A stretch of 64,000 nt of DNA, from positions 26,220-90,219 of the forward strand of contig CAZNOG010000009.1 of assembly GCA_964574635.1 (NCBI GenBank). Reading direction: 5' to 3'. This DNA comes from an uncultured Cryomorphaceae bacterium (GTDB lineage Bacteria; Bacteroidota; Bacteroidia; Flavobacteriales_D; Cryomorphaceae). Below are positions 1 to 64,000 of the stretch, piece by piece (within the stretch, counting starts at the first letter, position 1; every line of letters begins with the position of its first letter). Position numbers and translations under genes: made by a program. The notes below the pieces were generated by a model. That model saw only the letters and a program-made list of their open reading frames with translations. It did not search any database and was not told the origin of the DNA.

Positions 1-532
1 GCATGGTGGTCCAAGGCAGGCCGATGTTGTCGGGCAGTTCGCGGATCAGGGTAAAAGGGCTGTTGCCGATTTTGTAGTCGAACACATAGATGCCGATGAC
101 CATGGTGCCGATGAGCGCCTGTGCGATGGCCACGACGAACATGGTGAGGTTTTCCCACTTCCGGGCGGTAAACACCAGTATATTTCCGAGAACCGCGTAC
201 CAGAACCCCCAGAGCAGGAAGCTCCCCTCCTGCCCTTCCCAGAAAGCGGAGAAGACGTAGCGTGTCGGCATGCTCAGGTTGGCGTGTTTCCAGACGTAAT
301 CGTACTCGAAATACTTGTTGAAAAGCATGACGAACAAGACCACCACGGCACCGATCAGCGCCGCGGAATGGACGCGAAACGCCGTCCGCCCCACCTTCGT
401 GTAGAGAGGTTCGGAATGCCTGTGCGCCAGAAAGTACGCCAGAGCCGAAACCAAAACCGAAGCCAACGACACCGCCAAAAGGGCATCGCCGAGCGCGCCT
501 ATAAACGCGTGCTCACCCACATATTCTATCAT
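1..532 (-). CDS. ccmF: cytochrome c-type biogenesis protein CcmF, N-terminal part (leaves window at left edge)
   Basis: Hand translation of the minus strand from the ATG at 530-532 gives MIEYVGEHAFIGALGDALLAVSLASVL...FSAFWEGQEGSFLLWGFWYAVLG, which is multi-TM and W-rich like CcmF. The start overlaps the ccmE stop (ATGA). It is absent from the ORF track because it is open-ended. Confidence 0.8.
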   Translation of the reverse strand, partial: MIEYVGEHAFIGALGDALLAVSLASVLVSALAYFLAHRHSEPLYTKVGRTAFRVHSAALIGAVVVLFVMLFNKYFEYDYVWKHANLSMPTRYVFSAFWEGQEGSFLLWGFWYAVLGNILVFTARKWENLTMFVVAIAQALIGTMVIGIYVFDYKIGNSPFTLIRELPDNIGLPWTTM

Positions 533-945
533 CAATAATATTCTTTGTACTCCTCGTCATGAGGAATGAATTCACCGTCGGCATTGTACTTCGACGGGCA
601 TTTCATGAGCATTTCCGAGGCGTGGAATTCATCGCCTTGGGCTTTACCGATCAACACGACGCTTTCCGATCTCTCGAAGTCTTGGGGTTTGCTCTTGTTG
701 AGGATGACCCTTCGGACTTCTCCCGCTTCGTCGATCATGGTAAATTCGGTGATGTTGGGATTGACTTCCGGGTTGTACACGATGTCGGCGCTGCGATCGA
801 GCTCACCCACCACGTGGTATTCCCGTCCCGGGTTGTTGAAAGCTTCGTGAAAGTCGGCGTATGAACTCGATTCACTCACCGACCCGATCATAAATGCCGC
901 GGCCACGGCGATGATCAATATGGCCACGATGTGTGTCTTTTTCAT
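532..945 (-). CDS. ccmE: cytochrome c maturation heme chaperone CcmE (Cys-type CxxxY variant)
   Basis: 137-aa ORF with an N-terminal membrane anchor and an OB-fold-like body. The C-terminal ...EMLMKCPSKYNADGEF sits where canonical CcmE has HDENY. It lies between ccmD-like and ccmF. Confidence 0.9.
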   Translation of the reverse strand: MKKTHIVAILIIAVAAAFMIGSVSESSSYADFHEAFNNPGREYHVVGELDRSADIVYNPEVNPNITEFTMIDEAGEVRRVILNKSKPQDFERSESVVLIGKAQGDEFHASEMLMKCPSKYNADGEFIPHDEEYKEYY

Positions 946-1169
946 CTCGATTCTTTTTTCTCTCGTTGTTCCAGTTTCTTCACTTTTCGATCAAGATAGA
1001 CCAAGTACGCCACGATCAGTATGAAAGCCGCCGCAACCACGGCCGCCACCACTTTGTATTTTCCCGATTCGAACATGGTGTTGTTGAGCCAGTTCGCCTG
1101 ATTTTGGGCGGCGGCCACCGTCGAAACGGCCAAGGTCGAAAGCAATATGGTCAGGGATTTAATCGTCAT
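942..1169 (-). CDS. CcmD-like small membrane protein
   Basis: 75-aa ORF with a single TM (VVAAVVAAAFILIVAYLVYL) followed by DRKVKKLEQREKK. It occupies the ccmD position between ccmC and ccmE and overlaps both neighbours. Confidence 0.6.
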   Translation of the reverse strand: MTIKSLTILLSTLAVSTVAAAQNQANWLNNTMFESGKYKVVAAVVAAAFILIVAYLVYLDRKVKKLEQREKKESR

Positions 1170-2202
1170 TCCACATGATTTGAGCGTACTTCAATCGGTG
1201 CAGGCGGTACTTCAGTTGGAATATCCAGATGGACAGGCCTATCCACCCCAAGACCGCCGGATAAAACACCATGCGCAGATTGTCGTCCAGATCGTATTGG
1301 CTGAAGGCGGGGTTGCCGCCCACGCCCGGATGCAGTGAAGCCGTCATCCGGGGCAAGACCATGACGAAAAGGATCATCATTGCGTATGCAAAGATATTAT
1401 ACACCGCGCCAAGTCTGGCTGATTTTTCACGATCATTCACAGAAGATTTCAAAACGAAATAGGCCAAGTACACCAACACCCCCAATGCCGCGCCATTCAA
1501 GCGGGGATCGCTCACCCACCACGCGCCCCACGTGAAGCGCGCCCACACGCTCCCGGTGGCCAATCCTATGAAGGCGAACAGCAACCCCGCGTGAGCGGCG
1601 TCGCCGGCCATAAGGTCGTATTTCATGTTTCCGCTGTTCAAGTGCATAATGCTGAACACCAAAGACAGCGTCATGATGAAGAGCATGGCGAACCACGCCG
1701 GCACGTGAAAAAGGATGTTGCGGATGGTTTCGTTGAGAATGGGTTGGTTGGGAAAATGATAGTGGGCGGCTTCCTGCACGGCGATGGGCTGCAGGCAGTT
1801 TTCCTTCGAAGGCGGATTTTCGACCACTTCGAGGCCGTCTTGGATAAACGCGTTGGGGAGGCGCATGGTGCCGTCGAGGTCGTTGTTGACGTAGAGGTCA
1901 AAAAATCCCCGGCCCACCGGCTGCGCGACGCTGAAGGTCACGCGGAATTCCGTTTCGGAAACGATGGCCATTTCCGTGGGGCAAAAAATGGTCGAGCCGT
2001 TCGTGAGCCACGCTTGGAGTGAAGATTCGGCGGTCTTGAAGTTGGTGTTGTACCCGGAAACGGTCACGGAGGTCACTCCGTATTGGATGCGCTCGGGTGA
2101 AACGCGCGGAATTCCGGGGGCCAAGGGAGTGGTCAATCCCACGATCAATGTCACCAAAACGATTAGCGCCGAAAGCCACTTCCACCACGAGATAGACCCC
2201 AT
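1159..2202 (-). CDS. ccmC: heme exporter/heme-handling protein CcmC with N-terminal extension
   Basis: Internal ATG (MGSISWW...) of the 573-aa ORF; the upstream part of that ORF overlaps ccmB in another frame. Carries the W-rich motif WARFTWGAWWVSDPRLNG. It is 347 aa, versus about 250 aa for a typical CcmC. Confidence 0.85.
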   Translation of the reverse strand: MGSISWWKWLSALIVLVTLIVGLTTPLAPGIPRVSPERIQYGVTSVTVSGYNTNFKTAESSLQAWLTNGSTIFCPTEMAIVSETEFRVTFSVAQPVGRGFFDLYVNNDLDGTMRLPNAFIQDGLEVVENPPSKENCLQPIAVQEAAHYHFPNQPILNETIRNILFHVPAWFAMLFIMTLSLVFSIMHLNSGNMKYDLMAGDAAHAGLLFAFIGLATGSVWARFTWGAWWVSDPRLNGAALGVLVYLAYFVLKSSVNDREKSARLGAVYNIFAYAMMILFVMVLPRMTASLHPGVGGNPAFSQYDLDDNLRMVFYPAVLGWIGLSIWIFQLKYRLHRLKYAQIMWNDD

Positions 2203-2216
2203 CCGGTTTCCCTTGA

Positions 2217-2885
2217 TTATTCCCGCCAAAGGTAAGGAAATAATACATAGGACAAGCCCAGGGCGAGCAGCGGAACGGCCCCCAACTGCAAGGCGTAAAC
2301 GCCGTTTTCGGACCACGCGATCCCGTCGAGGGAATTCTTGGAAAACCGCATGAGAATAAGCAGCAATGGGAGGATGACCGGCAGACCCAAAATGGCCATG
2401 AGGCCCAAATTGTTCTCCGCTTGGGACGAAATGGCGGATATCAGCGTCAGCACAAACGCCAAACCGACGGCGCCCAGGAAAAGGGCCAGCATCAGCGCTC
2501 CGGCATGGACTTGTTGCAGGGGATCCGTGCCGAGCATCAACGCGTACATGCCGAACCCTACGAAAACCATGACCACCAGAAGGAAGGCGTTGTATATCAT
2601 CTTGCCGATGATCACCGATTCGGGCGAAGCCAACGTATAGAGATACAGTCTGCGGCCGGCGTTCTCGGAGGCGAAACTCCGTGCGGAGGCATTGAAGGCG
2701 GCAAACAAAACGATGATCCAAAACAGGGCGTTCCACGTCGGAACGTCGACGATGCGCCGGAACGCCAAGTACGACACGAAAACCGAAGCGGCGATGTACA
2801 GAAAGACGCTGCCCAACGCGTGCGGACGACGCCACTCCATGCGCAAATCTTTTCCCACCACGGCTCTGACCTCCCTCCAATCCAT
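2217..2885 (-). CDS. ccmB: heme exporter membrane protein CcmB
   Basis: 222-aa polytopic membrane ORF directly upstream of ccmC, with CcmB-like length and hydrophobic pattern. Confidence 0.8.
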   Translation of the reverse strand: MDWREVRAVVGKDLRMEWRRPHALGSVFLYIAASVFVSYLAFRRIVDVPTWNALFWIIVLFAAFNASARSFASENAGRRLYLYTLASPESVIIGKMIYNAFLLVVMVFVGFGMYALMLGTDPLQQVHAGALMLALFLGAVGLAFVLTLISAISSQAENNLGLMAILGLPVILPLLLILMRFSKNSLDGIAWSENGVYALQLGAVPLLALGLSYVLFPYLWRE

Positions 2886-2887
2886 AT

Positions 2888-4285
2888 TCAGGACTTTATT
2901 TCAACGACTTCACCCTCTTCGGGCAAATGGATGTGGTGAAAGCCTCCCGCTTCGAGATGATCCCGGTACGCTTCCCTCACTTCCGGTCGGCCGTGTACCA
3001 AAAACAGGTGGGTGATGAGATGGGGTTCCTGACAACTCAAGTACTCCATCATCTCCGAATAATCCCCGTGCGCCGAGTACGAATCCAAGACTTCCACGCG
3101 CGCCTTTACGCTGTACTCACGGCCGTGGATCCTCACGCTTTCGGCGCCTTCCCTCAACTGCCCACCCAAAGTGGAAGGTTCGCAGTACCCCACGATCAAC
3201 ACCGTGTTTCGAGAGTCTTCCAAATTGTTCTTGAGATGGTGCACGATGCGGCCGGCCTCGGCCATACCCGAAGCCGAAATGATGATGGCCGGCTCGCGGA
3301 GAGAGTTGATCAACTTGGAATACTTCGCCTCGCGGATGTAGTGGAGATTCGAAAATCCGAAGGGCTCTTTGTCGCGCTCCATGTACTTCAACATGCGCTC
3401 GTTGTAATGGTCGGGGAAGGAACGCACGATCTCCGTGGCATTGGTGCTCAACGGACTGTCGACAAACACTTTGATGGGCGGAAGCTCTCCTTCCGATTCC
3501 AAGCGGTCCAGTGCGTAGACGATCTCCTGCGTACGCCCCAAACTGAAGGACGGAATGATCAATTTTCCCTTGTTGTCCACGCACGTTTCCTGCACGATTC
3601 GGCCCAAGGTGTGCCGGTCGTGGTCTACGGATGCGTGCAAGCGGTCGCCGTACGTGCTTTCGGTGATGATGACGTCGGCACGGGGAAAGGGCTCCGGGCC
3701 CCGAATGATTTTCTGGTCCCGTCTTCCTATGTCTCCCGTGTAGGCCACTCGGTGGGTTTTCCTCCCTTCGCGGATGCGGAGGTTCACGCAGGCACTGCCC
3801 AAAATGTGGCCGACGTATGTGAACATCGCCGTGAGGTTCTCGCCCAGGTCATGCCACTCGTCGTAGGTCAAAGGCCGAAACAAATCCATGGCTTTCCTCA
3901 CGTCGTCGACGTCGTACAGGGGTTCCGCGAGTTCGCCGTGCACGTGCTTTGATTCGTATTTGAAATCCGACATTTGAATATGGGCCGAATCGGCGAGCAT
4001 GATCTCGCAGAGCGCCATCGTCGGTTCGGTGCAGTAGATGGGGCCTGAAAAACCCCGTTTGACCAAAAGCGGCAACAAACCCGAATGATCGATGTGGGCG
4101 TGCGACAAAATAACCACGTCGACCGATGCGGGGTCGAAGCCCAAGTCGCGGTTCCTCCTCCCGGCGTCGGCTTCACGCCCTTGGTACATGCCGCAATCCA
4201 ATAGGATGCGCAACCCCTCTTCGGTTTCGATGAGATGTTTGGAGCCCGTCACGGTGCCCGCTGCGCCTTTGAATGCTATTTTCAC
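2888..4285 (-). CDS. MBL-fold beta-CASP hydrolase (RNA-metabolising metallo-beta-lactamase family)
   Basis: 465 aa with the HxHxDH motif (SHAHIDHSG) and downstream beta-CASP-like motifs. Its stop lies 2 nt before the ccmB start. Confidence 0.85.
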   Translation of the reverse strand: MKIAFKGAAGTVTGSKHLIETEEGLRILLDCGMYQGREADAGRRNRDLGFDPASVDVVILSHAHIDHSGLLPLLVKRGFSGPIYCTEPTMALCEIMLADSAHIQMSDFKYESKHVHGELAEPLYDVDDVRKAMDLFRPLTYDEWHDLGENLTAMFTYVGHILGSACVNLRIREGRKTHRVAYTGDIGRRDQKIIRGPEPFPRADVIITESTYGDRLHASVDHDRHTLGRIVQETCVDNKGKLIIPSFSLGRTQEIVYALDRLESEGELPPIKVFVDSPLSTNATEIVRSFPDHYNERMLKYMERDKEPFGFSNLHYIREAKYSKLINSLREPAIIISASGMAEAGRIVHHLKNNLEDSRNTVLIVGYCEPSTLGGQLREGAESVRIHGREYSVKARVEVLDSYSAHGDYSEMMEYLSCQEPHLITHLFLVHGRPEVREAYRDHLEAGGFHHIHLPEEGEVVEIKS

Positions 4286-4428
4286 TACCGGTGGATTGGC
4301 GGAATATCTGCATGCAAAGTAAAGGAATACATCCGGGCTTGGGCGATTTTCGGTTCGCCGTCAAAATGCGATCTTTGAGCCACCGGATTTCGCGGAAATC
4401 CTCAAATCAATCCGACAAGGGAAGACAC

Positions 4429-4806
4429 ATGAAAACACTGGAAACCAAAAATGCGCCGGCACCCATCGGGCCATACAGCCAAGCGGTCGTAACCGGAAAA
4501 ACTTTGTTCATCAGCGGGCAAGTGCCCATCGACCCCGAAACGGGAACCATGGTTTCGGGCGGCATCTCGGCCGAAACCCACCAAGTGATGAAAAACCTCA
4601 GAGCCGTTCTCGCCGAAGCCGGGTTGGACTTCTCCAACGTGGTGAAATCGTCGATATTCATCACGAACATGGACGACTTTAAAGCGGTGAACGAAGTGTA
4701 CGGCTCTTACCTAAATCAGCCCTTTCCGGCTCGGGAAACGGTGGAAGTACGTCGGCTGCCGGCCAATGCGCGGGTGGAAATCTCCATGATCGCCGAACTG
4801 GGATAA
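4429..4806 (+). CDS. ridA: RidA/YjgF family reactive-intermediate deaminase
   Basis: Internal ATG at 4429 gives MKTLETKNAPAPIGPYSQAV...SGQVPIDP...ARETVEV..LP..ARVEI, a classic RidA of 125 aa. Confidence 0.9.
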   Translation: MKTLETKNAPAPIGPYSQAVVTGKTLFISGQVPIDPETGTMVSGGISAETHQVMKNLRAVLAEAGLDFSNVVKSSIFITNMDDFKAVNEVYGSYLNQPFPARETVEVRRLPANARVEISMIAELG

Positions 4807-5101
4807 GCGCTTTTACGCGCTGAAATCCATAGCTCTTCCATGCCGCAAAGTTGAATTCTTCGGGCGAAGGAAAACCAAAGCCTTAAGGACCTTTTGCGTG
4901 AGGGCGGCTGCCGGCATCCTTTTTCGGTCGGGGGTTTTGGCGGCAGTCGGAAAAACCGAAGCGAAATCGCAAGTCACCGAAAACTCGGGGTACACTCCGC
5001 CCCGAAAAAGATAGAGGCAAGAGACCGACCCCGGCGAAAGTCGATAAAATCAGGTGAGGGAAACGCGGTTTCCACCGGCGACAAAAGAAAAAAGACTACG
5101 C

Positions 5102-5120
5102 CGGGGGCACGCCCAAAAAA
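5102..5120 (+). repeat. dispersed motif CGGGGGCACGCCCAAAAA, copy
   Basis: Lies 42 nt downstream of the M61 stop. It is an inverted partner of the 7026-7043 copy. Confidence 0.7.
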
Positions 5121-5161
5121 CCCCGAATATTCTGAAAATCATAGGCAATCACCACCAGGTG

Positions 5162-6874
5162 TTACTTTTGGAATCCAAGGGATTTCCAGCGGTGAAAGGG
5201 TGTGCCCGGGCGCGTGGCCGTCGGTTTGATTTCGATGTCGTGAAAATGAACCCGACCGTCGGGTTTGAGCATTTCCCGCATGCGTTTGTAGCCCGAACGG
5301 TAGCTCATTCGGAGAGAAACCGGCGAGAAACCATGGTCGGTTTCCATGAAAGTTTTGGCATCGGCCTCATTGATTTCCAACACAATGTCGTCGTGAGCCA
5401 AATCGCCGTGGTCTGCGGGAGAATCGGGCGCAATGTTCCACACCACCATGCGTCCGTCGATCTCTTCGAGGTGCAGACCAAAGGCCGATTTCACGTTCGA
5501 CGCCGGCGCCTTTTCCACGACCTCCAGACCGACCTTCTCCAACGCAATCTGAAAATAGCCCTCCAAGAATCCCCGTCCGTCGATCACCTCAGCGCGCAAT
5601 TGCTCCCAGTCGGCATCGGCCGTTTCGGCCACCAAATTCCAGAACTCGTCTTCGGTAAAACCCTGTGCCGGATCGACCTTTTCGTACATCTTCCTCATGA
5701 CGGTAGACAAGTCGGCGCCGCCGTCGCTGGCCTCGAAAAGCCACTGGTCGAGCACGAAAGCGAACATCGCCCCTTCGCCGTAAATGCTCACTCGCCGGTG
5801 CGGCGTTCCCCGTCCGTAGCCGTCCACCCAAGTATCCACCGAAGAGTCGGCCAGCGACAGGTTCAACCGACCCTTGCCGTGCTTGTGGCGCTGTAAATGG
5901 ACGGCCAACTCGCGCAAAAAATCCGCGTCTTCAAACACCCCCGATTGCCACAGCAATTTGTCGCCCATGTAGGTGGTGATTCCCTCGGCGACGTAGCCCA
6001 GCCGACTCGCGCTCGGTCCGGAAAAATCGTAGGGCGTCCACTCCGCGGGGCGAAAACGCTTGACGTTCCAAGTGTGGTACAACTCGTGCGACGACACCCC
6101 GAGAAACTCGGCGTACATCTCCGGTTTGGTCAGGTCTTCCGCCGGCCCGAGTATGATGACCGTGCTCTCTTCGTGCTCCACGCCGTGGTGCATCCTCACG
6201 GGCATAAACAGGAGCATGAAGCGGTATTGCCGCGTGGGAAAACCTCCGAAAACGCGGATTTGCGCCTCGGTAAACGCGCGAAAATGTTCCACCACTTGCT
6301 CCTCGTCCAGCTCGGTTTCTCCGTATATATCAATGTGAAAATGAACACCTTCCACCTCGTACTCGAGGTGCCTCAAATTGGCGGCAGCCAAAATCGGCGA
6401 GTCCATGAGGTGCTGCAAATTGCGCGCGGCGTACGCCCTTCCGCGGACCAATTCCATCGGCGTCACCGCCTGCCAATCGGCCGGAAGCTCCACCTCCAAT
6501 TCCGAAGGGGCATCTTCCAAACCGGTCGTATACATCAATGCATTTACGGGATTGATCAGCAGGAAATTGCGGTCGCAGTACGTATTGCCGGCCGACAAAT
6601 CCCCGGCGTACAATTCGTAAGTCACCTTCAGCGCCTCGCCCTTTCGCGCGTCCACCTCCCATTGGTGCGGTGAAATCTTCCGCGAATTCAGCTCATTGCC
6701 TGCACTTTCAACCCGTACACCAATAAAGTTTTTTACAAAATTTCCTCTTTCGTATCGCCCCGGTCGCCAGTAGGATACCATCAGGCGGGGATTGTCGTGA
6801 GGAGCCTCGAAAAAGTATTCCACGCGCATGTGTCGGCGCTTGCCTTCGTTCGGCCTAATCGTATATCGCTGCAT
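5162..6874 (-). CDS. M61 family (glycyl aminopeptidase-like) metallopeptidase with C-terminal PDZ-like region
   Basis: 570 aa with the HExxH motif in SSHELYHTWNVKRFRP and M61-like architecture. Confidence 0.8.
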   Translation of the reverse strand: MQRYTIRPNEGKRRHMRVEYFFEAPHDNPRLMVSYWRPGRYERGNFVKNFIGVRVESAGNELNSRKISPHQWEVDARKGEALKVTYELYAGDLSAGNTYCDRNFLLINPVNALMYTTGLEDAPSELEVELPADWQAVTPMELVRGRAYAARNLQHLMDSPILAAANLRHLEYEVEGVHFHIDIYGETELDEEQVVEHFRAFTEAQIRVFGGFPTRQYRFMLLFMPVRMHHGVEHEESTVIILGPAEDLTKPEMYAEFLGVSSHELYHTWNVKRFRPAEWTPYDFSGPSASRLGYVAEGITTYMGDKLLWQSGVFEDADFLRELAVHLQRHKHGKGRLNLSLADSSVDTWVDGYGRGTPHRRVSIYGEGAMFAFVLDQWLFEASDGGADLSTVMRKMYEKVDPAQGFTEDEFWNLVAETADADWEQLRAEVIDGRGFLEGYFQIALEKVGLEVVEKAPASNVKSAFGLHLEEIDGRMVVWNIAPDSPADHGDLAHDDIVLEINEADAKTFMETDHGFSPVSLRMSYRSGYKRMREMLKPDGRVHFHDIEIKPTATRPGTPFHRWKSLGFQK

Positions 6875-7025
6875 ATCAAAACGTTGATCACCCGAGGACG
6901 ATCACAAACTTCATCGTGCAAAGTCCGCGGATTCAGGTACAAAGGTCGGACTTGCGAACGACATGGTAAAACGCGCATCGGTTCAAGGCCGGTTTCTTCA
7001 CGACCCTGCAGTCGGTGCGTTTCCG

Positions 7026-7043
7026 TTTTTGGGCGTGCCCCCG
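7026..7043 (-). repeat. dispersed motif CGGGGGCACGCCCAAAAA, copy (inverted)
   Basis: The plus strand reads TTTTTGGGCGTGCCCCCG, about 150 nt upstream of the M61 start. Confidence 0.7.
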
Positions 7044-7388
7044 GGCGACCTTTATGGAGACAATCCGAACACACATGTGCCTGTGTTCCTGTATTCGGGC
7101 AAGGTGCTCACCCCGGGGTCGGCCTACAGGTTCTATCTCTCCGCCCCGCGTCGTTCGTGCGCAAGGCGGATGCACGAGCTCATAAAATCGCTGTCCCTCC
7201 GCCGCGCCCGAAACCTCGCGCGGCGGAGAGGATGCCACCTTCCGTCCTCACGCGCCGCAGTGTGGCTTCATTCGAGCCCGATCCCATTCGGCCGGGGGCG
7301 TGGAACCCGGTCATGAAAAATCCTCCCCGTTTGGCGCGCAAGTTTTCGTAATTTCGCCGTCTGTTAACGTCACGAAAAAAACCGGATC

Positions 7389-8777
7389 ATGAAATACGAT
7401 GTCATCGTTTTGGGCAGTGGCCCCGGTGGATATGTAGCCGCCATACGTTCTAGCCAATTGGGATTCAAAACCGCCGTTGTAGAGCGGGAAAATTTGGGCG
7501 GCATCTGCCTGAATTGGGGTTGCATCCCCACCAAAGCCTTGTTGAAGAGCGCCAACGTTTTTGAGTACATCTCCCATTCGGAGGATTACGGCATCTCGCT
7601 CAACAACCCCAAAGCCGACTTTTCGGGCATGATCAAGCGCAGCCGCGATGTGGCCGCCGGCATGAACAAAGGCGTGGAGTTTTTGATGAAGAAGAACAAA
7701 ATCGACGTGATCTTCGGAGAGGGCAAGGTGAAGGCCGGTCGCAAGATCGACGTGACGGACAAAGACGGCAAGACCACCACCTACGAGGGAAAGCACATCA
7801 TCATCTCGACCGGTGCCCGAGCAAAGGAACTCCCCAACATCAAGATCGACGGCGAAAAAATCATCGAATACCGCAAGGCGATGTCGCTGGAGAAACAGCC
7901 GAAGAAGATGGTGGTGATGGGCAGCGGCGCCATCGGAAGTGAATTCGCGTATTTCTACAACGCCATCGGCACGGAAGTGACCATCGTGGAGTACCTCGAC
8001 AACGTGGTGCCCCGGGAAGACGAAGAAGTGTCGAAGCAATTGGGCCGTTCTTTCAAGAAAGCCGGCATCAAGGTGATGACCTCCGCATCCGTGGAGAGCG
8101 TGGATACTTCCGGCAGTGGGTGCAAGGTGAAAGTGAAGACCAAGAAAGGCGAAGAAACCATCGAGTGCGACGTGGTACTCAGCGCCGTGGGCGTGACACC
8201 AAATACGGAAAACATCGGCTTGGAAGAAGTGGGCATCAAAACCGAAAAAGGCTATGTGAAGGTCGACGAATTTTACCGCACCAACGTAGAGGGTTATTAC
8301 GCCATCGGCGATTGCGTACCGGGTCCCGCATTGGCGCACGTGGCGAGTGCCGAGGGCATCACCTGTGTTGAGAAAATCAAAGGCATGGAAGTGGAAGCCA
8401 TCGACTACGGCAACATTCCCAACTGTACGTATTGCTCGCCCGAGGTGGCCAGCGTGGGCATGACCGAAGACCAAGCCAAGGAAGCCGGTTACGAACTGAA
8501 AGTGGGCAAATTCCCGTTTTCAGCTTCGGGCAAAGCCAAGGCGGCGGGCCACAGCGACGGGTTCGTAAAACTGGTTTTTGACGCCAAATACGGTGAACTT
8601 CTGGGCGGGCACATGATCGGGTCCAACGTTACCGAAATGGTGGCCGAACTGGTGTCCATCCGAAAGTTGGAAACCACCGGCCACGAAATCATCAAGACCA
8701 TCCACCCCCACCCCACCATGAGCGAAGCCATCATGGAAGCGGCCGCCGCGGCGTACGGGGAGGTGATTCATATTTGA
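7389..8777 (+). CDS. lpdA: dihydrolipoyl dehydrogenase
   Basis: 462 aa with a GxGxxG FAD motif (VLGSGPGGY) and the redox disulfide GGICLNWGCIPTK. The long antisense ORF at 7311-8474 is discounted. Confidence 0.95.
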   Translation: MKYDVIVLGSGPGGYVAAIRSSQLGFKTAVVERENLGGICLNWGCIPTKALLKSANVFEYISHSEDYGISLNNPKADFSGMIKRSRDVAAGMNKGVEFLMKKNKIDVIFGEGKVKAGRKIDVTDKDGKTTTYEGKHIIISTGARAKELPNIKIDGEKIIEYRKAMSLEKQPKKMVVMGSGAIGSEFAYFYNAIGTEVTIVEYLDNVVPREDEEVSKQLGRSFKKAGIKVMTSASVESVDTSGSGCKVKVKTKKGEETIECDVVLSAVGVTPNTENIGLEEVGIKTEKGYVKVDEFYRTNVEGYYAIGDCVPGPALAHVASAEGITCVEKIKGMEVEAIDYGNIPNCTYCSPEVASVGMTEDQAKEAGYELKVGKFPFSASGKAKAAGHSDGFVKLVFDAKYGELLGGHMIGSNVTEMVAELVSIRKLETTGHEIIKTIHPHPTMSEAIMEAAAAAYGEVIHI

Positions 8778-8779
8778 GA
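8497..8779 (+). repeat. perfect direct repeat, copy 1 (lpdA 3' end)
   Basis: Identical by eye to 11505-11787, at an offset of 3,008 nt. Confidence 0.9.
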
Positions 8780-8899
8780 TAGACCACGCATTCGAAAGCG
8801 GAGGGAATTTTTATTTCAGTACAAAGCTCCTTCCGTAATTCCGTTTCTTTTCACGCAGCGGAAAGGGCGGTCGCGCAAGGTTTGGCCGACGCCGTCGGC

Positions 8900-10855
8900 T
8901 CATCTGTTCACCACGAATTTTTCCGTGGCGTTTCTTTCTCCCGAAATTGCGGTAAAAATGTACATCCCTGGGTTCAGCATCGAAACGTCTATTGGCGATC
9001 GGGCGTTCAGGCCGCCCTCAAGCACTACCCGTCCTGACAAATCAAATATGCGGAATGCGGCAGGACTTTGGTCGATGTTGGAAACATACAGTATTCCGGC
9101 GCTTGGGTTGGGGTACAGCCGAAAAGTTGTCCGTTCGGTCCGATCATTCGTGGAAGTAAAAATCTCCGGCGCGGAATAGAACGCAAAAAAACCGCTTCGG
9201 GCATTGGACGGCGTGGTAAAAGGCTCCGAATCCCCGAAGGGATCCAAGGTGGTGGTGACATTCCTCCCAATGGATCCTTGGATCAAGAGGGTGTCGCCTT
9301 GATAGGGGAGGATGGCATTGATGTCGATTATGTCAAAATCTACCGGGCTTTCATACGGAATGATCCAATGGTCGAGTATGGAAAGGTCGGTATCCAGCCA
9401 CAGGACATACACCCCTTTGCCCGCCGGAAATTCGATGAATGTATCTTCCGTGGATCCATCGAATCCGGTAAATTCATATCCCAAAACCGTATCATTCGCC
9501 GCCGCATAATGGAGAACCCAAGCCAATTTACCTTCGATTTCAAAGATTCCGGATTCTTTTGAAGGTCTGCCTGATATGCCCGAAACCTTTGACGCGACAC
9601 GCAATTTGCCAATCACATTCCCATTCAAATCCACTTTATACAACGTTGAATGGTACATTGGGACTTGGTACATTCCGCCGGCTAAATCATAATACGGTTC
9701 GTTGCTGTTATACAATTGTGTGTTGTAAAAACAATCGCGGAAAATCAAGGTGTCATCGACGTTTGCTTGGGTGAAAAGCTCTCCGCTCAAAAAAACACTT
9801 TCCGCTGTTTCCAGGATGGAAAAAAACAGGTTTTGAACCCGAAACTTATTCGAGCCCCAGAGTACGGTGTCCGCTTGGGTATTGTTGTACGCGTACAGCT
9901 CGGTGAGCCACTCTGTGGCTCCGGAAGCACTTTCTTTGGTAATGAATACGTGCAACAAGGAATCATTGTCAGGCATGGGTATCTCGGCGCCGGATACACT
10001 TATGGGTGTATTGTTTCCCCGCACCAACCCAATGCGATAAAGTCCGTCTTCTTGGGCTCTCTCCACCCTGAAATTTACCAGACTGCCGTTCTCGGATCCA
10101 ATTTGCTCACTGACCATTTCTTGTGTTTGCAAATTCAATTCTGTTCTCACAAATTGGGCTTGTCCTCCGGCGGCGGTGAATTCTTCGGTGGAGTTCAGTG
10201 TTTGGTTCTTGTTCAGTGTAAAGTACGACACCACCAGACTGTCACCTATCACCGCTGAGGCATTTTGGGCTTTAAAATTTCGATTCGGATTGCCGTATAC
10301 CATTTCAAAAAAACCTGAGAAAGGTGTATAAGATGAAAAGTTCCCAAACGGTGCGGAAAAATCTATCAAACCGACGGCAGTATGCGTTGGAGGGTCATAT
10401 GAAATAATGCCGGTTTGACTCAGGAAGTCCGCGGGATAATTTTGGACCGGCGGCCAGCCGCGTATTCCGGTAGTGCTGACTGTGTGATCGCTTACTGAAA
10501 GTTCGATGATCAATTTTTGATCGCTGAGCGGGTAAATATTTGGATCGGAAAACGGAGTGAAAAGGTAAGTGTTTCCTGGGATCAAGTTTTCGTCGTACAC
10601 CACAATGGCATTCGTATAAACCGTGTCGCCCGCGACTGTTGGCTGAATATTGTCTTCCCAAATCCCCGTATTGATCATTTGGGTATTCATGATTTGTGAC
10701 CAGTTGTAGGCCGCAACATACCCCTCTCCATCCGCAAGGGGTATGAATTGGTTAGACGACTCAAGATGTACCGATCTATGGATAAGGGCATTGGCTTGGG
10801 TCAAACCTTCGTGGGAAATCCATAACATTGAGAAAATCAAAATCCATTTATGCAT
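8900..10855 (-). CDS. T9SS type A sorting-domain protein (secreted, function unknown)
   Basis: 651 aa with an N-terminal signal peptide. The C-terminus RLYPNPSAGILYV...FDLSGRVV...LNPGMYIF...KFVVNR is a Por/T9SS CTD. The gene is AT-richer than its neighbours. Confidence 0.8.
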   Translation of the reverse strand: MHKWILIFSMLWISHEGLTQANALIHRSVHLESSNQFIPLADGEGYVAAYNWSQIMNTQMINTGIWEDNIQPTVAGDTVYTNAIVVYDENLIPGNTYLFTPFSDPNIYPLSDQKLIIELSVSDHTVSTTGIRGWPPVQNYPADFLSQTGIISYDPPTHTAVGLIDFSAPFGNFSSYTPFSGFFEMVYGNPNRNFKAQNASAVIGDSLVVSYFTLNKNQTLNSTEEFTAAGGQAQFVRTELNLQTQEMVSEQIGSENGSLVNFRVERAQEDGLYRIGLVRGNNTPISVSGAEIPMPDNDSLLHVFITKESASGATEWLTELYAYNNTQADTVLWGSNKFRVQNLFFSILETAESVFLSGELFTQANVDDTLIFRDCFYNTQLYNSNEPYYDLAGGMYQVPMYHSTLYKVDLNGNVIGKLRVASKVSGISGRPSKESGIFEIEGKLAWVLHYAAANDTVLGYEFTGFDGSTEDTFIEFPAGKGVYVLWLDTDLSILDHWIIPYESPVDFDIIDINAILPYQGDTLLIQGSIGRNVTTTLDPFGDSEPFTTPSNARSGFFAFYSAPEIFTSTNDRTERTTFRLYPNPSAGILYVSNIDQSPAAFRIFDLSGRVVLEGGLNARSPIDVSMLNPGMYIFTAISGERNATEKFVVNR

Positions 10856-10875
10856 AACGAATGGTTTTTACATGT

Positions 10876-11247
10876 TCACCAAACATCAAAGGAGTATTGA
10901 ATGGGTGAATAAGGCGGAGGAGCAGGATAATCCATCAATCCGGATGTTCCGGTGTAACAAGGGTTCGGGTCCTCGAGTACAGAAAGAACACTGCAGTTCC
11001 CATTCGCTTCGGAAACGATTTCAAATAGCGGTCCCCCCGGAAAATCTGCCTTTACCGCTTGAGGCGAGTCTCCGGGATCCAGCCAAACAACATAAGTCGA
11101 GCTCGGACCCACCGGCGGAATATTGTAGGTTCCGATACAGGCACCGAATTCGATCGTCATTGTACAATTGGTTCTGTTGTTGAAAGACACGGGAATCTGC
11201 GCGTTCAAAGGAATACTTGTGATAAGGAGGAAAAAGAATCGGGACAA
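10876..11247 (-). CDS. small secreted Cys-containing hypothetical protein
   Basis: 123-aa ORF with a signal-like N-terminus (MSRFFFLLITSIPLNAQ). It lies 20 nt upstream of the T9SS cargo gene on the same strand, with an AT-rich region upstream. Confidence 0.5.
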   Translation of the reverse strand: MSRFFFLLITSIPLNAQIPVSFNNRTNCTMTIEFGACIGTYNIPPVGPSSTYVVWLDPGDSPQAVKADFPGGPLFEIVSEANGNCSVLSVLEDPNPCYTGTSGLMDYPAPPPYSPIQYSFDVW

Positions 11248-11392
11248 CCGGTTTTGCGATCCCTTATTTTAGGCCAAACGCTTTTAAAATGGGAAATGAA
11301 AATGTTTTCATAATGTCTTGGTTAGGTTGGATTTCACCAAATGTATTGAAAACGATACACTTTACGAAATTGTATGAAGTGACCCTCGTGGA

Positions 11393-11785
11393 ATGGAAGT
11401 GGAAGCCATCGACTATGGCAACATTCCCAATTGCACTTATTGCTCACCCGAAGTGGCGAGCGTGGGCATGACGGAAGCGCAAGCCCAAGAAGCCGGTTAT
11501 GAATTGAAAGTGGGCAAATTCCCGTTTTCAGCTTCGGGCAAAGCCAAGGCGGCGGGCCACAGCGACGGGTTCGTAAAACTGGTTTTTGACGCCAAATACG
11601 GTGAACTTCTGGGCGGGCACATGATCGGGTCCAACGTTACCGAAATGGTGGCCGAACTGGTGTCCATCCGAAAGTTGGAAACCACCGGCCACGAAATCAT
11701 CAAGACCATCCACCCCCACCCCACCATGAGCGAAGCCATCATGGAAGCGGCCGCCGCGGCGTACGGGGAGGTGATTCATATTTGA
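11393..11785 (+). pseudogene. orphan duplicate of the lpdA 3' end (last 130 codons)
   Basis: The 130-aa ORF matches the lpdA C-terminus except for D->A and K->Q. There is no 5' part of the gene, and the homology starts at 11391-11393. Confidence 0.9.
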
Positions 11786-11787
11786 GT
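11505..11787 (+). repeat. perfect direct repeat, copy 2
   Basis: Identical to 8497-8779. Confidence 0.9.
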
Positions 11788-12012
11788 TTCGGATTCACGG
11801 GTTCCCGGAAGTTCGCCCCGGCTCGGGGAGAATATCCGGGAACGCAGAGCCCCGCCTTTTCACCTTATTCAATAGGTGAAGCACAATGCGCCGTATAGAA
11901 TGCGCCTGTTTTGCCGTGCATGAGGCATCCGTTCGACCTTACTCCTCCATCGTCTAGTCCAAAGTTGTCCATGACACGCAGGAGCCGGGTTCGACAATCA
12001 CGCCATACCACG

Positions 12013-12552
12013 TCATTGCACCACGAATTTTTCCCCGAAGTATCCTTCCCCCGTTGCGGTAAAGATATACATCCCCGGGTTCAGTCTCGAAATATCCAGC
12101 GGCGAGCCGGCCACCAAATGGCCCTCGAGCATTATGCGGCCGGACAAATCAAAAATACGGTATGCCGCATGTTTGTCGCGCAGGCCGGATGCGTATAGTT
12201 TTCCCGAGCTTGGATTGGGGTACAATCCAAAGGAATTCTTTTGGGTCTGCACTTGCATGGAAGTGAGGATGTCGGGCGCGGAGAAAAATGCAAAAAATCC
12301 GCTTCGGAAGTTCGACGGTGTGGTAAAGGGCTCCGAATCTCCAAAGGGATCCAATGTGGCGGAGGTACCCCTGCCCAAGGACCCCTGAATCAGCAAAGTA
12401 TCGCCCCCGAACGGAAGTATTGAATTGATGTCTATGACGTCGAAATCATCGAGGCTTTCATACGGAATCAACCAATGATCCATGATGGAAAGGTCGGTAC
12501 ACCCACAAAAACCCAAACCCTCACACCCTTCCCGTGTATGTGGTTCCGCCAC
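12013..12552 (-). pseudogene. 5'-truncated paralog of the 8900-10855 T9SS protein (C-terminal ~175 aa only)
   Basis: DHWLIPYES..DFDVIDINSILP..GDTLLIQGSLGR...DPFGDSEPFTTPSN.RSGFFAF plus a CTD aligns to the C-terminus of the 651-aa protein. Homology ends at ~12497, so there is no signal peptide. Confidence 0.75.
12499..12514 (+). repeat. dispersed motif ACACCCACAAAAACCC, copy 1
   Basis: Exact 16-mer located at the truncation junction of the T9SS paralog. About 30 nt of extended similarity to the copy at 28175. Confidence 0.8.
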
Positions 12553-12570
12553 GGCGGAACTTTTCGTGCG

Positions 12571-15000
12571 TTAGGGTTTTTCGGCGTGTTTCACGTACTT
12601 CTCCAGCCATTGGTCTTGCTCCCACAACACGTGAAACACACTTTCCTTTGCGCTGTAGCCGTGGCTTTCCTTGGGCAGCATAACCAAACGCGCTGTGGCG
12701 CCAAGTCCTTTCAACGCGTTGAAATAGCGCTCGCTCTGCATGGGATAGGTGCCTGAATTATTGTCGTCGGCACCGTGGATCAACAGCAGGGGCGCGTTCA
12801 TTTTGTGCGCGTTCATGAAGGGCGACATGGTATTGTACACCTCGGGCGCTTCCCAATAATTGCGTTCTTCACTCTGGAACCCAAAGGGTGTGAGAGTGCG
12901 GTTGTAGGCTCCGCTGCGCGCGATACCGGCGGCGAATAAATCGGAATGCGACAGCAAATTGGCCACCATGAAAGCTCCGTAGGAATGTCCGCCCACGCCC
13001 ACCCGGTTTCGATCGATATAACCCATGGCATCCACGGCGTCGATGGCGGCTTGGGCATTGGCCACCAATTGGGATACGAAACTGTCGTTGGGCTCGGTAT
13101 CCCCCTCGCCGACGATGGGGAAATCCGCATTGTCGAGTACCAAGTAACCACGAGTGACCCAGTAAATCGGTGATCCGTAGTGCGGGTAAATAAAGCGGTT
13201 GGGATTGGTGGTGCTTTGACCTGCGCTGCTCTTGCTCTTGAATTCCCGGGGATAAGCCCATAAGATCATCGGCAGTTTTTCCTTCTTCCGCATATCGTAA
13301 CCCACGGGGAGATACAACGTGGCTTCCAAGTCCAATCCATCGGCGCGTTTGTATTTGATCACTTCTTTGTGAACGTCTTGAATGCTCTTGAAGGGATTGT
13401 CGAAATAGGTGATCTGCGAGAGTTGGTTTTCCTCATCGATGTTTCGGAAGTAGTAGTTGGGGTACTCCGTGGGGGATTCAATGCGCACCAATACTTTTCC
13501 ATTGGGAATATCACTGCCCGAAGAATAAATGCTTTCGACTTTGTCGGTGTAGGGAGATTGGTAAATCCGGGAAGTTTCCAAGGTGTTCATGTTCATCTTG
13601 TCGATAAAGGGAAACTGCCCCTCGGGGGTAAAGCCCGAGCCGATCAGGAAAGCGTCCTCACCATCGAGTTCCAAAACCTGCTGATCGTATTGGTTTCTCG
13701 TCGTCACGAAACTTCCGGGATCTCCGTAACGGTCTTCGTAATTCCGGTCGAAAACGAGTACGGCGTCTTCATCGGGATTGCCCGGGTTGAACCGGTAGGT
13801 CTTGGTGTTGCGCGTATTCCACCAATAATCCGTGCCAAGCGCCAGGGAGTCCGTCCCCCAGGTGATGCCCGAAAATCGGTTGATGGTCTTGAAAAGCAGG
13901 TTTGGTTCTCCCGAAAAAGGTGCCTCCTGCTGATAAACGGCGTCGCGGTATTCCACCTCCTTTTCAGGATCGCCGCCGTCCAGTGCCTCAGTCCAAAACA
14001 AGGTGGCCGGTTTGTCGTTGCGCCACTCCAAGTTTCTTTTGCCCATGCGCGTAGCCATGAAACCTTGGGGTCGCACCTCGTCCAAGGGAACTTCGTTGAC
14101 GCGTGCAACGAACTCGCCGGTAGCGGAATACACGTCTTTGGCAAAAGGAAATCGATGATGCGTAACCAAATAAGAGAAAGGTTTTTGGAGGGTTTCCACC
14201 AAGAGGTATTCTCCGTCGGGGGAGAAGGAGAGCGCATCATACATTGCCGGCGGGAGAAACGGGGTGGCGTTTCCGTCCAAGTCCAATTTGTATATTTCAG
14301 ACCGCACCAATTGCTCGAAATTGAATTCGTCATTGGCGTCTTTCAACAAATCTTGGTAGGTGCGATTTTGCGCTTTCATTCCGTCGCTGACGGAAACCGT
14401 GGGGCCCGTAGGGACGGCTTCCGAATTGTTTATCAGCTCCCGACGATCCTGTGGAACGGACTTGACCAACAGGCCTTCACTGTCTCTGAACCAAGTCAGT
14501 GCACTGCCGATATTGGCATTCACGGCAAGGTCGCCCAACTTCTTGGCCCGGGCGGTTTCTATTTCCACGAGCCAGACTTCCGATTTTTCCGAGTCCGTAT
14601 TCAGAAAAGCCAAATATTTTTCGTCCGAAGAGCGGGTGAAATTGGAAAACCGTCCCGTTAGCGGAAGGCCGGAAACCTGTCGGGGTTCTTTTTCTTGGGT
14701 GGTTTTTACTTTGATGTTGTTGTAAAATCGCGTTCTGCTGCCGATGTTGGTTTTCGGATTGATGCGCAATCCCGCCAAGCGCAATTCGGTTTCGGATAGC
14801 TCCGCGATGGATTTGAATTGATCTCGGTAAAACAGAATCACGTTTTCCCCTTTGCTGTCGATCTGAACCGATGGAGCCAAAGGCACATCCACCAATTTTC
14901 GGATGTTTTCATGCGGGGTTTGGTAGGTGGGATTCTCTTGGGCGAAAGACGTGAAGCACAAGCAAATCGCGACAACGGCAAAGATGGATTTCAAATTCAT
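12571..15000 (-). CDS. S9 family serine peptidase (prolyl oligopeptidase/dipeptidyl peptidase-like)
   Basis: Start taken at MNLKSIFAVVAICLCFTSFAQ (signal peptide). Contains the nucleophile motif GGHSYGAF and an N-terminal beta-propeller-like region. The upstream 60 codons of the ORF lie inside the repeat array. Confidence 0.9.
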   Translation of the reverse strand: MNLKSIFAVVAICLCFTSFAQENPTYQTPHENIRKLVDVPLAPSVQIDSKGENVILFYRDQFKSIAELSETELRLAGLRINPKTNIGSRTRFYNNIKVKTTQEKEPRQVSGLPLTGRFSNFTRSSDEKYLAFLNTDSEKSEVWLVEIETARAKKLGDLAVNANIGSALTWFRDSEGLLVKSVPQDRRELINNSEAVPTGPTVSVSDGMKAQNRTYQDLLKDANDEFNFEQLVRSEIYKLDLDGNATPFLPPAMYDALSFSPDGEYLLVETLQKPFSYLVTHHRFPFAKDVYSATGEFVARVNEVPLDEVRPQGFMATRMGKRNLEWRNDKPATLFWTEALDGGDPEKEVEYRDAVYQQEAPFSGEPNLLFKTINRFSGITWGTDSLALGTDYWWNTRNTKTYRFNPGNPDEDAVLVFDRNYEDRYGDPGSFVTTRNQYDQQVLELDGEDAFLIGSGFTPEGQFPFIDKMNMNTLETSRIYQSPYTDKVESIYSSGSDIPNGKVLVRIESPTEYPNYYFRNIDEENQLSQITYFDNPFKSIQDVHKEVIKYKRADGLDLEATLYLPVGYDMRKKEKLPMILWAYPREFKSKSSAGQSTTNPNRFIYPHYGSPIYWVTRGYLVLDNADFPIVGEGDTEPNDSFVSQLVANAQAAIDAVDAMGYIDRNRVGVGGHSYGAFMVANLLSHSDLFAAGIARSGAYNRTLTPFGFQSEERNYWEAPEVYNTMSPFMNAHKMNAPLLLIHGADDNNSGTYPMQSERYFNALKGLGATARLVMLPKESHGYSAKESVFHVLWEQDQWLEKYVKHAEKP

Positions 15001-15328
15001 CAAAATGGGTTTGGGCCAAAGATATCCAAAAGGGAGAAAGGGGGGCGGTGATCGGGATTTAGTGATATCCGGATAAGTGACTCCAAGGCGACTTAAATCG
15101 GAACAAATAGTAAATCTAACTGAAGGGACCGGGGATCGAGAGGTGCTGTGTTCCGGATAGGTGACTTGGAGGCGACTCAAACTGGATTAAGGTTGGGGTC
15201 GAACTGAAGGGATCGGGGATCGGTGATCGGGCTTGGCTGTTTTCCGGACATGTGACTTCGAGACGACTCAGATCAGGTCAAATAGTGAATCTTACCGGAG
15301 GGACCGGTGATCGAGAGGTGCTTTTTTA

Positions 15329-15473
15329 CGGATAGGTGACTTCGATGCGACTCAAATCGGATTAAGGTTGGGGTCGAACTGAAGGGATCGGGGATCGGTG
15401 ATCGGGCTTGGCTGTTTTCCGGACATGTGACTTCGAGGCGACTCAAATCGGATAAGAAATCTGATTGATCGGC
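15329..15473 (+). repeat. ~145-nt direct repeat, copy 1
   Basis: Near-identical to 15749-15893. The two copies flank a 275-nt unique segment. Confidence 0.85.
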
Positions 15474-15748
15474 ATCTGACCCCGGACGTACACCCCACCT
15501 CGCGCGTCATTCCGAACTTGTTTCGGAATCTCTTTGTCGCAAGAAAGCCAACTTACATGGATTAGGTTCGAGGCGAGTCAAATTGGATTTAGAATTACAT
15601 GGACGTGCAGAACGACCATACGCCGTTTTTAACCACATAGGTTACATAGGAAGGCAGGGCGTGTAGGAAAGCCAGGCGGCATAGCGCGTCTTTGACGCAA
15701 CACAGAGGGATCGGGGATCGGTGATCGGTGATCGAGATGTGCATTTTT

Positions 15749-15893
15749 CCGGATAGGTGACTTCGAGGCGACTTAAATCGGATTAAGGTTGGGGTCGAAC
15801 TGAAGGGATCGGGGATCGGTGATCGGGCTTGGCTGTTTTCCGGACATGTGACTTCGAGGCGACTCAAATCGGATAAGAAATCTGATTGATCGG
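15749..15893 (+). repeat. ~145-nt direct repeat, copy 2
   Basis: Near-identical to 15329-15473 and abuts the IS256 remnant. Confidence 0.85.
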
Positions 15894-16268
15894 GGAGTGT
15901 TCAATCAACTGTGTCATCTGTTAAAAAGCGTCCTTCGAAGTATCGGTGAAGGTCCCTTCTGATGGATTTCCACCCAAATATCCTTCCGTTCCACTTGGAT
16001 TTGGCATTGACGGTAGCCAAATATATCTGTTTCAGGATCGCGGTCTCGGAATTGAACGCCCCTTTCGTCTTGGTCACCTTACGTACCATCCGATGATAGC
16101 TTTCTATGGGGTTGGTGGTGTAAATCAGCCTTCGCAGTGCCGGCGGGTATTTGTAGAAGTTCGTCAGCCTTTCCCAGTTGTGGTTCCAGCTCTTGAACAC
16201 CACCTTGTATTTGTCGCCCCATTTCGCTTCGGCTTCCTCCAATCGGTGCCGGGCCCAAGACCGTGAGC
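15875..16268 (-). mobile_element. IS256-family (mutator-type) transposase remnant, 3' ~120 codons only
   Basis: The translation ...EAEAKWGDKYKVVFKSWNHNWERLTNFYKYPPALRRLIYTTNPIESYHRMVRKVTKTKGAFNSETAILKQIYLA... matches the conserved IS256 Tnp C-terminus (YTTNxIES, RKxTK). There is no N-terminal or DDE part. Confidence 0.75.
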
Positions 16269-16270
16269 TA

Positions 16271-16616
16271 TGTATGGTGAACACGAATCCGCAAAGGCGG
16301 GCTGGTTGAAATCCAAGTACCCGGTACCATAAATAATTCCAAAATTCCGCAATCCTACGGACAAAAAATTTGGACAATCCTTCCCACGAATTAGCATGTA
16401 ACTGTCCTCCAATCCGCCCATCCCGGCTTCGTAAAAGTAAAAGACTTCGTCGTTGCAATAAAACGTTGGTATCGTTCTGAACTCCACCCCATTGATTTTG
16501 CAGGTAAAAAGCTCTGCAAAGTGCTCTCCTTCGGGGGCGTCGTCATCGTCTTTGCAACAAGAAAGGCATGTGACGAGTGCCACGGATATCAGTAGAATAT
16601 GTTTTCTTATGCGCAT
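16271..16616 (-). pseudogene. lipoprotein paralog truncated at its 3' end by the IS256 remnant
   Basis: MRIRKHILLISVALVTCLSCCKDDDD...FADSCSPYIAHG is near-identical to the 16770-17336 gene up to 16271, then reads into IS sequence. Confidence 0.7.
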
Positions 16617-16628
16617 GGGGTCGGGGTA

Positions 16629-16769
16629 TTATTCAACGATTAACAATTTGCCTCTATGACCGGGGTCATGGGATTTCGATATCAGGTAAAAATACATGGC
16701 CGGAGGGCACAAAGGAAGAGAGCGATGAAACAATCAACTTGCTTTTGTATGGAGCGACAGCATGCGTGG
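16629..16769 (-). pseudogene. remnant of a T9SS C-terminal sorting domain (last ~45 codons)
   Basis: Hand translation ends ...LPLCPPAMYFYLISKSHDPGHRGKLLIVE*, paralogous to the C-terminus of the 17350-17721 ORF. No upstream ORF is present. Confidence 0.45.
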
Positions 16770-17336
16770 TTACCAAACATTCGGCACCTTAAACCGAAAG
16801 TAGCCATCGGTCACGTGGACCACGGAATCGAGTTCTTCGTTTGCAACGGTGAATTCAAACGTGCCCTCGATTTTGCCCAGCCTTTGGGTCACCGAATCGC
16901 GTGGAGTAAAGGTTGTGATGTTCATGCCACCGGAAATGAGACTGTCAAATAGCAGAATTCCGATGTCGGGCCCTGGGCTGTGCCTAATGTATGGTGAACA
17001 CGAATCCGCAAAGGTGGGCTGATTGAAATCCAAGTACCCGGTACCGTAAATAATTCCAAAATTCCGCAATCCTACGGATAAATGATTTGGGCAATCCACA
17101 CCACTCATAAGCATGTAACTGTCCTCCAATCCGCCCATCCCGGCTTCGTAGAAGTAAAAGACTTCGTCATTGCAATAAAACGTTGGTATCGTTCTGAATT
17201 CCACTCCATTGATTTTGCAGGTAAAAAGCTCCGCAAAGTGCTCTCCGTTGGGGGCGTCGTCATCATCGTCTTTGCAACAAGAAAGGAATGTGACGAGGGC
17301 CATGGATATCAGTAGAATATGTTTTCTAATGCGCAT
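16770..17336 (-). CDS. lipoprotein, function unknown (intact copy)
   Basis: Lipobox in LVTFLSCCKDDDDD; 188 aa from MRIRKH. It lies directly downstream of a T9SS-CTD ORF. Confidence 0.7.
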   Translation of the reverse strand: MRIRKHILLISMALVTFLSCCKDDDDDAPNGEHFAELFTCKINGVEFRTIPTFYCNDEVFYFYEAGMGGLEDSYMLMSGVDCPNHLSVGLRNFGIIYGTGYLDFNQPTFADSCSPYIRHSPGPDIGILLFDSLISGGMNITTFTPRDSVTQRLGKIEGTFEFTVANEELDSVVHVTDGYFRFKVPNVW

Positions 17337-17349
17337 TGGATCGGGGTTG

Positions 17350-17902
17350 CTATTCAACGATTAACAATTTGCCTCTATGACCGAGATCCCGGGATTTCGA
17401 AATCAGGTAAAAATACATGGCCGGAGGGAGCGGGGGCAAGGTCAATTGGGAAGAACCGGAAGCAATTTGGGCGGAAAAGCATTGTTGGCCGCGTATGTCA
17501 AAGAGAAGAAATGTATACTGATCCGTTGATTTGGCTTCATCGTCCTGTTCTATCCACACGTTCAGTTGATTTCTTGCCGGGTTGGGAGATACTTTATGGG
17601 ATCCATCCGGAGAACCGAATGAGCCGTATTGCCGAAACCAATCTCCATAGTTGAATAATGTATCTGAAGCGGTACTGCCATCAAATTCAGCCACATTCAT
17701 CATCTGAAAACCTCGATCCATACAACAGCCCGGAAGTCACTTCCGTAAAATCGAGCGGTGCCGTGATATAATCCATTTGATCATTCAGTGGCACATTTGG
17801 CTGTGCCTTCGCGCCATTGATAAAGATGATGAAAATGGCAGATAGGGTGGTGGTCGTTAAAAACCGGGTTTCTCGTCTCATAATGTGGGCATTTGACCGC
17901 AA
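17350..17902 (-). pseudogene. small T9SS-sorted protein split by a +1 frameshift near 17700-17720
   Basis: The signal-peptide ORF (17687-17902, ...LSAIFIIFINGAKAQ) and the CTD ORF (17350-17721, VSPNPARNQLNVWI...FDIRGQQ...PPAMYFYLI...GKLLIVE) overlap in different frames. Confidence 0.5.
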
Positions 17903-18479
17903 TCGGTCAGTTCGTACTCATTCCATTTTTGTCCTTATTTCGGGATAAAGATATAAAAAAACAAATATGCCCAAATTTTTGCTTAAAAAACTTTTGCCTC
18001 TGTGCCCCCTCCAAACCTTAATCCGTCACAGTTGATCTTTCGGGGTTCGTATCAAAGATCCATATCATGGATTTGCAGGATGAAATGTTTTCTCAGGTCG
18101 GCGACCGGCAGGCCTCCGGGAAAACCAAAGTTGAATTTTTGAGGGACAGGCCCTTTGGGGAGGACAAGTTCAAAACCGGTTCGCCAAATGGAAGGCGAAT
18201 CGAACCGCCGCCGGGGTGGGCTTTCGCGAAATCGGATTTTCCGAAACAGCCTTGGACAAGGTTTTGCAAATCGAAATGCCGTCGGGCAAATCCACCCGGG
18301 TCGAACAGAAACCCATCGAACCGACGATTTCGCAAAAAAGGGTGAAGCGATCCAAAAGCAGCCACCCATAATCCGAAAGATTAAAGATCGCGAGGCAATA
18401 TTTGAATTTCGTTCGCCGGAAATTGATCTTCGCCCCCCTTCATTTCCCCATGGGCGCTCTCCAAAAAACTTCGTGTAGC

Positions 18480-19862
18480 TCAAATCCCCATCGCAAACAT
18501 CTTCTTGCCCACCGACGGCTCGTAATCCCGGTCGAAAACCGAGCATACGTTGCGCACGAAAAATTTGCCCGGTTCGGTCAACCGCACGGATTCCCCCGAG
18601 ACCTCGACCAAGCCGTCGGCCACCGGTTCCCGCAATTGCGGCAAGCGGTCGCTCATGTACCGACGCTCTTCCCGCGACCCATCTTCCCAAGAGGTTTGCC
18701 CCTTACAGGTCAGGTTCAGGATGTGCTTGCGGATGTACCCCTCTTGTTCGTCGAGCAAATGCCCCTTGAAAATGGGCCATTCCCCCTTCTCGATTCTGGC
18801 GCGGTACCCTTCTACGGTTTTCACGTTTTGACAAAATCCCGCACCGATATCGCCGATGCTGCTCACACCCAAAGCAATGGTGTATGCCGTATGCAAATCG
18901 GTATAACCCATAAAGTTACGGTGCATTGACCCCGATTCGTACGCCTTGAAAAGGCTGTCCGACGGCCGTGCGAAATGATCGAAGCCAATGGCCTCGTAAC
19001 CGGCCTCAAGCAGGCGTTCCCGTCCGCGCATGAACAATTCCAACTTCAATTCGGCGTCGGGCAAATGCCGCTCATCGTAGGCCCGCTGCCCCTTGTGCTT
19101 CCATGGCACGTGGGCATAACTGTAAAACGCGATGCGGTCCGGATTGAGTCGGATCACCTCTTCCACGGCTTCCAGCACCGATGCCAAAGTCTGGAAAGGC
19201 AATCCATACACCAGATCGTAATTGACGGACCGATAGCCCAACTCCCGCGCCTGCACGGTGACTCGGCCTACGTCCCCGGGTGTTTGAAATCGGTTGATGG
19301 CCTTCTGCACCACCGGATTGAAATCCTGTACTCCCAAACTCAAACGGTCGAAGCCATGCGCCCGCAGTACGCGCAGATGCTCTGCAGTGGTATTGGCCGG
19401 GTGGGCCTCAAAGCTGAAAGAAACTTCGGCAGACACTTCGGTGCCGCGCAGCAGTCCGCTCACGAGTCGGTCGAGATTTTCGGGAGAAAAGAAGGTGGGG
19501 GTGCCACCGCCCAGGTGTATTTCTTTGATTTTGGGGGTGTGGCTGAATAGGTTTCGGTACATGACCCACTCCCCCAGTACACTCTCTATATAAGGTCCCT
19601 CCACTTTGTGGTTGATGGTGATGCGTGTATTGCATCCGCAGTAGGTGCACAGCCTCTCGCAAAAAGGTAGATGGACATAGAGGGACAGGCCCCGGGCATT
19701 GGCGGCCGGGAAACCGTCCACGAGTTTTCGCAAGTAGGTTTCTACTTCGAAGGTCTCGGGTTTCCAGTGCGGAACCGTGGGATAGCTCGTGTACCGGGGC
19801 ACGGCTACGTTGTACTTTTCTATGAGTTTTCGATCCATGATCGGTTTTCCCATTTTCGCCAT
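18480..19862 (-). CDS. hemN: oxygen-independent coproporphyrinogen III oxidase (radical SAM)
   Basis: Contains YPTVPHW, the radical-SAM motif HLPFCERLCTYCGC, and GGGTPTF; 460 aa. Confidence 0.93.
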   Translation of the reverse strand: MAKMGKPIMDRKLIEKYNVAVPRYTSYPTVPHWKPETFEVETYLRKLVDGFPAANARGLSLYVHLPFCERLCTYCGCNTRITINHKVEGPYIESVLGEWVMYRNLFSHTPKIKEIHLGGGTPTFFSPENLDRLVSGLLRGTEVSAEVSFSFEAHPANTTAEHLRVLRAHGFDRLSLGVQDFNPVVQKAINRFQTPGDVGRVTVQARELGYRSVNYDLVYGLPFQTLASVLEAVEEVIRLNPDRIAFYSYAHVPWKHKGQRAYDERHLPDAELKLELFMRGRERLLEAGYEAIGFDHFARPSDSLFKAYESGSMHRNFMGYTDLHTAYTIALGVSSIGDIGAGFCQNVKTVEGYRARIEKGEWPIFKGHLLDEQEGYIRKHILNLTCKGQTSWEDGSREERRYMSDRLPQLREPVADGLVEVSGESVRLTEPGKFFVRNVCSVFDRDYEPSVGKKMFAMGI

Positions 19863-19895
19863 CCTTCATTTTCACCCGGCGGGGGCTTCCCGCGT

Positions 19896-20639
19896 CTAAA
19901 CCAATTCGGGCGGCAAATAGAGCGAGGCTTCGTCGTCGTAAAATGGTTTGAAACGCTCCGCATTGCCGCTGTGCGATATCAGGGAACCCATGGTGCCCAC
20001 GACCAAAGTGGCGGAGTCGTATTTCAACGGCCTCAACCCGCGGTCCGTAAGCGGTTCGGTCAGCCTCAGCACACCCACGCTGCGATTGTAATGTTTGAGG
20101 TAATCCAAGAACATGGCTTCCTCCTCCTGACTTTCGGTCTCCTCCTCGCTTTTGACGACTCGTAGCAGAGTTAAGTCGGGCTCTTCGTCCCAGCGCGGGA
20201 ACACCTGAAAAAATTGTTTGAAACGATGTACACCGGCTGTATGCGCGTCGGAGAGCAAAACGATGTGATTCACCGGCGCGAAATGTGCCGGAACCGCCAC
20301 CAGTGCACATGAACCGTGGGTGAAATCGCGTTCCAGCGCCAAAGGCCTGAGCGCCGATTTTGAAATGAGCAGCAAATCGGCGTAGGTACAAAGATGCAGG
20401 AGCTCTTTGTGGGGTTGGTCGGAAAGTCGACGCAACCTCATCCGCGCTCCGTTTTCGATGCACCGCGCGCTGAGGAAGTCGAGTATTTCTTCTTGATCGG
20501 GCCGGAGAGTCGCCTCATCGGATACCACGCAAGCGGTTACTTCCACGTTTTTTCCGATGACGTACCTTTCGAGAAAGCGCACCGGCCCCCACGCGGACGC
20601 CGCTTCGTCGAATGCCACCAATACTTTCTTGTGGGTCAT
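19896..20639 (-). CDS. universal-stress-protein-like (tandem USP-fold) protein
   Basis: 247 aa in two repeats of a USP-like pattern (KKVLVAFD..., HIVLLSD...). Sits 33 nt upstream of hemN on the same strand. The assignment is by pattern only. Confidence 0.5.
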   Translation of the reverse strand: MTHKKVLVAFDEAASAWGPVRFLERYVIGKNVEVTACVVSDEATLRPDQEEILDFLSARCIENGARMRLRRLSDQPHKELLHLCTYADLLLISKSALRPLALERDFTHGSCALVAVPAHFAPVNHIVLLSDAHTAGVHRFKQFFQVFPRWDEEPDLTLLRVVKSEEETESQEEEAMFLDYLKHYNRSVGVLRLTEPLTDRGLRPLKYDSATLVVGTMGSLISHSGNAERFKPFYDDEASLYLPPELV

Positions 20640-20713
20640 GATCCCGTTGATTATTGCAACCGTAAAATTGCAATGTTCGAACGGTGTGTATTATGACCTA
20701 TCTCAGCGGCAAA

Positions 20714-20729
20714 ACTGATATTTGTCAGT
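20714..20729. promoter_or_regulatory. FNR/CRP-type palindrome ACTGATATTTGTCAGT
   Basis: Lies 75-90 nt upstream of the USP-like start and just downstream of the Crp/Fnr stop. Its reverse complement matches the site at 50515-50530 in 14 of 16 positions. Confidence 0.5.
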
Positions 20730-20767
20730 GTCGTGAAAAGGAGACGGAAGTAACAGGTGAGGAGCGC

Positions 20768-21484
20768 TCACCGCCGGGAAGCCGTGAACAAACCGGCGGA
20801 ATCCAGAACTTTGATTTTTCGGCCCTTGGTTTCAATCAGGCCTTCCTTTTTGAACTCGTTAAGCAGGCGGATGAGAGATTCGGTGGCGGTACCGACGATG
20901 TTGGCCAAGTCTTCTCGCGTCAGGTTTATTTCCACCTCGCCGGGTCGATCGGCTTCGAGTCCGTAAGTGTCTTTGAGCATGAGCAGGCTCAAGGCGAGTC
21001 GCTGCCTCACGCTGCGCTGGGCCATTTCGGTCATGCGGTTTGCGATGATGCCGTTTTCGGCGCACACGGCCTTGAAGATTTCCATGTAGAACACGCTGCC
21101 CGGCTTGAGCAGCTTCAGAAAATCTTCTTTGGGGATGAAGCAAACCACGCAATCGTCGAGGGCCTCACCCGAAAGCACATAATGCTGTTCGGAAATCAGC
21201 GCTTTATACCCCAAAAGATCGCCCGCCGCGGAAACTTTGATGATCTGCTCTTTGCCGTCTATGCCCAAGCGGTAGACTTTGATCCGGCCTGAATTCACGC
21301 AAAACACCCCCAATGGGCGCGTGCCCTCATGAAACAGAACCTGACCTTTCTTGTAGCGCGTACACGTTTTGGCCATGTTGATCTCTTCCATGTCTTCCGA
21401 GGAAAGCGATCGGAAGAGAGACCGATGAAACGATTTGCAGTTCGCACAAGATTGAGGATCGACGAGAACTTGATTTGCAGCCAT
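20768..21484 (-). CDS. Crp/Fnr family transcriptional regulator
   Basis: Has a cNMP-binding-like beta-roll, the C-terminal HTH REDLANIVGTATESLIRLLNEFKKEGLI, and an N-terminal CxxC (SCANCKS) plus further Cys residues. Confidence 0.9.
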   Translation of the reverse strand: MAANQVLVDPQSCANCKSFHRSLFRSLSSEDMEEINMAKTCTRYKKGQVLFHEGTRPLGVFCVNSGRIKVYRLGIDGKEQIIKVSAAGDLLGYKALISEQHYVLSGEALDDCVVCFIPKEDFLKLLKPGSVFYMEIFKAVCAENGIIANRMTEMAQRSVRQRLALSLLMLKDTYGLEADRPGEVEINLTREDLANIVGTATESLIRLLNEFKKEGLIETKGRKIKVLDSAGLFTASRR

Positions 21485-21505
21485 GGCACCGGGGTTTATC
21501 CCGCA

Positions 21506-21520
21506 TTGTACATACTACAA
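21506..21520. promoter_or_regulatory. palindrome TTGTA-N5-TACAA in the divergent Crp/Fnr / thioredoxin-fold promoter region
   Basis: Read directly from the sequence, 22-36 nt upstream of the regulator ATG. Confidence 0.3.
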
Positions 21521-21660
21521 AGATCGGAATATTTTCAATTCGGGGCTTCGAATCACCGGCCTACCGTAGCGCGAAATCGGTAGTTTTGGGAAACGCCGAT
21601 CTTCAGGATGGGGAAATGCGTTATTTTACCGGGAAGTTTCACCCTCAAGACACACCCACA

Positions 21661-22821
21661 ATGACCCGACACCTGCGCATCTTCGTTTTCGTCGCGTGGA
21701 CGTGCGTTCACGGCAGCGTCGCGGGTCAGGTGCACTTTGCCCAATCGGACTTCCACATGAGCCTGGAGCGGGCGCACAGCGAGGGGAAACCGCTGTTGGT
21801 GTACGCGTACACCTCGTGGTGCGGCGAGTGCAAAATCATGGAAAACACAACCTTTACCGACAGCACCGTGGGCACGTGGGTGGATTCGAACTTCGTCGCC
21901 ATGCGGGTGAATGCCGAGGAAGGGTTCGGCGTGGATTTGGTCATGAAACACCGCGTGACCACTTTTCCTCAAATACTGATTTTCAACCATGACGGACAGC
22001 TTATGCACCGGATTTTGGGTTTCCACACTCCGGATGCCCTGCCCGGGGTTCTGGCCGAAGCTCAACGAAGTCCCGCCCTTCCTCGCCTTGCGCGACCGCT
22101 GGAATTCGACCTTGCCTACCCCGATTTTTTGAAACGGGCGTACCTACCGGGAAATGAGAGGCACTTTCCCGACAGACGCACCGTGGAAGCGTATCTCGAC
22201 ACGAGAGACAGCCTCACCGACGAGGTGAGTTGGGCGGTGATATCTCGGTTCGTGACGAGCGGTCGATATGTCGACTCCACCATCGCGATCGCGGGGCGCC
22301 TGGCGCAATTGTACGGCCACGGGGAGGTGACGGAGAAGTTGTCGTCTTTCGTTTTCGCCGATGTGAAGGCGGCTATAAAATCCAATGACCGCGCCGCGTT
22401 CGTGAAGGCCCTCGACGACGCCGACCGCATTTTGGGTGAGGATGCGGAATACTACAAACTGAGCTACAGATTGTACTACAATCAGATGACGGGCGATTGG
22501 GAAGGATTTGCCGAAGCCGGCGAAGAATACCTTCGCAAGGTGCCTGAAAGGGCTTCCGTCGAAACGCGGTATGAATTGGCCCTCACCCTGTACCGGAACA
22601 GCGACCGGGAATCGGCACTCCGCACGGCCGAGCGCTGGATGGAAGGTGTGGTGGCCGAGATTCCGACATACGAAACCCTGAGCGCGTACGCCGAATTGCT
22701 GTACAAATTAGGGGAAGACGACAAAGCACTGGAAGCGGCGAAAGAGGCGTTGAAACTCAGTGCCGACGATGGGCAGACCGATCAAACTCGTGCATTGATA
22801 GAAAAAATAGAATCGCCATGA
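21661..22821 (+). CDS. secreted thioredoxin-fold protein with C-terminal helical/TPR-like region
   Basis: Start taken at MTRHLRIFVFVAWT (signal peptide). Contains the WCGEC active site within YAYTSWCGECKIM. Confidence 0.75.
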   Translation: MTRHLRIFVFVAWTCVHGSVAGQVHFAQSDFHMSLERAHSEGKPLLVYAYTSWCGECKIMENTTFTDSTVGTWVDSNFVAMRVNAEEGFGVDLVMKHRVTTFPQILIFNHDGQLMHRILGFHTPDALPGVLAEAQRSPALPRLARPLEFDLAYPDFLKRAYLPGNERHFPDRRTVEAYLDTRDSLTDEVSWAVISRFVTSGRYVDSTIAIAGRLAQLYGHGEVTEKLSSFVFADVKAAIKSNDRAAFVKALDDADRILGEDAEYYKLSYRLYYNQMTGDWEGFAEAGEEYLRKVPERASVETRYELALTLYRNSDRESALRTAERWMEGVVAEIPTYETLSAYAELLYKLGEDDKALEAAKEALKLSADDGQTDQTRALIEKIESP

Positions 22822-23156
22822 ATGCAGAACCCACGGAAAAACGCTTCAAGACCTTCGCGGAATTTTACCCTTACTACCTTTCGGAGCACTCCAAAACCGG
22901 TACGCGGATTTCCCACTTCATCGGCACCACGCTGTTTTTCGCATGGACCTTGTCGGCTTTGGTGTTTTTGAATCCTCTTCACTTCGTTTTCGGCGTGGTG
23001 TCGGCGTATTTTTTCGCCTGGGTGGGCCATTTTTTCGTGGAGAAGAACAAACCCGCCACGTTTCGCTACCCGTGGATGTCTCTGAAAGGGGATTTCCGCA
23101 TGTATTTCGAGATCATCGGAGGGAAGGAAAAATTGCGGGGTGATGATCGGGCGTGA
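22818..23156 (+). CDS. DUF962 (Mpo1-like) membrane protein
   Basis: FAEFYPYYLSEHS...AWVGHFFVEKNKPATFRYPW, 112 aa. ATGA overlap with the upstream gene. Confidence 0.75.
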   Translation: MNAEPTEKRFKTFAEFYPYYLSEHSKTGTRISHFIGTTLFFAWTLSALVFLNPLHFVFGVVSAYFFAWVGHFFVEKNKPATFRYPWMSLKGDFRMYFEIIGGKEKLRGDDRA

Positions 23157-23236
23157 ACCCGACTGTCGGTTTCGCAAACAACGAGCCCCGTCTGCGTGGG
23201 CAAACGGGGCTCGGGAAAGCGCTTTGCGCCATGTGA

Positions 23237-24565
23237 TTATTTCTTGATCTTCTTCGGGGCGACGGGCTGAGTGAAATCCTCGGGGGAGACCATGTCCTCT
23301 TTTCCCAAGTACACCCAGTTGATGTCGTTTCCGTGCTCTTTCATCACGGTATTGACGTCGCTCAAATCCGTTTCGAGTACGCGGTCGGTGAATTTATCCG
23401 CATCGCGCCAAGAACCGCGAATCTCGTTCACGCCCAGAGTCATGGAAATGGATGCGTTTCTCTCCTGCCCCATAAAGTGACCCGTGAGGAAAGACTGCTT
23501 CGTTCCGTCGAGCTCCTCTTTGGTAAATCCTTCCGTTTTCACCTCGTTCACCAAATCCATCATGACTTCCAAGCTTTGCTTGGGATCGGTAGTGGTGATG
23601 TAGATGATGTTCATGGGGTGTGCGATGTACCCGGTGGTACCCGCATGCGGTGCGTACGACAAAGATCGCTTGGTGCGCAACTCTTCGAAGAACCTGTCCT
23701 TGAGGATACTCATCGCCAAGGAATTGTGAATGGCTTCATCGGAACCTTTTTCCGGCGCGGAGAAGGAACCCATGATGTAGTTGGTCTCGATGTTTCGATT
23801 TTCGATGTACAAGCCCTCGTCGAGTTTGGCCGGTTGGTAGAGGTCCGCGGCGGGACTTCCCTCGGGCAGAGAAGCGAGTTCCCCTTCGATTTTCGATGTG
23901 AGGTCCGCCTTGGACACGTCGCCTACGACCACGAGAAATACCCTCTGCTTGCCGATGGTGTTGCGGTGATAGTCCTTCACGTCATCCAGGGTGAGGGCCT
24001 CCAAGCTCTTTACCGTGCCGTCGGGTTTCTTTTCGTAGTGGGTACCCGACCAACCCTTCTCCATGGCGAGGTCCATAAGGTGGGCATCGGGATTGGATCG
24101 TTTTTGCTTGGCTCCGGTCACGAGACGGTTTTTGGTCAGTTCGAAATCCTCGGGGCGGAATGCGGGTTCGGCGATGGTTTTTGCAAACAAATCCCAGGCT
24201 TCGTCCCAATACATTTTCACGCAATTGAGCGATACGTTGGAATAGTCGAGTCCTGCGCTTGCGCCGATCGATGCTCCGATGCTCTCGGTGGCTTGCTGGT
24301 AGGCTTGCTTGTCCATTCCCGCGGGTCCGCCGTCTACCATGATTTGGTACGTCAATTCGGCGATACCTTCTTTTTCCTTGGGGTAGTTGGCCGCTCCTCC
24401 TTCGATGAAAAGCCTCGCACTCACGGTACCCTTCACCGACTGGCGCAGGATAACCTTGATGCCGGCGGCTTCGAATTCTTCGGTCTGCGGTGTTTCTTGC
24501 GCCCATACCGCGAAGGACAATCCCACGCAGAGCGCCAATAAACCGATTTTTCTCAAGTAGTGCAT
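23237..24565 (-). CDS. M16 family peptidase, non-catalytic-type subunit
   Basis: 442 aa with a signal peptide and insulinase-like fold pattern but no HxxEH motif. Paired with the upstream M16 gene. Confidence 0.8.
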   Translation of the reverse strand: MHYLRKIGLLALCVGLSFAVWAQETPQTEEFEAAGIKVILRQSVKGTVSARLFIEGGAANYPKEKEGIAELTYQIMVDGGPAGMDKQAYQQATESIGASIGASAGLDYSNVSLNCVKMYWDEAWDLFAKTIAEPAFRPEDFELTKNRLVTGAKQKRSNPDAHLMDLAMEKGWSGTHYEKKPDGTVKSLEALTLDDVKDYHRNTIGKQRVFLVVVGDVSKADLTSKIEGELASLPEGSPAADLYQPAKLDEGLYIENRNIETNYIMGSFSAPEKGSDEAIHNSLAMSILKDRFFEELRTKRSLSYAPHAGTTGYIAHPMNIIYITTTDPKQSLEVMMDLVNEVKTEGFTKEELDGTKQSFLTGHFMGQERNASISMTLGVNEIRGSWRDADKFTDRVLETDLSDVNTVMKEHGNDINWVYLGKEDMVSPEDFTQPVAPKKIKK

Positions 24566-24593
24566 TTTCTGAAGTTTTCTCTGTTGGGGAATA

Positions 24594-25982
24594 TTACATT
24601 TTCACGGGTTCCACCGATTCGATGCCCAAGTTGCTTTGAAGCATGGGCGAAAGGAGCAGACCGGTGACGTTGGGATTGTCTTGAATGTACTCGCGGACGT
24701 ATGCTTTGATGTCGTCTCGCGTGACCTTGTTCAAGTTGTCCAAGTAATTGAGGTAGTAGTCCAAGCTCGCGGACGCCCACCAGAAGGTGAGGGAATGCAC
24801 GAAGCCCGAAGTGCTCTCTCGGCTGTATATATCGCTGATGGTGAGCTGTCTTTTGGCCGACTCTAATTGTTCGTCGGTAAAGTAATCGTCGCTGTCGAAC
24901 AGGGCCACTTCGGCCTCGAGAGCGGCGACGGCTTCTTCGATCTTTTGGGGATTGGGCACCAAAACGGTGAGGATGGGCCCTACGTGTTTGAGCGTTTGAT
25001 AAGAGCTCTGCGCCTGAAACGCCAATCCGCTTTCCACCAGATTCTGGTTGAACCTGGAAGAGGGGAGGTTGATGATGGTGTGGAAGACGTCGGCCGCGTA
25101 AGTCGCTTCGGGGTCTTCATCCACGCTCGGCCCCCGCTGCATGATCATCATGATGGGCACTTGGGCGTTTTCATTGATGGTAACCACCCCAACCGACTCG
25201 GTAAACGGTTCGAATTCGGGCACGGGGTACTTTTCGAAAATCTCGAAGTCGGATTTCTTCCAATCCCCGTAGATGTCCTTCACCATTTTTTCCACTTGAT
25301 CGCGATCCACCGCTCCGGCCACTACAATAATGGAGTTGTTGGGATAGTAGTACCGCTCTTGGATGGTGCGCATCTTTTCGGGCACCGCCGAGAGAATGAT
25401 GTCGTGGTCGCCGATGGGGTTCTTGCGGTTGTACAGATCGCCCCACATGGCGCGGTTGACGTCTTGGTACAACCAGAAACCGGGATTGGATTCCGCGCGC
25501 TGAAACTCACCGTCGACCACGGGGTTCTCCTTCTTCATTTCCTCTTCCAAAAACAGCGGATAGCGAATGGCCGAGTTCATGAATTCCAGCCCTTCCTGCA
25601 ACTTGGTGCTGCTGAGGGTGATAAAGTAATTCACACGCTCCTCGGAAGTCGTGCCGTTGAATTGCACTCCGAGCTCGTTGACCCTTTTGAGAAACGCCTC
25701 CTGGGAGGGAAGGTCCTTATTGGCCTTGAAAAACATGTGTTCGTACAAATGGGAAAGCCCCGAATACTCGGGCTCCTCCGTGTACGATCCGTTGTGAACG
25801 GCTATTTCGATGGTCACCAAAGGCACCGAAGGGTCCTCGATCACCAACAGGTCCAGTCCATTGTCCAATTCCGTGAAATGGAAGTTTTCGGGCAAGTCGT
25901 TCTGGGCACTCGCCGAGGGCGATGAAACCATCGCCACAGCCGCCGCCAGACACAAACTCGCAGTCGCTTTTCGTAAATTCAT
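24594..25982 (-). CDS. M16 family zinc peptidase (HxxEH)
   Basis: Start taken at MNLRKATASLCLAAAV (signal peptide). Contains the motif SHLYEHMFFK. Confidence 0.85.
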   Translation of the reverse strand: MNLRKATASLCLAAAVAMVSSPSASAQNDLPENFHFTELDNGLDLLVIEDPSVPLVTIEIAVHNGSYTEEPEYSGLSHLYEHMFFKANKDLPSQEAFLKRVNELGVQFNGTTSEERVNYFITLSSTKLQEGLEFMNSAIRYPLFLEEEMKKENPVVDGEFQRAESNPGFWLYQDVNRAMWGDLYNRKNPIGDHDIILSAVPEKMRTIQERYYYPNNSIIVVAGAVDRDQVEKMVKDIYGDWKKSDFEIFEKYPVPEFEPFTESVGVVTINENAQVPIMMIMQRGPSVDEDPEATYAADVFHTIINLPSSRFNQNLVESGLAFQAQSSYQTLKHVGPILTVLVPNPQKIEEAVAALEAEVALFDSDDYFTDEQLESAKRQLTISDIYSRESTSGFVHSLTFWWASASLDYYLNYLDNLNKVTRDDIKAYVREYIQDNPNVTGLLLSPMLQSNLGIESVEPVKM

Positions 25983-26214
25983 TTGCGGTTTTCCTTGTAG
26001 TTTTGCGCCGTAAAGATAAGAGGTCAAGCGGTTTCTCCTTCGCCTTTCGTAATTCGCATTCACCGATCGTCACATAGGGGGAACCGCGGCAACCGGACCA
26101 CACGACAACGAACTAACGGCCCGCAAGTCGCCGTCAATCAAAACAAAGCACTTCACTTCGTGTTCCATTGCGGGATAGGGCACCACCAAAGTAATAATCA
26201 CAAAACTTAATTTC

Positions 26215-27057
26215 ATGGAAGACGCAAACCACTTCTTCACATCCGAAAATTTCGAACACCTCACCGCACTGGTGGTGGAATACGGCCTCGCCATCATTTT
26301 GGCGGTGGTGGTTCTCATCGTCGGTCTCATGGTCATCCGGTGGATGGTCAAGACCTTCGACAAGATCATGGTGAAACGCAATGTGGACGCTTCGCTCCGC
26401 CCGTTCTTGCGCACCGTCATCAACGCCCTGCTGCGGGTGGTACTGATCATCAGCGTCATCGGCATGGTGGGCATTCAAACCACCAGCCTGATCGCCGTGC
26501 TGGGCGCCGCGGGACTCGCCATCGGCATGGCGTTGTCGGGTACGCTGCAAAACTTCGCCGGCGGGGTCATCGTGCTTATCCTCAAGCCGTTTAAAGTAGG
26601 CGACTTCATCGAGGCCGCTTCGCACTCGGGCACCGTGCGCGAAATTCAGGTGTTTTACACCTACCTTACTACGCCTACAGGCCAGGAAATCATCGTTCCC
26701 AACGCCGAGCTTTCGAACAATTCCATCGTGAACTATTCCATCAATCCCACGCGCAGACTCGACCTCACTTTCCGCGTGCCTTACGGCGACGACTTCGAAA
26801 AAGCCAAGTCCATTCTCGAAGAACTGGGTCGCGCGGAGGATCGCTTCATCGAATCGGAGGGCGTGAACGTATTCGTGGAAGAATTGGCCGACAGCACGGT
26901 GAACCTACGCTTGCGCGCGTGGACGTTGAGTTCGGATTATTGGGACATTCACAACAACATGCCGGAAAAAGTGCGGAAAGCGTTCGATTCCGCCGGATTG
27001 AATCCGCCCATACCGAAGTCTGATGTACATTTGCACCCCGAAAAAAGGGCATCCTGA
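26215..27057 (+). CDS. small-conductance mechanosensitive channel (MscS family)
   Basis: 280 aa with three TM helices followed by LQNFAGGVIVLILKPFKVGDFIE...GTVREIQVFYT, typical of MscS. Confidence 0.9.
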   Translation: MEDANHFFTSENFEHLTALVVEYGLAIILAVVVLIVGLMVIRWMVKTFDKIMVKRNVDASLRPFLRTVINALLRVVLIISVIGMVGIQTTSLIAVLGAAGLAIGMALSGTLQNFAGGVIVLILKPFKVGDFIEAASHSGTVREIQVFYTYLTTPTGQEIIVPNAELSNNSIVNYSINPTRRLDLTFRVPYGDDFEKAKSILEELGRAEDRFIESEGVNVFVEELADSTVNLRLRAWTLSSDYWDIHNNMPEKVRKAFDSAGLNPPIPKSDVHLHPEKRAS

Positions 27058-27115
27058 TTTTCCCAAAGGTGAAACGGGCCCTCAACGTATTTGAAAAACA
27101 AACAAAACCAACGAA

Positions 27116-28090
27116 ATGAAACATCTCTTGTTTGCGCTGTTGCCGGTGCTCCTCTGCGCCGCAAACCTGCACGCGCAAGTACCGACCGAGACCTTGACTG
27201 AAGAGGAGAGGCAAAAAATCCGGGATGCCGCGCTGGCGCAACCTTCCGACACGCTTTGGAACTTCGGCGGTAGCGTGGGTTTGAACTTCAACCAATCCTA
27301 CTTCTCCAACTGGGCGGCGGGAGGTCAAAACTCCGTGGCGGTAACGGCCATCAGCAGCCTCTTCGCCAAGTACCACAAAGGGCGAAACAGCTGGGAAACC
27401 ACGCTCGACGTGGCGTACGGAATCCTCAGCCAAGACAACGGCAGCCCGATCAAAACCGACGACCGCATCGACTTGACTTCCAAGTATGGATACGCACTCA
27501 GAAACCCCAACTGGTTCATGAGCGCCCTGTTCAACTTCAAAACCCAGTTCGACGAAGGGTACGTCATCGAAAACGGCGTGGAAGTGGGCGAGTTCACCTC
27601 CAACTTCATGTCGCCCGCGTACTCTATCGTCTCTCTCGGTATGGACTACAAACCCAACGACAAATTCTCCGCTTTCATTTCTCCGGTCACCGCAAAAATG
27701 ACCATCGTGAACGAAGATCGCCTCGCCACTTCCTACGGACTCGACGAGGGCGAGAATTTCCGCATGGAAGTCGGTGCATTCGCCAAAATCGCGTACCGAA
27801 ACGACATTTTCGAAAACGTGAACCTCGATACGCGACTCGACTTGTTTTCCAACTATTCCGAAAATCCGCAAAACGTCGACATCAATTGGCAAACCCTCAT
27901 CACCATGAAGATCAACAATTGGCTGTCGACCACTTTGACCACGCAAGTGATCTACGACGACGACGTAGTGATCGGAAAAGTCGACCCCGTACTCGCCGAA
28001 GACGGCACGGTGATCACCCCCGGCAAATCGGGGGGAGCAAGAACCCAATTCCGCGAAGTGTTCGCGCTGGGGTTGTCGTTCAATTTCTGA
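27116..28090 (+). CDS. DUF3078 outer-membrane beta-barrel protein
   Basis: Signal peptide; WNFGGSVGLNFNQSYFSNWAAGGQNS is typical of DUF3078; C-terminal ...LSFNF. Confidence 0.8.
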   Translation: MKHLLFALLPVLLCAANLHAQVPTETLTEEERQKIRDAALAQPSDTLWNFGGSVGLNFNQSYFSNWAAGGQNSVAVTAISSLFAKYHKGRNSWETTLDVAYGILSQDNGSPIKTDDRIDLTSKYGYALRNPNWFMSALFNFKTQFDEGYVIENGVEVGEFTSNFMSPAYSIVSLGMDYKPNDKFSAFISPVTAKMTIVNEDRLATSYGLDEGENFRMEVGAFAKIAYRNDIFENVNLDTRLDLFSNYSENPQNVDINWQTLITMKINNWLSTTLTTQVIYDDDVVIGKVDPVLAEDGTVITPGKSGGARTQFREVFALGLSFNF

Positions 28091-28116
28091 TCCCCGAGGG
28101 ACAATTCATACTTAGC

Positions 28117-28149
28117 AAGGCTTCATCTTCGGATGGAGCCTTGTTTTTT
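28117..28149 (+). terminator. rho-independent terminator after the DUF3078 gene
   Basis: Stem AAGGCTTCATC / GATGGAGCCTT (one G-U pair), TTCG loop, then GTTTTTT. Confidence 0.7.
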
Positions 28150-28174
28150 GCCCCTCACCGGCCGTGTTGAGAAC

Positions 28175-28190
28175 ACACCCACAAAAACCC
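28175..28190 (+). repeat. dispersed motif ACACCCACAAAAACCC, copy 2
   Basis: Exact 16-mer in a convergent intergenic region. Confidence 0.8.
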
Positions 28191-28224
28191 AAAACCCTAC
28201 ACCACCCCGGCATCCGAACCTTTT

Positions 28225-29664
28225 TCACCCCTCGTGGGAAACCATCAGGTCGGGGCTGAAATTGACCAAATACAGGCGCTCCGTGGCGCGCGTGACCGCC
28301 GTGTACAGCCACCGCACGTACTCGCCGGTGAGCATGTCGTCGGCGATGTAGCCCTGGTCCACGAACACGTGCCTCCACTGCCCGCCCTGGGCTTTGTGGC
28401 ACGTCACGGCGTGGGCGAATTTTACCTGCAGGGCGTTGTAAAAAGGATCTTTCGACATGGCCGTACGCACCGCCGTTTTGGTGGGAAGGTCGTTGTACGT
28501 GGCCAATGTGCCGCGGTACAAGCGCTCGGTGGCCTCGTCGGGCATGGACGGCCCGGGTGCATCGAGGGTGTCGAGCCACAACACCGTTTCCACCTCGGGC
28601 TCGTCGGGGTAATCGACCAAACGCACCGTGGCGTACGCGAACCGAATGCCGAAAACCTCCTCCCGCCGCCCGATGCGCATCACTTCCATCACGTCGCCGT
28701 TGGCGATGAATCCCGCGCGGCTACCCGGATCCAACCACGCGTAGTTGTTCTTCACCGACATGATCAAATCGCCGCCTTCGATCTCTTCTTCGCGGTAAAA
28801 CACGCGGGCGCGGATTTGTTTGTTGAACATATTGGCCCTCTTGTTGGACCGCGTGACCAGGATGGCGCCCTCCACGCCGGCGTCTGCAAAGGCGTCTTCG
28901 AGTTTTTCCTGCAGCTCCCCGCCGCTCACCATCTCCACATCGGTTTGGGCCGGCACCACGAATGGCAAGGCATCGCGGACATTCCGCACCGACAGCGCAC
29001 TGCGCACGGTGGTGGCCAGCGCCAAAATACCCGAATCAAAACCCTGACGCGTCACGTCGGTCAACTCGGTCATCGCCCCCGTCACGTGGTATCGCCCCTG
29101 CAAATACGCCAGGTTCAGCGCCGGCCCCAAATCGCTGCCCACCGGCGGCAACTGCGCGTCGTCGCCGATCAGCAGCAATCGGCACCCCGGCCCTTCAAAC
29201 ACGAATTGAAACAAGTCGTCCAACAGACTCCCACCCCGCCCCACACGGTCGCCCACGCCGATCATCGAAGCCTCATCCACCACGAACACAGTGTTTTTCC
29301 GCTTGTTTTCGGCCCGCATAAACACAAATTCACCCGATTCTCCGCGCCCCGTGCGGTAAATCCGTTTGTGAATGGTAAAAGCCCGGCGAGAAGTGTACGA
29401 TCCCAGTACTTTGGCCGCGCGGCCGGTCGGCGCCAGCAGTTCGTAGCCCACGCCCAGTTGCTCCAAAGTTTTCACCAGGGCGTTCACCGACGTCGTTTTA
29501 CCCGTTCCTGCGTAGCCCTTGATTATCAGCGCACTGTTCGGCATCGAGCTGCCCAAAAATCTCCCCAGCACGTACAGCATCCGGTCCTGCGACGGCGTAG
29601 GCGTCAGCGAAAAATTCACGCGCAGTTGCTCCTCGAAATTCCCGGCGGTACCCCTCGAACTCAT
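28225..29664 (-). CDS. RecD/TraA-like superfamily I DNA helicase
   Basis: Walker A motif GYAGTGKTT, DEASM, and a C-terminal AVTCHKAQGGQW (UvrD_C_2-like). An alternative start at 29715 is possible. The antisense 507-aa ORF is discounted. Confidence 0.8.
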   Translation of the reverse strand: MSSRGTAGNFEEQLRVNFSLTPTPSQDRMLYVLGRFLGSSMPNSALIIKGYAGTGKTTSVNALVKTLEQLGVGYELLAPTGRAAKVLGSYTSRRAFTIHKRIYRTGRGESGEFVFMRAENKRKNTVFVVDEASMIGVGDRVGRGGSLLDDLFQFVFEGPGCRLLLIGDDAQLPPVGSDLGPALNLAYLQGRYHVTGAMTELTDVTRQGFDSGILALATTVRSALSVRNVRDALPFVVPAQTDVEMVSGGELQEKLEDAFADAGVEGAILVTRSNKRANMFNKQIRARVFYREEEIEGGDLIMSVKNNYAWLDPGSRAGFIANGDVMEVMRIGRREEVFGIRFAYATVRLVDYPDEPEVETVLWLDTLDAPGPSMPDEATERLYRGTLATYNDLPTKTAVRTAMSKDPFYNALQVKFAHAVTCHKAQGGQWRHVFVDQGYIADDMLTGEYVRWLYTAVTRATERLYLVNFSPDLMVSHEG

Positions 29665-30123
29665 GGCCGCCAAAGTTCGCCGTTTTCCGCCATCCCCGAA
29701 ATCTCCGGTTTTCAAACTTTTCCTTTTCGGGGGGCGCCCCTATGCTTTTATGGATGATCTCACTCGTCTACGGCACCTTTTTTCCGCCTTCCGTTTTCGG
29801 CGGCGATTTCCGTAGGGTCGGGCCATCCGCTATAGCTGCCCTCGGCAAAAACGGGCGTCCGCATGTGGGTGCGGGGCTTCGCCTGTCGCCGCGCACCCAC
29901 GGCGGTCGCCACGTGTTGCCGGGGGCAGGCTGCCGCTTCTGTCCCTCGCCCGTCGCCCACCTCGTCCAGAACCAAAACAATCGCAGGTATTTCACGGTTC
30001 TTCACAGCGGTTCGCACAAGGGATTCGCAACGTGCAGACAAGGGTGGTGCAAATCGGTCTTTTTCGGCTCAGCGTCGAATAAAAAAAATTGTAGTTTTGC
30101 TCCCTCTCGAAAAGCCAGAATCC

Positions 30124-30933
30124 ATGCAAAACATTGGTCGGATATTCAATAAGTATTTGTTTCCATTCATCCTGTTCGTAATCGGGATGCTCTTGGTTTT
30201 TGCCTCCGGCGAGCAAACGAATTTGTTTTTGTACGGCGGGATCGCCATTGCCTTGTCGGGTGTACTTGCCGCCCTGTTCGTCGGCCGCGTTCTCAGCCGC
30301 CCCGTCACCATCGCAATCGGTGTCATCGCGGGAATCGGCGCCGTATTCTTCGGATTCAAAGATTACGACGTCATCGACCAAGAACTGAAGTACACGAAAA
30401 AGCGCCAGGTGGTGAGCGAGGCCGTCATCCAGCGCCTGAAAGACATCAGGGAAGCCCAGATCGCCTACGAAAGGGAAAAAGGAAAATACGCCGAGACTTT
30501 CGATTCACTCATCGATTTCATCAAGTACGGCAACATCACGCTGATCAAACGCCTCGGGTCTCTCCCCGATACCGTGGTAAGCGAGGAGGAAGCTATGGAA
30601 CTCGGCATCATCAGCCCCATGCCCGAGGGCATGACCGACGCCGAAGTGATCAGCAGCGGACTCATCGTGCGCGACACCATAGAGGTGGATGTGGAATCGT
30701 ACGTGTACAACGACAGCTACATGGCCAAGCACAAAACGAAATTGTATGTGGACAGCCTGCCTTACGTGCCGTATTCGGACCACATGTTCGAAATGAAAAC
30801 CGACATGATCTCGGCCGGTGGGGTGCAGCGACCCGTCATTTTGGTTAGAGACCCCAAACCTTTCGACGAAAAAGACGCCTATGAATTCGGCTCACTGACC
30901 AATGCCTCAACGAGTGGAAACTGGAGCGAATAA
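30124..30933 (+). CDS. conserved membrane-anchored hypothetical protein
   Basis: Start taken at MQNIGRIFNKYLF. Has three N-terminal TM helices followed by a soluble domain. The upstream part of the ORF is Arg/Ala-rich and non-protein-like. Confidence 0.6.
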   Translation: MQNIGRIFNKYLFPFILFVIGMLLVFASGEQTNLFLYGGIAIALSGVLAALFVGRVLSRPVTIAIGVIAGIGAVFFGFKDYDVIDQELKYTKKRQVVSEAVIQRLKDIREAQIAYEREKGKYAETFDSLIDFIKYGNITLIKRLGSLPDTVVSEEEAMELGIISPMPEGMTDAEVISSGLIVRDTIEVDVESYVYNDSYMAKHKTKLYVDSLPYVPYSDHMFEMKTDMISAGGVQRPVILVRDPKPFDEKDAYEFGSLTNASTSGNWSE

Positions 30934-31735
30934 ATTCCCGCCGGAGCCATTCACTTTCCTGAGGGGAAACGGCGATAAAAACCAAATACATTCCGTCGGG
31001 CTCATTTTTGAGCCCGATTTTTTTACCCTCTACGCGTACGCCGACCGCAAAGGCCGCGAAACCATCGGATTTTCCACCCTCCCGAACGACGCCGACCCGC
31101 CGCCCCCCTTCTCCGCCGAACCCCTGTACGCCTTCGCCTTCACACCGGAATGGACCCTCGTGCCCCGCGCCACCTTCCATCCCGAAGACGCCAAAGACCA
31201 CCTGATTTTCAATACCGCCGCCACGGCAAAGGACGAGGCGGCGTACGACGTGCTTCCCCTCCTCGACACGGTGGTGGTGTACCGCAAAAACCCGGCGGCG
31301 GAACAAACCTTGGATAAAATCCATCCCGGTTTGCGCATGAAACACTTGGCCACCGCCGCCCTCGACTTGATGTTCCGCTCGACGAAAAGCCGTTCCGAAC
31401 CCTTCCTGTGGATTCACCTCGTAGGTCGTCACGCCATGGTCGCCGTAGGACGCGACGGGTCTCCCATCCTTGCCAACACCGTTGAAACCACCCACCCTTC
31501 CGACTTGGAATTCTTCGTCCTCTTCGCCGCAAAACAACTCGGACTGGACATGCATACCGACCTCTATCTCACCGGACAATCCAAAAACCAAGACCAAATA
31601 TCGGCCCTGCTCAAACGCCACTTCCGAATCCACCCCCCACCCCTGCCCCCCGGGTCGGAATCGAACGAGCCCGTCGAACAAACGCTCTCCATCAAACATT
31701 TTATAGGGTTATTCGCTCCGGCATGCGCATCATAG
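30902..31735 (+). CDS. DUF3822-like protein
   Basis: 277-aa ORF immediately upstream of, and overlapping, rsmD. This position is typical of DUF3822 in Bacteroidota. The assignment rests on context and length. Confidence 0.5.
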   Translation: MPQRVETGANKFPPEPFTFLRGNGDKNQIHSVGLIFEPDFFTLYAYADRKGRETIGFSTLPNDADPPPPFSAEPLYAFAFTPEWTLVPRATFHPEDAKDHLIFNTAATAKDEAAYDVLPLLDTVVVYRKNPAAEQTLDKIHPGLRMKHLATAALDLMFRSTKSRSEPFLWIHLVGRHAMVAVGRDGSPILANTVETTHPSDLEFFVLFAAKQLGLDMHTDLYLTGQSKNQDQISALLKRHFRIHPPPLPPGSESNEPVEQTLSIKHFIGLFAPACAS

Positions 31736-32286
31736 CAGGAAAGTTCAAAGGGCGCAAACTCCGCCCACCACGGAATCTGGACGCCCGTCCTACCACCGAC
31801 ATGGCGCGGGAAGGGCTGTTCAACGTACTGCGCGAGAGGTTTCCGATCGAAAACGGCGCGGTGCTCGACCTGTTCTTCGGCTCGGGAGCCGTGGCTCTCG
31901 AGTTCGTAAGCCGCGGTGCGGGTGAGGTCACCGCCGTCGATATCCGCCTCACGTCCAAAAAATTTCTCGAAACCATCGCACGGGAGTGGGAAATCGACAA
32001 CCTCAAAGTCGTAAAAGCCGACGTGTTCAAACTCATCGCCAGGGCCAAAGGCCGGTTCGACATCGTCTTCGCCGACCCGCCCTACGATTTGGACCGCCTC
32101 GGCGACCTGCCCGATTTGGCCCTCGCATCACAATGGTTGGAACAAGGCGGCGTTTTTATTCTCGAACACGGCGCGGCGCACGATTTTTCCGACCACCCCG
32201 CGTTGATCCTCCACAAGAAATTCGGTCACGTGCACTTCAGCTTCTTCCGAAATCCCCAAGGCGAAGGCGCGGCGACAGATGGATAA
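31723..32286 (+). CDS. rsmD: 16S rRNA (guanine966-N2)-methyltransferase
   Basis: MRIIAGKFKGRKL..P....RPT.D..REGLFN and the DPPY motif (FADPPYD). Confidence 0.9.
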   Translation: MRIIAGKFKGRKLRPPRNLDARPTTDMAREGLFNVLRERFPIENGAVLDLFFGSGAVALEFVSRGAGEVTAVDIRLTSKKFLETIAREWEIDNLKVVKADVFKLIARAKGRFDIVFADPPYDLDRLGDLPDLALASQWLEQGGVFILEHGAAHDFSDHPALILHKKFGHVHFSFFRNPQGEGAATDG

Positions 32287-32908
32287 AACCCTAATTTTGA
32301 CAAAAAGGAAAGTGAAAGACAAAATCACACAGCTCATCGCCAAGGAAATCGAAGCGATTCAAAACATCCCCATCGAAGGCGACGTGGAAAAAGCCGTGGA
32401 ATTGATCTACGAACAGGTGCACCGCAAGGGAGGGAAGGTCATCGTAAGCGGCATGGGCAAAGCCGGTCAAATCGGAATCAACATCTCCACCACGCTGAGC
32501 AGCACGGGCACTCCGGCTGTATTCATCCACCCGGCCGAGGCACAGCACGGCGATTTGGGCGTGATACAACAAAACGACATTTTGCTGGCCATTTCCAACA
32601 GCGGCAAAACCCGGGAAGTCATCGAGTTGGAATACCTGGCCCGCAACCTTTGCCCCGGGATGAAAATGATCGTGCTGACGGGAAAAAAGGAATCCGACTT
32701 GGCCCGAAAAGCCGACGTGGTGTTGTGGACCGGCGGTCCGGAAGAAATTTGCCCCCTGGGGCTCACCCCCACCACCTCCACCACCGTGATGACCGTGGCC
32801 GGGGATATCCTCGTCGTCCTCCTCATGGAAAAGACGGGGTTTACCAAAGAAGAATACGCCAAACGCCACCACAGCGGCTACCTCGGCGATAAAGCCCGCA
32901 TGAAATGA
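32279..32908 (+). CDS. SIS-domain sugar isomerase (KpsF/KdsD-like arabinose-5-phosphate isomerase lacking CBS domains)
   Basis: GKVIVSGMGKAGQIG...ISNSGKT.E. SIS motifs; only 209 aa. Overlaps kdsA by 4 nt. Confidence 0.75.
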   Translation: MDKTLILTKRKVKDKITQLIAKEIEAIQNIPIEGDVEKAVELIYEQVHRKGGKVIVSGMGKAGQIGINISTTLSSTGTPAVFIHPAEAQHGDLGVIQQNDILLAISNSGKTREVIELEYLARNLCPGMKMIVLTGKKESDLARKADVVLWTGGPEEICPLGLTPTTSTTVMTVAGDILVVLLMEKTGFTKEEYAKRHHSGYLGDKARMK

Positions 32909-33684
32909 AGGAGTTTTTCATCATCGCCGGCCCTTGCGCCATCGAAGAGCGCGAAACCGCATTTTTCATCGCCGAAGAGGTGAAGAAAATTTGCGATCGC
33001 CTCGGCATCCGCATGATTTTCAAAGGGAGCTACGAGAAGGCCAACCGCAGCCGACTGGACAGTTTCACCGGCATGGACAAGTGGGAAGCGCTCAAAATCC
33101 TGAAGGAAGTCGCCGATAAATTCGGTGTGGAAAACATCACCGACATCCACGAGAGCAACGAGCCTGCGGAAATCGCCCCCTACGTCACGCACTTGCAAAT
33201 TCCCGCCTTCCTCAGCAGGCAGACGAGACTTTTGCTCGCCGCGGCGGAAACGGGACTGACCGTCAACATCAAAAAAGGCCAATTCCTCAGCCCCGAAGCC
33301 ATGCGCTTCGCCGTGGAAAAAGTCCGATCGGTGGGCAACGACAAGGTGTGGGTCTGCGAACGGGGCACCACCTTCGGGTACAACGACTTGATCGTCGACG
33401 CCACCAGCATCGCCCGCATGAAGAAAATCGGCGTGCCCGTGGTGATGGACTGCACCCATAGCGTGCAAAAACCCAATCAAACCGAAGGCGTCACCGGGGG
33501 CAACCCCGAAATGATCGAAGCCATCGCCCTCTCGGCCGTGGCCACCGGAGCGGACGGGCTGTTTTTGGAAGTCCATCCCGAACCACACAAGGCCCAAAGC
33601 GACCCACACACCATGTTGCGCCTCGACCGCTTGGCACCGATTTTGGAAAAATGCATGAAAATCAGAAAAGCCCTGAACGAATGA
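32905..33684 (+). CDS. kdsA: 3-deoxy-8-phosphooctulonate synthase
   Basis: IAGPCAIE...FKGSYEKANRS...LQIPAFLSRQT.LL...NIKKGQFLSP, typical of KdsA. Confidence 0.93.
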   Translation: MKEFFIIAGPCAIEERETAFFIAEEVKKICDRLGIRMIFKGSYEKANRSRLDSFTGMDKWEALKILKEVADKFGVENITDIHESNEPAEIAPYVTHLQIPAFLSRQTRLLLAAAETGLTVNIKKGQFLSPEAMRFAVEKVRSVGNDKVWVCERGTTFGYNDLIVDATSIARMKKIGVPVVMDCTHSVQKPNQTEGVTGGNPEMIEAIALSAVATGADGLFLEVHPEPHKAQSDPHTMLRLDRLAPILEKCMKIRKALNE

Positions 33685-34151
33685 GCCGAATCGCAGTCTT
33701 TCCGGGAACCTTCGACCCCATTACCAAAGGACACGAAGACATCGTGAACCGCGCACTTCCCCTTTTCGATAAAATCATCGTCGCCGTGGGCGTGAACGCC
33801 GCTAAGAAAACCATGTTCACCCTCGAACAGCGCAAAAAATGGATCGCGGAAACCTTCGCCCACTCCGAAAAGGTGGAGGTCAAAGACTACCAAGGGCTCA
33901 CCGCCGACTTCTGCGTGAAGGAAAACGCGGGGTTCATCCTCCGTGGCATCCGCGACGCAGGCGACTTCCGCTTCGAGCGACCCATCGCACAGATGAACCG
34001 GAAGATCGTGTCGGGCCTGGAAACGGTTGTCCTCATCACCGCGCCGGAATTCGCACCCTACAGCTCCACCATCGTACGCGACATCCACCGCAACGGCGGG
34101 GACGTCAGCCAATTCGTACCCGAGAACGTACGCCTCCATGAAGCGGATTGA
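33681..34151 (+). CDS. coaD: pantetheine-phosphate adenylyltransferase
   Basis: MSRIAVFPGTFDPITKGHEDIV...; ATGA overlap with kdsA. Confidence 0.93.
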   Translation: MSRIAVFPGTFDPITKGHEDIVNRALPLFDKIIVAVGVNAAKKTMFTLEQRKKWIAETFAHSEKVEVKDYQGLTADFCVKENAGFILRGIRDAGDFRFERPIAQMNRKIVSGLETVVLITAPEFAPYSSTIVRDIHRNGGDVSQFVPENVRLHEAD

Positions 34152-35541
34152 CGCCTTCCGGCTTCTTTTGATTTCGGCCCTCCTCCTGCCCCTCGGATAC
34201 ACCCTGTGCGCGCAGAGCGACGCACGACCCGTAACCATAGAAGGTAGCGCACCGGAATGGGCCGGCGAAGTGATTCGCCTCGTCGCGTGGACCGACCCCA
34301 TATCCCGCACCGAAAAAACCTTGGCCGAAGACACCTTGTCGGCCGAAGGCGAATTCTCGCTTCGGTTCACCATCGACACCCCAGGTCGGTTCTTCCTGGT
34401 CGTACGTCGTTTCCGCGCGCTGCTGTACGCCGCCCCCGGCGGAGAGTACCGCGTCGCTATCCCCTCCCACCCTCTCCACGCCCGCATGCCGTCTTGGCAA
34501 CCGGGAGAATTCGAGTATTTCTTCATCGACCTCCCCGACGACGACGTCAACACCTATATCCACCGCATCGATTCCCTGCACTACGGCTTCTTCTTGAATT
34601 ACGTGGAAAGGGCCGGATTTTCGGGCATCCGTCGGGGGGTGCTCGAATTCGAAGAAGACATCCTTAACGACCACGCTAGCGGCGAATACGGCGCCGGACC
34701 CTTCGTCGACACCTATTTCGTATACTCCTTGGCCACGACCAAGATGCTGGCGCGTTTCCCAAAAAAAGAACTCTTCTCCCAATACATCCAAAACAGACCA
34801 TTCGCGCCGTCCCACCCCATGTGGTACTCCTTTTTCGACGCGCTGTTCGCCGATTATTTCCAGTCCTACGACGTTCGGTTCGGAGGAGAGAACATCGCAA
34901 ACCGATTGCGGAGGGGCTTAACGCCGGAAGGTCTCGATTCACTGCTTCGAAAAGACGATTTCCTGCAAAACGACACCCTCCGCCAGTTGGTCACACTCAA
35001 ATCCGTCAACGAATCCTTCTTCGGCAAAAGCTTTCCGAAACCGGCCCTCATTTCGGTTGTCGAGTACATTCACCGACATCCCGCGGATTCGTACATCGAA
35101 AAAGTGGCGGAATTGCTGCTGCGGAAGATGAAGCGCAACCACCCGTCCCCCGCGGAATTGCTGCAGGCCGTTGGAATGGAAAACCACCCGCGGGATACTT
35201 CCAAAGCGGCGGTATTCATGATTTCGGCTTCGTGGAGCACGGCGAGCCAAAACGAAAGTGCCGTACTCGAAAAGTTGGTGGAGAAATACCCCGAATCCTT
35301 GGAGGTCGTGGAAATTTCCATCGACGGTGAGAAGTCCGCTTCTTGGCCGGTGGCCATACCCGCCGATACGTACGCTTTCTTGGAAAACTTTCAGGTGTAC
35401 GCCCTGCCGGTATTCTACTACGTTCCGCCTGGAAGCGACGTATTGCAGGAAATCCCCAGGCCCAGCGAGGGGTTGGAATCCAAATTGTACTCGATCAAAG
35501 TCAAGAGAGAGTCGCGAAACAAAATACGGGTGGGTCAGTAA
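34138..35541 (+). CDS. secreted hypothetical protein with C-terminal TlpA-like thioredoxin fold lacking the CxxC
   Basis: Start taken at MKRIDAFRLLLISALLLPLG (signal peptide). The C-terminal FMISASWSTASQNE aligns to the FWASWCxPC pattern with both Cys replaced by Ser. Confidence 0.6.
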   Translation: MKRIDAFRLLLISALLLPLGYTLCAQSDARPVTIEGSAPEWAGEVIRLVAWTDPISRTEKTLAEDTLSAEGEFSLRFTIDTPGRFFLVVRRFRALLYAAPGGEYRVAIPSHPLHARMPSWQPGEFEYFFIDLPDDDVNTYIHRIDSLHYGFFLNYVERAGFSGIRRGVLEFEEDILNDHASGEYGAGPFVDTYFVYSLATTKMLARFPKKELFSQYIQNRPFAPSHPMWYSFFDALFADYFQSYDVRFGGENIANRLRRGLTPEGLDSLLRKDDFLQNDTLRQLVTLKSVNESFFGKSFPKPALISVVEYIHRHPADSYIEKVAELLLRKMKRNHPSPAELLQAVGMENHPRDTSKAAVFMISASWSTASQNESAVLEKLVEKYPESLEVVEISIDGEKSASWPVAIPADTYAFLENFQVYALPVFYYVPPGSDVLQEIPRPSEGLESKLYSIKVKRESRNKIRVGQ

Positions 35542-36155
35542 ACACCCCGCCTCAGCGCGGCGTTGAGCGCGATGCGGATGTTGGCGTACGTATCCAATCC
35601 GACGGTATCCAGCGTTTTCAGGGGCACCCATTCCGCCTTCAGGATGTCCTCTTCGGCTTGGGGCGTAAGTTCGGCCTTGGGTGCGTACATGGCGTACCAG
35701 TGCGTTCTCTTGAGAATCCGCTTGCCGTCTTCGTCGTACACGTGGTAGGTGTGGAGGAGAAAATCGTCGATTTCGGGCGGTGGAATTCCGCATTCTTCCG
35801 ACACCTCCCTCACGGCCGCCTCCCGTGGCGACTCACCGGGATCCAACTTGCCTTTGGGCAAATCCCACTTGCCCCGGCGGTGGATGAGCAACACCTCCTT
35901 CTCGGGGTTGATTACCACGCCGCCGGCGGCATCGATCTCCGTAAAGTGGGCGCGAAAATCGTTGTACAGCGATTCGAGGTCTTCGTGTTGAATTACCACG
36001 GTGTGCAATTCTTCGGAGTGTTGCAGCAGTTCCAATACGAAATGCAGTTCTTCAAAATCGTCGTATTGGAGGTAGATGAAGTGGTCTTTTCCGGATTCAA
36101 TATCGTACCCGGTCGAAAGGATGATTTTCTTTTCGCCTATAAAAACTTCATACAT
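35535..36155 (-). CDS. NUDIX hydrolase
   Basis: Nudix box GKLDPGESPREAAVREVSEECGI. Start at MYEVFIG (36155) or MVQM (36164). Confidence 0.8.
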   Translation of the reverse strand: MYEVFIGEKKIILSTGYDIESGKDHFIYLQYDDFEELHFVLELLQHSEELHTVVIQHEDLESLYNDFRAHFTEIDAAGGVVINPEKEVLLIHRRGKWDLPKGKLDPGESPREAAVREVSEECGIPPPEIDDFLLHTYHVYDEDGKRILKRTHWYAMYAPKAELTPQAEEDILKAEWVPLKTLDTVGLDTYANIRIALNAALRRGVY

Positions 36156-36162
36156 TTGCACC

Positions 36163-36804
36163 ATGCATTCACCTCGCGATTCGGGTCTAAAAATAGCGGA
36201 ATTACTCCTTAATATCCAAGCGGTAAAAATAAATCCCGAACAACCTTTTCGATGGGCGAGCGGTTGGCATTCGCCCATCTATTGCGACAACCGACTCACG
36301 CTGTCTCATCCCGAAGTGCGCACCGCCATCCGCGATGCCTTCGTGGAGCGCATTGGAGACTCGTTCGGCACGCCCGACGCGATCGCAGGAGTGGCCACCG
36401 GGGCCATTGCACACGGGACATTGGTGGCCGACGCCATGAACCTGCCCTTCGTGTACGTCCGCTCCCAAGCCAAGGGCCACGGACTCGGAAACCGCATCGA
36501 AGGACGCATCGAAGCGGGGCGGAAAGTGGTGGTGCTCGAAGACTTGGTCTCCACAGGTGGGAGCAGCCTCTCGGCGGTTCAAGCCCTGCGCGACGCGGGA
36601 GTCGAAGTGTTGGGCATGGCCGCGATTTTCACCTACGGGTTCGACGTGGCTCGTCGCAATTTCGAAGCCGAAGACTGCAAACTCGTCACGCTCACCGATT
36701 ACAATCAACTGCTCACCGTAGCGACCCACCAAAAGAAAATTCGAAGCGAAGACCTCGAATCCCTCCGCGCTTGGAGACACTCACCCGAAACCTGGGGTAC
36801 ATGA
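36163..36804 (+). CDS. pyrE: orotate phosphoribosyltransferase
   Basis: PFRWASGWHSPIYCDNR and the PRPP motif VVVLEDLVSTGGS. Start at MHSPRD. Confidence 0.92.
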   Translation: MHSPRDSGLKIAELLLNIQAVKINPEQPFRWASGWHSPIYCDNRLTLSHPEVRTAIRDAFVERIGDSFGTPDAIAGVATGAIAHGTLVADAMNLPFVYVRSQAKGHGLGNRIEGRIEAGRKVVVLEDLVSTGGSSLSAVQALRDAGVEVLGMAAIFTYGFDVARRNFEAEDCKLVTLTDYNQLLTVATHQKKIRSEDLESLRAWRHSPETWGT

Positions 36805-37199
36805 AAATAGAAAGCAAAAAAGTATCGGTGAACGCGCCGGCACAAACCGTTTACGACTACGTCTCGAACCTCAACAATTTTCGGGAGTTGCTCCCCCAAG
36901 ACCGCATTGCGGAGTGGGAAAGCGACACGGATTGGTGCAGCTTCAAAGTGCAGGGCACGGCCACCATATCGCTGAAAATCAAAGAGTCGACACCGCCCAA
37001 TTCCCTGGTGCTCGAAAACGGAGAGACCACCCCCTTTCCCATTACGGTTCACATCCATATCCGCGACGTGGACGGTGGGTCGGAAGCGTACCAACAAGTG
37101 GTCGCCGAGGTAAACCCCTTCATGAAAATGATGGTGGAAAAACCCCTCCACAACCTTTTCGACTTTATCGCGGACAGGCTCCAAGAAAAATTCGGATGA
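36801..37199 (+). CDS. SRPBCC (START/polyketide-cyclase-like) family protein
   Basis: MKIESKKVSVNAPAQTVYDYVSNLNNFRELLP..., 132 aa. ATGA overlap with pyrE. The rest of the 315-aa ORF is an Arg-rich artefact. Confidence 0.7.
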   Translation: MKIESKKVSVNAPAQTVYDYVSNLNNFRELLPQDRIAEWESDTDWCSFKVQGTATISLKIKESTPPNSLVLENGETTPFPITVHIHIRDVDGGSEAYQQVVAEVNPFMKMMVEKPLHNLFDFIADRLQEKFG

Positions 37200-37260
37200 C
37201 GGGACCTTGCACCGGTTCTCCGGCCGATCTCCCCGAAGGACGAGACGGGCGGGGCGTTTT

Positions 37261-37276
37261 GGGTTTTCGTGGGTGG
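37261..37276 (-). repeat. dispersed motif variant CCACCCACGAAAACCC
   Basis: The plus strand reads GGGTTTTCGTGGGTGG. Two mismatches to the 16-mer, and the flanking CAAAAC is also shared. Confidence 0.55.
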
Positions 37277-37340
37277 AACGTCCCGAAGGAATTCTCCCTC
37301 AAATTCGAGGGAAACCCATCGAATTGAGTACCTTTCGGTC

Positions 37341-37565
37341 ATGATAACCAAGGAATACTCAAACGGCGAAGTGACCATCGTGTGGAAACCGGATAATTGC
37401 ATCCACTCGGGAAATTGCGTACGGCTCTTGCCCAAGGTATACCGACCGAAGGAAAGACCGTGGATCAGGCCGGAATTCGCAGACGGCCAAACACTGATTA
37501 ACCAAGTCGCACAATGCCCTTCAGGAGCCTTGAGCATCAAAAAAGCAACACATGACGTCGATTGA
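37341..37565 (+). CDS. divergent 4Fe-4S mono-cluster protein
   Basis: MITKEYSNGEVTIVWKPDNCIHSGNCV...QCPSGALS, 74 aa. Overlaps the following GNAT gene. Confidence 0.7.
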   Translation: MITKEYSNGEVTIVWKPDNCIHSGNCVRLLPKVYRPKERPWIRPEFADGQTLINQVAQCPSGALSIKKATHDVD

Positions 37566-37836
37566 AATCGAAGACAACGGGAAAAAGGGTCGTTTTCTGA
37601 TCCGTGAGGATGGCGATGTCGCCGGGGAAATGACCTTCGTTTGGGCCGGTGACAAGCACATCATCATCGAGCACACCAACGTAGACGAAAAACACGGAGG
37701 AAAGGGATTCGGCAAAAAACTGTTGAATCAGGCCGTGCAATTCGCCAGGAGGAAAAACTTGAAGATTACTCCCCTTTGCCCCTTCGCCAAGAAGATGTTC
37801 GACCGCGACGAAGGCATCGCCGACGTGCTCGCGTAA
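37552..37836 (+). CDS. GNAT family N-acetyltransferase (YjdJ-like, short)
   Basis: 94 aa, ...IIIEHTNVDEKHGGKGFGKKLLNQAVQFARRKNLKITPLCPFA. Confidence 0.8.
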   Translation: MTSIEIEDNGKKGRFLIREDGDVAGEMTFVWAGDKHIIIEHTNVDEKHGGKGFGKKLLNQAVQFARRKNLKITPLCPFAKKMFDRDEGIADVLA

Positions 37837-37909
37837 CCGTGTGTGACCAAGGATCCATGTCGATCGTGAGCGGATTGGAACACCGGGAAGGGATTGCCGT
37901 GCCGTAGCC

Positions 37910-37928
37910 ACACCCACGAAAACAAAAA
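37910..37928 (+). repeat. dispersed motif variant ACACCCACGAAAACAAAAA
   Basis: Read directly from the convergent intergenic region between the GNAT and birA genes. Confidence 0.5.
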
Positions 37929-37990
37929 TCACCGCCTGTACGCGGCGTCCGTTTGCATACGCGCCCGTGGACTTTCCTTTCTTCGACGGC

Positions 37991-38746
37991 TCACACCGCG
38001 TATTCCACCTTCACCTGATCGAGGTAGTACCGCTTCTCGAAACCTTTGTCGGTCACCACGCGCAGGGCGCCGTCGTTGTCCACCCCCACGATGCGCGCCC
38101 CGAAAATGTGCCGGCCCTCCTTGAGCGTAATGGGCGCTTGGCTGCCGTAGAGGTACCCGAAGTAAGCGTCGGCGATTTCGCGGTGGCGGCCGGTGAGAAG
38201 CAATTGCAATGCGGAGTTGAGTTCGCCGATCAGCACTTTCAGCACCTGCAGTCGGTCGTGGCGCTCGCCGGTGATTTTGGCGAACGACGTGGCGAGAGGC
38301 AGCCCCTCGAACTCCAGTTGATTAACATTCAACCCAATGCCGCAGATGGTCAATCGGTTTACCCGCCCTTTGTTTTCGATCAGCACGCCGCCGATTTTGG
38401 ACAACCCGATCATCATGTCGTTGGGCCACTTGACCCCCACTTTATGCAAACCGAAAGACTCCAACGTGCGCGCAAGGGCGATGCCGACCACTTTGGATAT
38501 CAAAAACAAACGGTTACCGGGCAGGAAATTGGTTTCCAGGGCGAATGAAAAAGTGAGGTTTTGCCCGCGCTCCGCCTGCCATTTCTTGTTTCGCCTGCCC
38601 CGACCGCCGGTCTGAAAGTCTGCCATTATTACAGCTCCCGGCGAGTAATCGCCCCTTTCCAGTGCTTTGGCAACATAATTGTTCGTGTCGGTGCACGAAT
38701 CCACATGCATTATTTCACCACCAATCATCGCGAGAACATCCTGCAT
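37991..38746 (-). CDS. birA: biotin--[acetyl-CoA-carboxylase] ligase
   Basis: GRGRRNKKW motif and KWPND. The start is uncertain (38746, 38728 or 38710). Confidence 0.85.
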   Translation of the reverse strand: MQDVLAMIGGEIMHVDSCTDTNNYVAKALERGDYSPGAVIMADFQTGGRGRRNKKWQAERGQNLTFSFALETNFLPGNRLFLISKVVGIALARTLESFGLHKVGVKWPNDMMIGLSKIGGVLIENKGRVNRLTICGIGLNVNQLEFEGLPLATSFAKITGERHDRLQVLKVLIGELNSALQLLLTGRHREIADAYFGYLYGSQAPITLKEGRHIFGARIVGVDNDGALRVVTDKGFEKRYYLDQVKVEYAV

Positions 38747-38805
38747 TTTCCTCAACAAGTTTAAACTGCGAAATTGCTTATTTTTGCGAATTGTAAAAAG
38801 ACTGA

Positions 38806-39177
38806 ATGACAAAAAGAACCATTTCTTCCCAAACCCTTGCCGAATCGGTGATTCGGGGTATTCAGGAAGTAAAAGGCCAAAACATCAAATCGATCGATCT
38901 ACGGAAAATCCCCAACGCGGTTAGCGATTATTTTGTGATCTGCCACGGCACCTCCGACACCCACGTGGAAGCCTTGGCCCGCACGGTATTGAAAACCGTG
39001 GAATCCGAACTTTCGGAAACGCCCATGCACAAAGAGGGAACGGAAAACGCCGAGTGGATTTTGCTCGACTACTTCAACGTAGTGGTGCACATCTTCCGGG
39101 AGGAAGCGCGAAAATTCTACAATTTGGAATCTCTTTGGGCCGACGCCGAGGTGGAAGAGATCGAATACCAATTATAA
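38806..39177 (+). CDS. rsfS: ribosome silencing factor
   Basis: DYFVICHGTSDTHVEAL...WILLDYFNVVVHIF..E.R.FY.LE.LW. A TATTTTTG (-7-like TAnnTTTG) lies ~20 nt upstream. Confidence 0.92.
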   Translation: MTKRTISSQTLAESVIRGIQEVKGQNIKSIDLRKIPNAVSDYFVICHGTSDTHVEALARTVLKTVESELSETPMHKEGTENAEWILLDYFNVVVHIFREEARKFYNLESLWADAEVEEIEYQL

Positions 39178-39187
39178 GCGAACAACC

Positions 39188-41398
39188 ATGCCGGAAAGCA
39201 ATAATCAAGACCGATACAAGAACTTGAAGAACAAGCCGCCGACGGGAAAGGATGACGGGAAAAACCCCAAGCGACCGTTCAATTTCTACTGGATTTACGC
39301 CATCATCGTGGTGGTGCTCATCTCCCTGAACCTGTTCAACTGGAACGGGAGCATGACCAACATCAACCTGCCCAAGTTTGAGGAGATGGTGAAGAATGGC
39401 GACGTGCAACGCGTGGTCATTTACAACAAGCAGATGGCCGAGGTGTACCTCAAGCCCGAAGCCCTGAAGAAAGAAGAGCACAAGAGCAAAACTAAAGAGC
39501 CCTTGATTACCGGCGCCGAAGGTGCCGGACCCCAATACAAATTCGACATCGGCCCACCGGACAGCTTTCAGGAGAAACTCGACGTGTGGAGCCGTGAATA
39601 CGACCTTTCTTACGATTACAAAACCCGCAGCGAGTGGGGCAAGGAAATTTTCACCTGGTTGATTTTCATCGCCATCATGATCGCCGTGTGGATGTTTGTC
39701 ATGCGGCGGATCAGCGGTGGGGGCGGCGCAGGCGGCCAGCTCTTCAACATCGGGAAATCGCGGGCACAGCTCTTTGACAAATCCCGGGGCGTGAACGTCA
39801 CCTTCGACGACGTGGCCGGCTTGGAAGGCGCCAAGGAAGAGGTGCAGGAGATCGTAGACTTTTTGAAAAACCCCAAGAGATACACCCAATTGGGAGCGAA
39901 GATTCCCAAAGGCGCATTGCTTGTAGGCCCTCCGGGTACGGGGAAAACACTTCTGGCCAAAGCCGTCGCCGGCGAAGCCCAAGTGCCCTTCTTTTCACTG
40001 TCCGGTTCCGACTTCGTGGAGATGTTCGTCGGCGTGGGTGCATCGCGTGTGCGCGACTTGTTCAAGCAAGCCAAAGAAAAAGCGCCCGCCATCATCTTTA
40101 TCGACGAGATCGACGCCATCGGGCGCGCGCGTGGCAAGAGCGCCAGCATGGGCGCCAACGACGAACGCGAAAACACGCTCAACCAACTGCTCACCGAAAT
40201 GGACGGCTTCGGCACCAACAGCGGTGTCATCATCCTCGCCGCGACCAACCGCGCCGACGTGCTCGACAGGGCCCTGATGCGGGCCGGACGTTTCGACCGG
40301 CAGATCTACGTCGATATGCCCGACCTCAACGAGAGGAAGGCCATCTTCAAAGTTCACCTCAAGCCCATCAAGTACGACGACAGCGTAGACATCGATTTCC
40401 TCGCCAAGCAAACGCCGGGCTTCAGCGGTGCCGACATCGCCAATATTTGCAACGAGGCCGCGCTGATCGCCGCCCGCCGCAACAAAAAGCAGGTGACCCG
40501 CGACGATTTTCTCGACGCCGTAGACCGCATCATCGGCGGATTGGAAAAGAAAAACAAAATCATCACCAAGAAAGAGAAGGAAATCATCGCATATCACGAG
40601 GCCGGGCACGCCACCGTTTCGTGGCTGCTGGAACACGCTTCTCCTTTGGTGAAAGTGACCATCGTGCCGAGGGGGCAATCCCTGGGCGCGGCTTGGTACC
40701 TGCCCGAAGAAAGACAACTCAACACCGTGGCTCAGATCCTCGACGAAATGTGCGCCGCCTTGGGTGGACGCGCCGCCGAATACGTGGTGCTCAACGAAAT
40801 TTCCACCGGTGCGCTGAGCGATCTTGAAAAAGTCACCAAACAAGCCTACGCCATGGTGACCGTGTACGGACTCAACAAGGAAGTGGGCAACCTCAGCTTC
40901 TACGATTCCAGTGGTTCGTCGGAGTACAACTTCACCAAACCGTACAGCGAAAAAACCGCCGAAATCATCGACCGGGAAGTCAAAAGCATTATCGACAGCC
41001 AGTTCCAACGCGCGGTGGACATCCTCACGGAAAACCGTGAAAAGCTCACCGAACTCGCGCAAATCCTCCTCGAAAAAGAAGTCATCTTCAAAGACGACCT
41101 CGTGAACATCTTCGGCAAACGCCCATACGATGAGGAAGAGCACCTCATTCCGGACAGCACCCACGCCAAACTGAATACGGCGAAAACGACCGACAGTCCG
41201 GCCGATTCCGCCCCGGATTCGCCCACCGAAGGCCGGGAAGGCGGGACACCGGCGACCCCCGAACGGCAGGCGCCGGAAAGCGGTAGCAACGGAAGCGATT
41301 CCAAGGAACTGAAGCGCGACGAGGAAGAAGAACCCGGGGCGTATGTGTCGGATTCGGACGACGCCACCGACCCCCGCAACCCCGACGAAAACAAATGA
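39188..41398 (+). CDS. ftsH: ATP-dependent zinc metalloprotease FtsH (with ~90-aa acidic/Pro-rich C-terminal tail)
   Basis: [13 protein letters not shown], an SRH region, and the HEAGHA zinc motif; 736 aa. Confidence 0.97.
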
Positions 41399-41410
41399 AT
41401 CTTCCGGCAG

Positions 41411-41620
41411 ATGATGCTATCCGATTGGGTGAGCGTATTCAGTTCGACGCAACTCCACCAAGTGGAGCTGTTGAAGCAACTTTTGGATCGGGAAAACATT
41501 CCCTGCATCATCCTCAATCGCCGCGATTCGTTCTACATCACCATCGGGGAAATTGACCTTATGGTGCCCCGAGATCAAGCCGTACGCGCCAAAAAAGTGG
41601 TAACAGACTCCGCATTGTGA
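41411..41620 (+). CDS. DUF2007-like small protein
   Basis: 69 aa, conserved in position between ftsH and cdsA. Overlaps the cdsA start. Confidence 0.65.
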   Translation: MMLSDWVSVFSSTQLHQVELLKQLLDRENIPCIILNRRDSFYITIGEIDLMVPRDQAVRAKKVVTDSAL

Positions 41621-42435
41621 AAGAGCTCGCAGTCAGATTGTCCACCGGACTGGTCTTCATGGTGATCGTCGTCGGAAGCATCATGCTCAACCCGTACACC
41701 CTCGGGTTGCTGTTTTACGTCGTGGGCATCCTCGGACTGCTCGAATATTACAGCCTTTGCAAAGTCGGAGGCGTACACACCCAAGACGTGCTCGGTTTCA
41801 TCACCGGGTCGGTGCTGTACCTCACCATCGAACTGTACAAATTGGGATCCGCATCGGGGGTCATCATTTCGGTGAGCATTCCCTTTTTCGTGGCCATTTT
41901 CATTTTCGAATTGTTCCGCCGCCGCCCCGATCCCTTCACAAACATCGCCCACACGGTCATCGGGATCATGTACGTCATGGCCCCGTTGGCGCTGCTCAAC
42001 ATCTTCACCTTCGACGAAATCATCCACGAAACTCACCGCCTCGTGGTGCTCGGCTTTTTCGTCATTTTGTGGCTCAACGATACCGGCGCGTACGCATTCG
42101 GACGTCTGTTCGGAAAACGCAAACTGTTTCCCCGCATCTCCCCCAACAAATCGATCGAGGGCTTGGTGGGCGGTGCGCTATCGGCCCTGGCCGGCGCGTG
42201 GTGCATGTACCTGTACTCCGACACCCTCATGATGCACCAGTGGTTCACGCTGGCCGCCATCATCATTTTGGGCGCCACCTTCGGCGACCTCGTGGAGTCC
42301 ATGCTCAAACGCAGCCTGAAAGTCAAAGATTCCGGCAAGATCCTGCCCGGGCACGGCGGCATCCTCGACCGTTTCGACGGCGTGCTTTTGGCAAGCCCGT
42401 TGGCATTTACGTACTTTATGTTGTTCGTACACTAA
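41617..42435 (+). CDS. cdsA: phosphatidate cytidylyltransferase
   Basis: Signature SMLKRSLKVKDSGKILPGHGGILDRFD. Confidence 0.92.
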   Translation: MKELAVRLSTGLVFMVIVVGSIMLNPYTLGLLFYVVGILGLLEYYSLCKVGGVHTQDVLGFITGSVLYLTIELYKLGSASGVIISVSIPFFVAIFIFELFRRRPDPFTNIAHTVIGIMYVMAPLALLNIFTFDEIIHETHRLVVLGFFVILWLNDTGAYAFGRLFGKRKLFPRISPNKSIEGLVGGALSALAGAWCMYLYSDTLMMHQWFTLAAIIILGATFGDLVESMLKRSLKVKDSGKILPGHGGILDRFDGVLLASPLAFTYFMLFVH

Positions 42436-42447
42436 AAATCCCTTTTC

Positions 42448-43122
42448 ATGAGATTTCACCGCGAAGGCAACAAAATCATCGCCACCACCCTGCTCGCACT
42501 GTTGATCATCAACGCGGCCGCCATTTGGTGGCTATCGGCCGCCTATACGGCCATCATCATCATGGCTTCCCTCATCGTCGCCGTGCTCGTCTTGCAGTTT
42601 TTCCGCGTACCCAAACGCCACCCCACCACCGGCGACAATCTGGTGATTTCTCCCGCCGACGGCAAAGTGGTGGCCATAGAAGTGGTGGACGAACCCGAGG
42701 TACTCGGCGACAAAAGATTGCAGATCAGCATCTTCATGTCGCCCCTCAACGTGCACATCAATTGGTTCCCGATCAGCGGGGAGGTGAGCTACCACAAGTA
42801 CCACCCGGGCAAATACTTGGTGGCGTGGCACCCCAAATCGAGCACGGAAAACGAAAGGACCACCGTGGTGGTGCGGCACAAATCCGGCGTGGAAGTGCTC
42901 TTCCGCCAAATCGCGGGTGCCGTGGCCCGACGCATCATCTGCTACCCGCGACAAGGCGACGCCGCCGTGCAGGGCACCGAGTTTGGCTTCATCAAATTCG
43001 GTTCCCGGGTCGACGTATTCTTACCGGTCGACACGGAAGTGAAGGTAGAATTGGACCAAGTCGTCAAAGGATCGGTATCGGTGTTGGCCGAATTGCCCAC
43101 GACGCCGGGCACTCCGAATTGA
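42448..43122 (+). CDS. psd: phosphatidylserine decarboxylase (short type)
   Basis: 224 aa with FIKFGSRVDVFLP at the self-cleavage region. Confidence 0.9.
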   Translation: MRFHREGNKIIATTLLALLIINAAAIWWLSAAYTAIIIMASLIVAVLVLQFFRVPKRHPTTGDNLVISPADGKVVAIEVVDEPEVLGDKRLQISIFMSPLNVHINWFPISGEVSYHKYHPGKYLVAWHPKSSTENERTTVVVRHKSGVEVLFRQIAGAVARRIICYPRQGDAAVQGTEFGFIKFGSRVDVFLPVDTEVKVELDQVVKGSVSVLAELPTTPGTPN

Positions 43123-43128
43123 TTTTCC

Positions 43129-43144
43129 GGGTTTTTGTGGGTGT
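43129..43144 (-). repeat. dispersed motif ACACCCACAAAAACCC, copy (minus orientation)
   Basis: The plus strand reads GGGTTTTTGTGGGTGT, 7 nt after the psd stop. Confidence 0.8.
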
Positions 43145-43162
43145 AACCTCGGCCCGAAAGTA

Positions 43163-43855
43163 TTAGAGCAGGGTTTTCAGCTCCGCCAAATCGGCGATCT
43201 CATAAGTGGGCTTCTCCGAGTGTTCCACCTTATCCGGATTGTACAGCGCACCGTCCATGCGGATGTTTCGCGCACCGGCAATGTCAGTATCCGGGTCGTC
43301 GCCCACCATGAGCGATTCTTCCGAACCCGTGCCGGCCAATGCGAATGCAAATTCGAACACCTCCTTTCCCGGCTTGCGGGCGGAAGCGCGTTCGCTGGTC
43401 ACCACGTGTTTGAAATAGGGTCCCAACCCCGACCTATCGAGCTTCAGGTGCTGCACGTCTTCAAAACCGTTGGTGATGATGTGGAGTTCGTACTTATCCC
43501 GCAGATACTCCAAAGTTTCAATGGCGTTGGGCACCACGGCCGTTTTCATCGGGCTGCCCATGAGGTACGCCTCGCCCAGTCTCTCCCCCAAAACCCTGTC
43601 TCGGCATCCCAGGTGCTCCAAGGTTTTGACGAACCTCAATTCCCGCAGGTGCTTCGTCGACATGCGGCCGTTTCGGTATCGGGCCCACAGCCCTTTGTTG
43701 ATGGTTTCATACACTCCGATGAACACTTCCACCGATCGAACCCCGTAGTTCATCAAGGAGAACTCGGCGTACAGTTCGGTGAGGGTGGCCCTGGAATTGG
43801 CGTCGAAATCCCACAACGTGCGATCGAGATCGAAAAATATGTGTTTGTACTTCAT
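43163..43855 (-). CDS. HAD family hydrolase (YjjG-like nucleotidase)
   Basis: FFDLDRTLWDF DxD motif and a C-terminal GDD.DTDI. Confidence 0.85.
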   Translation of the reverse strand: MKYKHIFFDLDRTLWDFDANSRATLTELYAEFSLMNYGVRSVEVFIGVYETINKGLWARYRNGRMSTKHLRELRFVKTLEHLGCRDRVLGERLGEAYLMGSPMKTAVVPNAIETLEYLRDKYELHIITNGFEDVQHLKLDRSGLGPYFKHVVTSERASARKPGKEVFEFAFALAGTGSEESLMVGDDPDTDIAGARNIRMDGALYNPDKVEHSEKPTYEIADLAELKTLL

Positions 43856-43891
43856 TAAATCCGACTTAACCGGCGCGGGGCGCCGAGTCGA

Positions 43892-44539
43892 TTATTTCCG
43901 GCCGTAACTCAAGTCGCCGGAGTCGCCAAGACCCGGTACGATGTACGCTTGTGCGGTCAGGGCATCGTCGATCGCCCCGATCCAGATGGTGGTGTTTTTC
44001 GGAAGGTTCATGCGCACGTGGTCGATGCCGTCTTGGGTGGCCACCAAACACGCAATGTGGGTGTGCAGGGGCGCACCTTTCGCCACCAAGGCTTTGTACA
44101 CGTGCACCATGGATGTGCCGGTCGCCAACATGGGGTCGACCAAAATAAGTTCCTTGCCCTCCAAATTCGGACAGCTCAAGTACTCCACTTCCACTTTAAA
44201 GCCTCCGTGGTCTTTCTCGTGCATGCGGAACGCCGACACGAACGCGCTGTCGGCCTCGTCGAAATAGTTGAGAAATCCCTGATGAAAGGGCAATCCCGCC
44301 CTCAAAATGGTGGCCAAAATCGGCTGTTGTTCCAGTACGCGCATGTGGGCCGTCCCCAAAGGGGTGATCACCTCTTCGGTTTTGTAGTCCAATACCTTGC
44401 TTATTTCATAAGCCATCAATTCTCCCGTCCTCTCCATGTTCCTTCGAAACCGCATGCGGTCCGTCTGGATCTTTTCATCGCGCATTTCGCGCAAAAACTG
44501 ATTGAAAATGGAGTTGGCGAGTCCGATTTCGTTGACCAT
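43892..44539 (-). CDS. upp: uracil phosphoribosyltransferase
   Basis: ILRAGLP, LVDPMLATGTS, YIVPGLGDSGD. Confidence 0.93.
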   Translation of the reverse strand: MVNEIGLANSIFNQFLREMRDEKIQTDRMRFRRNMERTGELMAYEISKVLDYKTEEVITPLGTAHMRVLEQQPILATILRAGLPFHQGFLNYFDEADSAFVSAFRMHEKDHGGFKVEVEYLSCPNLEGKELILVDPMLATGTSMVHVYKALVAKGAPLHTHIACLVATQDGIDHVRMNLPKNTTIWIGAIDDALTAQAYIVPGLGDSGDLSYGRK

Positions 44540-44568
44540 AAATTCGGGTGGTTTTTGAGTCCGTAAAA

Positions 44569-45882
44569 TTAGCCATTTATGCGGGTTTCCCGCACGTGAT
44601 CCGCAAAGCCTTCAAACACGGCTTTCCAACCCGCCCATTCGCCGAAATCCGACAGGGAATGGTTGTGCCAAACGGTGGTGAACAACCCGCCCGTGGCGCG
44701 CTGCGATTCGTACAAGGCGATCATGGCGTCGAGGGCCTCTGAAGGCCGCAGACCGCTGTACACCTTCATGGCGCTGTCCATGGCGTGAAGGGGCACCAAC
44801 CGAATTCCCGGCCTTGTATCGCTCACGGGATCGTAAAAATCGTGCGGAAACCCGGTTCCGGATCGGAAACCGATGCGGTCGTGGTACCCCATGGAGTAGT
44901 CGCGTTCGATACCCGCCTTGGCCAAGTGGGCGAACGTATGGGGCAAGGCGAATCTCAGAAAATGTTGTCGCGACGCCTTCACCTTCTCGCCCAGGGTCTC
45001 TTCGAGCAGCGCGAGCTCCGCCCCGATCCTTTCAGGTTCCTCCAAACTTTTGTACGAGGGGTGAAGCCCCACCGTGAAGGTGGTTTTCAATCGCCTGGCG
45101 AGGTCTTGCATGAGCTCGTTCGAAAGGTCCAGGTTGATGTCGTAGCCCGAACGCTCGCCGACCAACATAAACACGTGGTTTTGGTCCGCGTCGGCGGCGA
45201 CTTCGGAGATGTACGCGTAGGTGTCGTACGGGTCGTCGGCGTGACCGCCCAAAACCTTCCTCCGAAGTTTGAGGCGCTTCCAGTCTCCCGCGGCCAAGTC
45301 CTTCACGGCGCTGCCCCACCTGCGCACCACTCCACGACCCCGAAACGCGTACGCGATGTCCACGTCCACCGTATTGTTCCATCTCAACGGGCGGGGTTGA
45401 GCCGATACAGGAGCGCCCATTTTGCGCAGTCGATTTTCGAACCGCAGAAGCCATAGGTCGAGGTAGGGTTTGTCGAGGTAGGTGGAGAAGCGGGACTGTT
45501 CGGAAGAAAACCGCCCGTGTTCGTCGCGGTTTCGGATCAAGTACTCTTCGTAGCGGCTAAGGACGAAAAACGCAAGGGAAAACACGTCGCATTCGAACAT
45601 GGAATCCCCCTCTTCGGCGAAGACCAGGGGCAAGCCATCACGATCTCCCACTTCGGGCAGGGATTGACGCAACCCCCGTTCGGCGCAGAGCCCGGCGTCG
45701 GGCACCCGAATCCCACGGGCCCCTCCGGGCAGGTCTATGCCGTAGGCGACGACGAAACTCTCCGCGTCGATGCTTTCACCTTCGGTTTTCAGGGCATGGG
45801 GAATGCGCAGAAATTCCCCGAAAACAAAATCCAGGGCGTATTCCAACCGCGGCGAACGAAAAGGACTGATAACGGTGATCAT
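44569..45882 (-). CDS. polysaccharide-deacetylase-like protein (tentative)
   Basis: 437-aa clean ORF. It resembles the conserved Bacteroidota family annotated as polysaccharide deacetylase (..VDVDIAYAF.., ..TTVWHNHSL). The function is a recollection only. Confidence 0.5.
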   Translation of the reverse strand: MITVISPFRSPRLEYALDFVFGEFLRIPHALKTEGESIDAESFVVAYGIDLPGGARGIRVPDAGLCAERGLRQSLPEVGDRDGLPLVFAEEGDSMFECDVFSLAFFVLSRYEEYLIRNRDEHGRFSSEQSRFSTYLDKPYLDLWLLRFENRLRKMGAPVSAQPRPLRWNNTVDVDIAYAFRGRGVVRRWGSAVKDLAAGDWKRLKLRRKVLGGHADDPYDTYAYISEVAADADQNHVFMLVGERSGYDINLDLSNELMQDLARRLKTTFTVGLHPSYKSLEEPERIGAELALLEETLGEKVKASRQHFLRFALPHTFAHLAKAGIERDYSMGYHDRIGFRSGTGFPHDFYDPVSDTRPGIRLVPLHAMDSAMKVYSGLRPSEALDAMIALYESQRATGGLFTTVWHNHSLSDFGEWAGWKAVFEGFADHVRETRING

Positions 45883-45964
45883 GCGCGGACAAACCTAATA
45901 AAATAGACCCCTTCGAACCGCGGTGGAACCAAAAATACCCGGGTCTCGCACTCCGAAAGTCCCA

Positions 45965-46660
45965 TCAGAGGATGCCTTCATCGGCGAAGCTGTAGTACCC
46001 TTGGTCGGTGAAAATCAAATGATCGAGGACGGGAATATCGAGAAGCGTTCCTGCTTGGACGAGCTTCTTGGTAAGGGCTTTGTCTTCGGGGCTGGGATAG
46101 AGCGTACCGCTGGGATGGTTGTGGCAGAGGATGATAGCCGAGGACAACCGCGCGATCGCCGGTTTGAAGATCAGTCTCTGATCGACGACCGTGCCTGAGA
46201 TACCTCCCCTGCTGATGTTGATTTTGTCTTTCACTTTGTGCCCCCGATCGAGCAACAGCACCCAAAACTCCTCGTGGTCGATGTCGCCGAAGTGGGTCAC
46301 CATGAGTTTGTACACGTCTTGGCTCGAGGTGATCTTTACTTTCTCCTCGGTGCTTTCCGCCCGACGTCGCCGACCCAACTCGAGGGCGGCCAGGATGGTG
46401 ATGGCCTTGGCCTCCCCCACTCCTTTGAACTCTTTCAGGTCGTCGATGCTCAATCGGCCGAGGTTGTTGAGCTTGTTGCCGTAACTCTGCAGGATTTCTT
46501 TGGCCAGGTCCACCGCCGAAGTGTTTCGGCTTCCCGAGCCGAGCATGATGGCGATGAGCTCCGCGTCGGAGAGGGCGTATCGGCCTTTGGCTTGAAACTT
46601 TTCCCTGGGTCGGTCGTCTTCGGCCCAAGCGGTGATGGCCGTCTTTTGTGGGGTCTTCAT
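45965..46660 (-). CDS. radC: RadC-family JAB/MPN domain protein
   Basis: An HhH region (LKEFKGVGEAKAITILAALELGRR) and the JAMM motif HNHPSG. Confidence 0.9.
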   Translation of the reverse strand: MKTPQKTAITAWAEDDRPREKFQAKGRYALSDAELIAIMLGSGSRNTSAVDLAKEILQSYGNKLNNLGRLSIDDLKEFKGVGEAKAITILAALELGRRRRAESTEEKVKITSSQDVYKLMVTHFGDIDHEEFWVLLLDRGHKVKDKINISRGGISGTVVDQRLIFKPAIARLSSAIILCHNHPSGTLYPSPEDKALTKKLVQAGTLLDIPVLDHLIFTDQGYYSFADEGIL

Positions 46661-46727
46661 TCTTCCTCGTTTGAAGCGAAGATATGAAAAATCCGCTCTT
46701 CCGCACTGAATGCCAAGGCCCCGAATC

Positions 46728-46752
46728 GAAAAAGCCCCACCGTGCGGTGGGG
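46728..46752 (-). terminator. rho-independent terminator after rpsT
   Basis: The minus strand reads GCCCCACC-GCAC-GGTGGGGC followed by TTTTT. Confidence 0.8.
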
Positions 46753-46782
46753 CTTGGAATATTTTACGCGATTCTCGACGAA

Positions 46783-47034
46783 TCAGAGCGCGTTCACGTG
46801 GCGGTGCAACTTCGACTTGAGGTTGGCCGCTTTGTTTCTGTGGATGATGTTTTTCTTGGACAGACGGTCGATCATGGATGACACCTCCGGAAGGAGCTCT
46901 TCGGCCGCCTTCTTGTCGGTGGTCAAACGAAGTTTCTTGATGGCGTTGCGCGCCGTCTTGTGCTGGTAGCGATTGCGCTCCCGCGTTTTTTGCGTTGAGC
47001 GAATGCGTTTTAGGGCTGATTTGTGATTTGCCAT
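46783..47034 (-). CDS. rpsT: 30S ribosomal protein S20
   Basis: MANHKSALKRIRSTQKTRERNRYQHKT...; 83 aa inside a longer spurious ORF. Confidence 0.93.
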   Translation of the reverse strand: MANHKSALKRIRSTQKTRERNRYQHKTARNAIKKLRLTTDKKAAEELLPEVSSMIDRLSKKNIIHRNKAANLKSKLHRHVNAL

Positions 47035-47261
47035 TCCGGTTATTCTTGATTGCCGACCTCGAAGATCGGATGTACGCTTCTTGAAAACAGGGTGCAAAGA
47101 TAAAAATCTTTCGCGAACCGCAAACGGAAATTCATGCAATCGATGAAATTCCCCCCTCGGGCTCGGCTCCGTCGGAAAATCGCGGCCCAATCGGCGATTC
47201 TCCCCTGCCGAATGGTTATGTTTGTGACCTCGAAACAACACCCGAAAAACACTACCCCGCC

Positions 47262-47870
47262 ATGGCAAAATTGGTCATCGTCAGACACGGACAAAGCATT
47301 TGGAACAAGGAAAACAGATTCACCGGATGGGTGGACGTGGACCTGACCGAACAAGGAGTGCAGGAAGCGGAGCGCGCCGCCGAACTGCTCAAAGGGTATC
47401 AATTCGACGAGGCCTTCACTTCCGAATTGATTCGCGCCAACCGAACGCTGGACATCATCCTCGAGCGGATCGGGCAAAAGGACATACCGGTGACCAAAGA
47501 CGAGAGGCTGAACGAGCGCATGTACGGCGAGCTCCAAGGGAAGAACAAGGACGAAATGCGCGAAGAATACGGTGAGGAGCAGGTGCACATTTGGAGGCGG
47601 AGCTACGACGTGGCACCTCCCGGCGGCGAAAGCCTCAAAGACACCGCCGATCGCGTACTGCCCTATTTCGAAAAGTCCATCGTGCCCAAGTTGAAGAAAG
47701 GCGAGAACATCATCATCGCGGCGCACGGCAACAGCCTTCGTGCACTGATCATGAAATTGGAAAACCTCGACCCCAAAGAGATCACGCAGGTGGAAATCCC
47801 CACCGGAGTGCCCAAAGTCTACGAGCTCGACTCCGATCTGCGCATCCTGTCTTCCGAATTCCTGAGGTAG
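47262..47870 (+). CDS. gpmA: 2,3-bisphosphoglycerate-dependent phosphoglycerate mutase
   Basis: [20 protein letters not shown]...[10 protein letters not shown]. Confidence 0.93.
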
Positions 47871-47891
47871 TATTCACCCGGGGAGCCGGGC

Positions 47892-48476
47892 TCAGTCGGT
47901 CTTTTCCATCAACAGGGAAAACTCCACCGAAATATCGTTTTCCACTCGCACCAGCCCCAGCGCGCGACGCGGGGGCTCCAAGCCGAAATCGGAAAACCGG
48001 AGGTCTACCGCGCCCCGGATCCGCCTTCGCCCGTAGCGCAGGTCTTCCAAGGTGCACCGCATCACCAATCGGTGGTTTACGCCGGCGATCTCGATCTCCA
48101 CTTCCCCTTCCAAAACGCGCACGCCCAAGTTGGTGCGGTCGCCCCTCATGCCGATCAAACGCAGGGCGATATGCGGATATTCATCCTGTTTCAGCGTGCG
48201 CGTAAAGTCGCGGTTCATCACTTGATTGCCGCAGTCGAAAGCGTCGACCACCAGCAGGATGGTGCCCGCGAACGACGCCGTGGAACCAGACACCCTTTTC
48301 GTGAGGTACTGCATGTTCAACGGGTGGGAGATCATGCAGGTGAAGGTGTTCACGTTGCTCGTCCCCGACACTTCAACCCAACTTTCCCGAAGCAAAACCC
48401 AGCGTTCGGCCTCTTGGGCGTGTCCGAATCCGACGACGCCCGCCAAGAAGAAAAATCCCAGTACCGCGGTTTTCAT
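47892..48476 (-). CDS. divergent YceI-like periplasmic protein
   Basis: Signal peptide. GEVEIEIAGVNHRL and FSDFGLEPP parallel the YceI protein at 49846-50418. Confidence 0.6.
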   Translation of the reverse strand: MKTAVLGFFFLAGVVGFGHAQEAERWVLLRESWVEVSGTSNVNTFTCMISHPLNMQYLTKRVSGSTASFAGTILLVVDAFDCGNQVMNRDFTRTLKQDEYPHIALRLIGMRGDRTNLGVRVLEGEVEIEIAGVNHRLVMRCTLEDLRYGRRRIRGAVDLRFSDFGLEPPRRALGLVRVENDISVEFSLLMEKTD

Positions 48477-48486
48477 GTCGTGTATT

Positions 48487-48517
48487 CAAAAAGGGCGTCG
48501 GCGATGTGCCGACGCCC
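48487..48517 (-). terminator. rho-independent terminator after the porin gene
   Basis: 10-bp stem GGGCGTCGGC / GCCGACGCCC with a 5-nt loop, followed by TTTTTG on the minus strand. Confidence 0.8.
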
Positions 48518-48541
48518 GTTCCTGTTTGTTCGCCGATTCGG

Positions 48542-49804
48542 TCAGAAGCTGATCACCGCTTCGATGTTCACGCCGCTGAACTCGGCACCTTCGTACTTCG
48601 TTCCCGGGGCCCAGTCGTTGTACGTCTGCTGCATATACTCCACCTTGGCCAGCACGTTTTTGGTCATGTACCACCCCGCGCCGAAGTTGTAGCGGTCTAT
48701 GCCGAACTCATCACCGTCGGAAGTCGCCTTGCCGGTCACCATGTTGTACCGCCCTCCCACGTACAGCTGCTCCGTATTTCCGAAGCGGTACAGCAATTCT
48801 GCGCCGTACTGCGAGAACGAACCTCCCCCACTGCTCGAAGCGTTGGACACGAGTTCGTAAATCCCGAAGAATTCCACGCCGTGGTATTTCACGAAGGGGT
48901 TGATCTGCACGGCCGTCATGCGGTTGAAAGCAGGGTTGAATCGCCCTTCGAAATCGCCCGGCGTGCCTTCCTCTTCGGTGAGTATTCCGTAATAGCGGCT
49001 GCCCGCGCGGTCACCGCCGTAAAGCCAATGTCCGGTGGTTTTCCCTTGGTTGGTGTACACCGATCCCGTCAGCCTCCAGCGGAAGTCGTTCTGCTCGCCG
49101 GAGTCGTATCCCAATTTACCGTAAAAGGACACTTCGTTATCGTTTGAAGCTGGGAGAACGACGTTCTGGTTCAACTTTCCGTTGGTCAGCCCCACCACTC
49201 CGAGAAACCCGGATTTGGTCACCGTCACTTCGGCGAAGGGCTCGGTGGAAAAGGAATCCATGATGTAGTTGCCCACGAAGGGGTTGAATATGGCCCGGGC
49301 GTTGTCGCTGCGTCGGAAATGCGCGTCGCCGTAGTTGAATTCATCGAGGCCGACCGTGATGCTCACGTGTTCCATTACGCCCGACAAAAATCCGGGTTTG
49401 ATGAAGTCGAGCTTGTCGATGCGCAGGTGTCCGCCTTTCACCCAAGCTTCCGAATGGTGGCGGGAAGAAAGGTAGGTGCGCAGGTGCAGGCGCATTCCGT
49501 CGAACAATTGCACGTCCAGGTTGAGGTTGGCCGTGGGCAGGTTCAGGTTTTTGTCCAAGTCCACGAGGTTTCCCGTTTTGTTGGAGTGATCCAGTCCTTG
49601 GAATTGGATGGCGAAGTCCCCTCCCACCTGCACTTTCATGCCGGTAAAGGGTACGGTGTCGGCTTTGCCGGGCTCGAACACGTTCAGCCCGCGCTTGTCG
49701 TTGGGTCGGAAAAACTGCATTTCCCGGTCTTGGGCCAGACCAAAGTCGGGTACAAAAAACAGCGCCGTAAGGATCAAGGCGAATATTCCTGTTTTCGTTT
49801 TCAT
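48542..49804 (-). CDS. outer-membrane porin-like beta-barrel protein
   Basis: Signal peptide, an alternating beta-strand pattern, and a C-terminal ...NIEAVISF (terminal Phe). Confidence 0.7.
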   Translation of the reverse strand: MKTKTGIFALILTALFFVPDFGLAQDREMQFFRPNDKRGLNVFEPGKADTVPFTGMKVQVGGDFAIQFQGLDHSNKTGNLVDLDKNLNLPTANLNLDVQLFDGMRLHLRTYLSSRHHSEAWVKGGHLRIDKLDFIKPGFLSGVMEHVSITVGLDEFNYGDAHFRRSDNARAIFNPFVGNYIMDSFSTEPFAEVTVTKSGFLGVVGLTNGKLNQNVVLPASNDNEVSFYGKLGYDSGEQNDFRWRLTGSVYTNQGKTTGHWLYGGDRAGSRYYGILTEEEGTPGDFEGRFNPAFNRMTAVQINPFVKYHGVEFFGIYELVSNASSSGGGSFSQYGAELLYRFGNTEQLYVGGRYNMVTGKATSDGDEFGIDRYNFGAGWYMTKNVLAKVEYMQQTYNDWAPGTKYEGAEFSGVNIEAVISF

Positions 49805-49819
49805 TTCGTAGTGTTTTTA

Positions 49820-49835
49820 GGGTTTTTGTGGGTGT
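49820..49835 (-). repeat. dispersed motif ACACCCACAAAAACCC, copy (minus orientation)
   Basis: The plus strand reads GGGTTTTTGTGGGTGT, between the YceI stop and the porin start. Confidence 0.8.
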
Positions 49836-49845
49836 GTCTTTTTAA

Positions 49846-50418
49846 TCAGGTTCCCGGCCTGAAATTCAATTCGTAACTTATTTCCAGGGCATCACCGGTT
49901 TTGATGGTGCCGAACATGGCCGTGGGAGGTTTCAATCCGAAGTCGGAAAATTTCATGGGAAACTTGCCCGTGACCGCGACTGCGGTACCGCTCACCTTGG
50001 CTTGGCCCTTCGATTTTATGGTTCTCGTTTGGCCGGCCACGGTCAACTTCCCTTCGATGTCCACCGAGTTTCCCGCACCCGGCGTCACTTTGGACACGGT
50101 AAAATGAATTTGGGGGTGCTTCTTGTACTCCAGCGCTGCGTAGGCGTTATCGTCCATGCCGCCCTTGCCGCTTTTCAGCGATTTCACGGGCATGGTGATT
50201 TTGAGACCCGACACGTCGGCGAGTTTTCCGGCTTCGAGGCTGATTTCGCCCTGACCTTTGGCTTCACCCGATTCCATGACCCAGTCGTGGAGGGTGGAAG
50301 TGCCCGCTACGACCAATTTGGGATTGGGGGCGAGTACGTAATTCGTTTGCGCATATGCCGCCGCGGACAAATACACCGCGGTGAGCGTGAGCATGGCGAT
50401 ATGAATCGTTCTGTTCAT
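49846..50418 (-). CDS. YceI family polyisoprenoid-binding protein
   Basis: Signal peptide; STLHDW, HPQIHFTVSKV, GKLTVAGQTR, FSDFGLKPP. Confidence 0.85.
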   Translation of the reverse strand: MNRTIHIAMLTLTAVYLSAAAYAQTNYVLAPNPKLVVAGTSTLHDWVMESGEAKGQGEISLEAGKLADVSGLKITMPVKSLKSGKGGMDDNAYAALEYKKHPQIHFTVSKVTPGAGNSVDIEGKLTVAGQTRTIKSKGQAKVSGTAVAVTGKFPMKFSDFGLKPPTAMFGTIKTGDALEISYELNFRPGT

Positions 50419-50514
50419 TTCGTTTGGTTTTTAAAAGGTGGGATCCACCTTCGATTTTCATGACAAATATCCAAAACCACCTCCCCAAAAAAACTGACGT
50501 GATTCATCCGGGAA

Positions 50515-50530
50515 ACTGATAAATATCAGC
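50515..50530. promoter_or_regulatory. FNR/CRP-type palindrome ACTGATAAATATCAGC (TGAT-N4-ATCA core)
   Basis: Lies ~100 nt upstream of the YceI start on the minus strand. Matches the reverse complement of the 20714-20729 site in 14 of 16 positions. Confidence 0.5.
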
Positions 50531-50769
50531 GTGTATTCGGAAGTAAATAACTATATCCCCAATACCCGACTTAATTGTCGGCTAATGGATTACACGCTCG
50601 GTATTGAAAATGAACTCGATCGCGTGAAGGATGGAAGCGGCATCCCTTGCGCGCGCCGCGTTTCGCGCGTACAAGGATACAGCGGACAGCCTGACCCCGC
50701 CCTGAGAGTGGAAAATACCGGGACGAACGAGACGCACCGGATAAGAAAGTAGGCCGGCGATAAAGAGGG

Positions 50770-50788
50770 CGGGGACACGCCCAAAAAA
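50770..50788 (+). repeat. dispersed motif CGGGG(G)CACGCCCAAAAA family, variant copy
   Basis: CGGGGACACGCCCAAAAAA, preceded by GATAAAG as at the 7026 copy. Confidence 0.6.
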
Positions 50789-50830
50789 TCTCGACGCACA
50801 GAATAAAAACAATAAACAGTCGGAACCGGA

Positions 50831-50859
50831 AAAAGAAAAACCCCCTGAAAATCAGAGGG
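50831..50859 (-). terminator. terminator after tRNA-Glu
   Basis: The minus strand reads CCCTCTGA-TTT-TCAGGGGG (one mismatch) followed by TTTTTCTTTT. Confidence 0.65.
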
Positions 50860-50869
50860 TCGTAGGTAG

Positions 50870-50941
50870 TAGCCCGTAGGGGATTCGAACCCCTGCTACC
50901 AGGATGAAAACCTGGCGTCCTAACCCCTAGACGAACGGGCC
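50870..50941 (-). tRNA. tRNA-Glu (anticodon UUC)
   Basis: Hand-folded 72-nt cloverleaf. Acceptor GGCCCGT/ACGGGCT, D arm GTCT/GGAC, anticodon stem CCAGG/CCTGG with loop TTTTCAT, T arm AGGGG-TTCGAAT-CCCCT. No CCA is encoded. Confidence 0.9.
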
Positions 50942-51017
50942 GTGTGGGAATTAATCTCCCTTTGGGGCTGCAAATATACCACGAAAATCATACATACAAA
51001 CCTTTTCGGCAAAAATC

Positions 51018-51746
51018 TTAGAAGGTGGGGTCTTCATCGGATGTGGAGAACTGAAAACCAAGCCTTTTGCCGGTGCGCAAACTGATCATGCTCCTCATTT
51101 CGGTGGCTTCGCGGAGGGTGATGATTTGCACGTCTGAATAGGGCGGCACGAAGAGATCGAAGGACAAGGTATCCATGACTATGGCGAGGATGACGTGGCG
51201 CATGCACTTGGTAGTGAGCTCGGAATGGACGAAATCGTTGAACAGGTACCCGAGTTTTCGCTTGCCCTCGACGAAAAAGTGGTTCTCGCGGTTGACGAAG
51301 AGGCGCGCGAGCATGTACCCCATGTCGCGATCGCGGCGGTAGCGCATGCTGTCGGCCAGAAAATTGTACACCTGTATGGTGCCGCAATAGCCCCGGCGAG
51401 GGTCTTCCGACAGGTAATCGGACTTCCAGTAGTAGCTGTCTTCGGCGAACTTGAACACGTTGGTGTGCATGTAAAAGAGCAGCACGTCGCCCGCTACGGT
51501 GAGCTGGCAGTAATTCTCGCCCACGTCTTCGTACTTCACCTCGAGGCGGGGATCGATCTCCGCCACCTTGCGCGTCCATTCTTCCGCAAGGGTCTTCAGT
51601 ACGTCTTTCAACTCCCTGAAGCGCTCGATGGTCAACTCGTACACGTCGCGCTTTAGCACGGCTTGAGTGCGAATCCGCTCGAGTACCCTTCGTTCGAGGT
51701 CTTTCAATTGGGGGCGTTCGTTCGACTTGGCGGGTTGCTTACTCAT
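51018..51746 (-). CDS. conserved hypothetical protein
   Basis: Clean 242-aa ORF from MSKQPAK, immediately downstream of proS, with normal amino-acid composition. I recognise no motif. Confidence 0.55.
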   Translation of the reverse strand: MSKQPAKSNERPQLKDLERRVLERIRTQAVLKRDVYELTIERFRELKDVLKTLAEEWTRKVAEIDPRLEVKYEDVGENYCQLTVAGDVLLFYMHTNVFKFAEDSYYWKSDYLSEDPRRGYCGTIQVYNFLADSMRYRRDRDMGYMLARLFVNRENHFFVEGKRKLGYLFNDFVHSELTTKCMRHVILAIVMDTLSFDLFVPPYSDVQIITLREATEMRSMISLRTGKRLGFQFSTSDEDPTF

Positions 51747-51763
51747 GCTTGTGAACGTTGGGA

Positions 51764-53239
51764 TCAATAGGCGACCGCAAACAACACCCGTCTATTGGAA
51801 GGTTTTCCGGTAAAGATACATTTTCCTTCTTCGGCCTCCGCGTCGAGGGGGATGCACCGAATGGTGGCTTTGGTTTCTTTCTTGATGGCTTCTTCCGTCT
51901 CTGCTGTGCCGTCCCAGTGGGCCGACACGAATCCGCCCCGACCTTCGATGAGCTCTTTGAACTCCTCCCAGGTGTCGGCCCGGTGGGTGCCTTCTTCACG
52001 TCGCTTCAGCGCGCGTTGGAAGAGGTGGTCTTGGATGGTTTGCATCAGACCTTCGACGTGGTCAGCCGCGGCGTCGAAATCGACGAATTCCTTGCTCAGC
52101 GTATCCCTTCGGGCGATTTCGACCGTGCCCTTCTCCAAGTCACGGGGACCCATGGCGATGCGCACCGGCACGCCTTTCATTTCGTATTCGGCGAATTTCC
52201 AGCCCGGCTTCCTGTTGTCGTCGTCGTCGAACACCACTTTCAGTCCGCGCTTGCGCAATTCTTCCGTCAGAGGGTTCAACTTCGCCCTCAGTGCGTTCAA
52301 TTCCTCTTCGGTTTTGTAGATGGGCACGAGGGCCACTTGGATGGGTGCCAATTTCGGAGGCAACACCAAGCCGTTGTCGTCGCTGTGCACCATGATCAGG
52401 GCCCCCATGAGTCGGGTGGATACCCCCCAACTGGTGGCCCATACAAATTCCTCACCCCCCTCTTTCGTGGCGAAGGTGACGTCGAAGGCCTTGGCGAAAT
52501 TCTGTCCGAGAAAGTGGGAAGTACCCGCTTGTAGGGCTTTTCCGTCTTGCATCAGCGCTTCGATGCAGTAGGTTTCCAGGGCGCCCGCGAAGCGTTCGGA
52601 AGGGGTTTTCACACCTTTGATCACCGGCATGGCCATCCAGTTCTCGGCAAAATCGGCGTAGACGTCGAGCATGCGCTCGGCTTCTTCGATGGCTTCTTCT
52701 TTGGTGGCGTGGGCGGTATGGCCTTCTTGCCAGAGGAATTCGGCGGTGCGTAGGAACAGGCGGGTGCGCATTTCCCACCGCACCACGTTGGCCCACTGGT
52801 TGATGAGCAGAGGCAGGTCACGGTAGCTGCGGATCCAGTTCTTATAGGTGTTCCAAATGATGGTTTCCGAAGTGGGGCGCACGATGAGTTCTTCCTCGAG
52901 TTTGGCCGACTCGTCGACGACAATTTTTCCGGTCTCCTCGTCGTTCTTCAAGCGGTAATGAGTGACCACCGCACACTCTTTCGCAAACCCTTCCACGTGG
53001 CTGGCTTCTCGGCTGAAATACGATTTGGGGATGAAGAGGGGGAAGTACGCGTTGACGTGCCCCGTTTCCTTGAACATGGCGTCCAGCGCCGACTGCATTT
53101 TCTCCCAGACGGCGTACCCGTGGGGCTTGATGACCATGCAGCCCCGCACCTCGGAATGTTCCGCCAAATCGGCTTTGATTACCAACTCGTTGTACCAAGC
53201 GGAATAATTTTCTTCGCGTCGTGATAGTTTTTTGCTCAT
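51764..53239 (-). CDS. proS: proline--tRNA ligase (archaeal/eukaryote-like class II type)
   Basis: [41 protein letters not shown]; 491 aa. Confidence 0.95.
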
Positions 53240-53365
53240 AATGGTTTTTGGAATGGTATTTGCAACTCCTGCGGTGAACCGACCTTGCATCGACAAAAGG
53301 AATTGCCGGGTCGAAAGTAAAGTTTTTTAACTTTATCACAGAATAATCCAGAAGGGAGGTAGATC

Positions 53366-54733
53366 ATGAAGACCGTAAAAAACACACTGTACACGCTGGC
53401 CGCCATCGCGGTGCTCGCTTCTTGTTCCAGCAACAAGGACTTGGCGTATCTCGACGAGTACGACGACTTGTACTATACGGGCACCGAGCGCGTGGAAAGC
53501 AAGCCCGCACAAACTGAATTTACCGGCGACGACGGCTCGCCGGAATCCGCGTATTATGGAAACAGCGGATACAACGAAGGGCCATCCGACGCGGAACCCA
53601 TCGAGGAAACCGACGGCGAAGCATATTACGACCCCGACTACGCACGACGCATCGAAAACTTCCACCGCAGCGACGATTCGGATTACATCTACGATCGCGC
53701 GTACGGTTCCTCGCCCCGCCTGAGCCTGAACTTCGGGTACAGCTCCTTCGGACCGGGATGGGGAATGGGCTTCTCCTACGGTTACGGCAACTGCTTCGGG
53801 TGCTACACCAGCCCCTGGTATACGCCTTACTACTACAGAGCCCCCTTCATGTGGAGGTACTCCTTCTACTACAGCCCCTTCTATTACCGATACCGATTCT
53901 ATGACCCTTGGGCGCCGTTCGGATACGCCTACTACCCGTACTCCTATCCCTACTACGCTTATCCGGGTTATGGATACCACCCGGGATGGGGATACCCCTA
54001 TTACGGCAGCGACTACGGTTACCACAGCAACGTGGAGTACACCCCGCGTGAAGATTCCTACAGCGGTTCCCGGGGCGGAGTAGTGCGCACAGGTGATCGT
54101 GGCGGAGTAGTGGATGGCCCGAAGGACACGAATTCCCAACGCGCGAGGGACGGTAGAACCGTACGTGAAAGGCCGGTCGACGCACAACAAACCGAATCGC
54201 AAAGCCCGACGACGGAGCGTGAGCGCGAGACTCGCCAAAGGCCTACGGGCACACGTGACTCAAACGTTTCACCCCGGAACGATTATTATTACGACGCCGG
54301 TGAACGAGACCGCGTGATCCGCTCCCGAGGCGACGTGGATCGTACACCGTCGAACACCCGGGATACGCGTGGAGTAACCACTCCGCCGACCCGAAGGTCG
54401 ACGCCCGCAACGCGTCCCCGAAGCCCCGAGCCAACCACTTCACCGTACACCCGCCAAAGGTCGCGTGAAGTACCGAGCACCCGTCCACGACCCGCACCCG
54501 AAACGCGTCCCCGCACGGCCCCCACTCAGCGACCGAGCAGAACGGCCCCGACCAGAACGGCACCGAGTAGAACTGCCCCGACAAGAACGGCACCGAGCCG
54601 CAATTACTCGACGCCTCCTTCCATGCAGAGAAGCTCACCCTCGAGAACTCCCTCGGTATCGCCGTCACCTTCAAGAAGCTCGGGCGGTTCCGGACGAAGT
54701 TCGTCACCGACCAGAGCTCCGAGGAGCAGATAA
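53366..54733 (+). CDS. low-complexity lipoprotein (acidic N-terminal region, Tyr/Pro/Gly-rich core, Arg/Pro/Thr/Ser-rich tail)
   Basis: Lipobox LASCSS and a GGAGG located 7 nt upstream of the ATG. The long antisense ORFs are mirror images of the low-complexity sequence. Confidence 0.7.
   Translation: MKTVKNTLYTLAAIAVLASCSSNKDLAYLDEYDDLYYTGTERVESKPAQTEFTGDDGSPESAYYGNSGYNEGPSDAEPIEETDGEAYYDPDYARRIENFHRSDDSDYIYDRAYGSSPRLSLNFGYSSFGPGWGMGFSYGYGNCFGCYTSPWYTPYYYRAPFMWRYSFYYSPFYYRYRFYDPWAPFGYAYYPYSYPYYAYPGYGYHPGWGYPYYGSDYGYHSNVEYTPREDSYSGSRGGVVRTGDRGGVVDGPKDTNSQRARDGRTVRERPVDAQQTESQSPTTERERETRQRPTGTRDSNVSPRNDYYYDAGERDRVIRSRGDVDRTPSNTRDTRGVTTPPTRRSTPATRPRSPEPTTSPYTRQRSREVPSTRPRPAPETRPRTAPTQRPSRTAPTRTAPSRTAPTRTAPSRNYSTPPSMQRSSPSRTPSVSPSPSRSSGGSGRSSSPTRAPRSR
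54539..54598 (+). repeat. 4 tandem 15-nt units encoding RTAP(T/S)
   Basis: AGAACGGCCCCGACC / AGAACGGCACCGAGT / AGAACTGCCCCGACA / AGAACGGCACCGAGC. Confidence 0.85.
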
Positions 54734-54916
54734 TCGCCTGCGTACATCGGCGGTGAAGGGCCCGCCCCTCACCGCCGGTAGACGCCCGCAACTCGGGAAT
54801 TCGGCGGCGGAATGGATTGAGCGGATGCGGTCGATCGAGGACGGCTCCGCTCAAATCACGGGCCCGGCACGCGGTACGAAAGCGAGAAAAACCACACACA
54901 CTCAACCCTTATTGAC

Positions 54917-56377
54917 ATGAAACGACCTGCGCTCCTTCTCTTATTCGCCTTCCTGTGCACGGGGGGATTGTTCGCACAAAACGACGCAGACGTAAGTCGC
55001 TATACACACAATCCCGTACTCGGCACCGCGAGGTTCAACGCCTTGGGCGGAGCCTTCGGCGCCTTGGGTGGCGACATGACTTCCCTGCACATCAACCCCG
55101 CCGGAGTGGGAGTCTACCGCTTCGGCGAATTGTCGGTCAGTCCCGGATTGGAAATGAACTCCATCACGGGCAAAATCGGCTCGATGAACAACGAGGAACT
55201 GACCGTGAAACCGGTCATAAACAACATCGGGTTCGTCTTGGTCAACGAAGTGAATTCCAACCCCAACTGGAGGTCGATCAACTTCGCGGTTTCTTACAAC
55301 CGGCTCAACACCTTCAACGATAAACTCGGCCTGCACGACAACTTGGCGAGCCAGTGGTCTCTGAGCCACGACTTCGCGAGTGACGCAAATGGGTATTTGT
55401 TGAGCGAATTGAGCGATTACAACACCGGACTGGCTTGGGACACCCACCTCATCGACAGCGTAGCCCCCTATCAATACGAATCTTACGTGCCTTCGGGCAT
55501 CGGCGTCGATCAGGATCAAACGATCGAAAGGAGCGGCCGCTTGGCGGAAACCAGCATCACCGTGGGGGCCAATTACCTCGACAAATTGTACATCGGTGCA
55601 GGCATTGGTTTCCAGACCGCCGAATTCAAAGAAATCGCCCGTACCACCGAAACACCCGACCCCAACGCGGGATTGGATCTCGTGGACTACACGTTTACCG
55701 AGCGATTGCACGCCCAAGGGGTCGGGGTCAACTTCAAACTCGGGTTGATTTACCGCGCCACCGACTACATCAGACTCGGGGGATCCGTGCAAACGCCCAC
55801 CGTGTTTTCCATGTCCGACAGCTACTCCACCTCAGTCTCCACCAGTTGGATCGATCCCACCGAAATCATCGCTTCGGATAGCCCCAACAGCTATTTCGAG
55901 TATCGGGTGCGCACTCCTTGGAGGTTAATGTTCGGAGCGGCGGGGGTGATCGGCGACAAAGCCATCGTCACCGCGCAGTACGAACGCGTGGATTTCACAG
56001 GCGGCGAGTTGCGCAATACCGGAACCGGAAAAGCCGATTTCTCCTTCGCCAACCGCACTTTGAAGAGGGACTACCGCAGCGCCGACATCGTGAGGACGGG
56101 ATTGGAATACCGCTTGACCAAAACCTTCTCGGCACGCGCCGGGTTCGCGTACTTCTCCAACCCCATCGAAGTGCACCGAGAGTGGTACGACGGCCTCGAG
56201 CTCAACCGCCTCGATTACAGCTTCGGTCTGGGCTACAGGGGCGCCGGTTGGAACATCGATGCCGCCTACCGCTTGGCGACCTTCGAAGAACCCACCACCA
56301 TCTCCCGCTTTTCCAACCTCGCCGTCGTGCAAAACCAGCTCTCGTCCGTGGTACTCACCTTGGGATTCCGAATGTAA
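54917..56377 (+). CDS. outer-membrane beta-barrel protein (FadL/OmpP1- or PorV-like, tentative)
   Basis: Signal peptide, NALGGAFGALGGD...NPAGVG, and a C-terminal ...VLTLGFRM. Confidence 0.65.
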   Translation: MKRPALLLLFAFLCTGGLFAQNDADVSRYTHNPVLGTARFNALGGAFGALGGDMTSLHINPAGVGVYRFGELSVSPGLEMNSITGKIGSMNNEELTVKPVINNIGFVLVNEVNSNPNWRSINFAVSYNRLNTFNDKLGLHDNLASQWSLSHDFASDANGYLLSELSDYNTGLAWDTHLIDSVAPYQYESYVPSGIGVDQDQTIERSGRLAETSITVGANYLDKLYIGAGIGFQTAEFKEIARTTETPDPNAGLDLVDYTFTERLHAQGVGVNFKLGLIYRATDYIRLGGSVQTPTVFSMSDSYSTSVSTSWIDPTEIIASDSPNSYFEYRVRTPWRLMFGAAGVIGDKAIVTAQYERVDFTGGELRNTGTGKADFSFANRTLKRDYRSADIVRTGLEYRLTKTFSARAGFAYFSNPIEVHREWYDGLELNRLDYSFGLGYRGAGWNIDAAYRLATFEEPTTISRFSNLAVVQNQLSSVVLTLGFRM

Positions 56378-56386
56378 GGTCGTAGG

Positions 56387-56404
56387 TTTTTGGGCGCGCC
56401 CCCG
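56387..56404 (-). repeat. dispersed motif CGGGGGC(G/A)CGCCCAAAAA, copy
   Basis: The plus strand reads TTTTTGGGCGCGCCCCCG, 10 nt after the OMP stop. Confidence 0.6.
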
Positions 56405-56491
56405 ATGACCCCCGTCGGTTCGTTGTGCCACTGCCCCGACGTCTATCCCCGTCTTTCCATTCCACTATCGGGGTCGGGTCGTCCGCTGTAT

Positions 56492-56582
56492 CTTCCGTGC
56501 TTTTCGCGGGGTCGGCACGCCGTTTCGGGGGCTCACGATCGCCCCGCCCCGTCGGCCGTCCCGGGCGAGAAAAGCACGGAAG
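56492..56582. other. 14-bp perfect long-range inverted repeat closing a 63-nt GC-rich segment (candidate structured RNA)
   Basis: CTTCCGTGCTTTTC (56492-56505) pairs with GAAAAGCACGGAAG (56569-56582). The interior contains further GGGGC/GCCCC pairings. Confidence 0.4.
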
Positions 56583-56662
56583 GATGCCGCTACCGCCCCT
56601 CGCGCAAATCCCGACCCGAGGCAACCTCAACGACGGCCATGTGGCTCCCGAATTCGGTCAGA

Positions 56663-56691
56663 CAAAAAAAAGAGCGGCACTCGGCCGCTCT
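56663..56691 (-). terminator. rho-independent terminator after the DUF164 gene
   Basis: The minus strand reads AGAGCGGC-CGAGT-GCCGCTCT followed by TTTTTTTT. Confidence 0.85.
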
Positions 56692-56717
56692 GATACTTTT
56701 TGTTTGTGGAATGCGAA

Positions 56718-57515
56718 TTACTTCGCCGACTTTTCAAACAGGGCTTCCATTTTCTCCCGCTCTTCGTTGGCCAGTTCAGAATCCACCAAGACCCGTCCAC
56801 TGTGCTCGTCCACGATGATCTTCTGCCGCGCCGCCACGTCGAGTTGTCTTTGCGGGGGAATTTTGATGTACGATCCCGCGGATGCTTCCCGATCGATGGG
56901 CACCACGGCCAGACCGTTCTTGGATCCTCCGCGGATGCGTTCGTAGGCTTTCACGAGGCGGTCGTCGATTTGGGCTTTGGCCTCTTCAGACATTTTCAAC
57001 AGCGTCTTCTCTTCCTTCTCCGTTTCACTCACGATGTCATCCAATTCCTTGCGCTTGGCTTCCAAATCATTTTTGCGGCTCTCCAACAGCTCTGAAGTTT
57101 CTTCCAGCACGGAGCTCTTGGCTTCGATCTGCGCTTTGAATTCTTTGATGCGCTTCTCCGCCAGTTTTATCTCCAAGTCTTGATATTCGATTTCTTTGTT
57201 GAGCGACTCAAACTCGCGGTTGTTTCTCACGTTGTCTTGTTGCTCCTTGTATTTCTTGATCAGCGCTTTAGATTCGGTAATGGAGTTTTTGTTGTTGGTG
57301 ATCGACGTTTCCAACTCCTCGCTCTCGCCCTTCAATTTGTTGTAGCGGGTTTCCAAGCCTTCGATTTCGTCTTCGAGATCCTGCACTTCAAAGGGCAATT
57401 CGCCTCGTACTGTGCGAATCTTGTCGATGCGTGAATCTATGAGCTGGAGGCGGTACAGCGCCCTCAATTTATCTTCTGTGGATACTGTGGATTTCTTTGC
57501 TTTCGTAGCGGCCAT
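56718..57515 (-). CDS. DUF164 coiled-coil protein with degenerate C-terminal zinc ribbon
   Basis: LRALYRLQLIDSRIDKIR..RGELP.EV.DLE... plus a long coiled coil. The C-terminal IKIPPQ...DEHSGRVLV has no Cys. Sits downstream of Nif3, as in many bacteria. Confidence 0.85.
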   Translation of the reverse strand: MAATKAKKSTVSTEDKLRALYRLQLIDSRIDKIRTVRGELPFEVQDLEDEIEGLETRYNKLKGESEELETSITNNKNSITESKALIKKYKEQQDNVRNNREFESLNKEIEYQDLEIKLAEKRIKEFKAQIEAKSSVLEETSELLESRKNDLEAKRKELDDIVSETEKEEKTLLKMSEEAKAQIDDRLVKAYERIRGGSKNGLAVVPIDREASAGSYIKIPPQRQLDVAARQKIIVDEHSGRVLVDSELANEEREKMEALFEKSAK

Positions 57516-57533
57516 GGTCGGAATTTCAATTAT

Positions 57534-58631
57534 TTAGATGTAGTGAATCGGATTTGTATTCACTTCTGTCAAATGGGTTGCAAAATTACTAAATTTTCCT
57601 CGTAAGATTTCAACCAATAATTCCGAAGTAAACCTTTCGCTTTCATGGTGTCCGATATCGATGATGGCGGGCGACCCGTCGGTGTCGAAAAAGTCGTGGT
57701 ACTTGTAATCGCCCGTAACGAACACATCCGCCCCGGCGGCTTTCGCCGCTTGAAACAAAAAGCTGCCCGATCCTCCGCACAGGGCCACGCGGCTCACTTT
57801 TTCCTTCCGCGCCGGCGTGTAGCGAATCGCTTGCAATTCCATGGTTTTCTTCAAATGGTGGAGGAAGTCGACAAACCCCATGGGTTCGGGGAGTTCACCC
57901 ACCATTCCCGAGCCTACGGTTTGATTTTCGTTTTCCAAGGCGTGCAGGTAGTAGGCCACTTCCTCGTACGGGTGAGCCGTGCGCAAGGCGCGCATTACGG
58001 CATCGGTCAATTGGGCGGGAAACATGATCTCCACCCGCGTTTCGGGTTCTTCGTGCGGTTTGGCCACGTGGCCGATGGTCGGGTTGGCGCCTTCTTCGGG
58101 CGTAAAGGTTCCTGTGCCTTCGAGGTTGAAGCTGCACCCGGAATAATTGCCGATGACTCCCGCACCCACTTTGAAAATCTCCCCCCGCACCGCCTCGGCG
58201 TGTTCGTGGGGAACGAAAAACACGAGTTTCATCAGCACGTTGCGCTTGGGCGCCAAAATGCGCGTGTCTTTCAAACCGATGCGCCGAGCGAACATTCCGT
58301 TGACGCCCTCGGGCACATTGTCCAAGTTGGTGTGGATGGCGTACACGGCTATGTCGTGTTTTATCGCTTTGGCGGCCGTGCGCTGCACGTAGTTTTCTCC
58401 CACCAGGCGCTTCAGCCCGGAAAAGATCAACGGATGGTGACTCACCACCAGGTTGCACCCCTTGGCGATGGCCTCGTCGATGACCTCTTCCGTACAGTCG
58501 AGGCTTACCACCACTCCGCTCACTTCGGCTTCGGCATCGCCGATGAGCAGCCCCACGTTGTCGTACGACTCCGCATACGCCTTGGGAGCCATGTTTTCCA
58601 AAAACCGCGCGATGTCCTTTATTTGTACCAT
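57534..58631 (-). CDS. Nif3-like dinuclear metal-centre protein
   Basis: Start at MVQIKDIARFLE. Contains NVGLLIGD, SHHPLIF, HTNLD, and a PII-like insert. The upstream 200 codons of the ORF overlap lpxK antisense. Confidence 0.9.
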   Translation of the reverse strand: MVQIKDIARFLENMAPKAYAESYDNVGLLIGDAEAEVSGVVVSLDCTEEVIDEAIAKGCNLVVSHHPLIFSGLKRLVGENYVQRTAAKAIKHDIAVYAIHTNLDNVPEGVNGMFARRIGLKDTRILAPKRNVLMKLVFFVPHEHAEAVRGEIFKVGAGVIGNYSGCSFNLEGTGTFTPEEGANPTIGHVAKPHEEPETRVEIMFPAQLTDAVMRALRTAHPYEEVAYYLHALENENQTVGSGMVGELPEPMGFVDFLHHLKKTMELQAIRYTPARKEKVSRVALCGGSGSFLFQAAKAAGADVFVTGDYKYHDFFDTDGSPAIIDIGHHESERFTSELLVEILRGKFSNFATHLTEVNTNPIHYI

Positions 58632-58688
58632 GTTCCGTCGAATTACTGAAATTTGCTGATTTTGCACCTGAACAAGCAAAGCTAAGGA

Positions 58689-59732
58689 ATGCGCAAATTT
58701 CGATGGATGACGGCCCCGATCGCCCTGCTGTACGGAAGCATCCTGTACGTGAGGAACTTCCTGTACAACAAGGGGGTTTTGAAATCTCATCGGCCGTCGA
58801 TGAAAACCATCGTCTTGGGAAATCTCTCCTTGGGCGGGACGGGCAAAACGCCCATGGTGGAGTACCTCCTCCGCCTGATTCCCCACGGTAAGGTGGCCGT
58901 GTTGAGTCGTGGTTACGGTCGTGAGACGACCGGCACGTACACCGTCCAACCCACAAAATCCACCGCCCGGGAAGCCGGCGACGAACCCCTTCAAATCGCG
59001 GGAAAATTCCCGGAAGTGCCCGTGGTTTGCGATGTGGACAGGCTTCGAGGATTGGAGTACGTCGAGAAAAACTTCCCTGAAACGCAGATCGTCATCCTCG
59101 ACGACGCGCTCCAACACCGGCGATTGCGCGGAGGGCTCAACATCCTGCTCACGCCTTTCGAAAAGCCGTTTCCCCGCGACCACGTCCTCCCTTGGGGTGA
59201 ATTGCGCGATCACCCCGTGCGCGCGCGCCAAGCCGACGTGTTCGTCGTGACCAAAACCCCACCCTCACCCGACCCCAATGAGAAATCCCGCATCCAAACC
59301 GACTTGGACAAGTACGGCAAGCCCGTATTTTTCAGCACCATTCGTTACGGTGAAATGCGAAATCTCTTCGGAACCGACCGCGGCGATTTGGTTGAAGGCG
59401 AGGGCGTGATCGTGGTGACGGGCATCGCCAAGCCGAGTTATTTTCTCGAAGAAATCCGGAAGAAGTACGCGGTGGTCCGGCATTTCTCCTTCCCCGACCA
59501 CCACGCTTTCACGGCGGGCGATCTTGGGCTGATTCGCGATTTTATTGGTAATTTCGCGGGTGCCATCCACGCGGTGATCACCACGGAAAAAGACGCCGTG
59601 CGCCTCGTTGAGTACCGCGAACGGTGGGATGATCACCTCCCGCCGGTGTACGGTTGGGAAATTGAGACCGATTTCGGAAAGAGAAAATCGGAATTTGACC
59701 AAGTGATTTTAAACTATGTCGATCAACCTTAA
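58689..59732 (+). CDS. lpxK: tetraacyldisaccharide 4'-kinase
   Basis: VLGNLSLGGTGKTPMVEYL...LSRGYGR...ILDDALQH. Confidence 0.9.
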   Translation: MRKFRWMTAPIALLYGSILYVRNFLYNKGVLKSHRPSMKTIVLGNLSLGGTGKTPMVEYLLRLIPHGKVAVLSRGYGRETTGTYTVQPTKSTAREAGDEPLQIAGKFPEVPVVCDVDRLRGLEYVEKNFPETQIVILDDALQHRRLRGGLNILLTPFEKPFPRDHVLPWGELRDHPVRARQADVFVVTKTPPSPDPNEKSRIQTDLDKYGKPVFFSTIRYGEMRNLFGTDRGDLVEGEGVIVVTGIAKPSYFLEEIRKKYAVVRHFSFPDHHAFTAGDLGLIRDFIGNFAGAIHAVITTEKDAVRLVEYRERWDDHLPPVYGWEIETDFGKRKSEFDQVILNYVDQP

Positions 59733-60528
59733 CGTGCCTCTGGAGTACATTTCCGGTCGCGCGCCATTTCGCCCCGAAGTGGGCATCATTTTGGGATCGG
59801 GCCTCGGCGCCCTCGCCGACCGCATCGAGAATCCCACTCGAATTCCCTACACCGAAATTCCGGAATTCCCGCAATCTACGGTGGAAGGGCACAAGGGCGA
59901 ACTGATCTTCGGGGAGATTTCCGGCAAGAAGGTTTTGGCCGTGAACGGGCGCTTCCACTACTACGAGGGCTACACCATGAATCAAGTCGTGGCGCCCGTG
60001 CGCATCATGGCGCTCATGGGCGCCCACACGTTGATGGTGTCAAACGCCTGCGGGGGGGTGAACCCCGACTTTGAGATCGGCGACTTGATGATGATCACCG
60101 ATCACATCAACCTCTTTCCCGACAACCCGCTGATGGGCCCCAACAACGACGAGTGGGGAAGGCGGTTTCCGGACATGAGCCAAACTTACGACCGCCGATT
60201 GAGGGAGATCGCCACCAAGGCGGATTCCGAACTCGGCATCGGCATGCGCTCGGGCGTGTACGCCGGATTGACCGGCCCCTGCCTCGAAACGCCGGCCGAG
60301 TACAAATACATCCGCATCATCGGTGCCGACGCCGTGGGAATGAGCACGGTACCCGAAGTCATCGCCGCCCATCACATGGGCATGCGGTGTTTCGGCATGA
60401 GCGTCATCACCGATTTGGGCGTAGAGGGAAAGATCGTCGAAACCACGCACCAAGACGTGGTGAAAGTAGCTTCGGAGACTTCACCCAAGATGATCGCCTT
60501 GTTCGAACACATGCTGAAAAACTTATGA
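59716..60528 (+). CDS. purine nucleoside phosphorylase (PNP/MTAP family)
   Basis: GIILGSGLG...STVEGHKGELIFG...GRFHYYEGY...SNA.GG.N...GMSTVPEV. Confidence 0.92.
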   Translation: MSINLNVPLEYISGRAPFRPEVGIILGSGLGALADRIENPTRIPYTEIPEFPQSTVEGHKGELIFGEISGKKVLAVNGRFHYYEGYTMNQVVAPVRIMALMGAHTLMVSNACGGVNPDFEIGDLMMITDHINLFPDNPLMGPNNDEWGRRFPDMSQTYDRRLREIATKADSELGIGMRSGVYAGLTGPCLETPAEYKYIRIIGADAVGMSTVPEVIAAHHMGMRCFGMSVITDLGVEGKIVETTHQDVVKVASETSPKMIALFEHMLKNL

Positions 60529-61994
60529 TCGCCGAGAACCCGGAAATCATCGCTAAATACCAAGTGGTCATCGGCTTGGAAGTGCACGCACAGATGTCGA
60601 CGCTGAGCAAGGCCTATTCCGGCGACCGAAACGCCTACGCGGGCAGCCCGAATTCCTACACCTCGCCCCTCACCTTGGGCCATCCCGGAACGCTTCCGCG
60701 CTTCAATGAGCGCACCTTGGAATACGCAATCAAAATGGGTCTGGCCACGGGAAGCACCATTTCACGGGCCATGCACTTCGCGCGGAAAAATTATTTCTAC
60801 GCCGACCTGCCCAAAGGCTACCAAATCACCCAAGACACCACGCCCATTTGCACGGGGGGATCGATCGAGATCAAAGACGCCGAAGGTCGGCCGAAACGCA
60901 TCGGCATCACGAGAATCCACATGGAAGAAGACGCGGGCAAAAGCATCCACGATCAAGACCCCGACAATACGCTCATCGACCTGAATCGCGCCGGCGTTCC
61001 CCTCATCGAGATCGTCAGCGAGCCGGACATGCGCTCGCCCGAGGAAGCTTACAACTACCTCGCTGAGGTGAGGCGGTTGGTAAGGCATTTGGAAATTTGC
61101 GACGGAAACATGGAAGAAGGCAGCCTCCGCTGCGACGCCAACGTCTCGGTGATGCTCAAAGGCTCGTCGACCTTCGGAAACCGCTGCGAAGTGAAGAACA
61201 TGAACTCGTTGCGCAACGTGCAGAGGGCCATCGAATACGAAATGAAGCGGCAGATCGCCCTCCTCGAATCGGGCGTCAAAGAGATCGATCAGGAAACGAG
61301 GAGCTTCGACGCCGTACGAGGCGTGACCTTTACGTTGAGGAGCAAAGAAGACGCCCACGATTACCGTTATTTTCCCGAGCCGGACCTCCCGCCCATCACC
61401 ATTACGGAGCCGCAAATCGAGGAAATTCGCCGGGCCATGCCTCCTCTGCCGTCGGAACTCCTCGCCAAATACCGCGGTGAACTCGGACTCTCGGAATACG
61501 ATTCCGACATTTTGGTCGAAGACAAAAACACCTCGCTGTATTACAACCAACTGATCGAGCACACCTCGAATTACAAGGCCGCGGCCAACTGGGTGATCGG
61601 CGACATCCGATCGCATTTGAACCAAACCGCGACCGACATCGCACGCTTTCCCGTGAAGCCGCGCAGCATCGCGCGCTTAATCGCCTTGATCGACGAGGGG
61701 AAGATCAGCAATTCCGTGGCTTCCCAATCTCTGTTCCCGAAATTGATCGAAGAGCCGAATGCGGATCCCGCCGAAATCGCGGAAAGGGAAAATCTCATTC
61801 AAAGCAGCGACGACGACTGGCTGATCGGACTCGCCGGAGAGGTCTTGGACATGTACCCCGACAAGGTACAAGCCTACAAACAGGGCAATAAAGGATTGCT
61901 GGGGCTGTTTATGGGAGAGGTGATGAAAAAATCCGAACGCAGGGCAAACCCCAAAAAGGCCAGTGAAATCATTAAAAAAATCCTGGAAGAATGA
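60525..61994 (+). CDS. gatB: Asp/Glu-tRNA amidotransferase subunit B
   Basis: Start at MIAENPEII (ATGA overlap with PNP). Contains VIGLEVHAQ, RKNYFYADLPKGYQITQ, HMEEDAGKS. Confidence 0.95.
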   Translation: MIAENPEIIAKYQVVIGLEVHAQMSTLSKAYSGDRNAYAGSPNSYTSPLTLGHPGTLPRFNERTLEYAIKMGLATGSTISRAMHFARKNYFYADLPKGYQITQDTTPICTGGSIEIKDAEGRPKRIGITRIHMEEDAGKSIHDQDPDNTLIDLNRAGVPLIEIVSEPDMRSPEEAYNYLAEVRRLVRHLEICDGNMEEGSLRCDANVSVMLKGSSTFGNRCEVKNMNSLRNVQRAIEYEMKRQIALLESGVKEIDQETRSFDAVRGVTFTLRSKEDAHDYRYFPEPDLPPITITEPQIEEIRRAMPPLPSELLAKYRGELGLSEYDSDILVEDKNTSLYYNQLIEHTSNYKAAANWVIGDIRSHLNQTATDIARFPVKPRSIARLIALIDEGKISNSVASQSLFPKLIEEPNADPAEIAERENLIQSSDDDWLIGLAGEVLDMYPDKVQAYKQGNKGLLGLFMGEVMKKSERRANPKKASEIIKKILEE

Positions 61995-63121
61995 AGACTT
62001 TGAAATGGCTACCGATCACCCTCTTGGCGTTGGCTGTCGGCTGCACGAACGCGCAGGAGGAAAACACCGTATCGGGCACGATCGACAACGCGGAGGGAAG
62101 TGAACTCCACCTCATCGGATACAAAATGGGCACCCCGGACACTTTGGGCACCACCACATTGGACGCCGAGGGAAATTTCTCTTTCACCGTGCCGCCGGCG
62201 CGACCCAACTTCTACGTATTGTCTTTCGACAACTCCCAAAGCATCACGCTTTACCTCGACAGCACCGAAACGGACGTCGAGGTGTTCGCCGACCTCAACA
62301 CCTTGAATCGGACGTATCAAGTGGAGGGGTCTGTGGAAAGCGAAGACCTGCGAAACCTATTCGTGACGGAAACCAAGTACCGCACGGAACTCGATTCGCT
62401 GATGAAAGCCATGCAGCAAGCCGCCACATCGGGCGACAACGAATCGCGGGTGCAACTCAGCGAGAGGTACAATCTCCTCGGCCGGGAATACAAGGAATAT
62501 CTGCTGCGATTCATCGACGAGGACTCCACGCGAATCGCCAACTACAATACTTTGCAGCGCTTGGACCCGAACAACGAATTCGAGTACATTCAGCGCGTGC
62601 GCAACGGCTTGGGGGTATCGATGAAAGGAAATTACTTCTACGACCGCTTGGCGGAGGAAGTGGCGCGATTCGAAGAGAGAAAGCGGGCCGAACAAGGCTT
62701 TGCCCCCGGTGCGGTGGCACCGGATATCGTGCTGCCCGACCCCGAGGGAAACCTCGTGAAGCTTTCGGACTACCGCGGCAACTACGTCCTGATCGACTTT
62801 TGGGCGTCGTGGTGCAAGCCTTGCCGCGTCGAAAACCCCAACGTGGTGGCCATGTACAACAGGTTCGCTTCGGAAAATTTCGAGATATTCGGCGTGTCCC
62901 TCGACCGCAGTCGAGAGAATTGGCTGCAAGCCATTCAGGACGACGGCCTCACCTGGCCCCAAGTCAGCGACTTGAAATTCTGGAACAGCGCCGCGGCCCG
63001 TCTGTACAACGTGAACGCGATTCCTCATACGGTGTTGATCGATCCGGAAGGCAAGATCATCGCGTCCAAGTTGCGGGGACAAGCTTTGGAAAGAAAACTC
63101 GAGGAAATTTTCGGCGCCTGA
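61991..63121 (+). CDS. TlpA family thiol:disulfide oxidoreductase with N-terminal DUF4369-like domain
   Basis: Lipoprotein-like signal (LALAVGCTN) and LIDFWASWCKPCRVENP. Confidence 0.88.
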   Translation: MKTLKWLPITLLALAVGCTNAQEENTVSGTIDNAEGSELHLIGYKMGTPDTLGTTTLDAEGNFSFTVPPARPNFYVLSFDNSQSITLYLDSTETDVEVFADLNTLNRTYQVEGSVESEDLRNLFVTETKYRTELDSLMKAMQQAATSGDNESRVQLSERYNLLGREYKEYLLRFIDEDSTRIANYNTLQRLDPNNEFEYIQRVRNGLGVSMKGNYFYDRLAEEVARFEERKRAEQGFAPGAVAPDIVLPDPEGNLVKLSDYRGNYVLIDFWASWCKPCRVENPNVVAMYNRFASENFEIFGVSLDRSRENWLQAIQDDGLTWPQVSDLKFWNSAAARLYNVNAIPHTVLIDPEGKIIASKLRGQALERKLEEIFGA

Positions 63122-63140
63122 TCGCCGTGGGCCGGAAGCC

Positions 63141-64000
<860 letters not shown>

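What the first reader, a model, noticed from the sequence alone, without database searches (positions are those of the whole stretch)
532..945. CcmE carries Cys (CPSKY) instead of the canonical heme-binding His (HDENY): a variant System I in a Bacteroidota genome
At the position of the covalent heme-binding His of canonical CcmE (HxxxY), this protein reads ...EMLMK-C116-PSK-Y120 (codons at 598-600 and 586-588).

CxxxY-type CcmE is the hallmark of the described variant System I, known from archaea and Desulfovibrio-type bacteria and reported to lack CcmH. Here the cluster is ccmB-ccmC-ccmD-like-ccmE-ccmF.

No ccmA precedes ccmB. Instead a beta-CASP MBL hydrolase ends 2 nt before the ccmB start. 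Whether ccmH or ccmG follow ccmF cannot be seen because of the window edge.
Basis: partly seen in the sequence, partly recalled or inferred. Interest (0 to 1): 0.6.

Follow-up and report, generated by a model that had tools for sequence, protein, structure and literature searches.

The report
Cysteine-type CcmE haem chaperone gene

Summary
ORF 532-945 (-) encodes a 137-aa CcmE whose only cysteine, C116, lies in K-C116-PSK-Y120.

Pfam coordinates, a profile alignment to E. coli CcmE, the match to Desulfovibrio vulgaris CcmE (2KCT) and an AlphaFold/Foldseek comparison all place C116 at the site of the haem-binding His130. The tail His (PHDEEY) is not conserved.

The gene sits in a translationally coupled ccmB-ccmC-ccmD(alt)-ccmE-ccmF operon. 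Nothing ccm-related follows ccmF. The 99%-complete genome has no CcmH, CcmI, ResB or CcsA and no CcmG above cut-off, yet it encodes at least eight c-type cytochromes.

ccmA is not missing. Its orthologue lies unlinked on another contig, supported by reciprocal best hits to cluster-linked ccmA genes and by a matching phylogenetic profile.

This is the published "System I*" with its exact CPSKY motif. In 401 sampled genomes of the phylum:
- 271 have CcmE.
- 5 have CcmH.
- 118 have ResB, and only 9 have both CcmE and ResB.
- All 70 CcmE loci inspected read KCPSKY.

So this is a normal member of a known kind. The only mildly new point is that Bacteroidota, not named in the reviews I could read, are a very large reservoir of CcmH-less System I*.

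The parts
532..945 (-). ccmE, 137 aa: N-terminal membrane anchor, OB-fold barrel and C-terminal tail. Cys-type haem chaperone.
   Evidence: Pfam PF03100 at 37.4 bits. AF2 model core pLDDT is about 90. Best Foldseek PDB hits are CcmE structures 1LM0/1J6Q (TM 0.68), 8CE8_E, 1SR3 and 2KCT.
586..600 (-). Codons for C116-P-S-K-Y120, the CxxxY haem-binding motif (Cys codon 598-600, Tyr codon 586-588).
   Evidence: hhalign pairs EMLMKCPSKYNA with E. coli EVLAKHDENYTP, so C116=H130 and Y120=Y134. Pfam model coordinates agree. The profile aligns KCP to KCP of D. vulgaris CcmE 2KCT. The motif is invariant in alignment A1.
942..1169 (-). ccmD-like gene (CcmD_alt family), 75 aa. It overlaps the ccmE start by 4 nt and the ccmC end by 11 nt.
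   Evidence: Pfam PF20077 CcmD_alt at 41 bits; NCBIfam TIGR04391 at 29.8 bits, above its cut-off of 24.
1159..2202 (-). ccmC, 347 aa: CcmC core with a WWD-type motif (WGAWWVSDPRLNG) and flanking His (FHVPAW, SLHPG), preceded by a ~150-aa extra N-terminal TM helix plus soluble segment.
   Evidence: Pfam Cytochrom_C_asm at 54 bits; NCBIfam ccmC TIGR01191 at 73 bits, below its cut-off. Motifs were read from the sequence. The N-terminal part has no Pfam hit.
2217..2885 (-). ccmB, 222 aa: the ABC permease subunit of the haem-chaperone release complex.
   Evidence: Pfam CcmB PF03379 at 31.1 bits, cut-off 24.9. The position is conserved as ccmB-C-D-E-F in most of 80 related loci.
2..535 (-). 5' part of ccmF. 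The full gene is C9:23944-26754, 936 aa, and runs off the window. The start (TTG 535 or ATG 532) overlaps the ccmE stop.
   Evidence: NCBIfam NrfE/CcmF hits. Full-length Pfam Cytochrom_C_asm at 84.6 bits plus CcmF_C. Aligns to T. thermophilus CcmF 6ZMQ at E 6.6e-27.

Best explanation
ORF 532-945 (-) is a functional CcmE haem chaperone of the cysteine type (CPSKY). It belongs to a CcmH-less "System I*" cytochrome c maturation pathway that is the only such pathway in this Cryomorphaceae-like Bacteroidota genome.

Inferred mechanism, by analogy with studied systems: CcmC presents haem through its WWD domain and two His ligands to membrane-anchored CcmE. The thiol of C116 adds to a haem vinyl group to give a covalent holo-CcmE, with Y120 as iron ligand. 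CcmA (encoded elsewhere, at C12:78567-79214), together with CcmB and the CcmD-like protein, releases holo-CcmE. CcmF, acting without CcmH or CcmI, then transfers the haem to CXXCH motifs of exported apocytochromes (ACIII, cbb3 oxidase, NirK-cyt c, peroxidase and others).

Shown here: family membership, site equivalence of C116 and His130, operon structure, absence of CcmH/CcmI/System II, presence of a ccmA orthologue and of substrates, and phylum-wide conservation. Inferred: the covalent Cys-haem bond and the order of steps.
For: Family and fold:
- Pfam CcmE is above cut-off.
- The AF2 model gives an OB fold whose best PDB matches are CcmE structures.

Site equivalence:
- hhalign pairs C116 with H130 and Y120 with Y134.
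- Pfam coordinates agree: residue 122 maps to model position 98, and E. coli residue 137 maps to 99.
- The profile aligns KCP with KCP of D. vulgaris CcmE 2KCT.
- C116 is the sole Cys and is invariant.

Operon:
- ccmB-C-D-E-F has overlapping or 2-nt junctions.
- The same order occurs in most of 80 related loci.

No alternative maturation system in a 99.3%-complete genome:
- Cytochrom_C_asm matches only CcmC and CcmF.
- There is no ResB, CcmH or CcmI.

Substrates: eight c-type cytochromes were confirmed by Pfam.

ccmA:
- The best NCBIfam family of the C12 ATPase is ccmA.
- Its homologues occur in 188 of 401 phylum genomes. By my reading of the tables, 186 of these are CcmE-positive and none is a ResB-only genome.
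- In other classes the homologue sits in the ccmA slot of ccmA-B-C-(D)-E-F clusters.
- Those linked ccmA genes hit the C12 gene as reciprocal best hit.

Literature:
- CPSKY is the majority motif of System I* (PMC3601427).
- The D. desulfuricans Cys-CcmE binds haem covalently (PMC3601427), and Cys120 of M. acetivorans CcmE is required for haem attachment (PMC9084895).
Against: - No biochemical data exist for any Bacteroidota CcmE in the literature I could search.
- Single-sequence and profile searches against PDB sequences are weak: 2KCT scores E 0.71 and hhalign probability is 15.8%. Site equivalence therefore rests on several concordant but individually modest alignments plus the fold.
- The ccmA, ccmC and ccmE scores are below the NCBIfam equivalog/subfamily cut-offs, which shows these proteins are divergent from the proteobacterial models.
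- No CcmG orthologue is above cut-off, so the route that keeps apocytochrome thiols reduced is not identified. There are only five TlpA-like thioredoxins and one DsbD_TM protein.
Confidence: 0.9

Rival explanations
1. The real haem-binding residue is His129 in the C-terminal tail (P-H129-DEE-Y133, an HxxxY that resembles canonical HDENY). C116 would then be incidental.
For: The tail of this protein literally contains an HxxxY motif, HDEEY.
Against: - HDEEY or HDEAY occurs in only 2 of 120 close homologues.
- Relatives at 90% identity read PHEAAS or PHETAA, and relatives at 80% identity have no His there.
- The region has pLDDT below 50 and lies beyond the end of the Pfam CcmE model.
- All alignments put C116 at the His130 site.
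Confidence: 0.02
2. The protein is a CcmE-fold protein that binds haem only non-covalently through Cys/Tyr ligation, or has another role. In that case the pathway would not pass through a covalent Cys-haem intermediate.
For: Sequence alone cannot show a covalent bond. A thioether to CcmE would be chemically hard to break, as noted in PMC3601427.
Against: The D. desulfuricans Cys-CcmE binds haem covalently (PMC3601427), and in M. acetivorans the haem-stained CcmE band is lost in the C120A mutant (PMC9084895). The motif is identical here and conserved phylum-wide. The operon context is that of the chaperone.
Confidence: 0.05
3. The ccm cluster is incomplete (no linked ccmA, no ccmH or ccmG) and non-functional, and the organism's cytochromes c are matured by an unrecognised system.
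For: No ABC ATPase reaches the ccmA cut-off. No CcmH, CcmI or CcmG is above cut-off.
Against: - All five ORFs are intact and translationally coupled.
- The same CcmH-less layout is conserved in hundreds of species.
- A ccmA orthologue exists.
- CcmE and ResB are almost mutually exclusive across the phylum: 262 genomes have CcmE only, 109 have ResB only and 9 have both. This is the pattern expected if each is the working system.
- A System I* operon lacking CcmH and CcmG works in E. coli (PMC3601427).
Confidence: 0.03

Closest known systems
System I* (variant Ccm) CcmE of Desulfovibrio desulfuricans / D. vulgaris (Allen et al. 2006; Goddard et al. 2010; NMR structure PDB 2KCT; reviewed in PMC3601427)
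   Same: Cys replaces the haem-binding His. The CPSKY motif is identical. The fold is an OB barrel with a membrane anchor. A ccmD-type gene is present. No CcmH, and no CcmG above cut-off, is needed or encoded.
   Different: - It occurs in a different phylum and in an aerobic or microaerobic respiratory setting (ACIII, cbb3, NirK).
- ccmA is unlinked from the operon.
- CcmD is of the CcmD_alt family.
- CcmF is about 280-290 aa longer than the 647-660-aa CcmF of E. coli and T. thermophilus, with a large Cys-free all-beta periplasmic module.
- CcmC here carries an N-terminal extension.
- No TPR CcmI was detected.
Archaeal streamlined Ccm machinery (CcmABCEF) of Methanosarcina acetivorans (PMC9084895)
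   Same: A CxxxY CcmE whose Cys is required. There is no CcmH or CcmI. CcmF acts alone as the synthetase.
   Different: The archaeal system lacks CcmD and has a split CcmF. Here a CcmD-like gene is present and CcmF is a single, enlarged protein.
Canonical System I CcmE of Escherichia coli (His130-x3-Tyr134; PDB 1SR3, 8CE8 chain E)
   Same: Same Pfam family, same fold, same position of the reactive residue at the end of the last barrel strand, same conserved Tyr four residues on, and same neighbours ccmC/ccmD upstream and ccmF downstream.
   Different: The residue is Cys instead of His, and the two are not interchangeable in the systems tested (PMC3601427, PMC9084895). There are no CcmH or CcmG partners. 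Sequence identity is low, 31% over 62 aligned columns.

Membership tests
CcmE (Pfam PF03100) | Sequence match to the family model above the curated cut-off | tested here: met
   37.4 bits against a cut-off of 24.6, covering residues 56-122 and model positions 34-98 of 99. The NCBIfam equivalog NF009727 gives only 25 bits against 126, so this is a divergent member.
CcmE (Pfam PF03100) | N-terminal membrane anchor followed by an OB-fold beta-barrel | tested here: met
   The AF2 model has a helix at 4-20 and a barrel at 28-117 with pLDDT about 90. Top Foldseek PDB hits are CcmE 1LM0/1J6Q (TM 0.68, rmsd 2.9 A), 8CE8_E, 1SR3 and 2KCT.
CcmE (Pfam PF03100) | Reactive residue plus Tyr in a [H/C]xxxY motif directly after the barrel | tested here: met
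   C116...Y120 aligns to H130...Y134 of E. coli CcmE and to the Cys of 2KCT.
CcmE (Pfam PF03100) | Covalent haem binding and transfer to apocytochrome c | not testable with these tools
   This needs haem staining or mass spectrometry of the protein and mutants.
System I* (Cys-CcmE variant Ccm system) | Cys in place of the haem-binding His of CcmE (typically CPSKY) | tested here: met
   CPSKY at 116-120. This is the same motif as the majority of System I* genomes in PMC3601427.
System I* (Cys-CcmE variant Ccm system) | Core CcmA, B, C, (D), E and F present | tested here: met
   B, C, D-like, E and F are in one operon. A is unlinked at C12:78567-79214, identified by its best NCBIfam family, its phylogenetic profile, synteny in other classes and reciprocal best hits.
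System I* (Cys-CcmE variant Ccm system) | CcmH absent (frequent in this system but not obligatory) | tested here: met
   There is no PF03918 match in the own genome, best E 0.15. Only 5 of 401 phylum genomes have one. There is no CcmI.
System I* (Cys-CcmE variant Ccm system) | CcmG absent or not detectable | tested here: inconclusive
   No hit reaches the TIGR00385 cut-off (best 58 bits against 123). Five TlpA/ResA-like thioredoxins and one DsbD_TM protein exist and could serve this role.
Canonical System I (HxxxY CcmE with CcmH) | His at the haem-binding position and a CcmH partner | tested here: not met
   Cys occupies the site. No CcmH is present.
System II (CcsBA / ResBC) | ResB/CcsB and CcsA present | tested here: not met
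   No ResB is above cut-off, best E 0.2. The only Cytochrom_C_asm proteins are CcmC and CcmF.

The most novel reading that the evidence does not exclude
Bacteroidota may be the largest bacterial reservoir of CcmH- and CcmI-less System I*, and their version may have its own compensating parts. The candidates are a conserved Cys-free all-beta periplasmic module of about 300 aa in CcmF with no structural match in the PDB, the CcmD_alt subunit, and (in this lineage) an extra periplasmic domain on CcmC. Together these could take over the apocytochrome-handling role of CcmH/CcmI. If so, this would be an undescribed architectural variant of the cytochrome c synthetase, not just another System I* operon.
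Probability: 0.15. Interest if true: 0.45.

Novelty: new member of a known kind. Interest (0 to 1): 0.2.

Why it matters
For this gene, little: it is a correctly recognisable CcmE of a type described in 2006-2011, and public annotation already names its homologues CcmE.

The broader tally is of some use. Papers still describe Cys-CcmE as a feature of archaea and "a few bacteria". Here, about two thirds of a 401-genome sample of Bacteroidota use it, essentially always without CcmH, and almost mutually exclusively with System II.

That points to aerobic, cultivable Bacteroidota as possible experimental models for two open questions about System I*. One is how a Cys-haem thioether on CcmE is formed and broken. 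The other is how CcmF works without CcmH.

Tried and rejected
- **Single-sequence phmmer of CcmE against PDB.** It found no CcmE. The A1 profile found 2KCT only weakly, at E 0.71. I therefore relied on hhalign, Pfam coordinates and the fold search.
- **Tail His as binding site.** Rejected, because it is not conserved.
- **ccmA by NCBIfam cut-off.** No ATPase passes. The highest TIGR01189 scorers are other transporters, for example GldA at C7:57326-58228. The true candidate ranked only 11th by that score and was recognised because ccmA is its best family.
- **ccmA next to ccmB in 80 related loci.** Essentially never present, in 1-2 loci only. The beta-CASP MBL gene upstream of ccmB is found in only 4 of these loci, so its 2-nt junction with ccmB is a lineage-specific accident, not part of the system.
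- **Fold of the enlarged CcmF periplasmic module.** The model is confident (pLDDT 91) but there is no meaningful PDB match: best TM 0.16, to CcsBA. Nothing is learned about function. It has no Cys, so it cannot be a CcmH-like thiol oxidoreductase.
- **Literature searches for CcmE together with Bacteroidetes/Bacteroidota.** They returned only metagenomic surveys. Goddard 2010 (PMC2906280) and a second id that I guessed for the Kranz 2009 review are not held. Allen 2006 could not be read, so I cannot say whether its tables list a Bacteroidetes genome.
- **Phylogeny of Cys- against His-type CcmE.** Not attempted, because no labelled His-type set beyond E. coli and Shewanella was to hand.

Full report
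**Observation**

The minus-strand ORF at 532-945 encodes a 137-aa protein ending ...EFHASEMLMK-C116-PSK-Y120-NADGEFIPHDEEYKEYY. C116 is the only cysteine in the protein. Pfam recognises a CcmE domain (37.4 bits, cut-off 24.6, residues 56-122 on model positions 34-98 of 99). The NCBIfam CcmE equivalog matches only weakly, so the protein is a divergent family member.

**Is C116 at the haem-binding site?**

Four lines of evidence agree.
- The E. coli CcmE sequence, checked as identical to PDB 8CE8 chain E, matches the same Pfam model over residues 35-137 and positions 2-99. Assuming no gaps at the model's C-terminal end, Y134 and our Y120 then both fall on position 96, and H130 and our C116 on position 92.
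- A profile of 15 homologues (A1) aligned by hhalign to E. coli CcmE pairs EMLMKCPSKYNA with EVLAKHDENYTP. The statistics are modest (E 0.0016, probability 16%).
- The same profile aligns ...ILMKCP with ...LMTKCP of Desulfovibrio vulgaris CcmE, PDB 2KCT, the structurally characterised Cys-type protein.
- An AlphaFold2 model has a core pLDDT of about 90, an anchor helix at 4-20, a beta-barrel at 28-117, and C116 at the end of the last strand. Its best PDB matches are CcmE structures: 1LM0/1J6Q (TM 0.68, rmsd 2.9 A), 8CE8_E, 1SR3 and 2KCT.

This fails. The tail does read HxxxY, but HDEEY or HDEAY occurs in only 2 of 120 close homologues. Relatives at 90% identity read PHEAAS or PHETAA, and those at 80% identity have no His. 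The segment is also disordered in the model.

**Genomic context**

The window is C9:26220-90219 of a 3.08-Mb, 99.3%-complete assembly.

The genes are tightly coupled on the minus strand:
- ccmB at 2217-2885
- ccmC at 1159-2202
- a CcmD_alt-family gene at 942-1169
- ccmE at 532-945
- ccmF from 535 or 532 onward

Adjacent genes overlap by 1-11 nt, except for a 14-nt gap between ccmB and ccmC. ccmF continues beyond the window edge to C9:23944 and encodes 936 aa.

Judged from the ORF translations alone (not scanned against any family library), the genes after ccmF look like unrelated housekeeping genes: a Rossmann-type protein, a KdsC-like phosphatase, a UbiA-type prenyltransferase, Maf and a deacetylase. 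No ccmH or ccmG follows.

The upstream beta-CASP MBL gene really does end 2 nt before ccmB. That neighbour is present in only 4 of 80 related loci, whereas ccmB-C-D-E-F is the dominant order. The junction is therefore incidental.

**Rest of the genome**
- Cytochrom_C_asm (PF01578) matches only CcmC and CcmF, so there is no CcsA.
- ResB, CcmH and CcmI are absent.
- No thioredoxin reaches the CcmG cut-off. Five TlpA/ResA-like thioredoxins exist, one of them in the window at 61991-63121, along with one DsbD_TM protein.
- The organism needs haem attachment. Pfam confirms an ActA-like multihaem protein with six CXXCH motifs, an ActE-like monohaem cytochrome, a FixO/FixP-type cbb3 subunit fusion, a NirK-cytochrome c fusion, a di-haem peroxidase and others.

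The ccm operon is thus the only recognisable maturation system.

**ccmA**

No ABC ATPase passes the ccmA cut-off. One 215-aa ATPase at C12:78567-79214 has ccmA as its best NCBIfam family and matches almost nothing else strongly.
- Homologues at E <= 1e-24 occur in 188 of 401 sampled phylum genomes. By my reading of the tables, 186 of these are CcmE-positive and none belongs to the ResB-only families.
- In at least 27 genomes of other classes, the homologue lies about 2 kb upstream of ccmE on the same strand. Four such loci, when fetched, read ccmA-ccmB-ccmC-(ccmD)-ccmE-ccmF.
- Their ccmA products hit the C12 gene as best match in this genome.
- In genomes of the same class the gene is unlinked, as it is here.

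So ccmA is not missing. It sits behind an lpxA-like gene on another contig (the lpxA-like label is read from the ORF alone).

**How common is this?**
- The search for homologous proteins returned 4370 relatives. The 120 best are Cryomorphaceae- or Flavobacteriales-type proteins already named CcmE by NCBI or JGI, and 118 carry CPSKY.
- A profile search of 1.84 billion cluster representatives found 1021 clusters. Of the best 150, 128 carry CPSKY; I take the other 22 to be fragments, most of them being short, but did not check them row by row.
The 80 best are almost all labelled as Bacteroidota (one row carries a gammaproteobacterial species label): Flavobacteriales, Cryomorphaceae, Salibacteraceae, Crocinitomicaceae, Chitinophagaceae, Saprospiraceae and Sphingobacteriaceae.

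In an evenly drawn sample of 401 high-quality genomes of the phylum:
- CcmE is present in 271, covering 151 of 180 genera.
- CcmH is present in 5.
- ResB is present in 118.
- By my cross-tabulation, 262 have CcmE only, 109 have ResB only, 9 have both and 21 have neither.

I inspected 70 of the 271 CcmE loci, spanning at least 35 of the tool's family codes. All 70 read KCPSKY. The inspected loci lean towards the better-scoring matches, so "universal" is a strong inference and not a census.

**Comparison with what is known**

The Cys-for-His CcmE was described from genomes in 2006 (Allen et al.) and named System I*. The Desulfovibrio operon, which lacks CcmH and CcmG, makes holocytochrome c in E. 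coli, and its CcmE binds haem covalently. A 2011 review reports CPSKY in 25 of 36 such bacterial genomes and names delta-proteobacteria, Chloroflexi and Firmicutes (PMC3601427). In Methanosarcina acetivorans the equivalent Cys120 is required for haem attachment and CcmABCEF suffices (PMC9084895).

This gene meets every sequence-level criterion of that system. None of the papers I could search names Bacteroidetes or Bacteroidota as carriers. I could not read Allen 2006 or Goddard 2010. Earlier notes of this scan report the same motif in at least 18 genomes; the follow-up reports shown cover six lineages and treat the Cys-type motif itself as the already described form. These are unchecked AI notes and I use them only as context.

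**Mechanism**

Shown:
- membership in the CcmE family, and the fold
- equivalence of C116 to His130
- the conserved Tyr
- the conserved His and WWD motifs in CcmC (FHVPAW, WGAWWVSDPRL, SLHPG) and in CcmF (IHPPTLFLGY, FWAWDPVENASL, SVHSF, VAHVGFG), read from the sequences
- a complete CcmABCDEF set
- absence of alternatives

Inferred from the studied systems: covalent thioether formation at C116, ATP-dependent release by CcmAB(D), and CcmH-independent transfer by CcmF.

**Side leads**

CcmF is long (936 aa here, median 854 aa in 66 relatives, against 660 aa in Thermus). The extra length is mainly a periplasmic all-beta module. That module is predicted with pLDDT 91 but has no meaningful PDB match, and CcmF contains no Cys. 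CcmC in this lineage has an extra N-terminal TM helix plus a soluble segment with no Pfam match. Whether either feature compensates for the missing CcmH/CcmI is open.

**Verdict**

Interest is low. The residual value is the phylum-wide tally and the location of the unlinked ccmA.

Noticed in passing
G000:C12:78567-79214 (+), outside the window: The ccmA orthologue is unlinked from the ccm operon. Its start overlaps the end of an lpxA-like gene (77792-78574), and an efp-like gene follows. The same unlinked state is seen in same-class genomes, whereas other classes of the phylum keep ccmA-B-C-(D)-E-F together.
   Followed up: yes
G000:C9:23944-26754 (-); window 2-535 holds the 5' end: CcmF is 936 aa (median 854 aa in 66 relatives, against 660 aa for T. 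thermophilus 6ZMQ). Most of the excess is a periplasmic all-beta module (residues ~590-905), predicted at pLDDT 91. It has no meaningful PDB fold match and contains no cysteine.
   Followed up: partly
window 1159-2202 (-): CcmC carries a ~150-aa N-terminal extension: one TM helix plus a soluble, beta-rich segment with two Cys and no Pfam hit. Median CcmC length in 69 related loci is 237 aa, so the extension is lineage-specific.
   Followed up: partly
window 547-561 (-), CcmE residues 129-133: The disordered tail reads H-D-E-E-Y, mimicking the canonical HDENY haem-binding motif. It is confined to relatives at least 93% identical and is most likely coincidence.
   Followed up: yes
window 2888-4285 (-): A beta-CASP MBL ribonuclease-like gene scores 376 bits against an NCBIfam model named type VII CRISPR Cas14 and 286 bits against aCPSF1, both far below cut-off. 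It ends 2 nt before ccmB. This adjacency occurs in only 4 of 80 related loci.
   Followed up: partly
window 61991-63121 (+): A lipoprotein-type TlpA-like thioredoxin (WCKPC active site) with a long N-terminal domain. It is one of five TlpA/ResA-like thioredoxins in the genome that could keep apocytochrome thiols reduced in place of CcmG.
   Followed up: no
L166 (G240:C1:64000-74000), another genome of the phylum: This is one of the few genomes with two CcmE genes. The extra copy (QAKCPSKY) has the highest Pfam CcmE score in the sample and sits about 2 kb upstream of the only strong CcmH match in the phylum sample. That suggests a second, possibly acquired, Cys-type ccm cluster that does include CcmH.
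   Followed up: no
G000:C10:8221-9753 (+) and C18:40184-41209 (+): Two fusion proteins among the haem-attachment substrates: a copper nitrite reductase-like protein with a C-terminal cytochrome c domain, and a FixO-type cbb3 subunit fused to a cytochrome c domain.
   Followed up: no

What the first reader, a model, noticed from the sequence alone, without database searches (positions are those of the whole stretch)
8385..11787. lpdA 3' end duplicated 3,008 bp downstream around a low-GC T9SS-cargo insert, with a mosaic divergence pattern
The last 393 nt of lpdA (8385-8777) recur at 11393-11785. By direct comparison, the first ~112 nt differ at 14 positions. Ten of those are silent third-position changes, and only D->A and K->Q alter the protein. 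From 8497/11505 to 2 nt past the TGA the two copies are identical (~283 nt), and similarity then stops abruptly.

Silent-biased divergence is what two alleles kept under selection look like, not a decaying fragment. The sharp switch to 100% identity looks like a recombination or gene-conversion breakpoint.

The bracketed ~2.6 kb carries a 651-aa T9SS-sorted protein and a 123-aa secreted Cys-containing protein. It is visibly AT-richer: sampled 60-nt lines are about 45% GC inside versus about 60% in lpdA.

This resembles an island inserted into the 3' end of a housekeeping gene with target-end duplication, yet no integrase or recombinase is present. The 283-bp perfect direct repeats would permit RecA-mediated loss or amplification of the insert.
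Basis: partly seen in the sequence, partly recalled or inferred. Interest (0 to 1): 0.7.

Follow-up and report, generated by a model that had tools for sequence, protein, structure and literature searches.

The report
Displaced secreted-protein cassette behind lpdA
The repeated end of the lpdA gene is real; it is most likely a scar left when a second, divergent version of the secreted-protein gene pair normally found behind lpdA was recombined in from a related strain and pushed the old version downstream, so it is not a classic integrase-borne genomic island.

Summary
Window 8382-8778 recurs at 11390-11786. There are 14 differences, all in 8408-8496, and 8497-8778 (282 nt) is identical.

The repeated unit is therefore the convergent junction [lpdA 3' end -> <- T9SS cargo 3' end].

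In the closest relatives (Cryomorphaceae metagenome contigs from 10+ samples), a single lpdA is followed by the same spacer as 11787-11949 and by a full-length orthologue of the truncated ORF (93% nt). That cargo is followed by a small secreted protein and the S9 peptidase. The "insert" (cargo A plus the 123-aa protein) is a 74%-identical allele of that resident cassette. Its low GC (46.9%) is shared by the orthologous cassettes.

The region is a recombination mosaic, with blocks 0.5-3% and 7-14% divergent from the nearest relative. F_R is a coherent, selection-shaped divergent allele (dN/dS 0.06).

Best reading: an integrase-free addition of a donor-strain cassette anchored in the lpdA 3' end, either one-sided homologous plus illegitimate joining or single-crossover entry of a circle. 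The resident cassette was then displaced and truncated. This resembles Rhs/T6SS module displacement. A more distant lineage shows the same layout. Interest is modest.

The parts
7389..8777 (+). Intact lpdA (dihydrolipoyl dehydrogenase, 462 aa). It is itself a recombination mosaic relative to the nearest relative.
   Evidence: Pfam hits Pyr_redox_2 and Pyr_redox_dim. Against L083/L090: 7478-7904 is 9.6% divergent, 7905-8570 is 0.9%, and 8571-8756 is 12.4%.
8382..8778 (+). Left repeat copy F_L (last 396 nt of lpdA plus 1 nt). 8382-8496 is the rel1-type allele. 8497-8778 is identical to F_R.
   Evidence: There is 1 difference from rel1 in the first 115 nt, against 15 differences from F_R.
8779..8899 (.). 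Spacer igA between the lpdA stop and the cargo A stop. It is unrelated to the spacer after F_R. It loosely resembles, in position and hairpin, the lpdA-cargo spacer of L085.
   Evidence: alignment.
8900..10855 (-). Cargo A: a 651-aa secreted all-beta (propeller-like) protein with a T9SS C-terminal sorting domain. It is a divergent allele of the resident cargo.
   Evidence: Por_Secre_tail at 580-649. 67.5% aa / 74% nt to rel1 c603 and 55% aa to L089 c648. AlphaFold pLDDT 82, weak beta-propeller matches, CTD match to 8glk_D.
10876..11247 (-). Small (123 aa) protein with an apparent N-terminal signal sequence, the partner of the cargo. It is conserved as a pair with the cargo in all relatives.
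   Evidence: No Pfam hit. 72-76% aa to the rel1 144-aa protein and 58% to the L089 128-aa protein.
11248..11389 (.). Upstream region of the small gene, ending in junction J2. Homology to the rel1 upstream region runs to about 11377. It is followed by 12 nt of unknown origin (11378-11389) and then abuts lpdA nt 994.
   Evidence: alignment. The junction is crossed by independent Logan contig L001.
11390..11786 (+). Right repeat copy F_R: an orphan lpdA 3' fragment with a 130-aa ORF spanning the whole dimerisation domain. It is a coherent divergent allele, with 14/115 and 22-23/208 differences from both rel1 and L112.
11787..11987 (.). Spacer igB with a terminator-like hairpin (11801-11843). It is the positional homologue of the spacer that follows the single lpdA in rel1 and L112.
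   Evidence: (inverted repeat I6).
11988..12498 (-). B': the 3' 511 nt of the resident-type cargo gene and its 3' flank (ORF 12013-12552). It is the orthologue of rel1 c603, 93% nt and 89% aa, and is 5'-truncated.
12498..12499 (.). Deletion junction J3. About 2.1 kb is missing relative to rel1 (the 5' 1.3 kb of the cargo, the small-protein gene and its upstream region). There are 2 nt of microhomology at the join.
12571..15000 (-). S9-family peptidase, the conserved right flank of the cassette in rel1. The likely true start is the Met at 15000.
   Evidence: Pfam Peptidase_S9. 92-95% nt to rel1. The rel1 gene is 809 aa.

Best explanation
The locus downstream of lpdA in this Cryomorphaceae lineage holds a polymorphic cassette: a T9SS-secreted all-beta cargo protein plus a small partner protein that appears to be secreted.

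**Proposed event.** A strain carrying the B-type cassette had the order lpdA - igB - B - small - S9 peptidase. It acquired, from a related strain or lineage, a DNA segment carrying the donor's lpdA 3' end, igA, cargo A, the small gene and about 140 nt upstream of it. The segment was fixed by host recombination anchored in lpdA, with no site-specific recombinase.

**Two possible routes.**
- (a) A homologous crossover in lpdA at the left, plus an illegitimate join of the right end to recipient lpdA nt 994 (homology-facilitated illegitimate recombination).
- (b) A single crossover of a 3,008-bp circularised fragment (Campbell type), as proposed for Rhs tips.

Either route leaves an intact chimeric lpdA, then the new cassette, then an orphan lpdA 3' stub (F_R) still attached to the old spacer and old cassette.

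**Aftermath.** The now-redundant old cassette lost its 5' 2.1 kb through a microhomology deletion.

**The mosaic.** The 14-differences/282-identical pattern reflects ordinary allele mosaicism in a highly recombining population. F_L has the rel1-type allele up to 8570. F_R keeps a different, selection-shaped allele. Both share the same 3' block, possibly helped by conversion during or after the event.

**Shown:** the repeat, the homology relationships, the single-copy relatives, the mosaicism, the deletion junction and the absence of a recombinase.

**Inferred:** the direction of the event (donor versus recipient), which of routes (a) and (b) applied, and whether any conversion occurred.
For: 1. 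Both genes of the convergent pair are duplicated, and the second copy is truncated on both sides.
2. F_R - igB - B' - S9 is colinear with lpdA - spacer - cargo - (small) - S9 of the nearest relatives: 89.8% over F_R plus igB, 93% over B', 92-95% over S9. A plus small matches the same genes at only 74%.
3. Single-lpdA genomes exist. rel1 was seen in 10+ independent runs, and in L112 lpdA is followed directly by the igB type and the B-type cargo end.
4. On pairwise identities, A falls outside (B', c603), with L089 c648 more distant still.
5. The divergent part of F_R has dN/dS 0.06. A model in which it decayed as a pseudogene for half the divergence time is rejected (P = 1e-4).
6. The whole neighbourhood alternates between blocks 0.5-3% and 7-14% divergent from rel1. 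lpdA segments on either side of 8497-8570 are reassorted among lineages.
7. Junction J3 is a plain microhomology deletion.
8. The insert holds only two ORFs, neither of which is a recombinase.
9. 0 of 80 other Bacteroidota lpdA loci carry a nearby lpdA fragment, so the feature is specific to this clade.
10. Published models for the same outcome exist: HFIR-type displacement of T6SS effector-immunity modules (PMC5361080) and single-crossover entry of circles carrying a core fragment plus a new tip at rhs loci (PMC2935791).
Against: - No donor genome was found. Nothing above 70% aa identity to A exists in the protein collection. The F_R-specific 29-mer is absent from the JGI metagenomes.
- Under either route, the two copies should differ wherever donor and recipient alleles differed. 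The 208 nt at 8571-8778 are identical in both copies yet about 11% divergent from rel1 and L112. Donor and recipient must therefore have shared that block, or it was homogenised. This is an extra assumption.
- igB and B' are 7-15% from rel1, not the 1-3% baseline, so the "resident" is not simply rel1-like.
- The L085/L089 lineage has the same layout with an older fragment. This could mean an ancient shared duplication rather than a recent addition.
- The window comes from a MAG, and no read-level evidence was available on copy number or on integrated versus circular state.
Confidence: 0.68

Rival explanations
1. An old in-situ tandem duplication of the unit [lpdA 3' end - spacer - cargo - small gene]. 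The two cargo copies then diverged to 74% nt. The closest relatives lost the extra copy through recombination between the lpdA repeats. Gene conversion from the functional lpdA kept the last 282 nt of the stub identical.
For: The same lpdA - cargo - small - lpdA-stub layout occurs in the more distant L085/L089 lineage. Loss by recombination between direct repeats is mechanically easy.
Against: The divergent 112 nt of the stub show dN/dS 0.06 and reject long-term neutral decay. By contrast the L085 stub has clearly decayed, with several radical replacements. By pairwise identity, A is closer to rel1 c603 (67.5% aa) than to L089 c648 (55%). That is the opposite of what a duplication predating the split from L085/L089 would give. 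igA and igB cannot be aligned with each other. rel1 and L112 would each have to have lost the copy.
Confidence: 0.15
2. One reading: a genomic island integrated site-specifically into the 3' end of lpdA, carrying a replacement gene end. The att-like direct repeats come from a now-lost or trans-acting integrase.
For: Direct repeats flank a low-GC segment at the 3' end of a housekeeping gene, and the gene is restored by the duplicated end.
Against: No integrase, excisionase or transposase lies in or beside the segment. The nearest mobile-element trace is a Mutator-family transposase fragment at 15901-16458. The "island" genes are positional homologues of the resident genes. A 282-396 nt repeat is far longer than typical att cores. 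Low GC is shared by the orthologous cassettes. 0 of 80 other Bacteroidota lpdA loci show such a repeat.
Confidence: 0.03
3. An assembly artefact or unresolved graph loop. The sample could hold chromosomes with lpdA-igB together with a separate 3,008-bp circle, or a tandem array of unknown copy number. The assembler would simply have walked the loop once.
For: The window is from a MAG. A 282-nt perfect repeat exceeds common k-mer sizes. The Logan contig ends 30 nt into the repeat on both sides, which is the signature of a loop.
Against: Junction J2 (small-gene upstream region joined to lpdA nt 994) is present in an independent k=31 assembly, and no shared k-mer could create it by chimerism. A 3-kb circle without a replication gene should not persist. 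Independent assemblies of another lineage (ENA L085, NCBI L089) show the same integrated layout through to flanking genes.
Confidence: 0.07

Closest known systems
C-terminal tip displacement at rhs / cdiA loci (Jackson et al. 2009, PMC2935791; Poole et al. 2011, PMC3150448)
   Same: A new variable module arrives attached to a fragment of the conserved upstream sequence and recombines through that homology using host functions. The old module is shunted downstream behind a stub of the conserved sequence. No integrase is involved. Direct repeats allow excision as a circle.
   Different: Here the anchor is a housekeeping metabolic gene (lpdA), not the conserved core of the polymorphic gene itself. 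The variable module is a separate, convergently transcribed gene pair, not a C-terminal tip fused in frame. Only one displaced module is present, and it is truncated. No toxin or immunity function is known.
Sequential displacement of T6SS effector-immunity modules in Vibrio cholerae by homology-facilitated illegitimate recombination (Kirchberger et al. 2017, PMC5361080)
   Same: A one-sided homologous anchor in a conserved upstream gene is combined with an illegitimate join at the other end. The incoming module displaces the resident one, and remnants of the old module are retained downstream. Phylogeny argues against simple duplication.
   Different: In Vibrio the retained remnant is a functional orphan immunity gene. 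Here the retained remnant is a 5'-truncated cargo gene plus a duplicated piece of the anchor gene. The secretion system (T9SS) and the phylum also differ.
Homology-facilitated illegitimate recombination in transformation (de Vries & Wackernagel 2002 and Prudhomme et al. 2002, as cited in PMC5361080; PMC3240628)
   Same: Integration of DNA through one homologous end and one illegitimate end.
   Different: The process has been demonstrated experimentally in Acinetobacter, Pseudomonas, Streptococcus and E. coli. Natural competence or any other transfer route is unknown for this organism. The donor-side sequence at J2 is unknown, so microhomology at the illegitimate join could not be assessed.
Integrase-mediated genomic islands at the 3' ends of tRNA or protein genes
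   Same: The insertion lies at a gene's 3' end, a duplicated gene end restores the ORF, and the inserted segment has lower GC.
   Different: There is no recombinase. The repeat is hundreds of nt long and mosaic. The content is allelic to the resident genes.

Membership tests
Integrase-borne genomic island / prophage with att duplication | A tyrosine or serine recombinase (or transposase) gene within or adjacent to the element | tested here: not met
   Only two ORFs lie in 8779-11389: a T9SS cargo and a 123-aa protein with no Pfam hit. The nearest transposase trace is a Mutator-family fragment at 15901-16458.
Integrase-borne genomic island / prophage with att duplication | Short conserved core att repeats at both ends, with cargo unrelated to the genes of the empty site | tested here: not met
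   The repeat is 397 nt, of which 282 are identical. The cargo is 74% nt identical to the genes occupying the site in relatives.
Rhs/CdiA-type C-terminal displacement arrays | The displaced module is preceded by a fragment of the conserved upstream (anchor) sequence, in direct orientation | tested here: met
   F_R (11390-11786) precedes igB and B'.
Rhs/CdiA-type C-terminal displacement arrays | The variable module is the in-frame C-terminal toxin tip of the anchor gene, followed by a cognate immunity gene | tested here: not met
   The anchor is lpdA. The modules are separate convergent genes with a signal sequence or T9SS CTD, and have no toxin or immunity domain.
Rhs/CdiA-type C-terminal displacement arrays | Anchor and modules are evolutionarily decoupled, with modules exchanged between lineages | tested here: met
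   lpdA is 0.9-12% divergent from rel1, while the cargo is 26% divergent. lpdA segments are reassorted between lineages.
HFIR / Campbell-type recombinational insertion | One junction lies within homology and the other is a novel, non-homologous join | tested here: met
   The left boundary lies inside lpdA homology. J2 joins the small-gene upstream region (plus 12 nt) to lpdA nt 994.
HFIR / Campbell-type recombinational insertion | Microhomology at the illegitimate junction relative to the donor and recipient parental sequences | not testable with these tools
   No donor sequence was found. Only the later deletion J3 could be examined, and it shows 2 nt of microhomology.
T9SS cargo proteins | An N-terminal signal peptide plus a C-terminal Por_Secre_tail sorting domain | tested here: met
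   PF18962 at 580-649 of A and 110-178 of B'. The CTD of the model superposes on 8glk_D, TM 0.83. The signal-like N-terminus was read directly from the sequence.

The most novel reading that the evidence does not exclude
The 3,008-bp unit (lpdA stub plus cargo A plus its small partner), bounded by 282-nt perfect repeats, may be a self-perpetuating, integrase-free mobile cassette. RecA would excise it as a circle. After transfer, it would re-enter any related genome by a single crossover in the conserved lpdA 3' end, shunting the resident cassette downstream. That would be the Rhs-tip mechanism transplanted onto a housekeeping-gene anchor. It would drive turnover of a polymorphic T9SS-secreted protein pair, possibly an effector with a cognate partner. 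The same architecture in the L085/L089 lineage, and the invariant 74-nt block at 8497-8570, would then be parts of that system.
Probability: 0.12. Interest if true: 0.65.

Novelty: new variant of a known kind. Interest (0 to 1): 0.33.

Why it matters
This gives a concrete, junction-resolved example of how a hypervariable secreted-protein locus in an uncultured marine or freshwater Bacteroidota lineage turns over. The process uses only host recombination, with the end of an essential metabolic gene as the homology anchor. That extends the "module displacement" logic, known from polymorphic toxin loci (Rhs, CdiA, T6SS), to T9SS cargo.

It also flags the cargo plus small-protein pair as a strain-polymorphic module whose biology is worth testing.

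On the practical side, duplicated ends of core genes in MAGs can mark real recombination scars rather than misassemblies. Low GC alone is also a poor indicator of foreign origin for secreted-protein genes.

Tried and rejected
1. I searched for exact lpdA, S9 and B' proteins in public assemblies. None were on record. Only cargo A was found, on a loop-length Logan contig.
2. The GTDB genome scan with lpdA gave nearest species at only 83-84% aa. Upstream synteny is conserved but the downstream genes are unrelated, so no empty-site information came from it.
3. I asked whether short "lpdA" proteins in the protein collection reveal widespread lpdA-stub duplications. The two checked (P0050, P0117) are frameshifted single lpdA genes, not duplicates, and 0 of 80 Bacteroidota loci have a stub. 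I rejected the idea of a general phenomenon.
4. An exact search for the F_R-specific allele in the JGI metagenomes found nothing. A cargo-profile scan of the same collection returned only rel1 and L089 contigs, plus distant homologues (36-43%) not next to lpdA.
5. A simple Campbell model with a rel1-like recipient and a crossover in 8497-8570 predicts a rel1-type 3' block in F_R and a rel1-like igB. Both predictions fail, so an additional assumption is needed: a shared block or a conversion.
6. I initially read the 74-nt block at 8497-8570 as evidence for F_L to F_R conversion. I dropped this when L112 and L113 showed that the block is invariant in the whole clade. It has no significant RNA fold.
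7. L086 (cargo at 59%) is flanked by another T9SS protein, not lpdA.
8. Sigma-70 promoter and terminator scans of the region gave no more hits than in shuffled sequence.

Full report

Yes. At an offset of 3,008 nt, window 8382-8778 matches 11390-11786. Within the lpdA reading frame (8385-8777) there are 14 mismatches, all between 8408 and 8496. Eleven are third-position changes. Ten codons change silently. Two codons carry two changes each (D->A, K->Q).

8497-8778 is identical over 282 nt, ending 1 nt after the TGA. Beyond that the similarity stops.

The clustering is far from random. The maximum chi-square breakpoint is at 8497 (permutation p about 3.5e-4), and P(all 14 in the first 112 nt) = 2e-8. 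The silent bias is strong: Nei-Gojobori pS 0.49, pN 0.028, ratio 0.06.

The 651-aa ORF (8900-10855, minus strand) has a T9SS sorting domain. The 123-aa ORF (10876-11247, minus strand) has no Pfam match.

GC of the bracketed 2.6 kb is 46.9%, against 54.9% for lpdA and 54.8% for the window.

A Logan contig from run SRR10083315 equals window 8749-11534 exactly. It crosses the novel junction at 11389/11390 and ends 30 nt inside the identical repeat at both ends, as a true repeat would in a k=31 graph.

**2.

ORF 12013-12552 (minus strand, 179 aa) is 69% identical over 162 aa to the C-terminal third of the 651-aa protein, and it has its own Por_Secre_tail domain. DNA 8947-9246 matches 12054-12353 at 73%.

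The repeated unit is therefore the whole convergent junction [lpdA 3' end -> <- cargo 3' end]. In the second copy both genes lack their 5' parts.

**3. Relatives**

The organism is a Cryomorphaceae MAG, judged from the names attached to members of the lpdA 90% cluster. The species representatives in GTDB are too distant to help. Their lpdA is 83-84% aa identical, the upstream M61 peptidase is syntenic, and the downstream genes are unrelated. Metagenome contigs gave three informative lineages.

- **rel1** (L082-84, L090-99, L102, L110; more than 10 runs). The order is M61 peptidase - lpdA -> <- 720-aa T9SS protein <- 603/649-aa cargo <- 144-aa protein <- S9 peptidase. There is a single lpdA and no stub.
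- **L112**. A single lpdA is followed directly by a spacer of the same type as 11787-11987 and by the 3' end of a B-type cargo. The 720-aa gene is absent.
- **L085/L089**. lpdA is about 83% nt identical to the window. The two contigs are 93.7% identical to each other. The order is lpdA -> <- cargo (55-58% aa to A) <- small protein, then a 200-240-nt lpdA 3' stub that is 86-90% identical to their own lpdA. The stub is visibly decayed, with several radical replacements in its translation. Homology between L085 and L089 stops exactly at the end of that stub.

**4. How the window maps onto rel1**

| Window segment | rel1 counterpart | nt identity |
|---|---|---|
| F_R + igB (11390-11949) | end of rel1 lpdA plus its downstream spacer | 89.8% |
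| 11988-12498 (B') | last 511 nt of the rel1 cargo gene and its 3' flank | 93% (89% aa) |
| 12499 onward | 3' flank and body of the S9 peptidase | 92-95% |
| Cargo A + small gene + upstream region (8909-11370) | the same rel1 cargo and small genes | 74% |

The piece after the second lpdA copy is thus colinear with the normal chromosome of relatives, except for one 2.1-kb deletion. That junction lies at 12498/12499 and has 2 nt of microhomology. The 720-aa gene is a rel1-specific addition, since L112, L085 and L089 all lack it.

The "insert" is a divergent allele of the cassette that normally occupies this site, not new cargo. The orthologous cassettes are also low in GC (50.4, 43.4, 47.8 and 47.0%), so composition does not mark it as alien.

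**5. The mosaic**

The window and rel1 are very close in some blocks (0.5-3% divergence) and 7-14% apart in others, all along 445-15000.

Within lpdA the pattern is: 7478-7904 at 9.6%, 7905-8570 at 0.9%, and 8571-8756 at 12.4%.

L112 is nearly identical to the window for the first 900 nt of lpdA and about 10% divergent thereafter.

I split the repeat into three segments: a (8382-8496), m (8497-8570) and c (8571-8778). The results were:

- F_L has the rel1 allele in a (1 difference).
- F_R has a third allele in a, equidistant from rel1 and L112 (14 differences each out of 115).
- Both copies share a c allele that is 22-23/208 from rel1 and from L112.
- Segment m is identical in every member of the clade, yet differs at 13-15 sites in L085/L089.
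- The a and c types are reassorted among lineages.

The F_L/F_R pattern is therefore the same kind of mosaicism seen between strains. F_R looks like a coherent, functional-gene-derived allele. A model in which it drifted as a pseudogene for half of the divergence time is rejected (P = 1e-4).

**6. Mechanism**

The simplest account consistent with all of this is a recombinational addition of a donor strain's segment [lpdA 3' end - igA - A - small gene - about 140 nt] next to the resident cassette. It would be anchored by homology in lpdA and closed by one illegitimate join, J2 at 11378-11390.

Two routes give the same product:

- One-sided homologous plus illegitimate recombination of a linear fragment. 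In that case F_L is the donor's and F_R the recipient's.
- A single crossover of a 3,008-bp circle. In that case the 5' part of F_R is the donor's.

Both have published counterparts. HFIR-type displacement has been proposed for T6SS effector-immunity modules (PMC5361080). Circle-mediated "C-terminal displacement" has been proposed for rhs tips (PMC2935791).

The old cassette, pushed behind the stub, then lost its 5' 2.1 kb.

I could not tell the two routes apart because no donor was found. Nothing above 70% aa to A exists in the protein collection. The F_R-specific 29-mer is absent from JGI metagenomes. The cargo-profile scan found no new close lineage.

Both routes need donor and recipient to have shared the c block, or that block to have been homogenised during or after the event. 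I count this as the main weakness.

**7. Rival explanations**

- **Old in-situ tandem duplication with concerted evolution.** It is favoured by the L085/L089 layout. It is disfavoured by the selection signature of F_R, by A being closer in pairwise identity to rel1's cargo than to L089's, and by the need for independent losses in rel1 and L112.
- **Integrase-mediated island.** It fails its defining tests: there is no recombinase, the repeat is 397 nt, and the content is allelic.
- **Pure artefact.** It is unlikely. J2 is reproduced by an independent assembler, it cannot arise from a shared k-mer, and two other assemblies show the integrated layout. Copy number and the presence of excised circles remain untested.

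**8. Comparison and novelty**

The locus works like module displacement at polymorphic-toxin loci, but it is not a member of those families. The anchor is lpdA, and the modules are separate convergent genes with no toxin or immunity signature.

Cargo A is predicted to be all-beta. It gives weak propeller matches (CylK, ulvan lyase; TM 0.3-0.4) and has a clear T9SS CTD.

A control set of 80 other Bacteroidota lpdA loci contains no stub. Short lpdA proteins in databases are frameshifted genes. The feature is therefore clade-specific.

I rate it a new variant of a known kind of recombination scar, of modest interest. The more exciting reading is an integrase-free, self-propagating cassette system for T9SS cargo. 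That reading is not excluded, but it has only circumstantial support.

Noticed in passing
window 8497-8570 (and 11505-11578): A 74-nt block is identical in every lpdA allele of the clade (F_L, F_R, rel1, L112, L113). The flanks on both sides differ by 10-13% between those alleles, and L085/L089 differ from the block at 13-15 sites. Allele segments are reassorted around it. It has no significant RNA fold (z = -1.4). The cause is unknown.
   Followed up: partly
window 15046-15893: Arrays of roughly 88-91-nt (also 175-nt) tandem repeats lie just upstream of the S9 peptidase gene. They inflate its ORF to 869 aa; the likely true start is at 15000. The same repeat family sits at the end of rel1 contig L082 (84-nt units).
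   Followed up: partly
window 15901-17721: This stretch holds several features: a Mutator/IS256-family transposase C-terminal fragment (15901-16458, minus strand); two paralogous lipoprotein-like ORFs (16164-16616 and 16770-17357, with DNA 16244-16707 matching 16961-17428 at 90%); and an orphan ORF with a T9SS sorting domain (17350-17721). It is a second low-GC patch (about 47%).
   Followed up: partly
window 18480-19862; L085 2385-3749: The radical-SAM (HemN-like) gene that lies about 6.7 kb beyond the lpdA stub in the window lies only 880 nt beyond the stub in L085. The lpdA-to-hemN interval therefore behaves as a variable hotspot. The S9 peptidase, the repeats and the IS fragment are all absent from L085.
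   Followed up: partly
L085 (rc 4399-4403) / L089 14234: Two genomes that are 93.7% identical across lpdA, cargo, small gene and stub lose all homology exactly at the stop codon of the lpdA stub. The end of the stub is thus itself a rearrangement boundary.
   Followed up: partly
L090 8487-10649 (rel1): A 720-aa T9SS protein (P_proprotein, DUF7619, Por_Secre_tail) is present only in rel1. It sits precisely between the lpdA spacer and the cargo gene. The window and L112 instead share a 38-nt segment there (window 11950-11987). This is another cargo gain or loss at the same site.
   Followed up: partly
window 445-15000 vs L090: The backbone alternates between blocks 0.5-3% and 7-14% divergent from the nearest relative, for example at 2445-2844, 5045-5644 and 13699-14698. 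This indicates frequent homologous imports from a lineage about 10% divergent.
   Followed up: partly
L112 vs L113: Two contigs encode the identical 462-aa LpdA protein but differ at 35 synonymous sites, and they carry different downstream spacers (L113 is rel1-type). This is further evidence of allele reassortment at this gene.
   Followed up: no

Follow-up and report, generated by a model that had tools for sequence, protein, structure and literature searches.

An S9-family prolyl oligopeptidase gene and the remnant of an IS256-family insertion sequence border the locus analysed here, which lies in a 64,000-nt stretch of DNA (the window). The space between the peptidase ATG at 15000 and the transposase stop at 15901 is completely filled by a repeat array, as the original prediction had stated. 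The features of the array and of its borders are listed in Table 1.

Table 1. Features of the repeat array and its borders (positions in the window)
Feature	Position	Strand	Basis and remarks
S9-family prolyl oligopeptidase gene	12571-15000	-	Pfam Peptidase_S9, E=2e-25; ATG at 15000 is the left bound of the array
Candidate peptidase promoter box TATCTTTG	15017-15024	-	perfect TAnnTTTG match, 16 nt upstream of the ATG, between gene and array
Left repeat block	15040-15473	+	five 84/91-nt units U1-U5; TRF periods 175 and 91, repeat families and unit table
34-nt cores of U1-U5	15069-15102, 15153-15186, 15244-15277, 15328-15361, 15419-15452	+	unit table
Heptamer microsatellite (GATCGGK)3	15211-15231	+	TRF period 7, regex list
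Further heptamer runs	15386-15406, 15709-15736 (4 copies), 15807-15827	+	TRF, regex list
Single heptamers	15050, 15134, 15309, 15888	+	regex list
CGTC-tagged REP hairpin: CGTC + ATTCCGAA-CTTGT-TTCGGAAT + tail CTC	15505-15532 (stem-loop 15509-15529)	+	sequence; match in terminator-like scan
Partial core copy GGATTAGGT-TCGAGGCGAGTCAAATTGGA	15559-15587	+	repeat search
Segment in place of cassette B	15588-15676	+	carries one inverted-repeat arm, TTTAACCACATAGG, at 15628-15641
Right repeat block	15677-15894	+	small hairpin, 4-copy heptamer run, units U7 and U8
Small hairpin GCGTC-TTT-GACGC	15686-15698	+	part of the right repeat block
Cores of U7 and U8	15749-15782, 15840-15873	+	right repeat block
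IS256-family remnant	15895-16263	-	C-terminal ~115 transposase codons only, stop at 15901-15903; Pfam Transposase_mut positions 288-377 of 379

Architecture of the array and its genomic setting

The genes of the window are chromosomal housekeeping genes, encoding FtsH, ProRS, GatB, a KdsA-like protein, RsmD and a tRNA. No rep, par, Cas, Dam or recombinase/integrase gene was found among the ORFs of at least 80 aa in the 64 kb, the IS256 fragment excepted. This fragment shows 50-53% identity to annotated IS256 transposases (tblastn) and meets the last unit of the array exactly at a module boundary. A putative IS256 terminal repeat, starting GGAGTGTTCAATC at 15895, probably marks the end of the IS. 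Exact-product look-ups for the two small lipoprotein genes to the right of the IS and for P0123 found none, and the contig L099 has no flanks. At the opposite border, the box TATCTTTG agrees with the -7 promoter box of Bacteroidota, TAnnTTTG, and is likely to be the promoter element of the peptidase gene. The box is kept in the contigs L001, L084 and L003, and no TAnnTTTG was seen inside the repeat units on inspection by eye. The peptidase product is found exactly in L003, a short-read Logan contig, which is also exact over 15001-15226 and then ends within the first heptamer run; this is independent confirmation of where the array begins. Of the closest genomes, L004 and L085 have the peptidase gene alone in common with the window.

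A loose scan of 15040-15895 revealed seven full copies and one partial copy of a 34-nt core. The GTGACT of the full copies lies at 15077, 15161, 15252, 15336, 15427, 15757 and 15848, and successive cores start 84, 91, 84, 91, 330 and 91 nt apart. For the window as assembled, this confirms the copy number and the 84-91-nt spacing claimed earlier for a motif of about 35 nt. When the whole 64-kb window was scanned for the core GTGACTTCGAGGCGACTCAAATCGGA at up to three mismatches, six matches were obtained, all at the array locus, against 0 expected. TRF described the array by a period of 175 (2.3 copies, 86% matches), a period of 91 (3.8 copies) and four period-7 runs of GGGATCG. The predicted higher-order unit of about 175 nt is thus borne out, and the left repeat block holds about 2.3 copies of it. 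Two near-identical blocks of about 145 nt had also been described; they are 97.9% identical at an offset of 421, but the second lies one base off, at 15750-15894, the first being at 15329-15473. The segment 15723-15893 is likewise a 96% copy of 15302-15472.

The middle segment contains the hairpin that had been reported for it, but the description of its 275 nt as unique does not hold. It is made of further repeat modules and occupies the site at which sister strains carry two gene cassettes. The arm TTTAACCACATAGG occurs once in the window and belongs to an inverted-repeat element of about 270 bp, which is complete in the metagenome contig L002; positions 979-1076 of this contig are 82% identical to 15561-15650 of the window (blastn). 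The core contains two direct half-sites, GTGACT and GCGACT, whose starts lie 11 bp apart and between which there is a more variable 5-nt spacer; a protein-binding site would have this layout. A Xer/dif-like core was rejected on inspection, the half-sites being direct and not inverted. A MITE was also rejected, since the unit ends carry no inverted repeats and successive units follow one another head to tail with no duplication between them. The 19-nt inverted repeat 15112-15130 / 15951-15969 (84% complementarity) was treated as a chance occurrence.

Direct repeats at regular spacing would also be presented by a plasmid or chromosomal iteron origin, by a centromere of the sopC or parS type or by a degenerate CRISPR array. 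The sopC region of the F plasmid, for instance, consists of 43-bp tandem repeats, and a repeat length of 34 nt is within the CRISPR range. These readings are effectively refuted by the housekeeping context, 64 kb in which rep, par and cas genes were not found, and by the absence of the array in close relatives. For an iteron or a centromere, short (about 17-43 bp) and helically phased repeats are expected, whereas the units here alternate between 84 and 91 nt; the array also shows no similarity to any plasmid or phage record. The earlier analogy to iteron or centromere-like arrays therefore found no support. The inter-core segments are of two alternating types, 70-100% identical, and are not unique spacers, so that the original prediction was right in calling the locus a higher-order tandem array and not a CRISPR.

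Distribution and variation among sister strains

The occurrence of the array in public collections was analysed by scanning for the degenerate core GTGACTYNNANGCGACTYAAAYYGGA. No match was obtained in 185,579 species-representative genomes or in viral contigs, and among metagenome contigs only L001 and L002, from one sample, were matched. Comparison of the array with plasmid (72,556 records) and phage collections gave no similarity. Rfam gave no match to the array at the gathering score, and relaxing E to 10 for 14900-16100 brought none either. The earlier statement that no described element carries this motif is in accordance with the Rfam, plasmid, phage and genome searches. The 90-aa ORF of the array, used as a proxy, retrieved only the window's own product from a collection of 5.8 billion proteins. 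A 57-aa array ORF gave two weak matches to giant repetitive proteins among 1.84 billion representatives, which were judged irrelevant. Relatives with an S9 peptidase of at most 82% identity lack the array, and in them FabH lies 130 bp upstream of the peptidase gene. The array is restricted to one lineage.

Sister strains were represented by metagenome and Logan contigs with an S9 peptidase about 93% identical to that of the window. L001 resembles the window at both ends of the locus: the 5' end of the peptidase gene adjoining the array shows about 90% nucleotide identity, the array opens with the same two units, and window positions 15677-15870 are 98% identical to L001 3691-3884. Before the hairpin, however, L001 has three units against five in the window, and strain-to-strain variation in unit number, about which the original prediction had asked, therefore exists. 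L001 also carries two cassettes. A one-gene cassette of 0.5 kb has no counterpart in the window, and the alignment with L001 and L002 shows that it is bordered by two copies of the right half of the CGTC hairpin. The three-gene cassette B of 2.5 kb, absent from the window, is flanked by a core copy on the left and by a module of GCGTC hairpin, heptamer and core on the other side; its left boundary is the homologue of the window's partial core. The contig shows three co-oriented genes of unassigned family, and annotation of the cassette proteins gave nothing above the cut-offs in Pfam and NCBIfam.

Six more Logan contigs, all from other samples, contain cassette B with an identity above 99%. 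The sequence directly 3' of it in L094 is 100% identical to window 15677-15752. In L093 and L095, the 3' end of the cassette is followed by one unit and then by the 5' start of cassette B. A distant homologue of cassette B in L092 has no flanking repeats. In L002 a core directly abuts what may be a truncated gene of XRE type; the match, to the C-terminal third of an RstR-type repressor, is weak and falls below the cut-off (E=0.0096).

Comparison of 15 distinct core instances revealed shuffling of the flanks, one left flank occurring with various right flanks and one right flank with various left flanks. Conservation is highest in the core (80-100% per column) and falls off on both sides of it. 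The breakpoints between alleles lie in four modules, namely the heptamer run, the core, the CGTC hairpin and the position just 5' of the GCGTC hairpin, and this spread fits general recombination between repeats better than a single dedicated site. The peptidase gene itself is mosaic when compared with L084, its array-proximal 5' half being 86-91% identical and its 3' part 94.5-99%. Over the first 223 nt of the array, strains whose adjacent codons differ at 16% of third positions share 98.7% identity. Such conservation of sequence could reflect purifying selection on a sequence-specific function. We would sooner put it down to an exchange of the entire island in the recent past, given that the samples agree at more than 99% over cassette B and that the peptidase gene is a mosaic.

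The arrangement of the cassettes raises the alternative that a dedicated system for cassette capture, of integron-like, rAID-like or Xer-module-like type, uses the core for attachment or recombination, with the recombinase encoded elsewhere and the 84/91-nt units as empty cassettes or scars. The cassettes of L001 do lie between core copies and the flanks shuffle at the core, but the spread of the breakpoints over four modules does not point to one site. The junction in L093 and L095 is that expected of an excised circle or of a tandem cassette; it could be an excised circle and so point to an enzyme-driven cassette system. The candidate truncated XRE-type gene beside the core of L002 would also agree with cassette capture, whereas the homologues of cassette B elsewhere lack the repeats. 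There is a precedent in the rAID arrays of Bacteroidales, in which a tyrosine recombinase is joined to a series of short, co-oriented orphan-immunity genes with conserved motifs between them (bioRxiv 10.1101/2025.05.03.651265). A conserved intergenic motif is the sole feature in common with the present array; no recombinase was found in the window. Integron cassette arrays and CALINs resemble the locus in having a recurring sequence between gene cassettes and alleles that differ in cassette content. They differ from it in that neither an integrase nor a tyrosine recombinase was found in the window. The core, moreover, is not built as an inverted repeat, and the repeat unit shows no attC-like imperfect palindrome and no attC-like folding. 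Unlike integrons and rAIDs, the window allele has no genes between its units, and the cassette genes are not uniformly short or co-oriented. The reading is accordingly regarded as unlikely. Its most explicit form is slightly more doubtful again: an uncultured lineage of Flavobacteriia would possess a cassette-exchange system not yet described, whose recombination site would be the 27-34-nt core; the recombinase would be encoded elsewhere, the L093/L095 junction would be the circle, the units would be empty cassettes, and the half-sites GTGACT and GCGACT would bind the recombinase or an accessory protein.

Heptamer runs, GATC sites and candidate functions

Runs of the heptamer GATCGGK between the motifs had been predicted and were recovered by TRF at period 7 and in the regex list. 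The pattern scan gave nine matches against 0.44 expected, every one inside the array, and the runs differ in copy number and sequence in L001, L002 and L093. The predicted count of 19 GATC sites was reproduced over 856 nt, but the chance expectation is about 4.4, from a window background of 5.2 per kb, and not about 3; the enrichment is 4-fold. The array is the densest GATC stretch of the window (99th percentile of 856-nt windows, 13), and the whole-window count is 333 against 327 +/- 16 predicted by dinucleotide composition. Heptamer runs or single heptamers of the form GATCGRK contain 16 of the 19 sites and are copied along with the unit. The sites therefore do not count as independent, and their density is a side effect of the heptamer, whose sequence is copied with each unit. 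A Dam-type epigenetic switch, which had been suggested, is not supported, as the excess comes from one copied heptamer and no Dam-type methylase is present within the 64-kb window, where the sole D12-like match is the 16S rRNA methylase RsmD.

A regulatory role may be considered apart from the methylation switch. The array would then bind a protein, possibly with GATC methylation or heptamer slippage, and would tune or phase-vary the transcription of the S9 peptidase or of the cassettes. The array does lie immediately upstream of the inferred peptidase promoter, and the promoter-proximal 223 nt are conserved at 98.7%, but in the relatives at 82% identity or less this gene is expressed from a spacer of 130 bp that carries no array. 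Two direct half-sites per core, 11 bp apart, would suit protein binding; the spacing of 84, 91 and 175 nt is, however, out of helical phase, and the kilobases of genes between the units of sister strains would disrupt any phased arrangement. The heptamer copy number is variable between strains and GATC is enriched 4-fold, but the GATC sites are copies of one heptamer and no Dam or regulator gene lies nearby. A regulatory array is therefore considered distinctly improbable.

Tandem arrays of small RNA genes exist in bacteria, and the units could by this precedent be tandem structured non-coding RNA genes or parts of them, such as an sRNA array or a long 5' leader. The array is strongly G-rich on the + strand, with a GC skew of up to 0.37. 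The 175-nt unit nevertheless folds no better than shuffled sequences on either strand (z-scores of +0.3 and +1.5), and Rfam gives no match even when E is relaxed to 10. A scan that does not model Bacteroidota promoters detected no sigma-70-type promoter, and the sole terminator-like site is the REP hairpin. With homologues confined to one lineage, the RNA reading is very unlikely. The same fold z-scores, with no inverted repeat within the units, also led to the rejection of REP or REPIN as a description of the 34-nt core.

Relation to known repeat systems and origin of the array

The hairpin of the middle segment was compared with the CGTC-tagged REPs, a class defined by an unpaired CGTC tag, an 8-9-bp stem beginning AT, a 4-5-nt loop and a short tail, which is recorded in Bacteroidetes and whose superfamily includes the Neisseria dRS3 (PMC3733652). 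Its unpaired tag, its stem (8 bp, beginning AT), its loop (5 nt) and its tail (3 nt) all fit the elements of Di Nocera et al. (2013), so that the hairpin falls into this class, although its tail is CTC where CCA is commonest. The likeness is confined to one module of the array, the 34-nt core and the 84/91-nt unit being non-palindromic and untagged. The tagged hairpin is present in one copy in the 64-kb window, and other Flavobacteriia loci, 1.84 Mb in all, yielded nine related tagged hairpins where shuffled sequences yielded 0.

The NIME arrays of Neisseria combine a strain-variable repeat number, IS insertions, adjoining loci of silent or variable gene cassettes and divergent flanking genes, and have been proposed as recombination substrates (PMC1797815). 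The present array is similarly non-coding, with a short conserved repeat between semi-variable segments of about 50-150 bp. It shares the varying unit number between strains (five against three), the cassettes that are present or absent, the divergent 5' half of the peptidase gene and the adjoining IS256 remnant, and its CGTC-tagged hairpin belongs to the same superfamily as dRS3. Unlike the dRS3 of NIME, a 20-bp inverted repeat ATTCCC-N8-GGGAAT, the core is a direct, non-palindromic sequence of 27-34 nt. The array is so far known from one locus, with 64 kb of the genome covered, against hundreds in Neisseria, and its host phylum is Bacteroidota (Flavobacteriia-like). In contrast to Neisseria, we know of no phage or IS110-type recombinase that targets the repeat of the array. 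With a single hairpin of the dRS3 class, the relation to NIME is best taken as one of analogy and not of membership.

Comparable intergenic mosaics and tandem arrays are the BIMEs of E. coli and the MIRU-type minisatellites of mycobacteria, with units of 40-100 bp and a copy number that varies between strains through recombination or slippage. The array is likewise an intergenic mosaic of strain-variable copy number. However, BIMEs alternate inverted REPs at hundreds of dispersed loci, MIRUs are often translated within operons, and neither is linked to gain or loss of cassettes as the array is. Runs of three to five GATCGGK recall the cyanobacterial STRR heptanucleotide repeats, which form short runs of 7-nt units in intergenic DNA; sequence and phylum differ, and the heptamer run here is one module within a larger unit.

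The observed structure, strain variation, presence or absence of cassettes and shuffling of flanks are probably best explained if the locus is a lineage-specific, non-coding intergenic mosaic repeat array, of which the window holds a cassette-free allele, and if this hypervariable locus changes by homology-driven recombination. We infer that the recombination is driven by homology and not directed by an enzyme, and the array would have no dedicated sequence-specific function beyond that of a recombination substrate. Its building modules are the GATCGGK heptamer run, a T-rich linker, the conserved 27-34-nt core (CCGGAYAK)GTGACTTCGAGGCGACTCAAATCGGA, one of several short right-hand linkers, the CGTC-tagged REP hairpin and two other small palindromic modules. 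The modules keep the gene cassettes apart in sister strains, and in the window allele they may have collapsed together and then in part been enlarged again, by a tandem duplication (175 nt) and a displaced duplication (421 nt). Growth, shrinkage and reshuffling would proceed by unequal crossing-over between the array's own modules and by slippage of the heptamer runs, and recombination with DNA from related strains probably contributes. The same recombination would swap the neighbouring cassettes and raise the divergence in the array-adjacent end of the peptidase gene. The mosaic-array explanation is supported by the instability of the surroundings, which include the IS256 remnant, a nearby 468-bp duplication (16244-16707 / 16961-17428, 90% identical) and a duplicated gene fragment at 11390-11786 (96% identity). 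The matching precedent of the Neisseria NIME arrays supports it as well.

Neisseria and enterobacteria offer well-documented examples of such arrays, but to our knowledge none is known in Flavobacteriia. The GATC-rich composition calls for caution, in that such arrays should not be taken for methylation switches or origins. The array explains why short-read assemblies of this lineage break at the locus, which is a candidate hotspot for strain-level variation. If the core were an enzyme-recognised site, a new cassette-exchange system would be defined. The repeat array marks a spot at which small cassettes are swapped among close strains, beside an unusually divergent gene, and this exchange is visible in public metagenome fragments.

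Repeat architecture and GATC content

The region upstream of the S9 peptidase gene (15040-15895) was analysed with Tandem Repeats Finder, which revealed a period-175 array at 15046-15449 (2.3 copies, 86% matches), a period-91 array of 3.8 copies and four period-7 runs of GGGATCG. A repeat search gave seven copies of a 70-nt unit, spaced by 84, 91, 84, 91, 330 and 91 nt, and eight of a 26-nt piece, one of them a partial copy near 15567. The tandem array of the original prediction is thus real. The two blocks described there as near-identical, 15329-15473 and 15750-15894, are offset by 421 nt and share 97.9% identity, the second having been placed one base off. The 26-nt core GTGACTTCGAGGCGACTCAAATCGGA matched six times with at most three mismatches, against none in 100 shuffles, and at this tolerance was found nowhere else in the 64-kb window. 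The short-read contig L003, which encodes an identical peptidase, agrees with every base of 15001-15226 before it stops in the first heptamer run; the sister strain contig L084 stops there as well. The array breaks short-read assemblies. The exact match independently confirms the start of the array alone, not the number of units in the window.

The reported GATC excess was borne out, the array being the densest GATC stretch of the window with 19 sites in 856 nt, where about 4.4 are expected from the window average of 5.2 per kb. The heptamer GATCGRK contains 16 of these 19 sites and was duplicated together with the unit, so that the 19 sites are not independent events. The density is best explained as a by-product of the heptamer, and no Dam-type methylase was found by Pfam among all window ORFs of at least 80 aa. 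The Dam-type switch proposed earlier finds no support in this, and a regulatory or epigenetic array is quite improbable. The GC skew reaches 0.37 across 15000-15900, a strong strand asymmetry with a G-rich + strand; G-quadruplexes might conceivably arise from the G-runs that lie within this strand's heptamer module or precede it. A 19-nt inverted repeat of 84% complementarity, with one arm in the array (15112-15130) and the other in the IS256 remnant (15951-15969), is probably due to chance.

Neither strand of the 175-nt unit folds better than shuffles, and the unit has no Rfam match even at E up to 10, which makes tandem RNA genes highly unlikely. The 34-nt core contains no palindrome in the repeat search. 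It holds the direct half-sites GTGACT and GCGACT, which start at a distance of 11 bp and enclose a more variable spacer; these are compatible with a candidate protein-binding site, which among recently duplicated copies is no proof of one. The hairpin of the array, CGTC-ATTCCGAA-CTTGT-TTCGGAAT-CTC, fits the CGTC-tagged REP class. Its members combine an unpaired CGTC tag with a stem of 8-9 bp that begins with AT, a loop of 4-5 nt and a tail of 3 nt; they have been reported from Bacteroidetes, and Neisseria dRS3 makes up the CGTC-1 family (PMC3733652). A search of 1.84 Mb from other Flavobacteriia loci gave nine related tagged hairpins, and shuffles gave none. These hairpins, CGTC/TGTC-tagged and of the form ATYCYGAA-CTTGT-TTCRGRAT, occur at L082 12545-12570 and in six other Flavobacteriia loci; in Winogradskyella echinorum one lies just downstream of the orthologous peptidase gene.

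Allelic variation and cassettes

The metagenome contig L001 carries the sister-strain allele of this locus, with the peptidase start and the first two units in common. Three units then stand in place of the window's five, the variation between strains for which a check had been advised. After the CGTC hairpin, L001 carries a 0.5-kb cassette whose product is a 109-aa membrane protein and which is bounded by a second copy of the right half of the hairpin (22 nt in common). A 2.5-kb cassette of three co-oriented genes of unknown family (cassette B) follows the partial core, and the sequence beyond it is 98% identical to window 15677-15870. The 275-nt segment previously called unique is therefore a leftover where the sister strain carries two cassettes, together with a single arm of an inverted-repeat element whose complete form is present in L002. 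That contig, from the same metagenome, encodes the C-terminal end of a secreted-looking protein of unknown kind, a 114-aa multi-pass membrane protein and, directly next to a core copy, a 67-aa ORF that may be a C-terminal fragment of an XRE/RstR-type repressor. The inverted-repeat element is of about 270 bp with TTTAACCACATAGG arms, and the right end of L002 is paralogous to the region upstream of cassette B.

Six more Logan contigs, derived from other sequencing runs, contain cassette B at >99% identity, and the 3' flank of the cassette in L094 shows 100% identity to window 15677-15752. No repeats surround a distant homologue of the cassette from another genome (L092). In two Logan contigs (L093 2168-2331 and L095 1769-1932) the 3' end of the cassette is followed by one repeat unit and then the cassette start, an arrangement that marks either tandem copies of the cassette or an excised circle. 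The core found there, GAGGCGACTC, is a different variant from the GATGCGACTC that L001 has at the left boundary of cassette B.

The flanks of 15 distinct core instances were compared, which revealed one left flank with several right flanks and vice versa; for example, GCTTGGCTGTTTTCCGGACAT is joined to TCAAATAG... or to TAAGAAATC... The stretch GTGACTTCGAGGCGACTCAAATCGGAT showed 80-100% column conservation with decay on both sides. Since the four breakpoints lie at four different repeated modules (see table), general homology-driven recombination is the simplest reading, rather than one dedicated site. A dedicated system that exchanges cassettes at the core would agree with the L093/L095 junction and with the core abutting a gene in L002; it is nevertheless unlikely, as the site is non-palindromic, the breakpoints are scattered and Pfam revealed no recombinase or integrase among all window ORFs of at least 80 aa, except the IS256 transposase fragment.

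Features of the window and of related contigs
Feature	Location	Strand	Remarks
S9 peptidase gene	12571-15000	-	ATG at 15000
IS256-family transposase remnant	15901-16263		C-terminal ~115 codons
Paralogous small lipoprotein-like gene, left	16164-16616		carried by 468-bp duplication
Paralogous small lipoprotein-like gene, right	16770-17336		carried by 468-bp duplication
Flavo-1 RNA (RF01705)	50617-50700	+	52 bits, above gathering score
tRNA gene	50870-50941	-	Rfam
Second repeat-bearing context	L002 1-1542		metagenome of L001
Breakpoint 1	inside heptamer run		window U3 vs L001 unit 3
Breakpoint 2	inside core		allele comparison
Breakpoint 3	inside CGTC hairpin		allele comparison
Breakpoint 4	just 5' of small hairpin GCGTC-TTT-GACGC		allele comparison

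Peptidase mosaic, distribution and genomic setting

Window and L084 share 98.7% identity over the 223 nt that immediately precede the peptidase ATG. The gene itself is 86-91% identical over 13571-15000 (the 5' half, on the array side) and 94.5-99% over 12571-13570, with third codon positions 84% identical overall and no homology downstream of the gene. Taken alone, the upstream conservation could be possible constraint. Taken with the mosaic gene and the >99% identity of cassette B across samples, we infer that it reflects a recent exchange of the island among strains. The divergent peptidase end next to the array agrees with the raised divergence measured for NIME-flanking genes (PMC1797815).

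In relatives whose peptidase is at most 82% identical (L004, L085, L086 and L087-L090), FabH is the divergent upstream neighbour at a distance of about 130 bp, and the array is missing from all, which makes it a recent acquisition of one lineage. The degenerate core pattern gave no match in 185,579 species genomes or in viral contigs, and only L001 and L002, both of one JGI metagenome, in metagenomes. The suggested comparison with relatives thus confines the array to one lineage.

The window is Bacteroidota chromosome. It encodes several T9SS sorting-domain proteins and housekeeping genes (FtsH, ProRS, GatB, a DAHP_synth_1-family (KdsA-like) enzyme, RsmD and RsfS), and its sole Rfam matches, the Flavo-1 RNA and the tRNA gene, are about 170 nt apart. 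Among public genomes, the S9 peptidase has its closest counterpart in a MAG of an uncultured Flavobacteriaceae member (82% amino-acid identity). Pfam found no Rep, Par or Cas protein among all window ORFs of at least 80 aa. With housekeeping genes around, this goes against the earlier iteron or centromere likeness and agrees with the view that the array is not a CRISPR, so that an iteron, centromere or CRISPR is extremely improbable.

The IS256 insertion at the right end is best explained as opportunistic. Beside it lies a 468-bp direct duplication of 90% identity (16244-16707 and 16961-17428); both its lipoprotein-like genes match the Riean_0653 family weakly, below cut-off, and the IS256 remnant truncates the left copy, to which it is fused. 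Downstream of the peptidase gene, 11390-11786 is a 96% copy of 8382-8778, the 3' end of a pyridine-nucleotide disulphide oxidoreductase gene (7389-8777), giving a stand-alone Pyr_redox_dim fragment ORF (11393-11785), and 12019-12507 is a 72% copy of 8909-9402, part of the neighbouring T9SS-tail protein gene. These copies look like a segmental duplication. The 468-bp and 96% duplications are signs of instability around the array.

Relation to known repeat systems

The array belongs to no Rfam family and is neither a CRISPR nor an iteron array. It works most like the NIME array of Neisseria but is not a member, as no dRS3 repeats surround each unit; it is no BIME/REP element, as the core is not palindromic, and no integron or rAID, being without a recombinase and attC-like symmetry. 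The best-supported explanation is that this is probably a lineage-specific intergenic mosaic repeat array, functionally analogous to Neisseria NIMEs and E. coli BIMEs, which marks a hypervariable cassette locus. The window would be its cassette-free allele, and changes in the array would arise from homologous recombination, unequal or ectopic, and from slippage in the heptamer. The array would be of greater interest if an enzyme were found that acts on the core.
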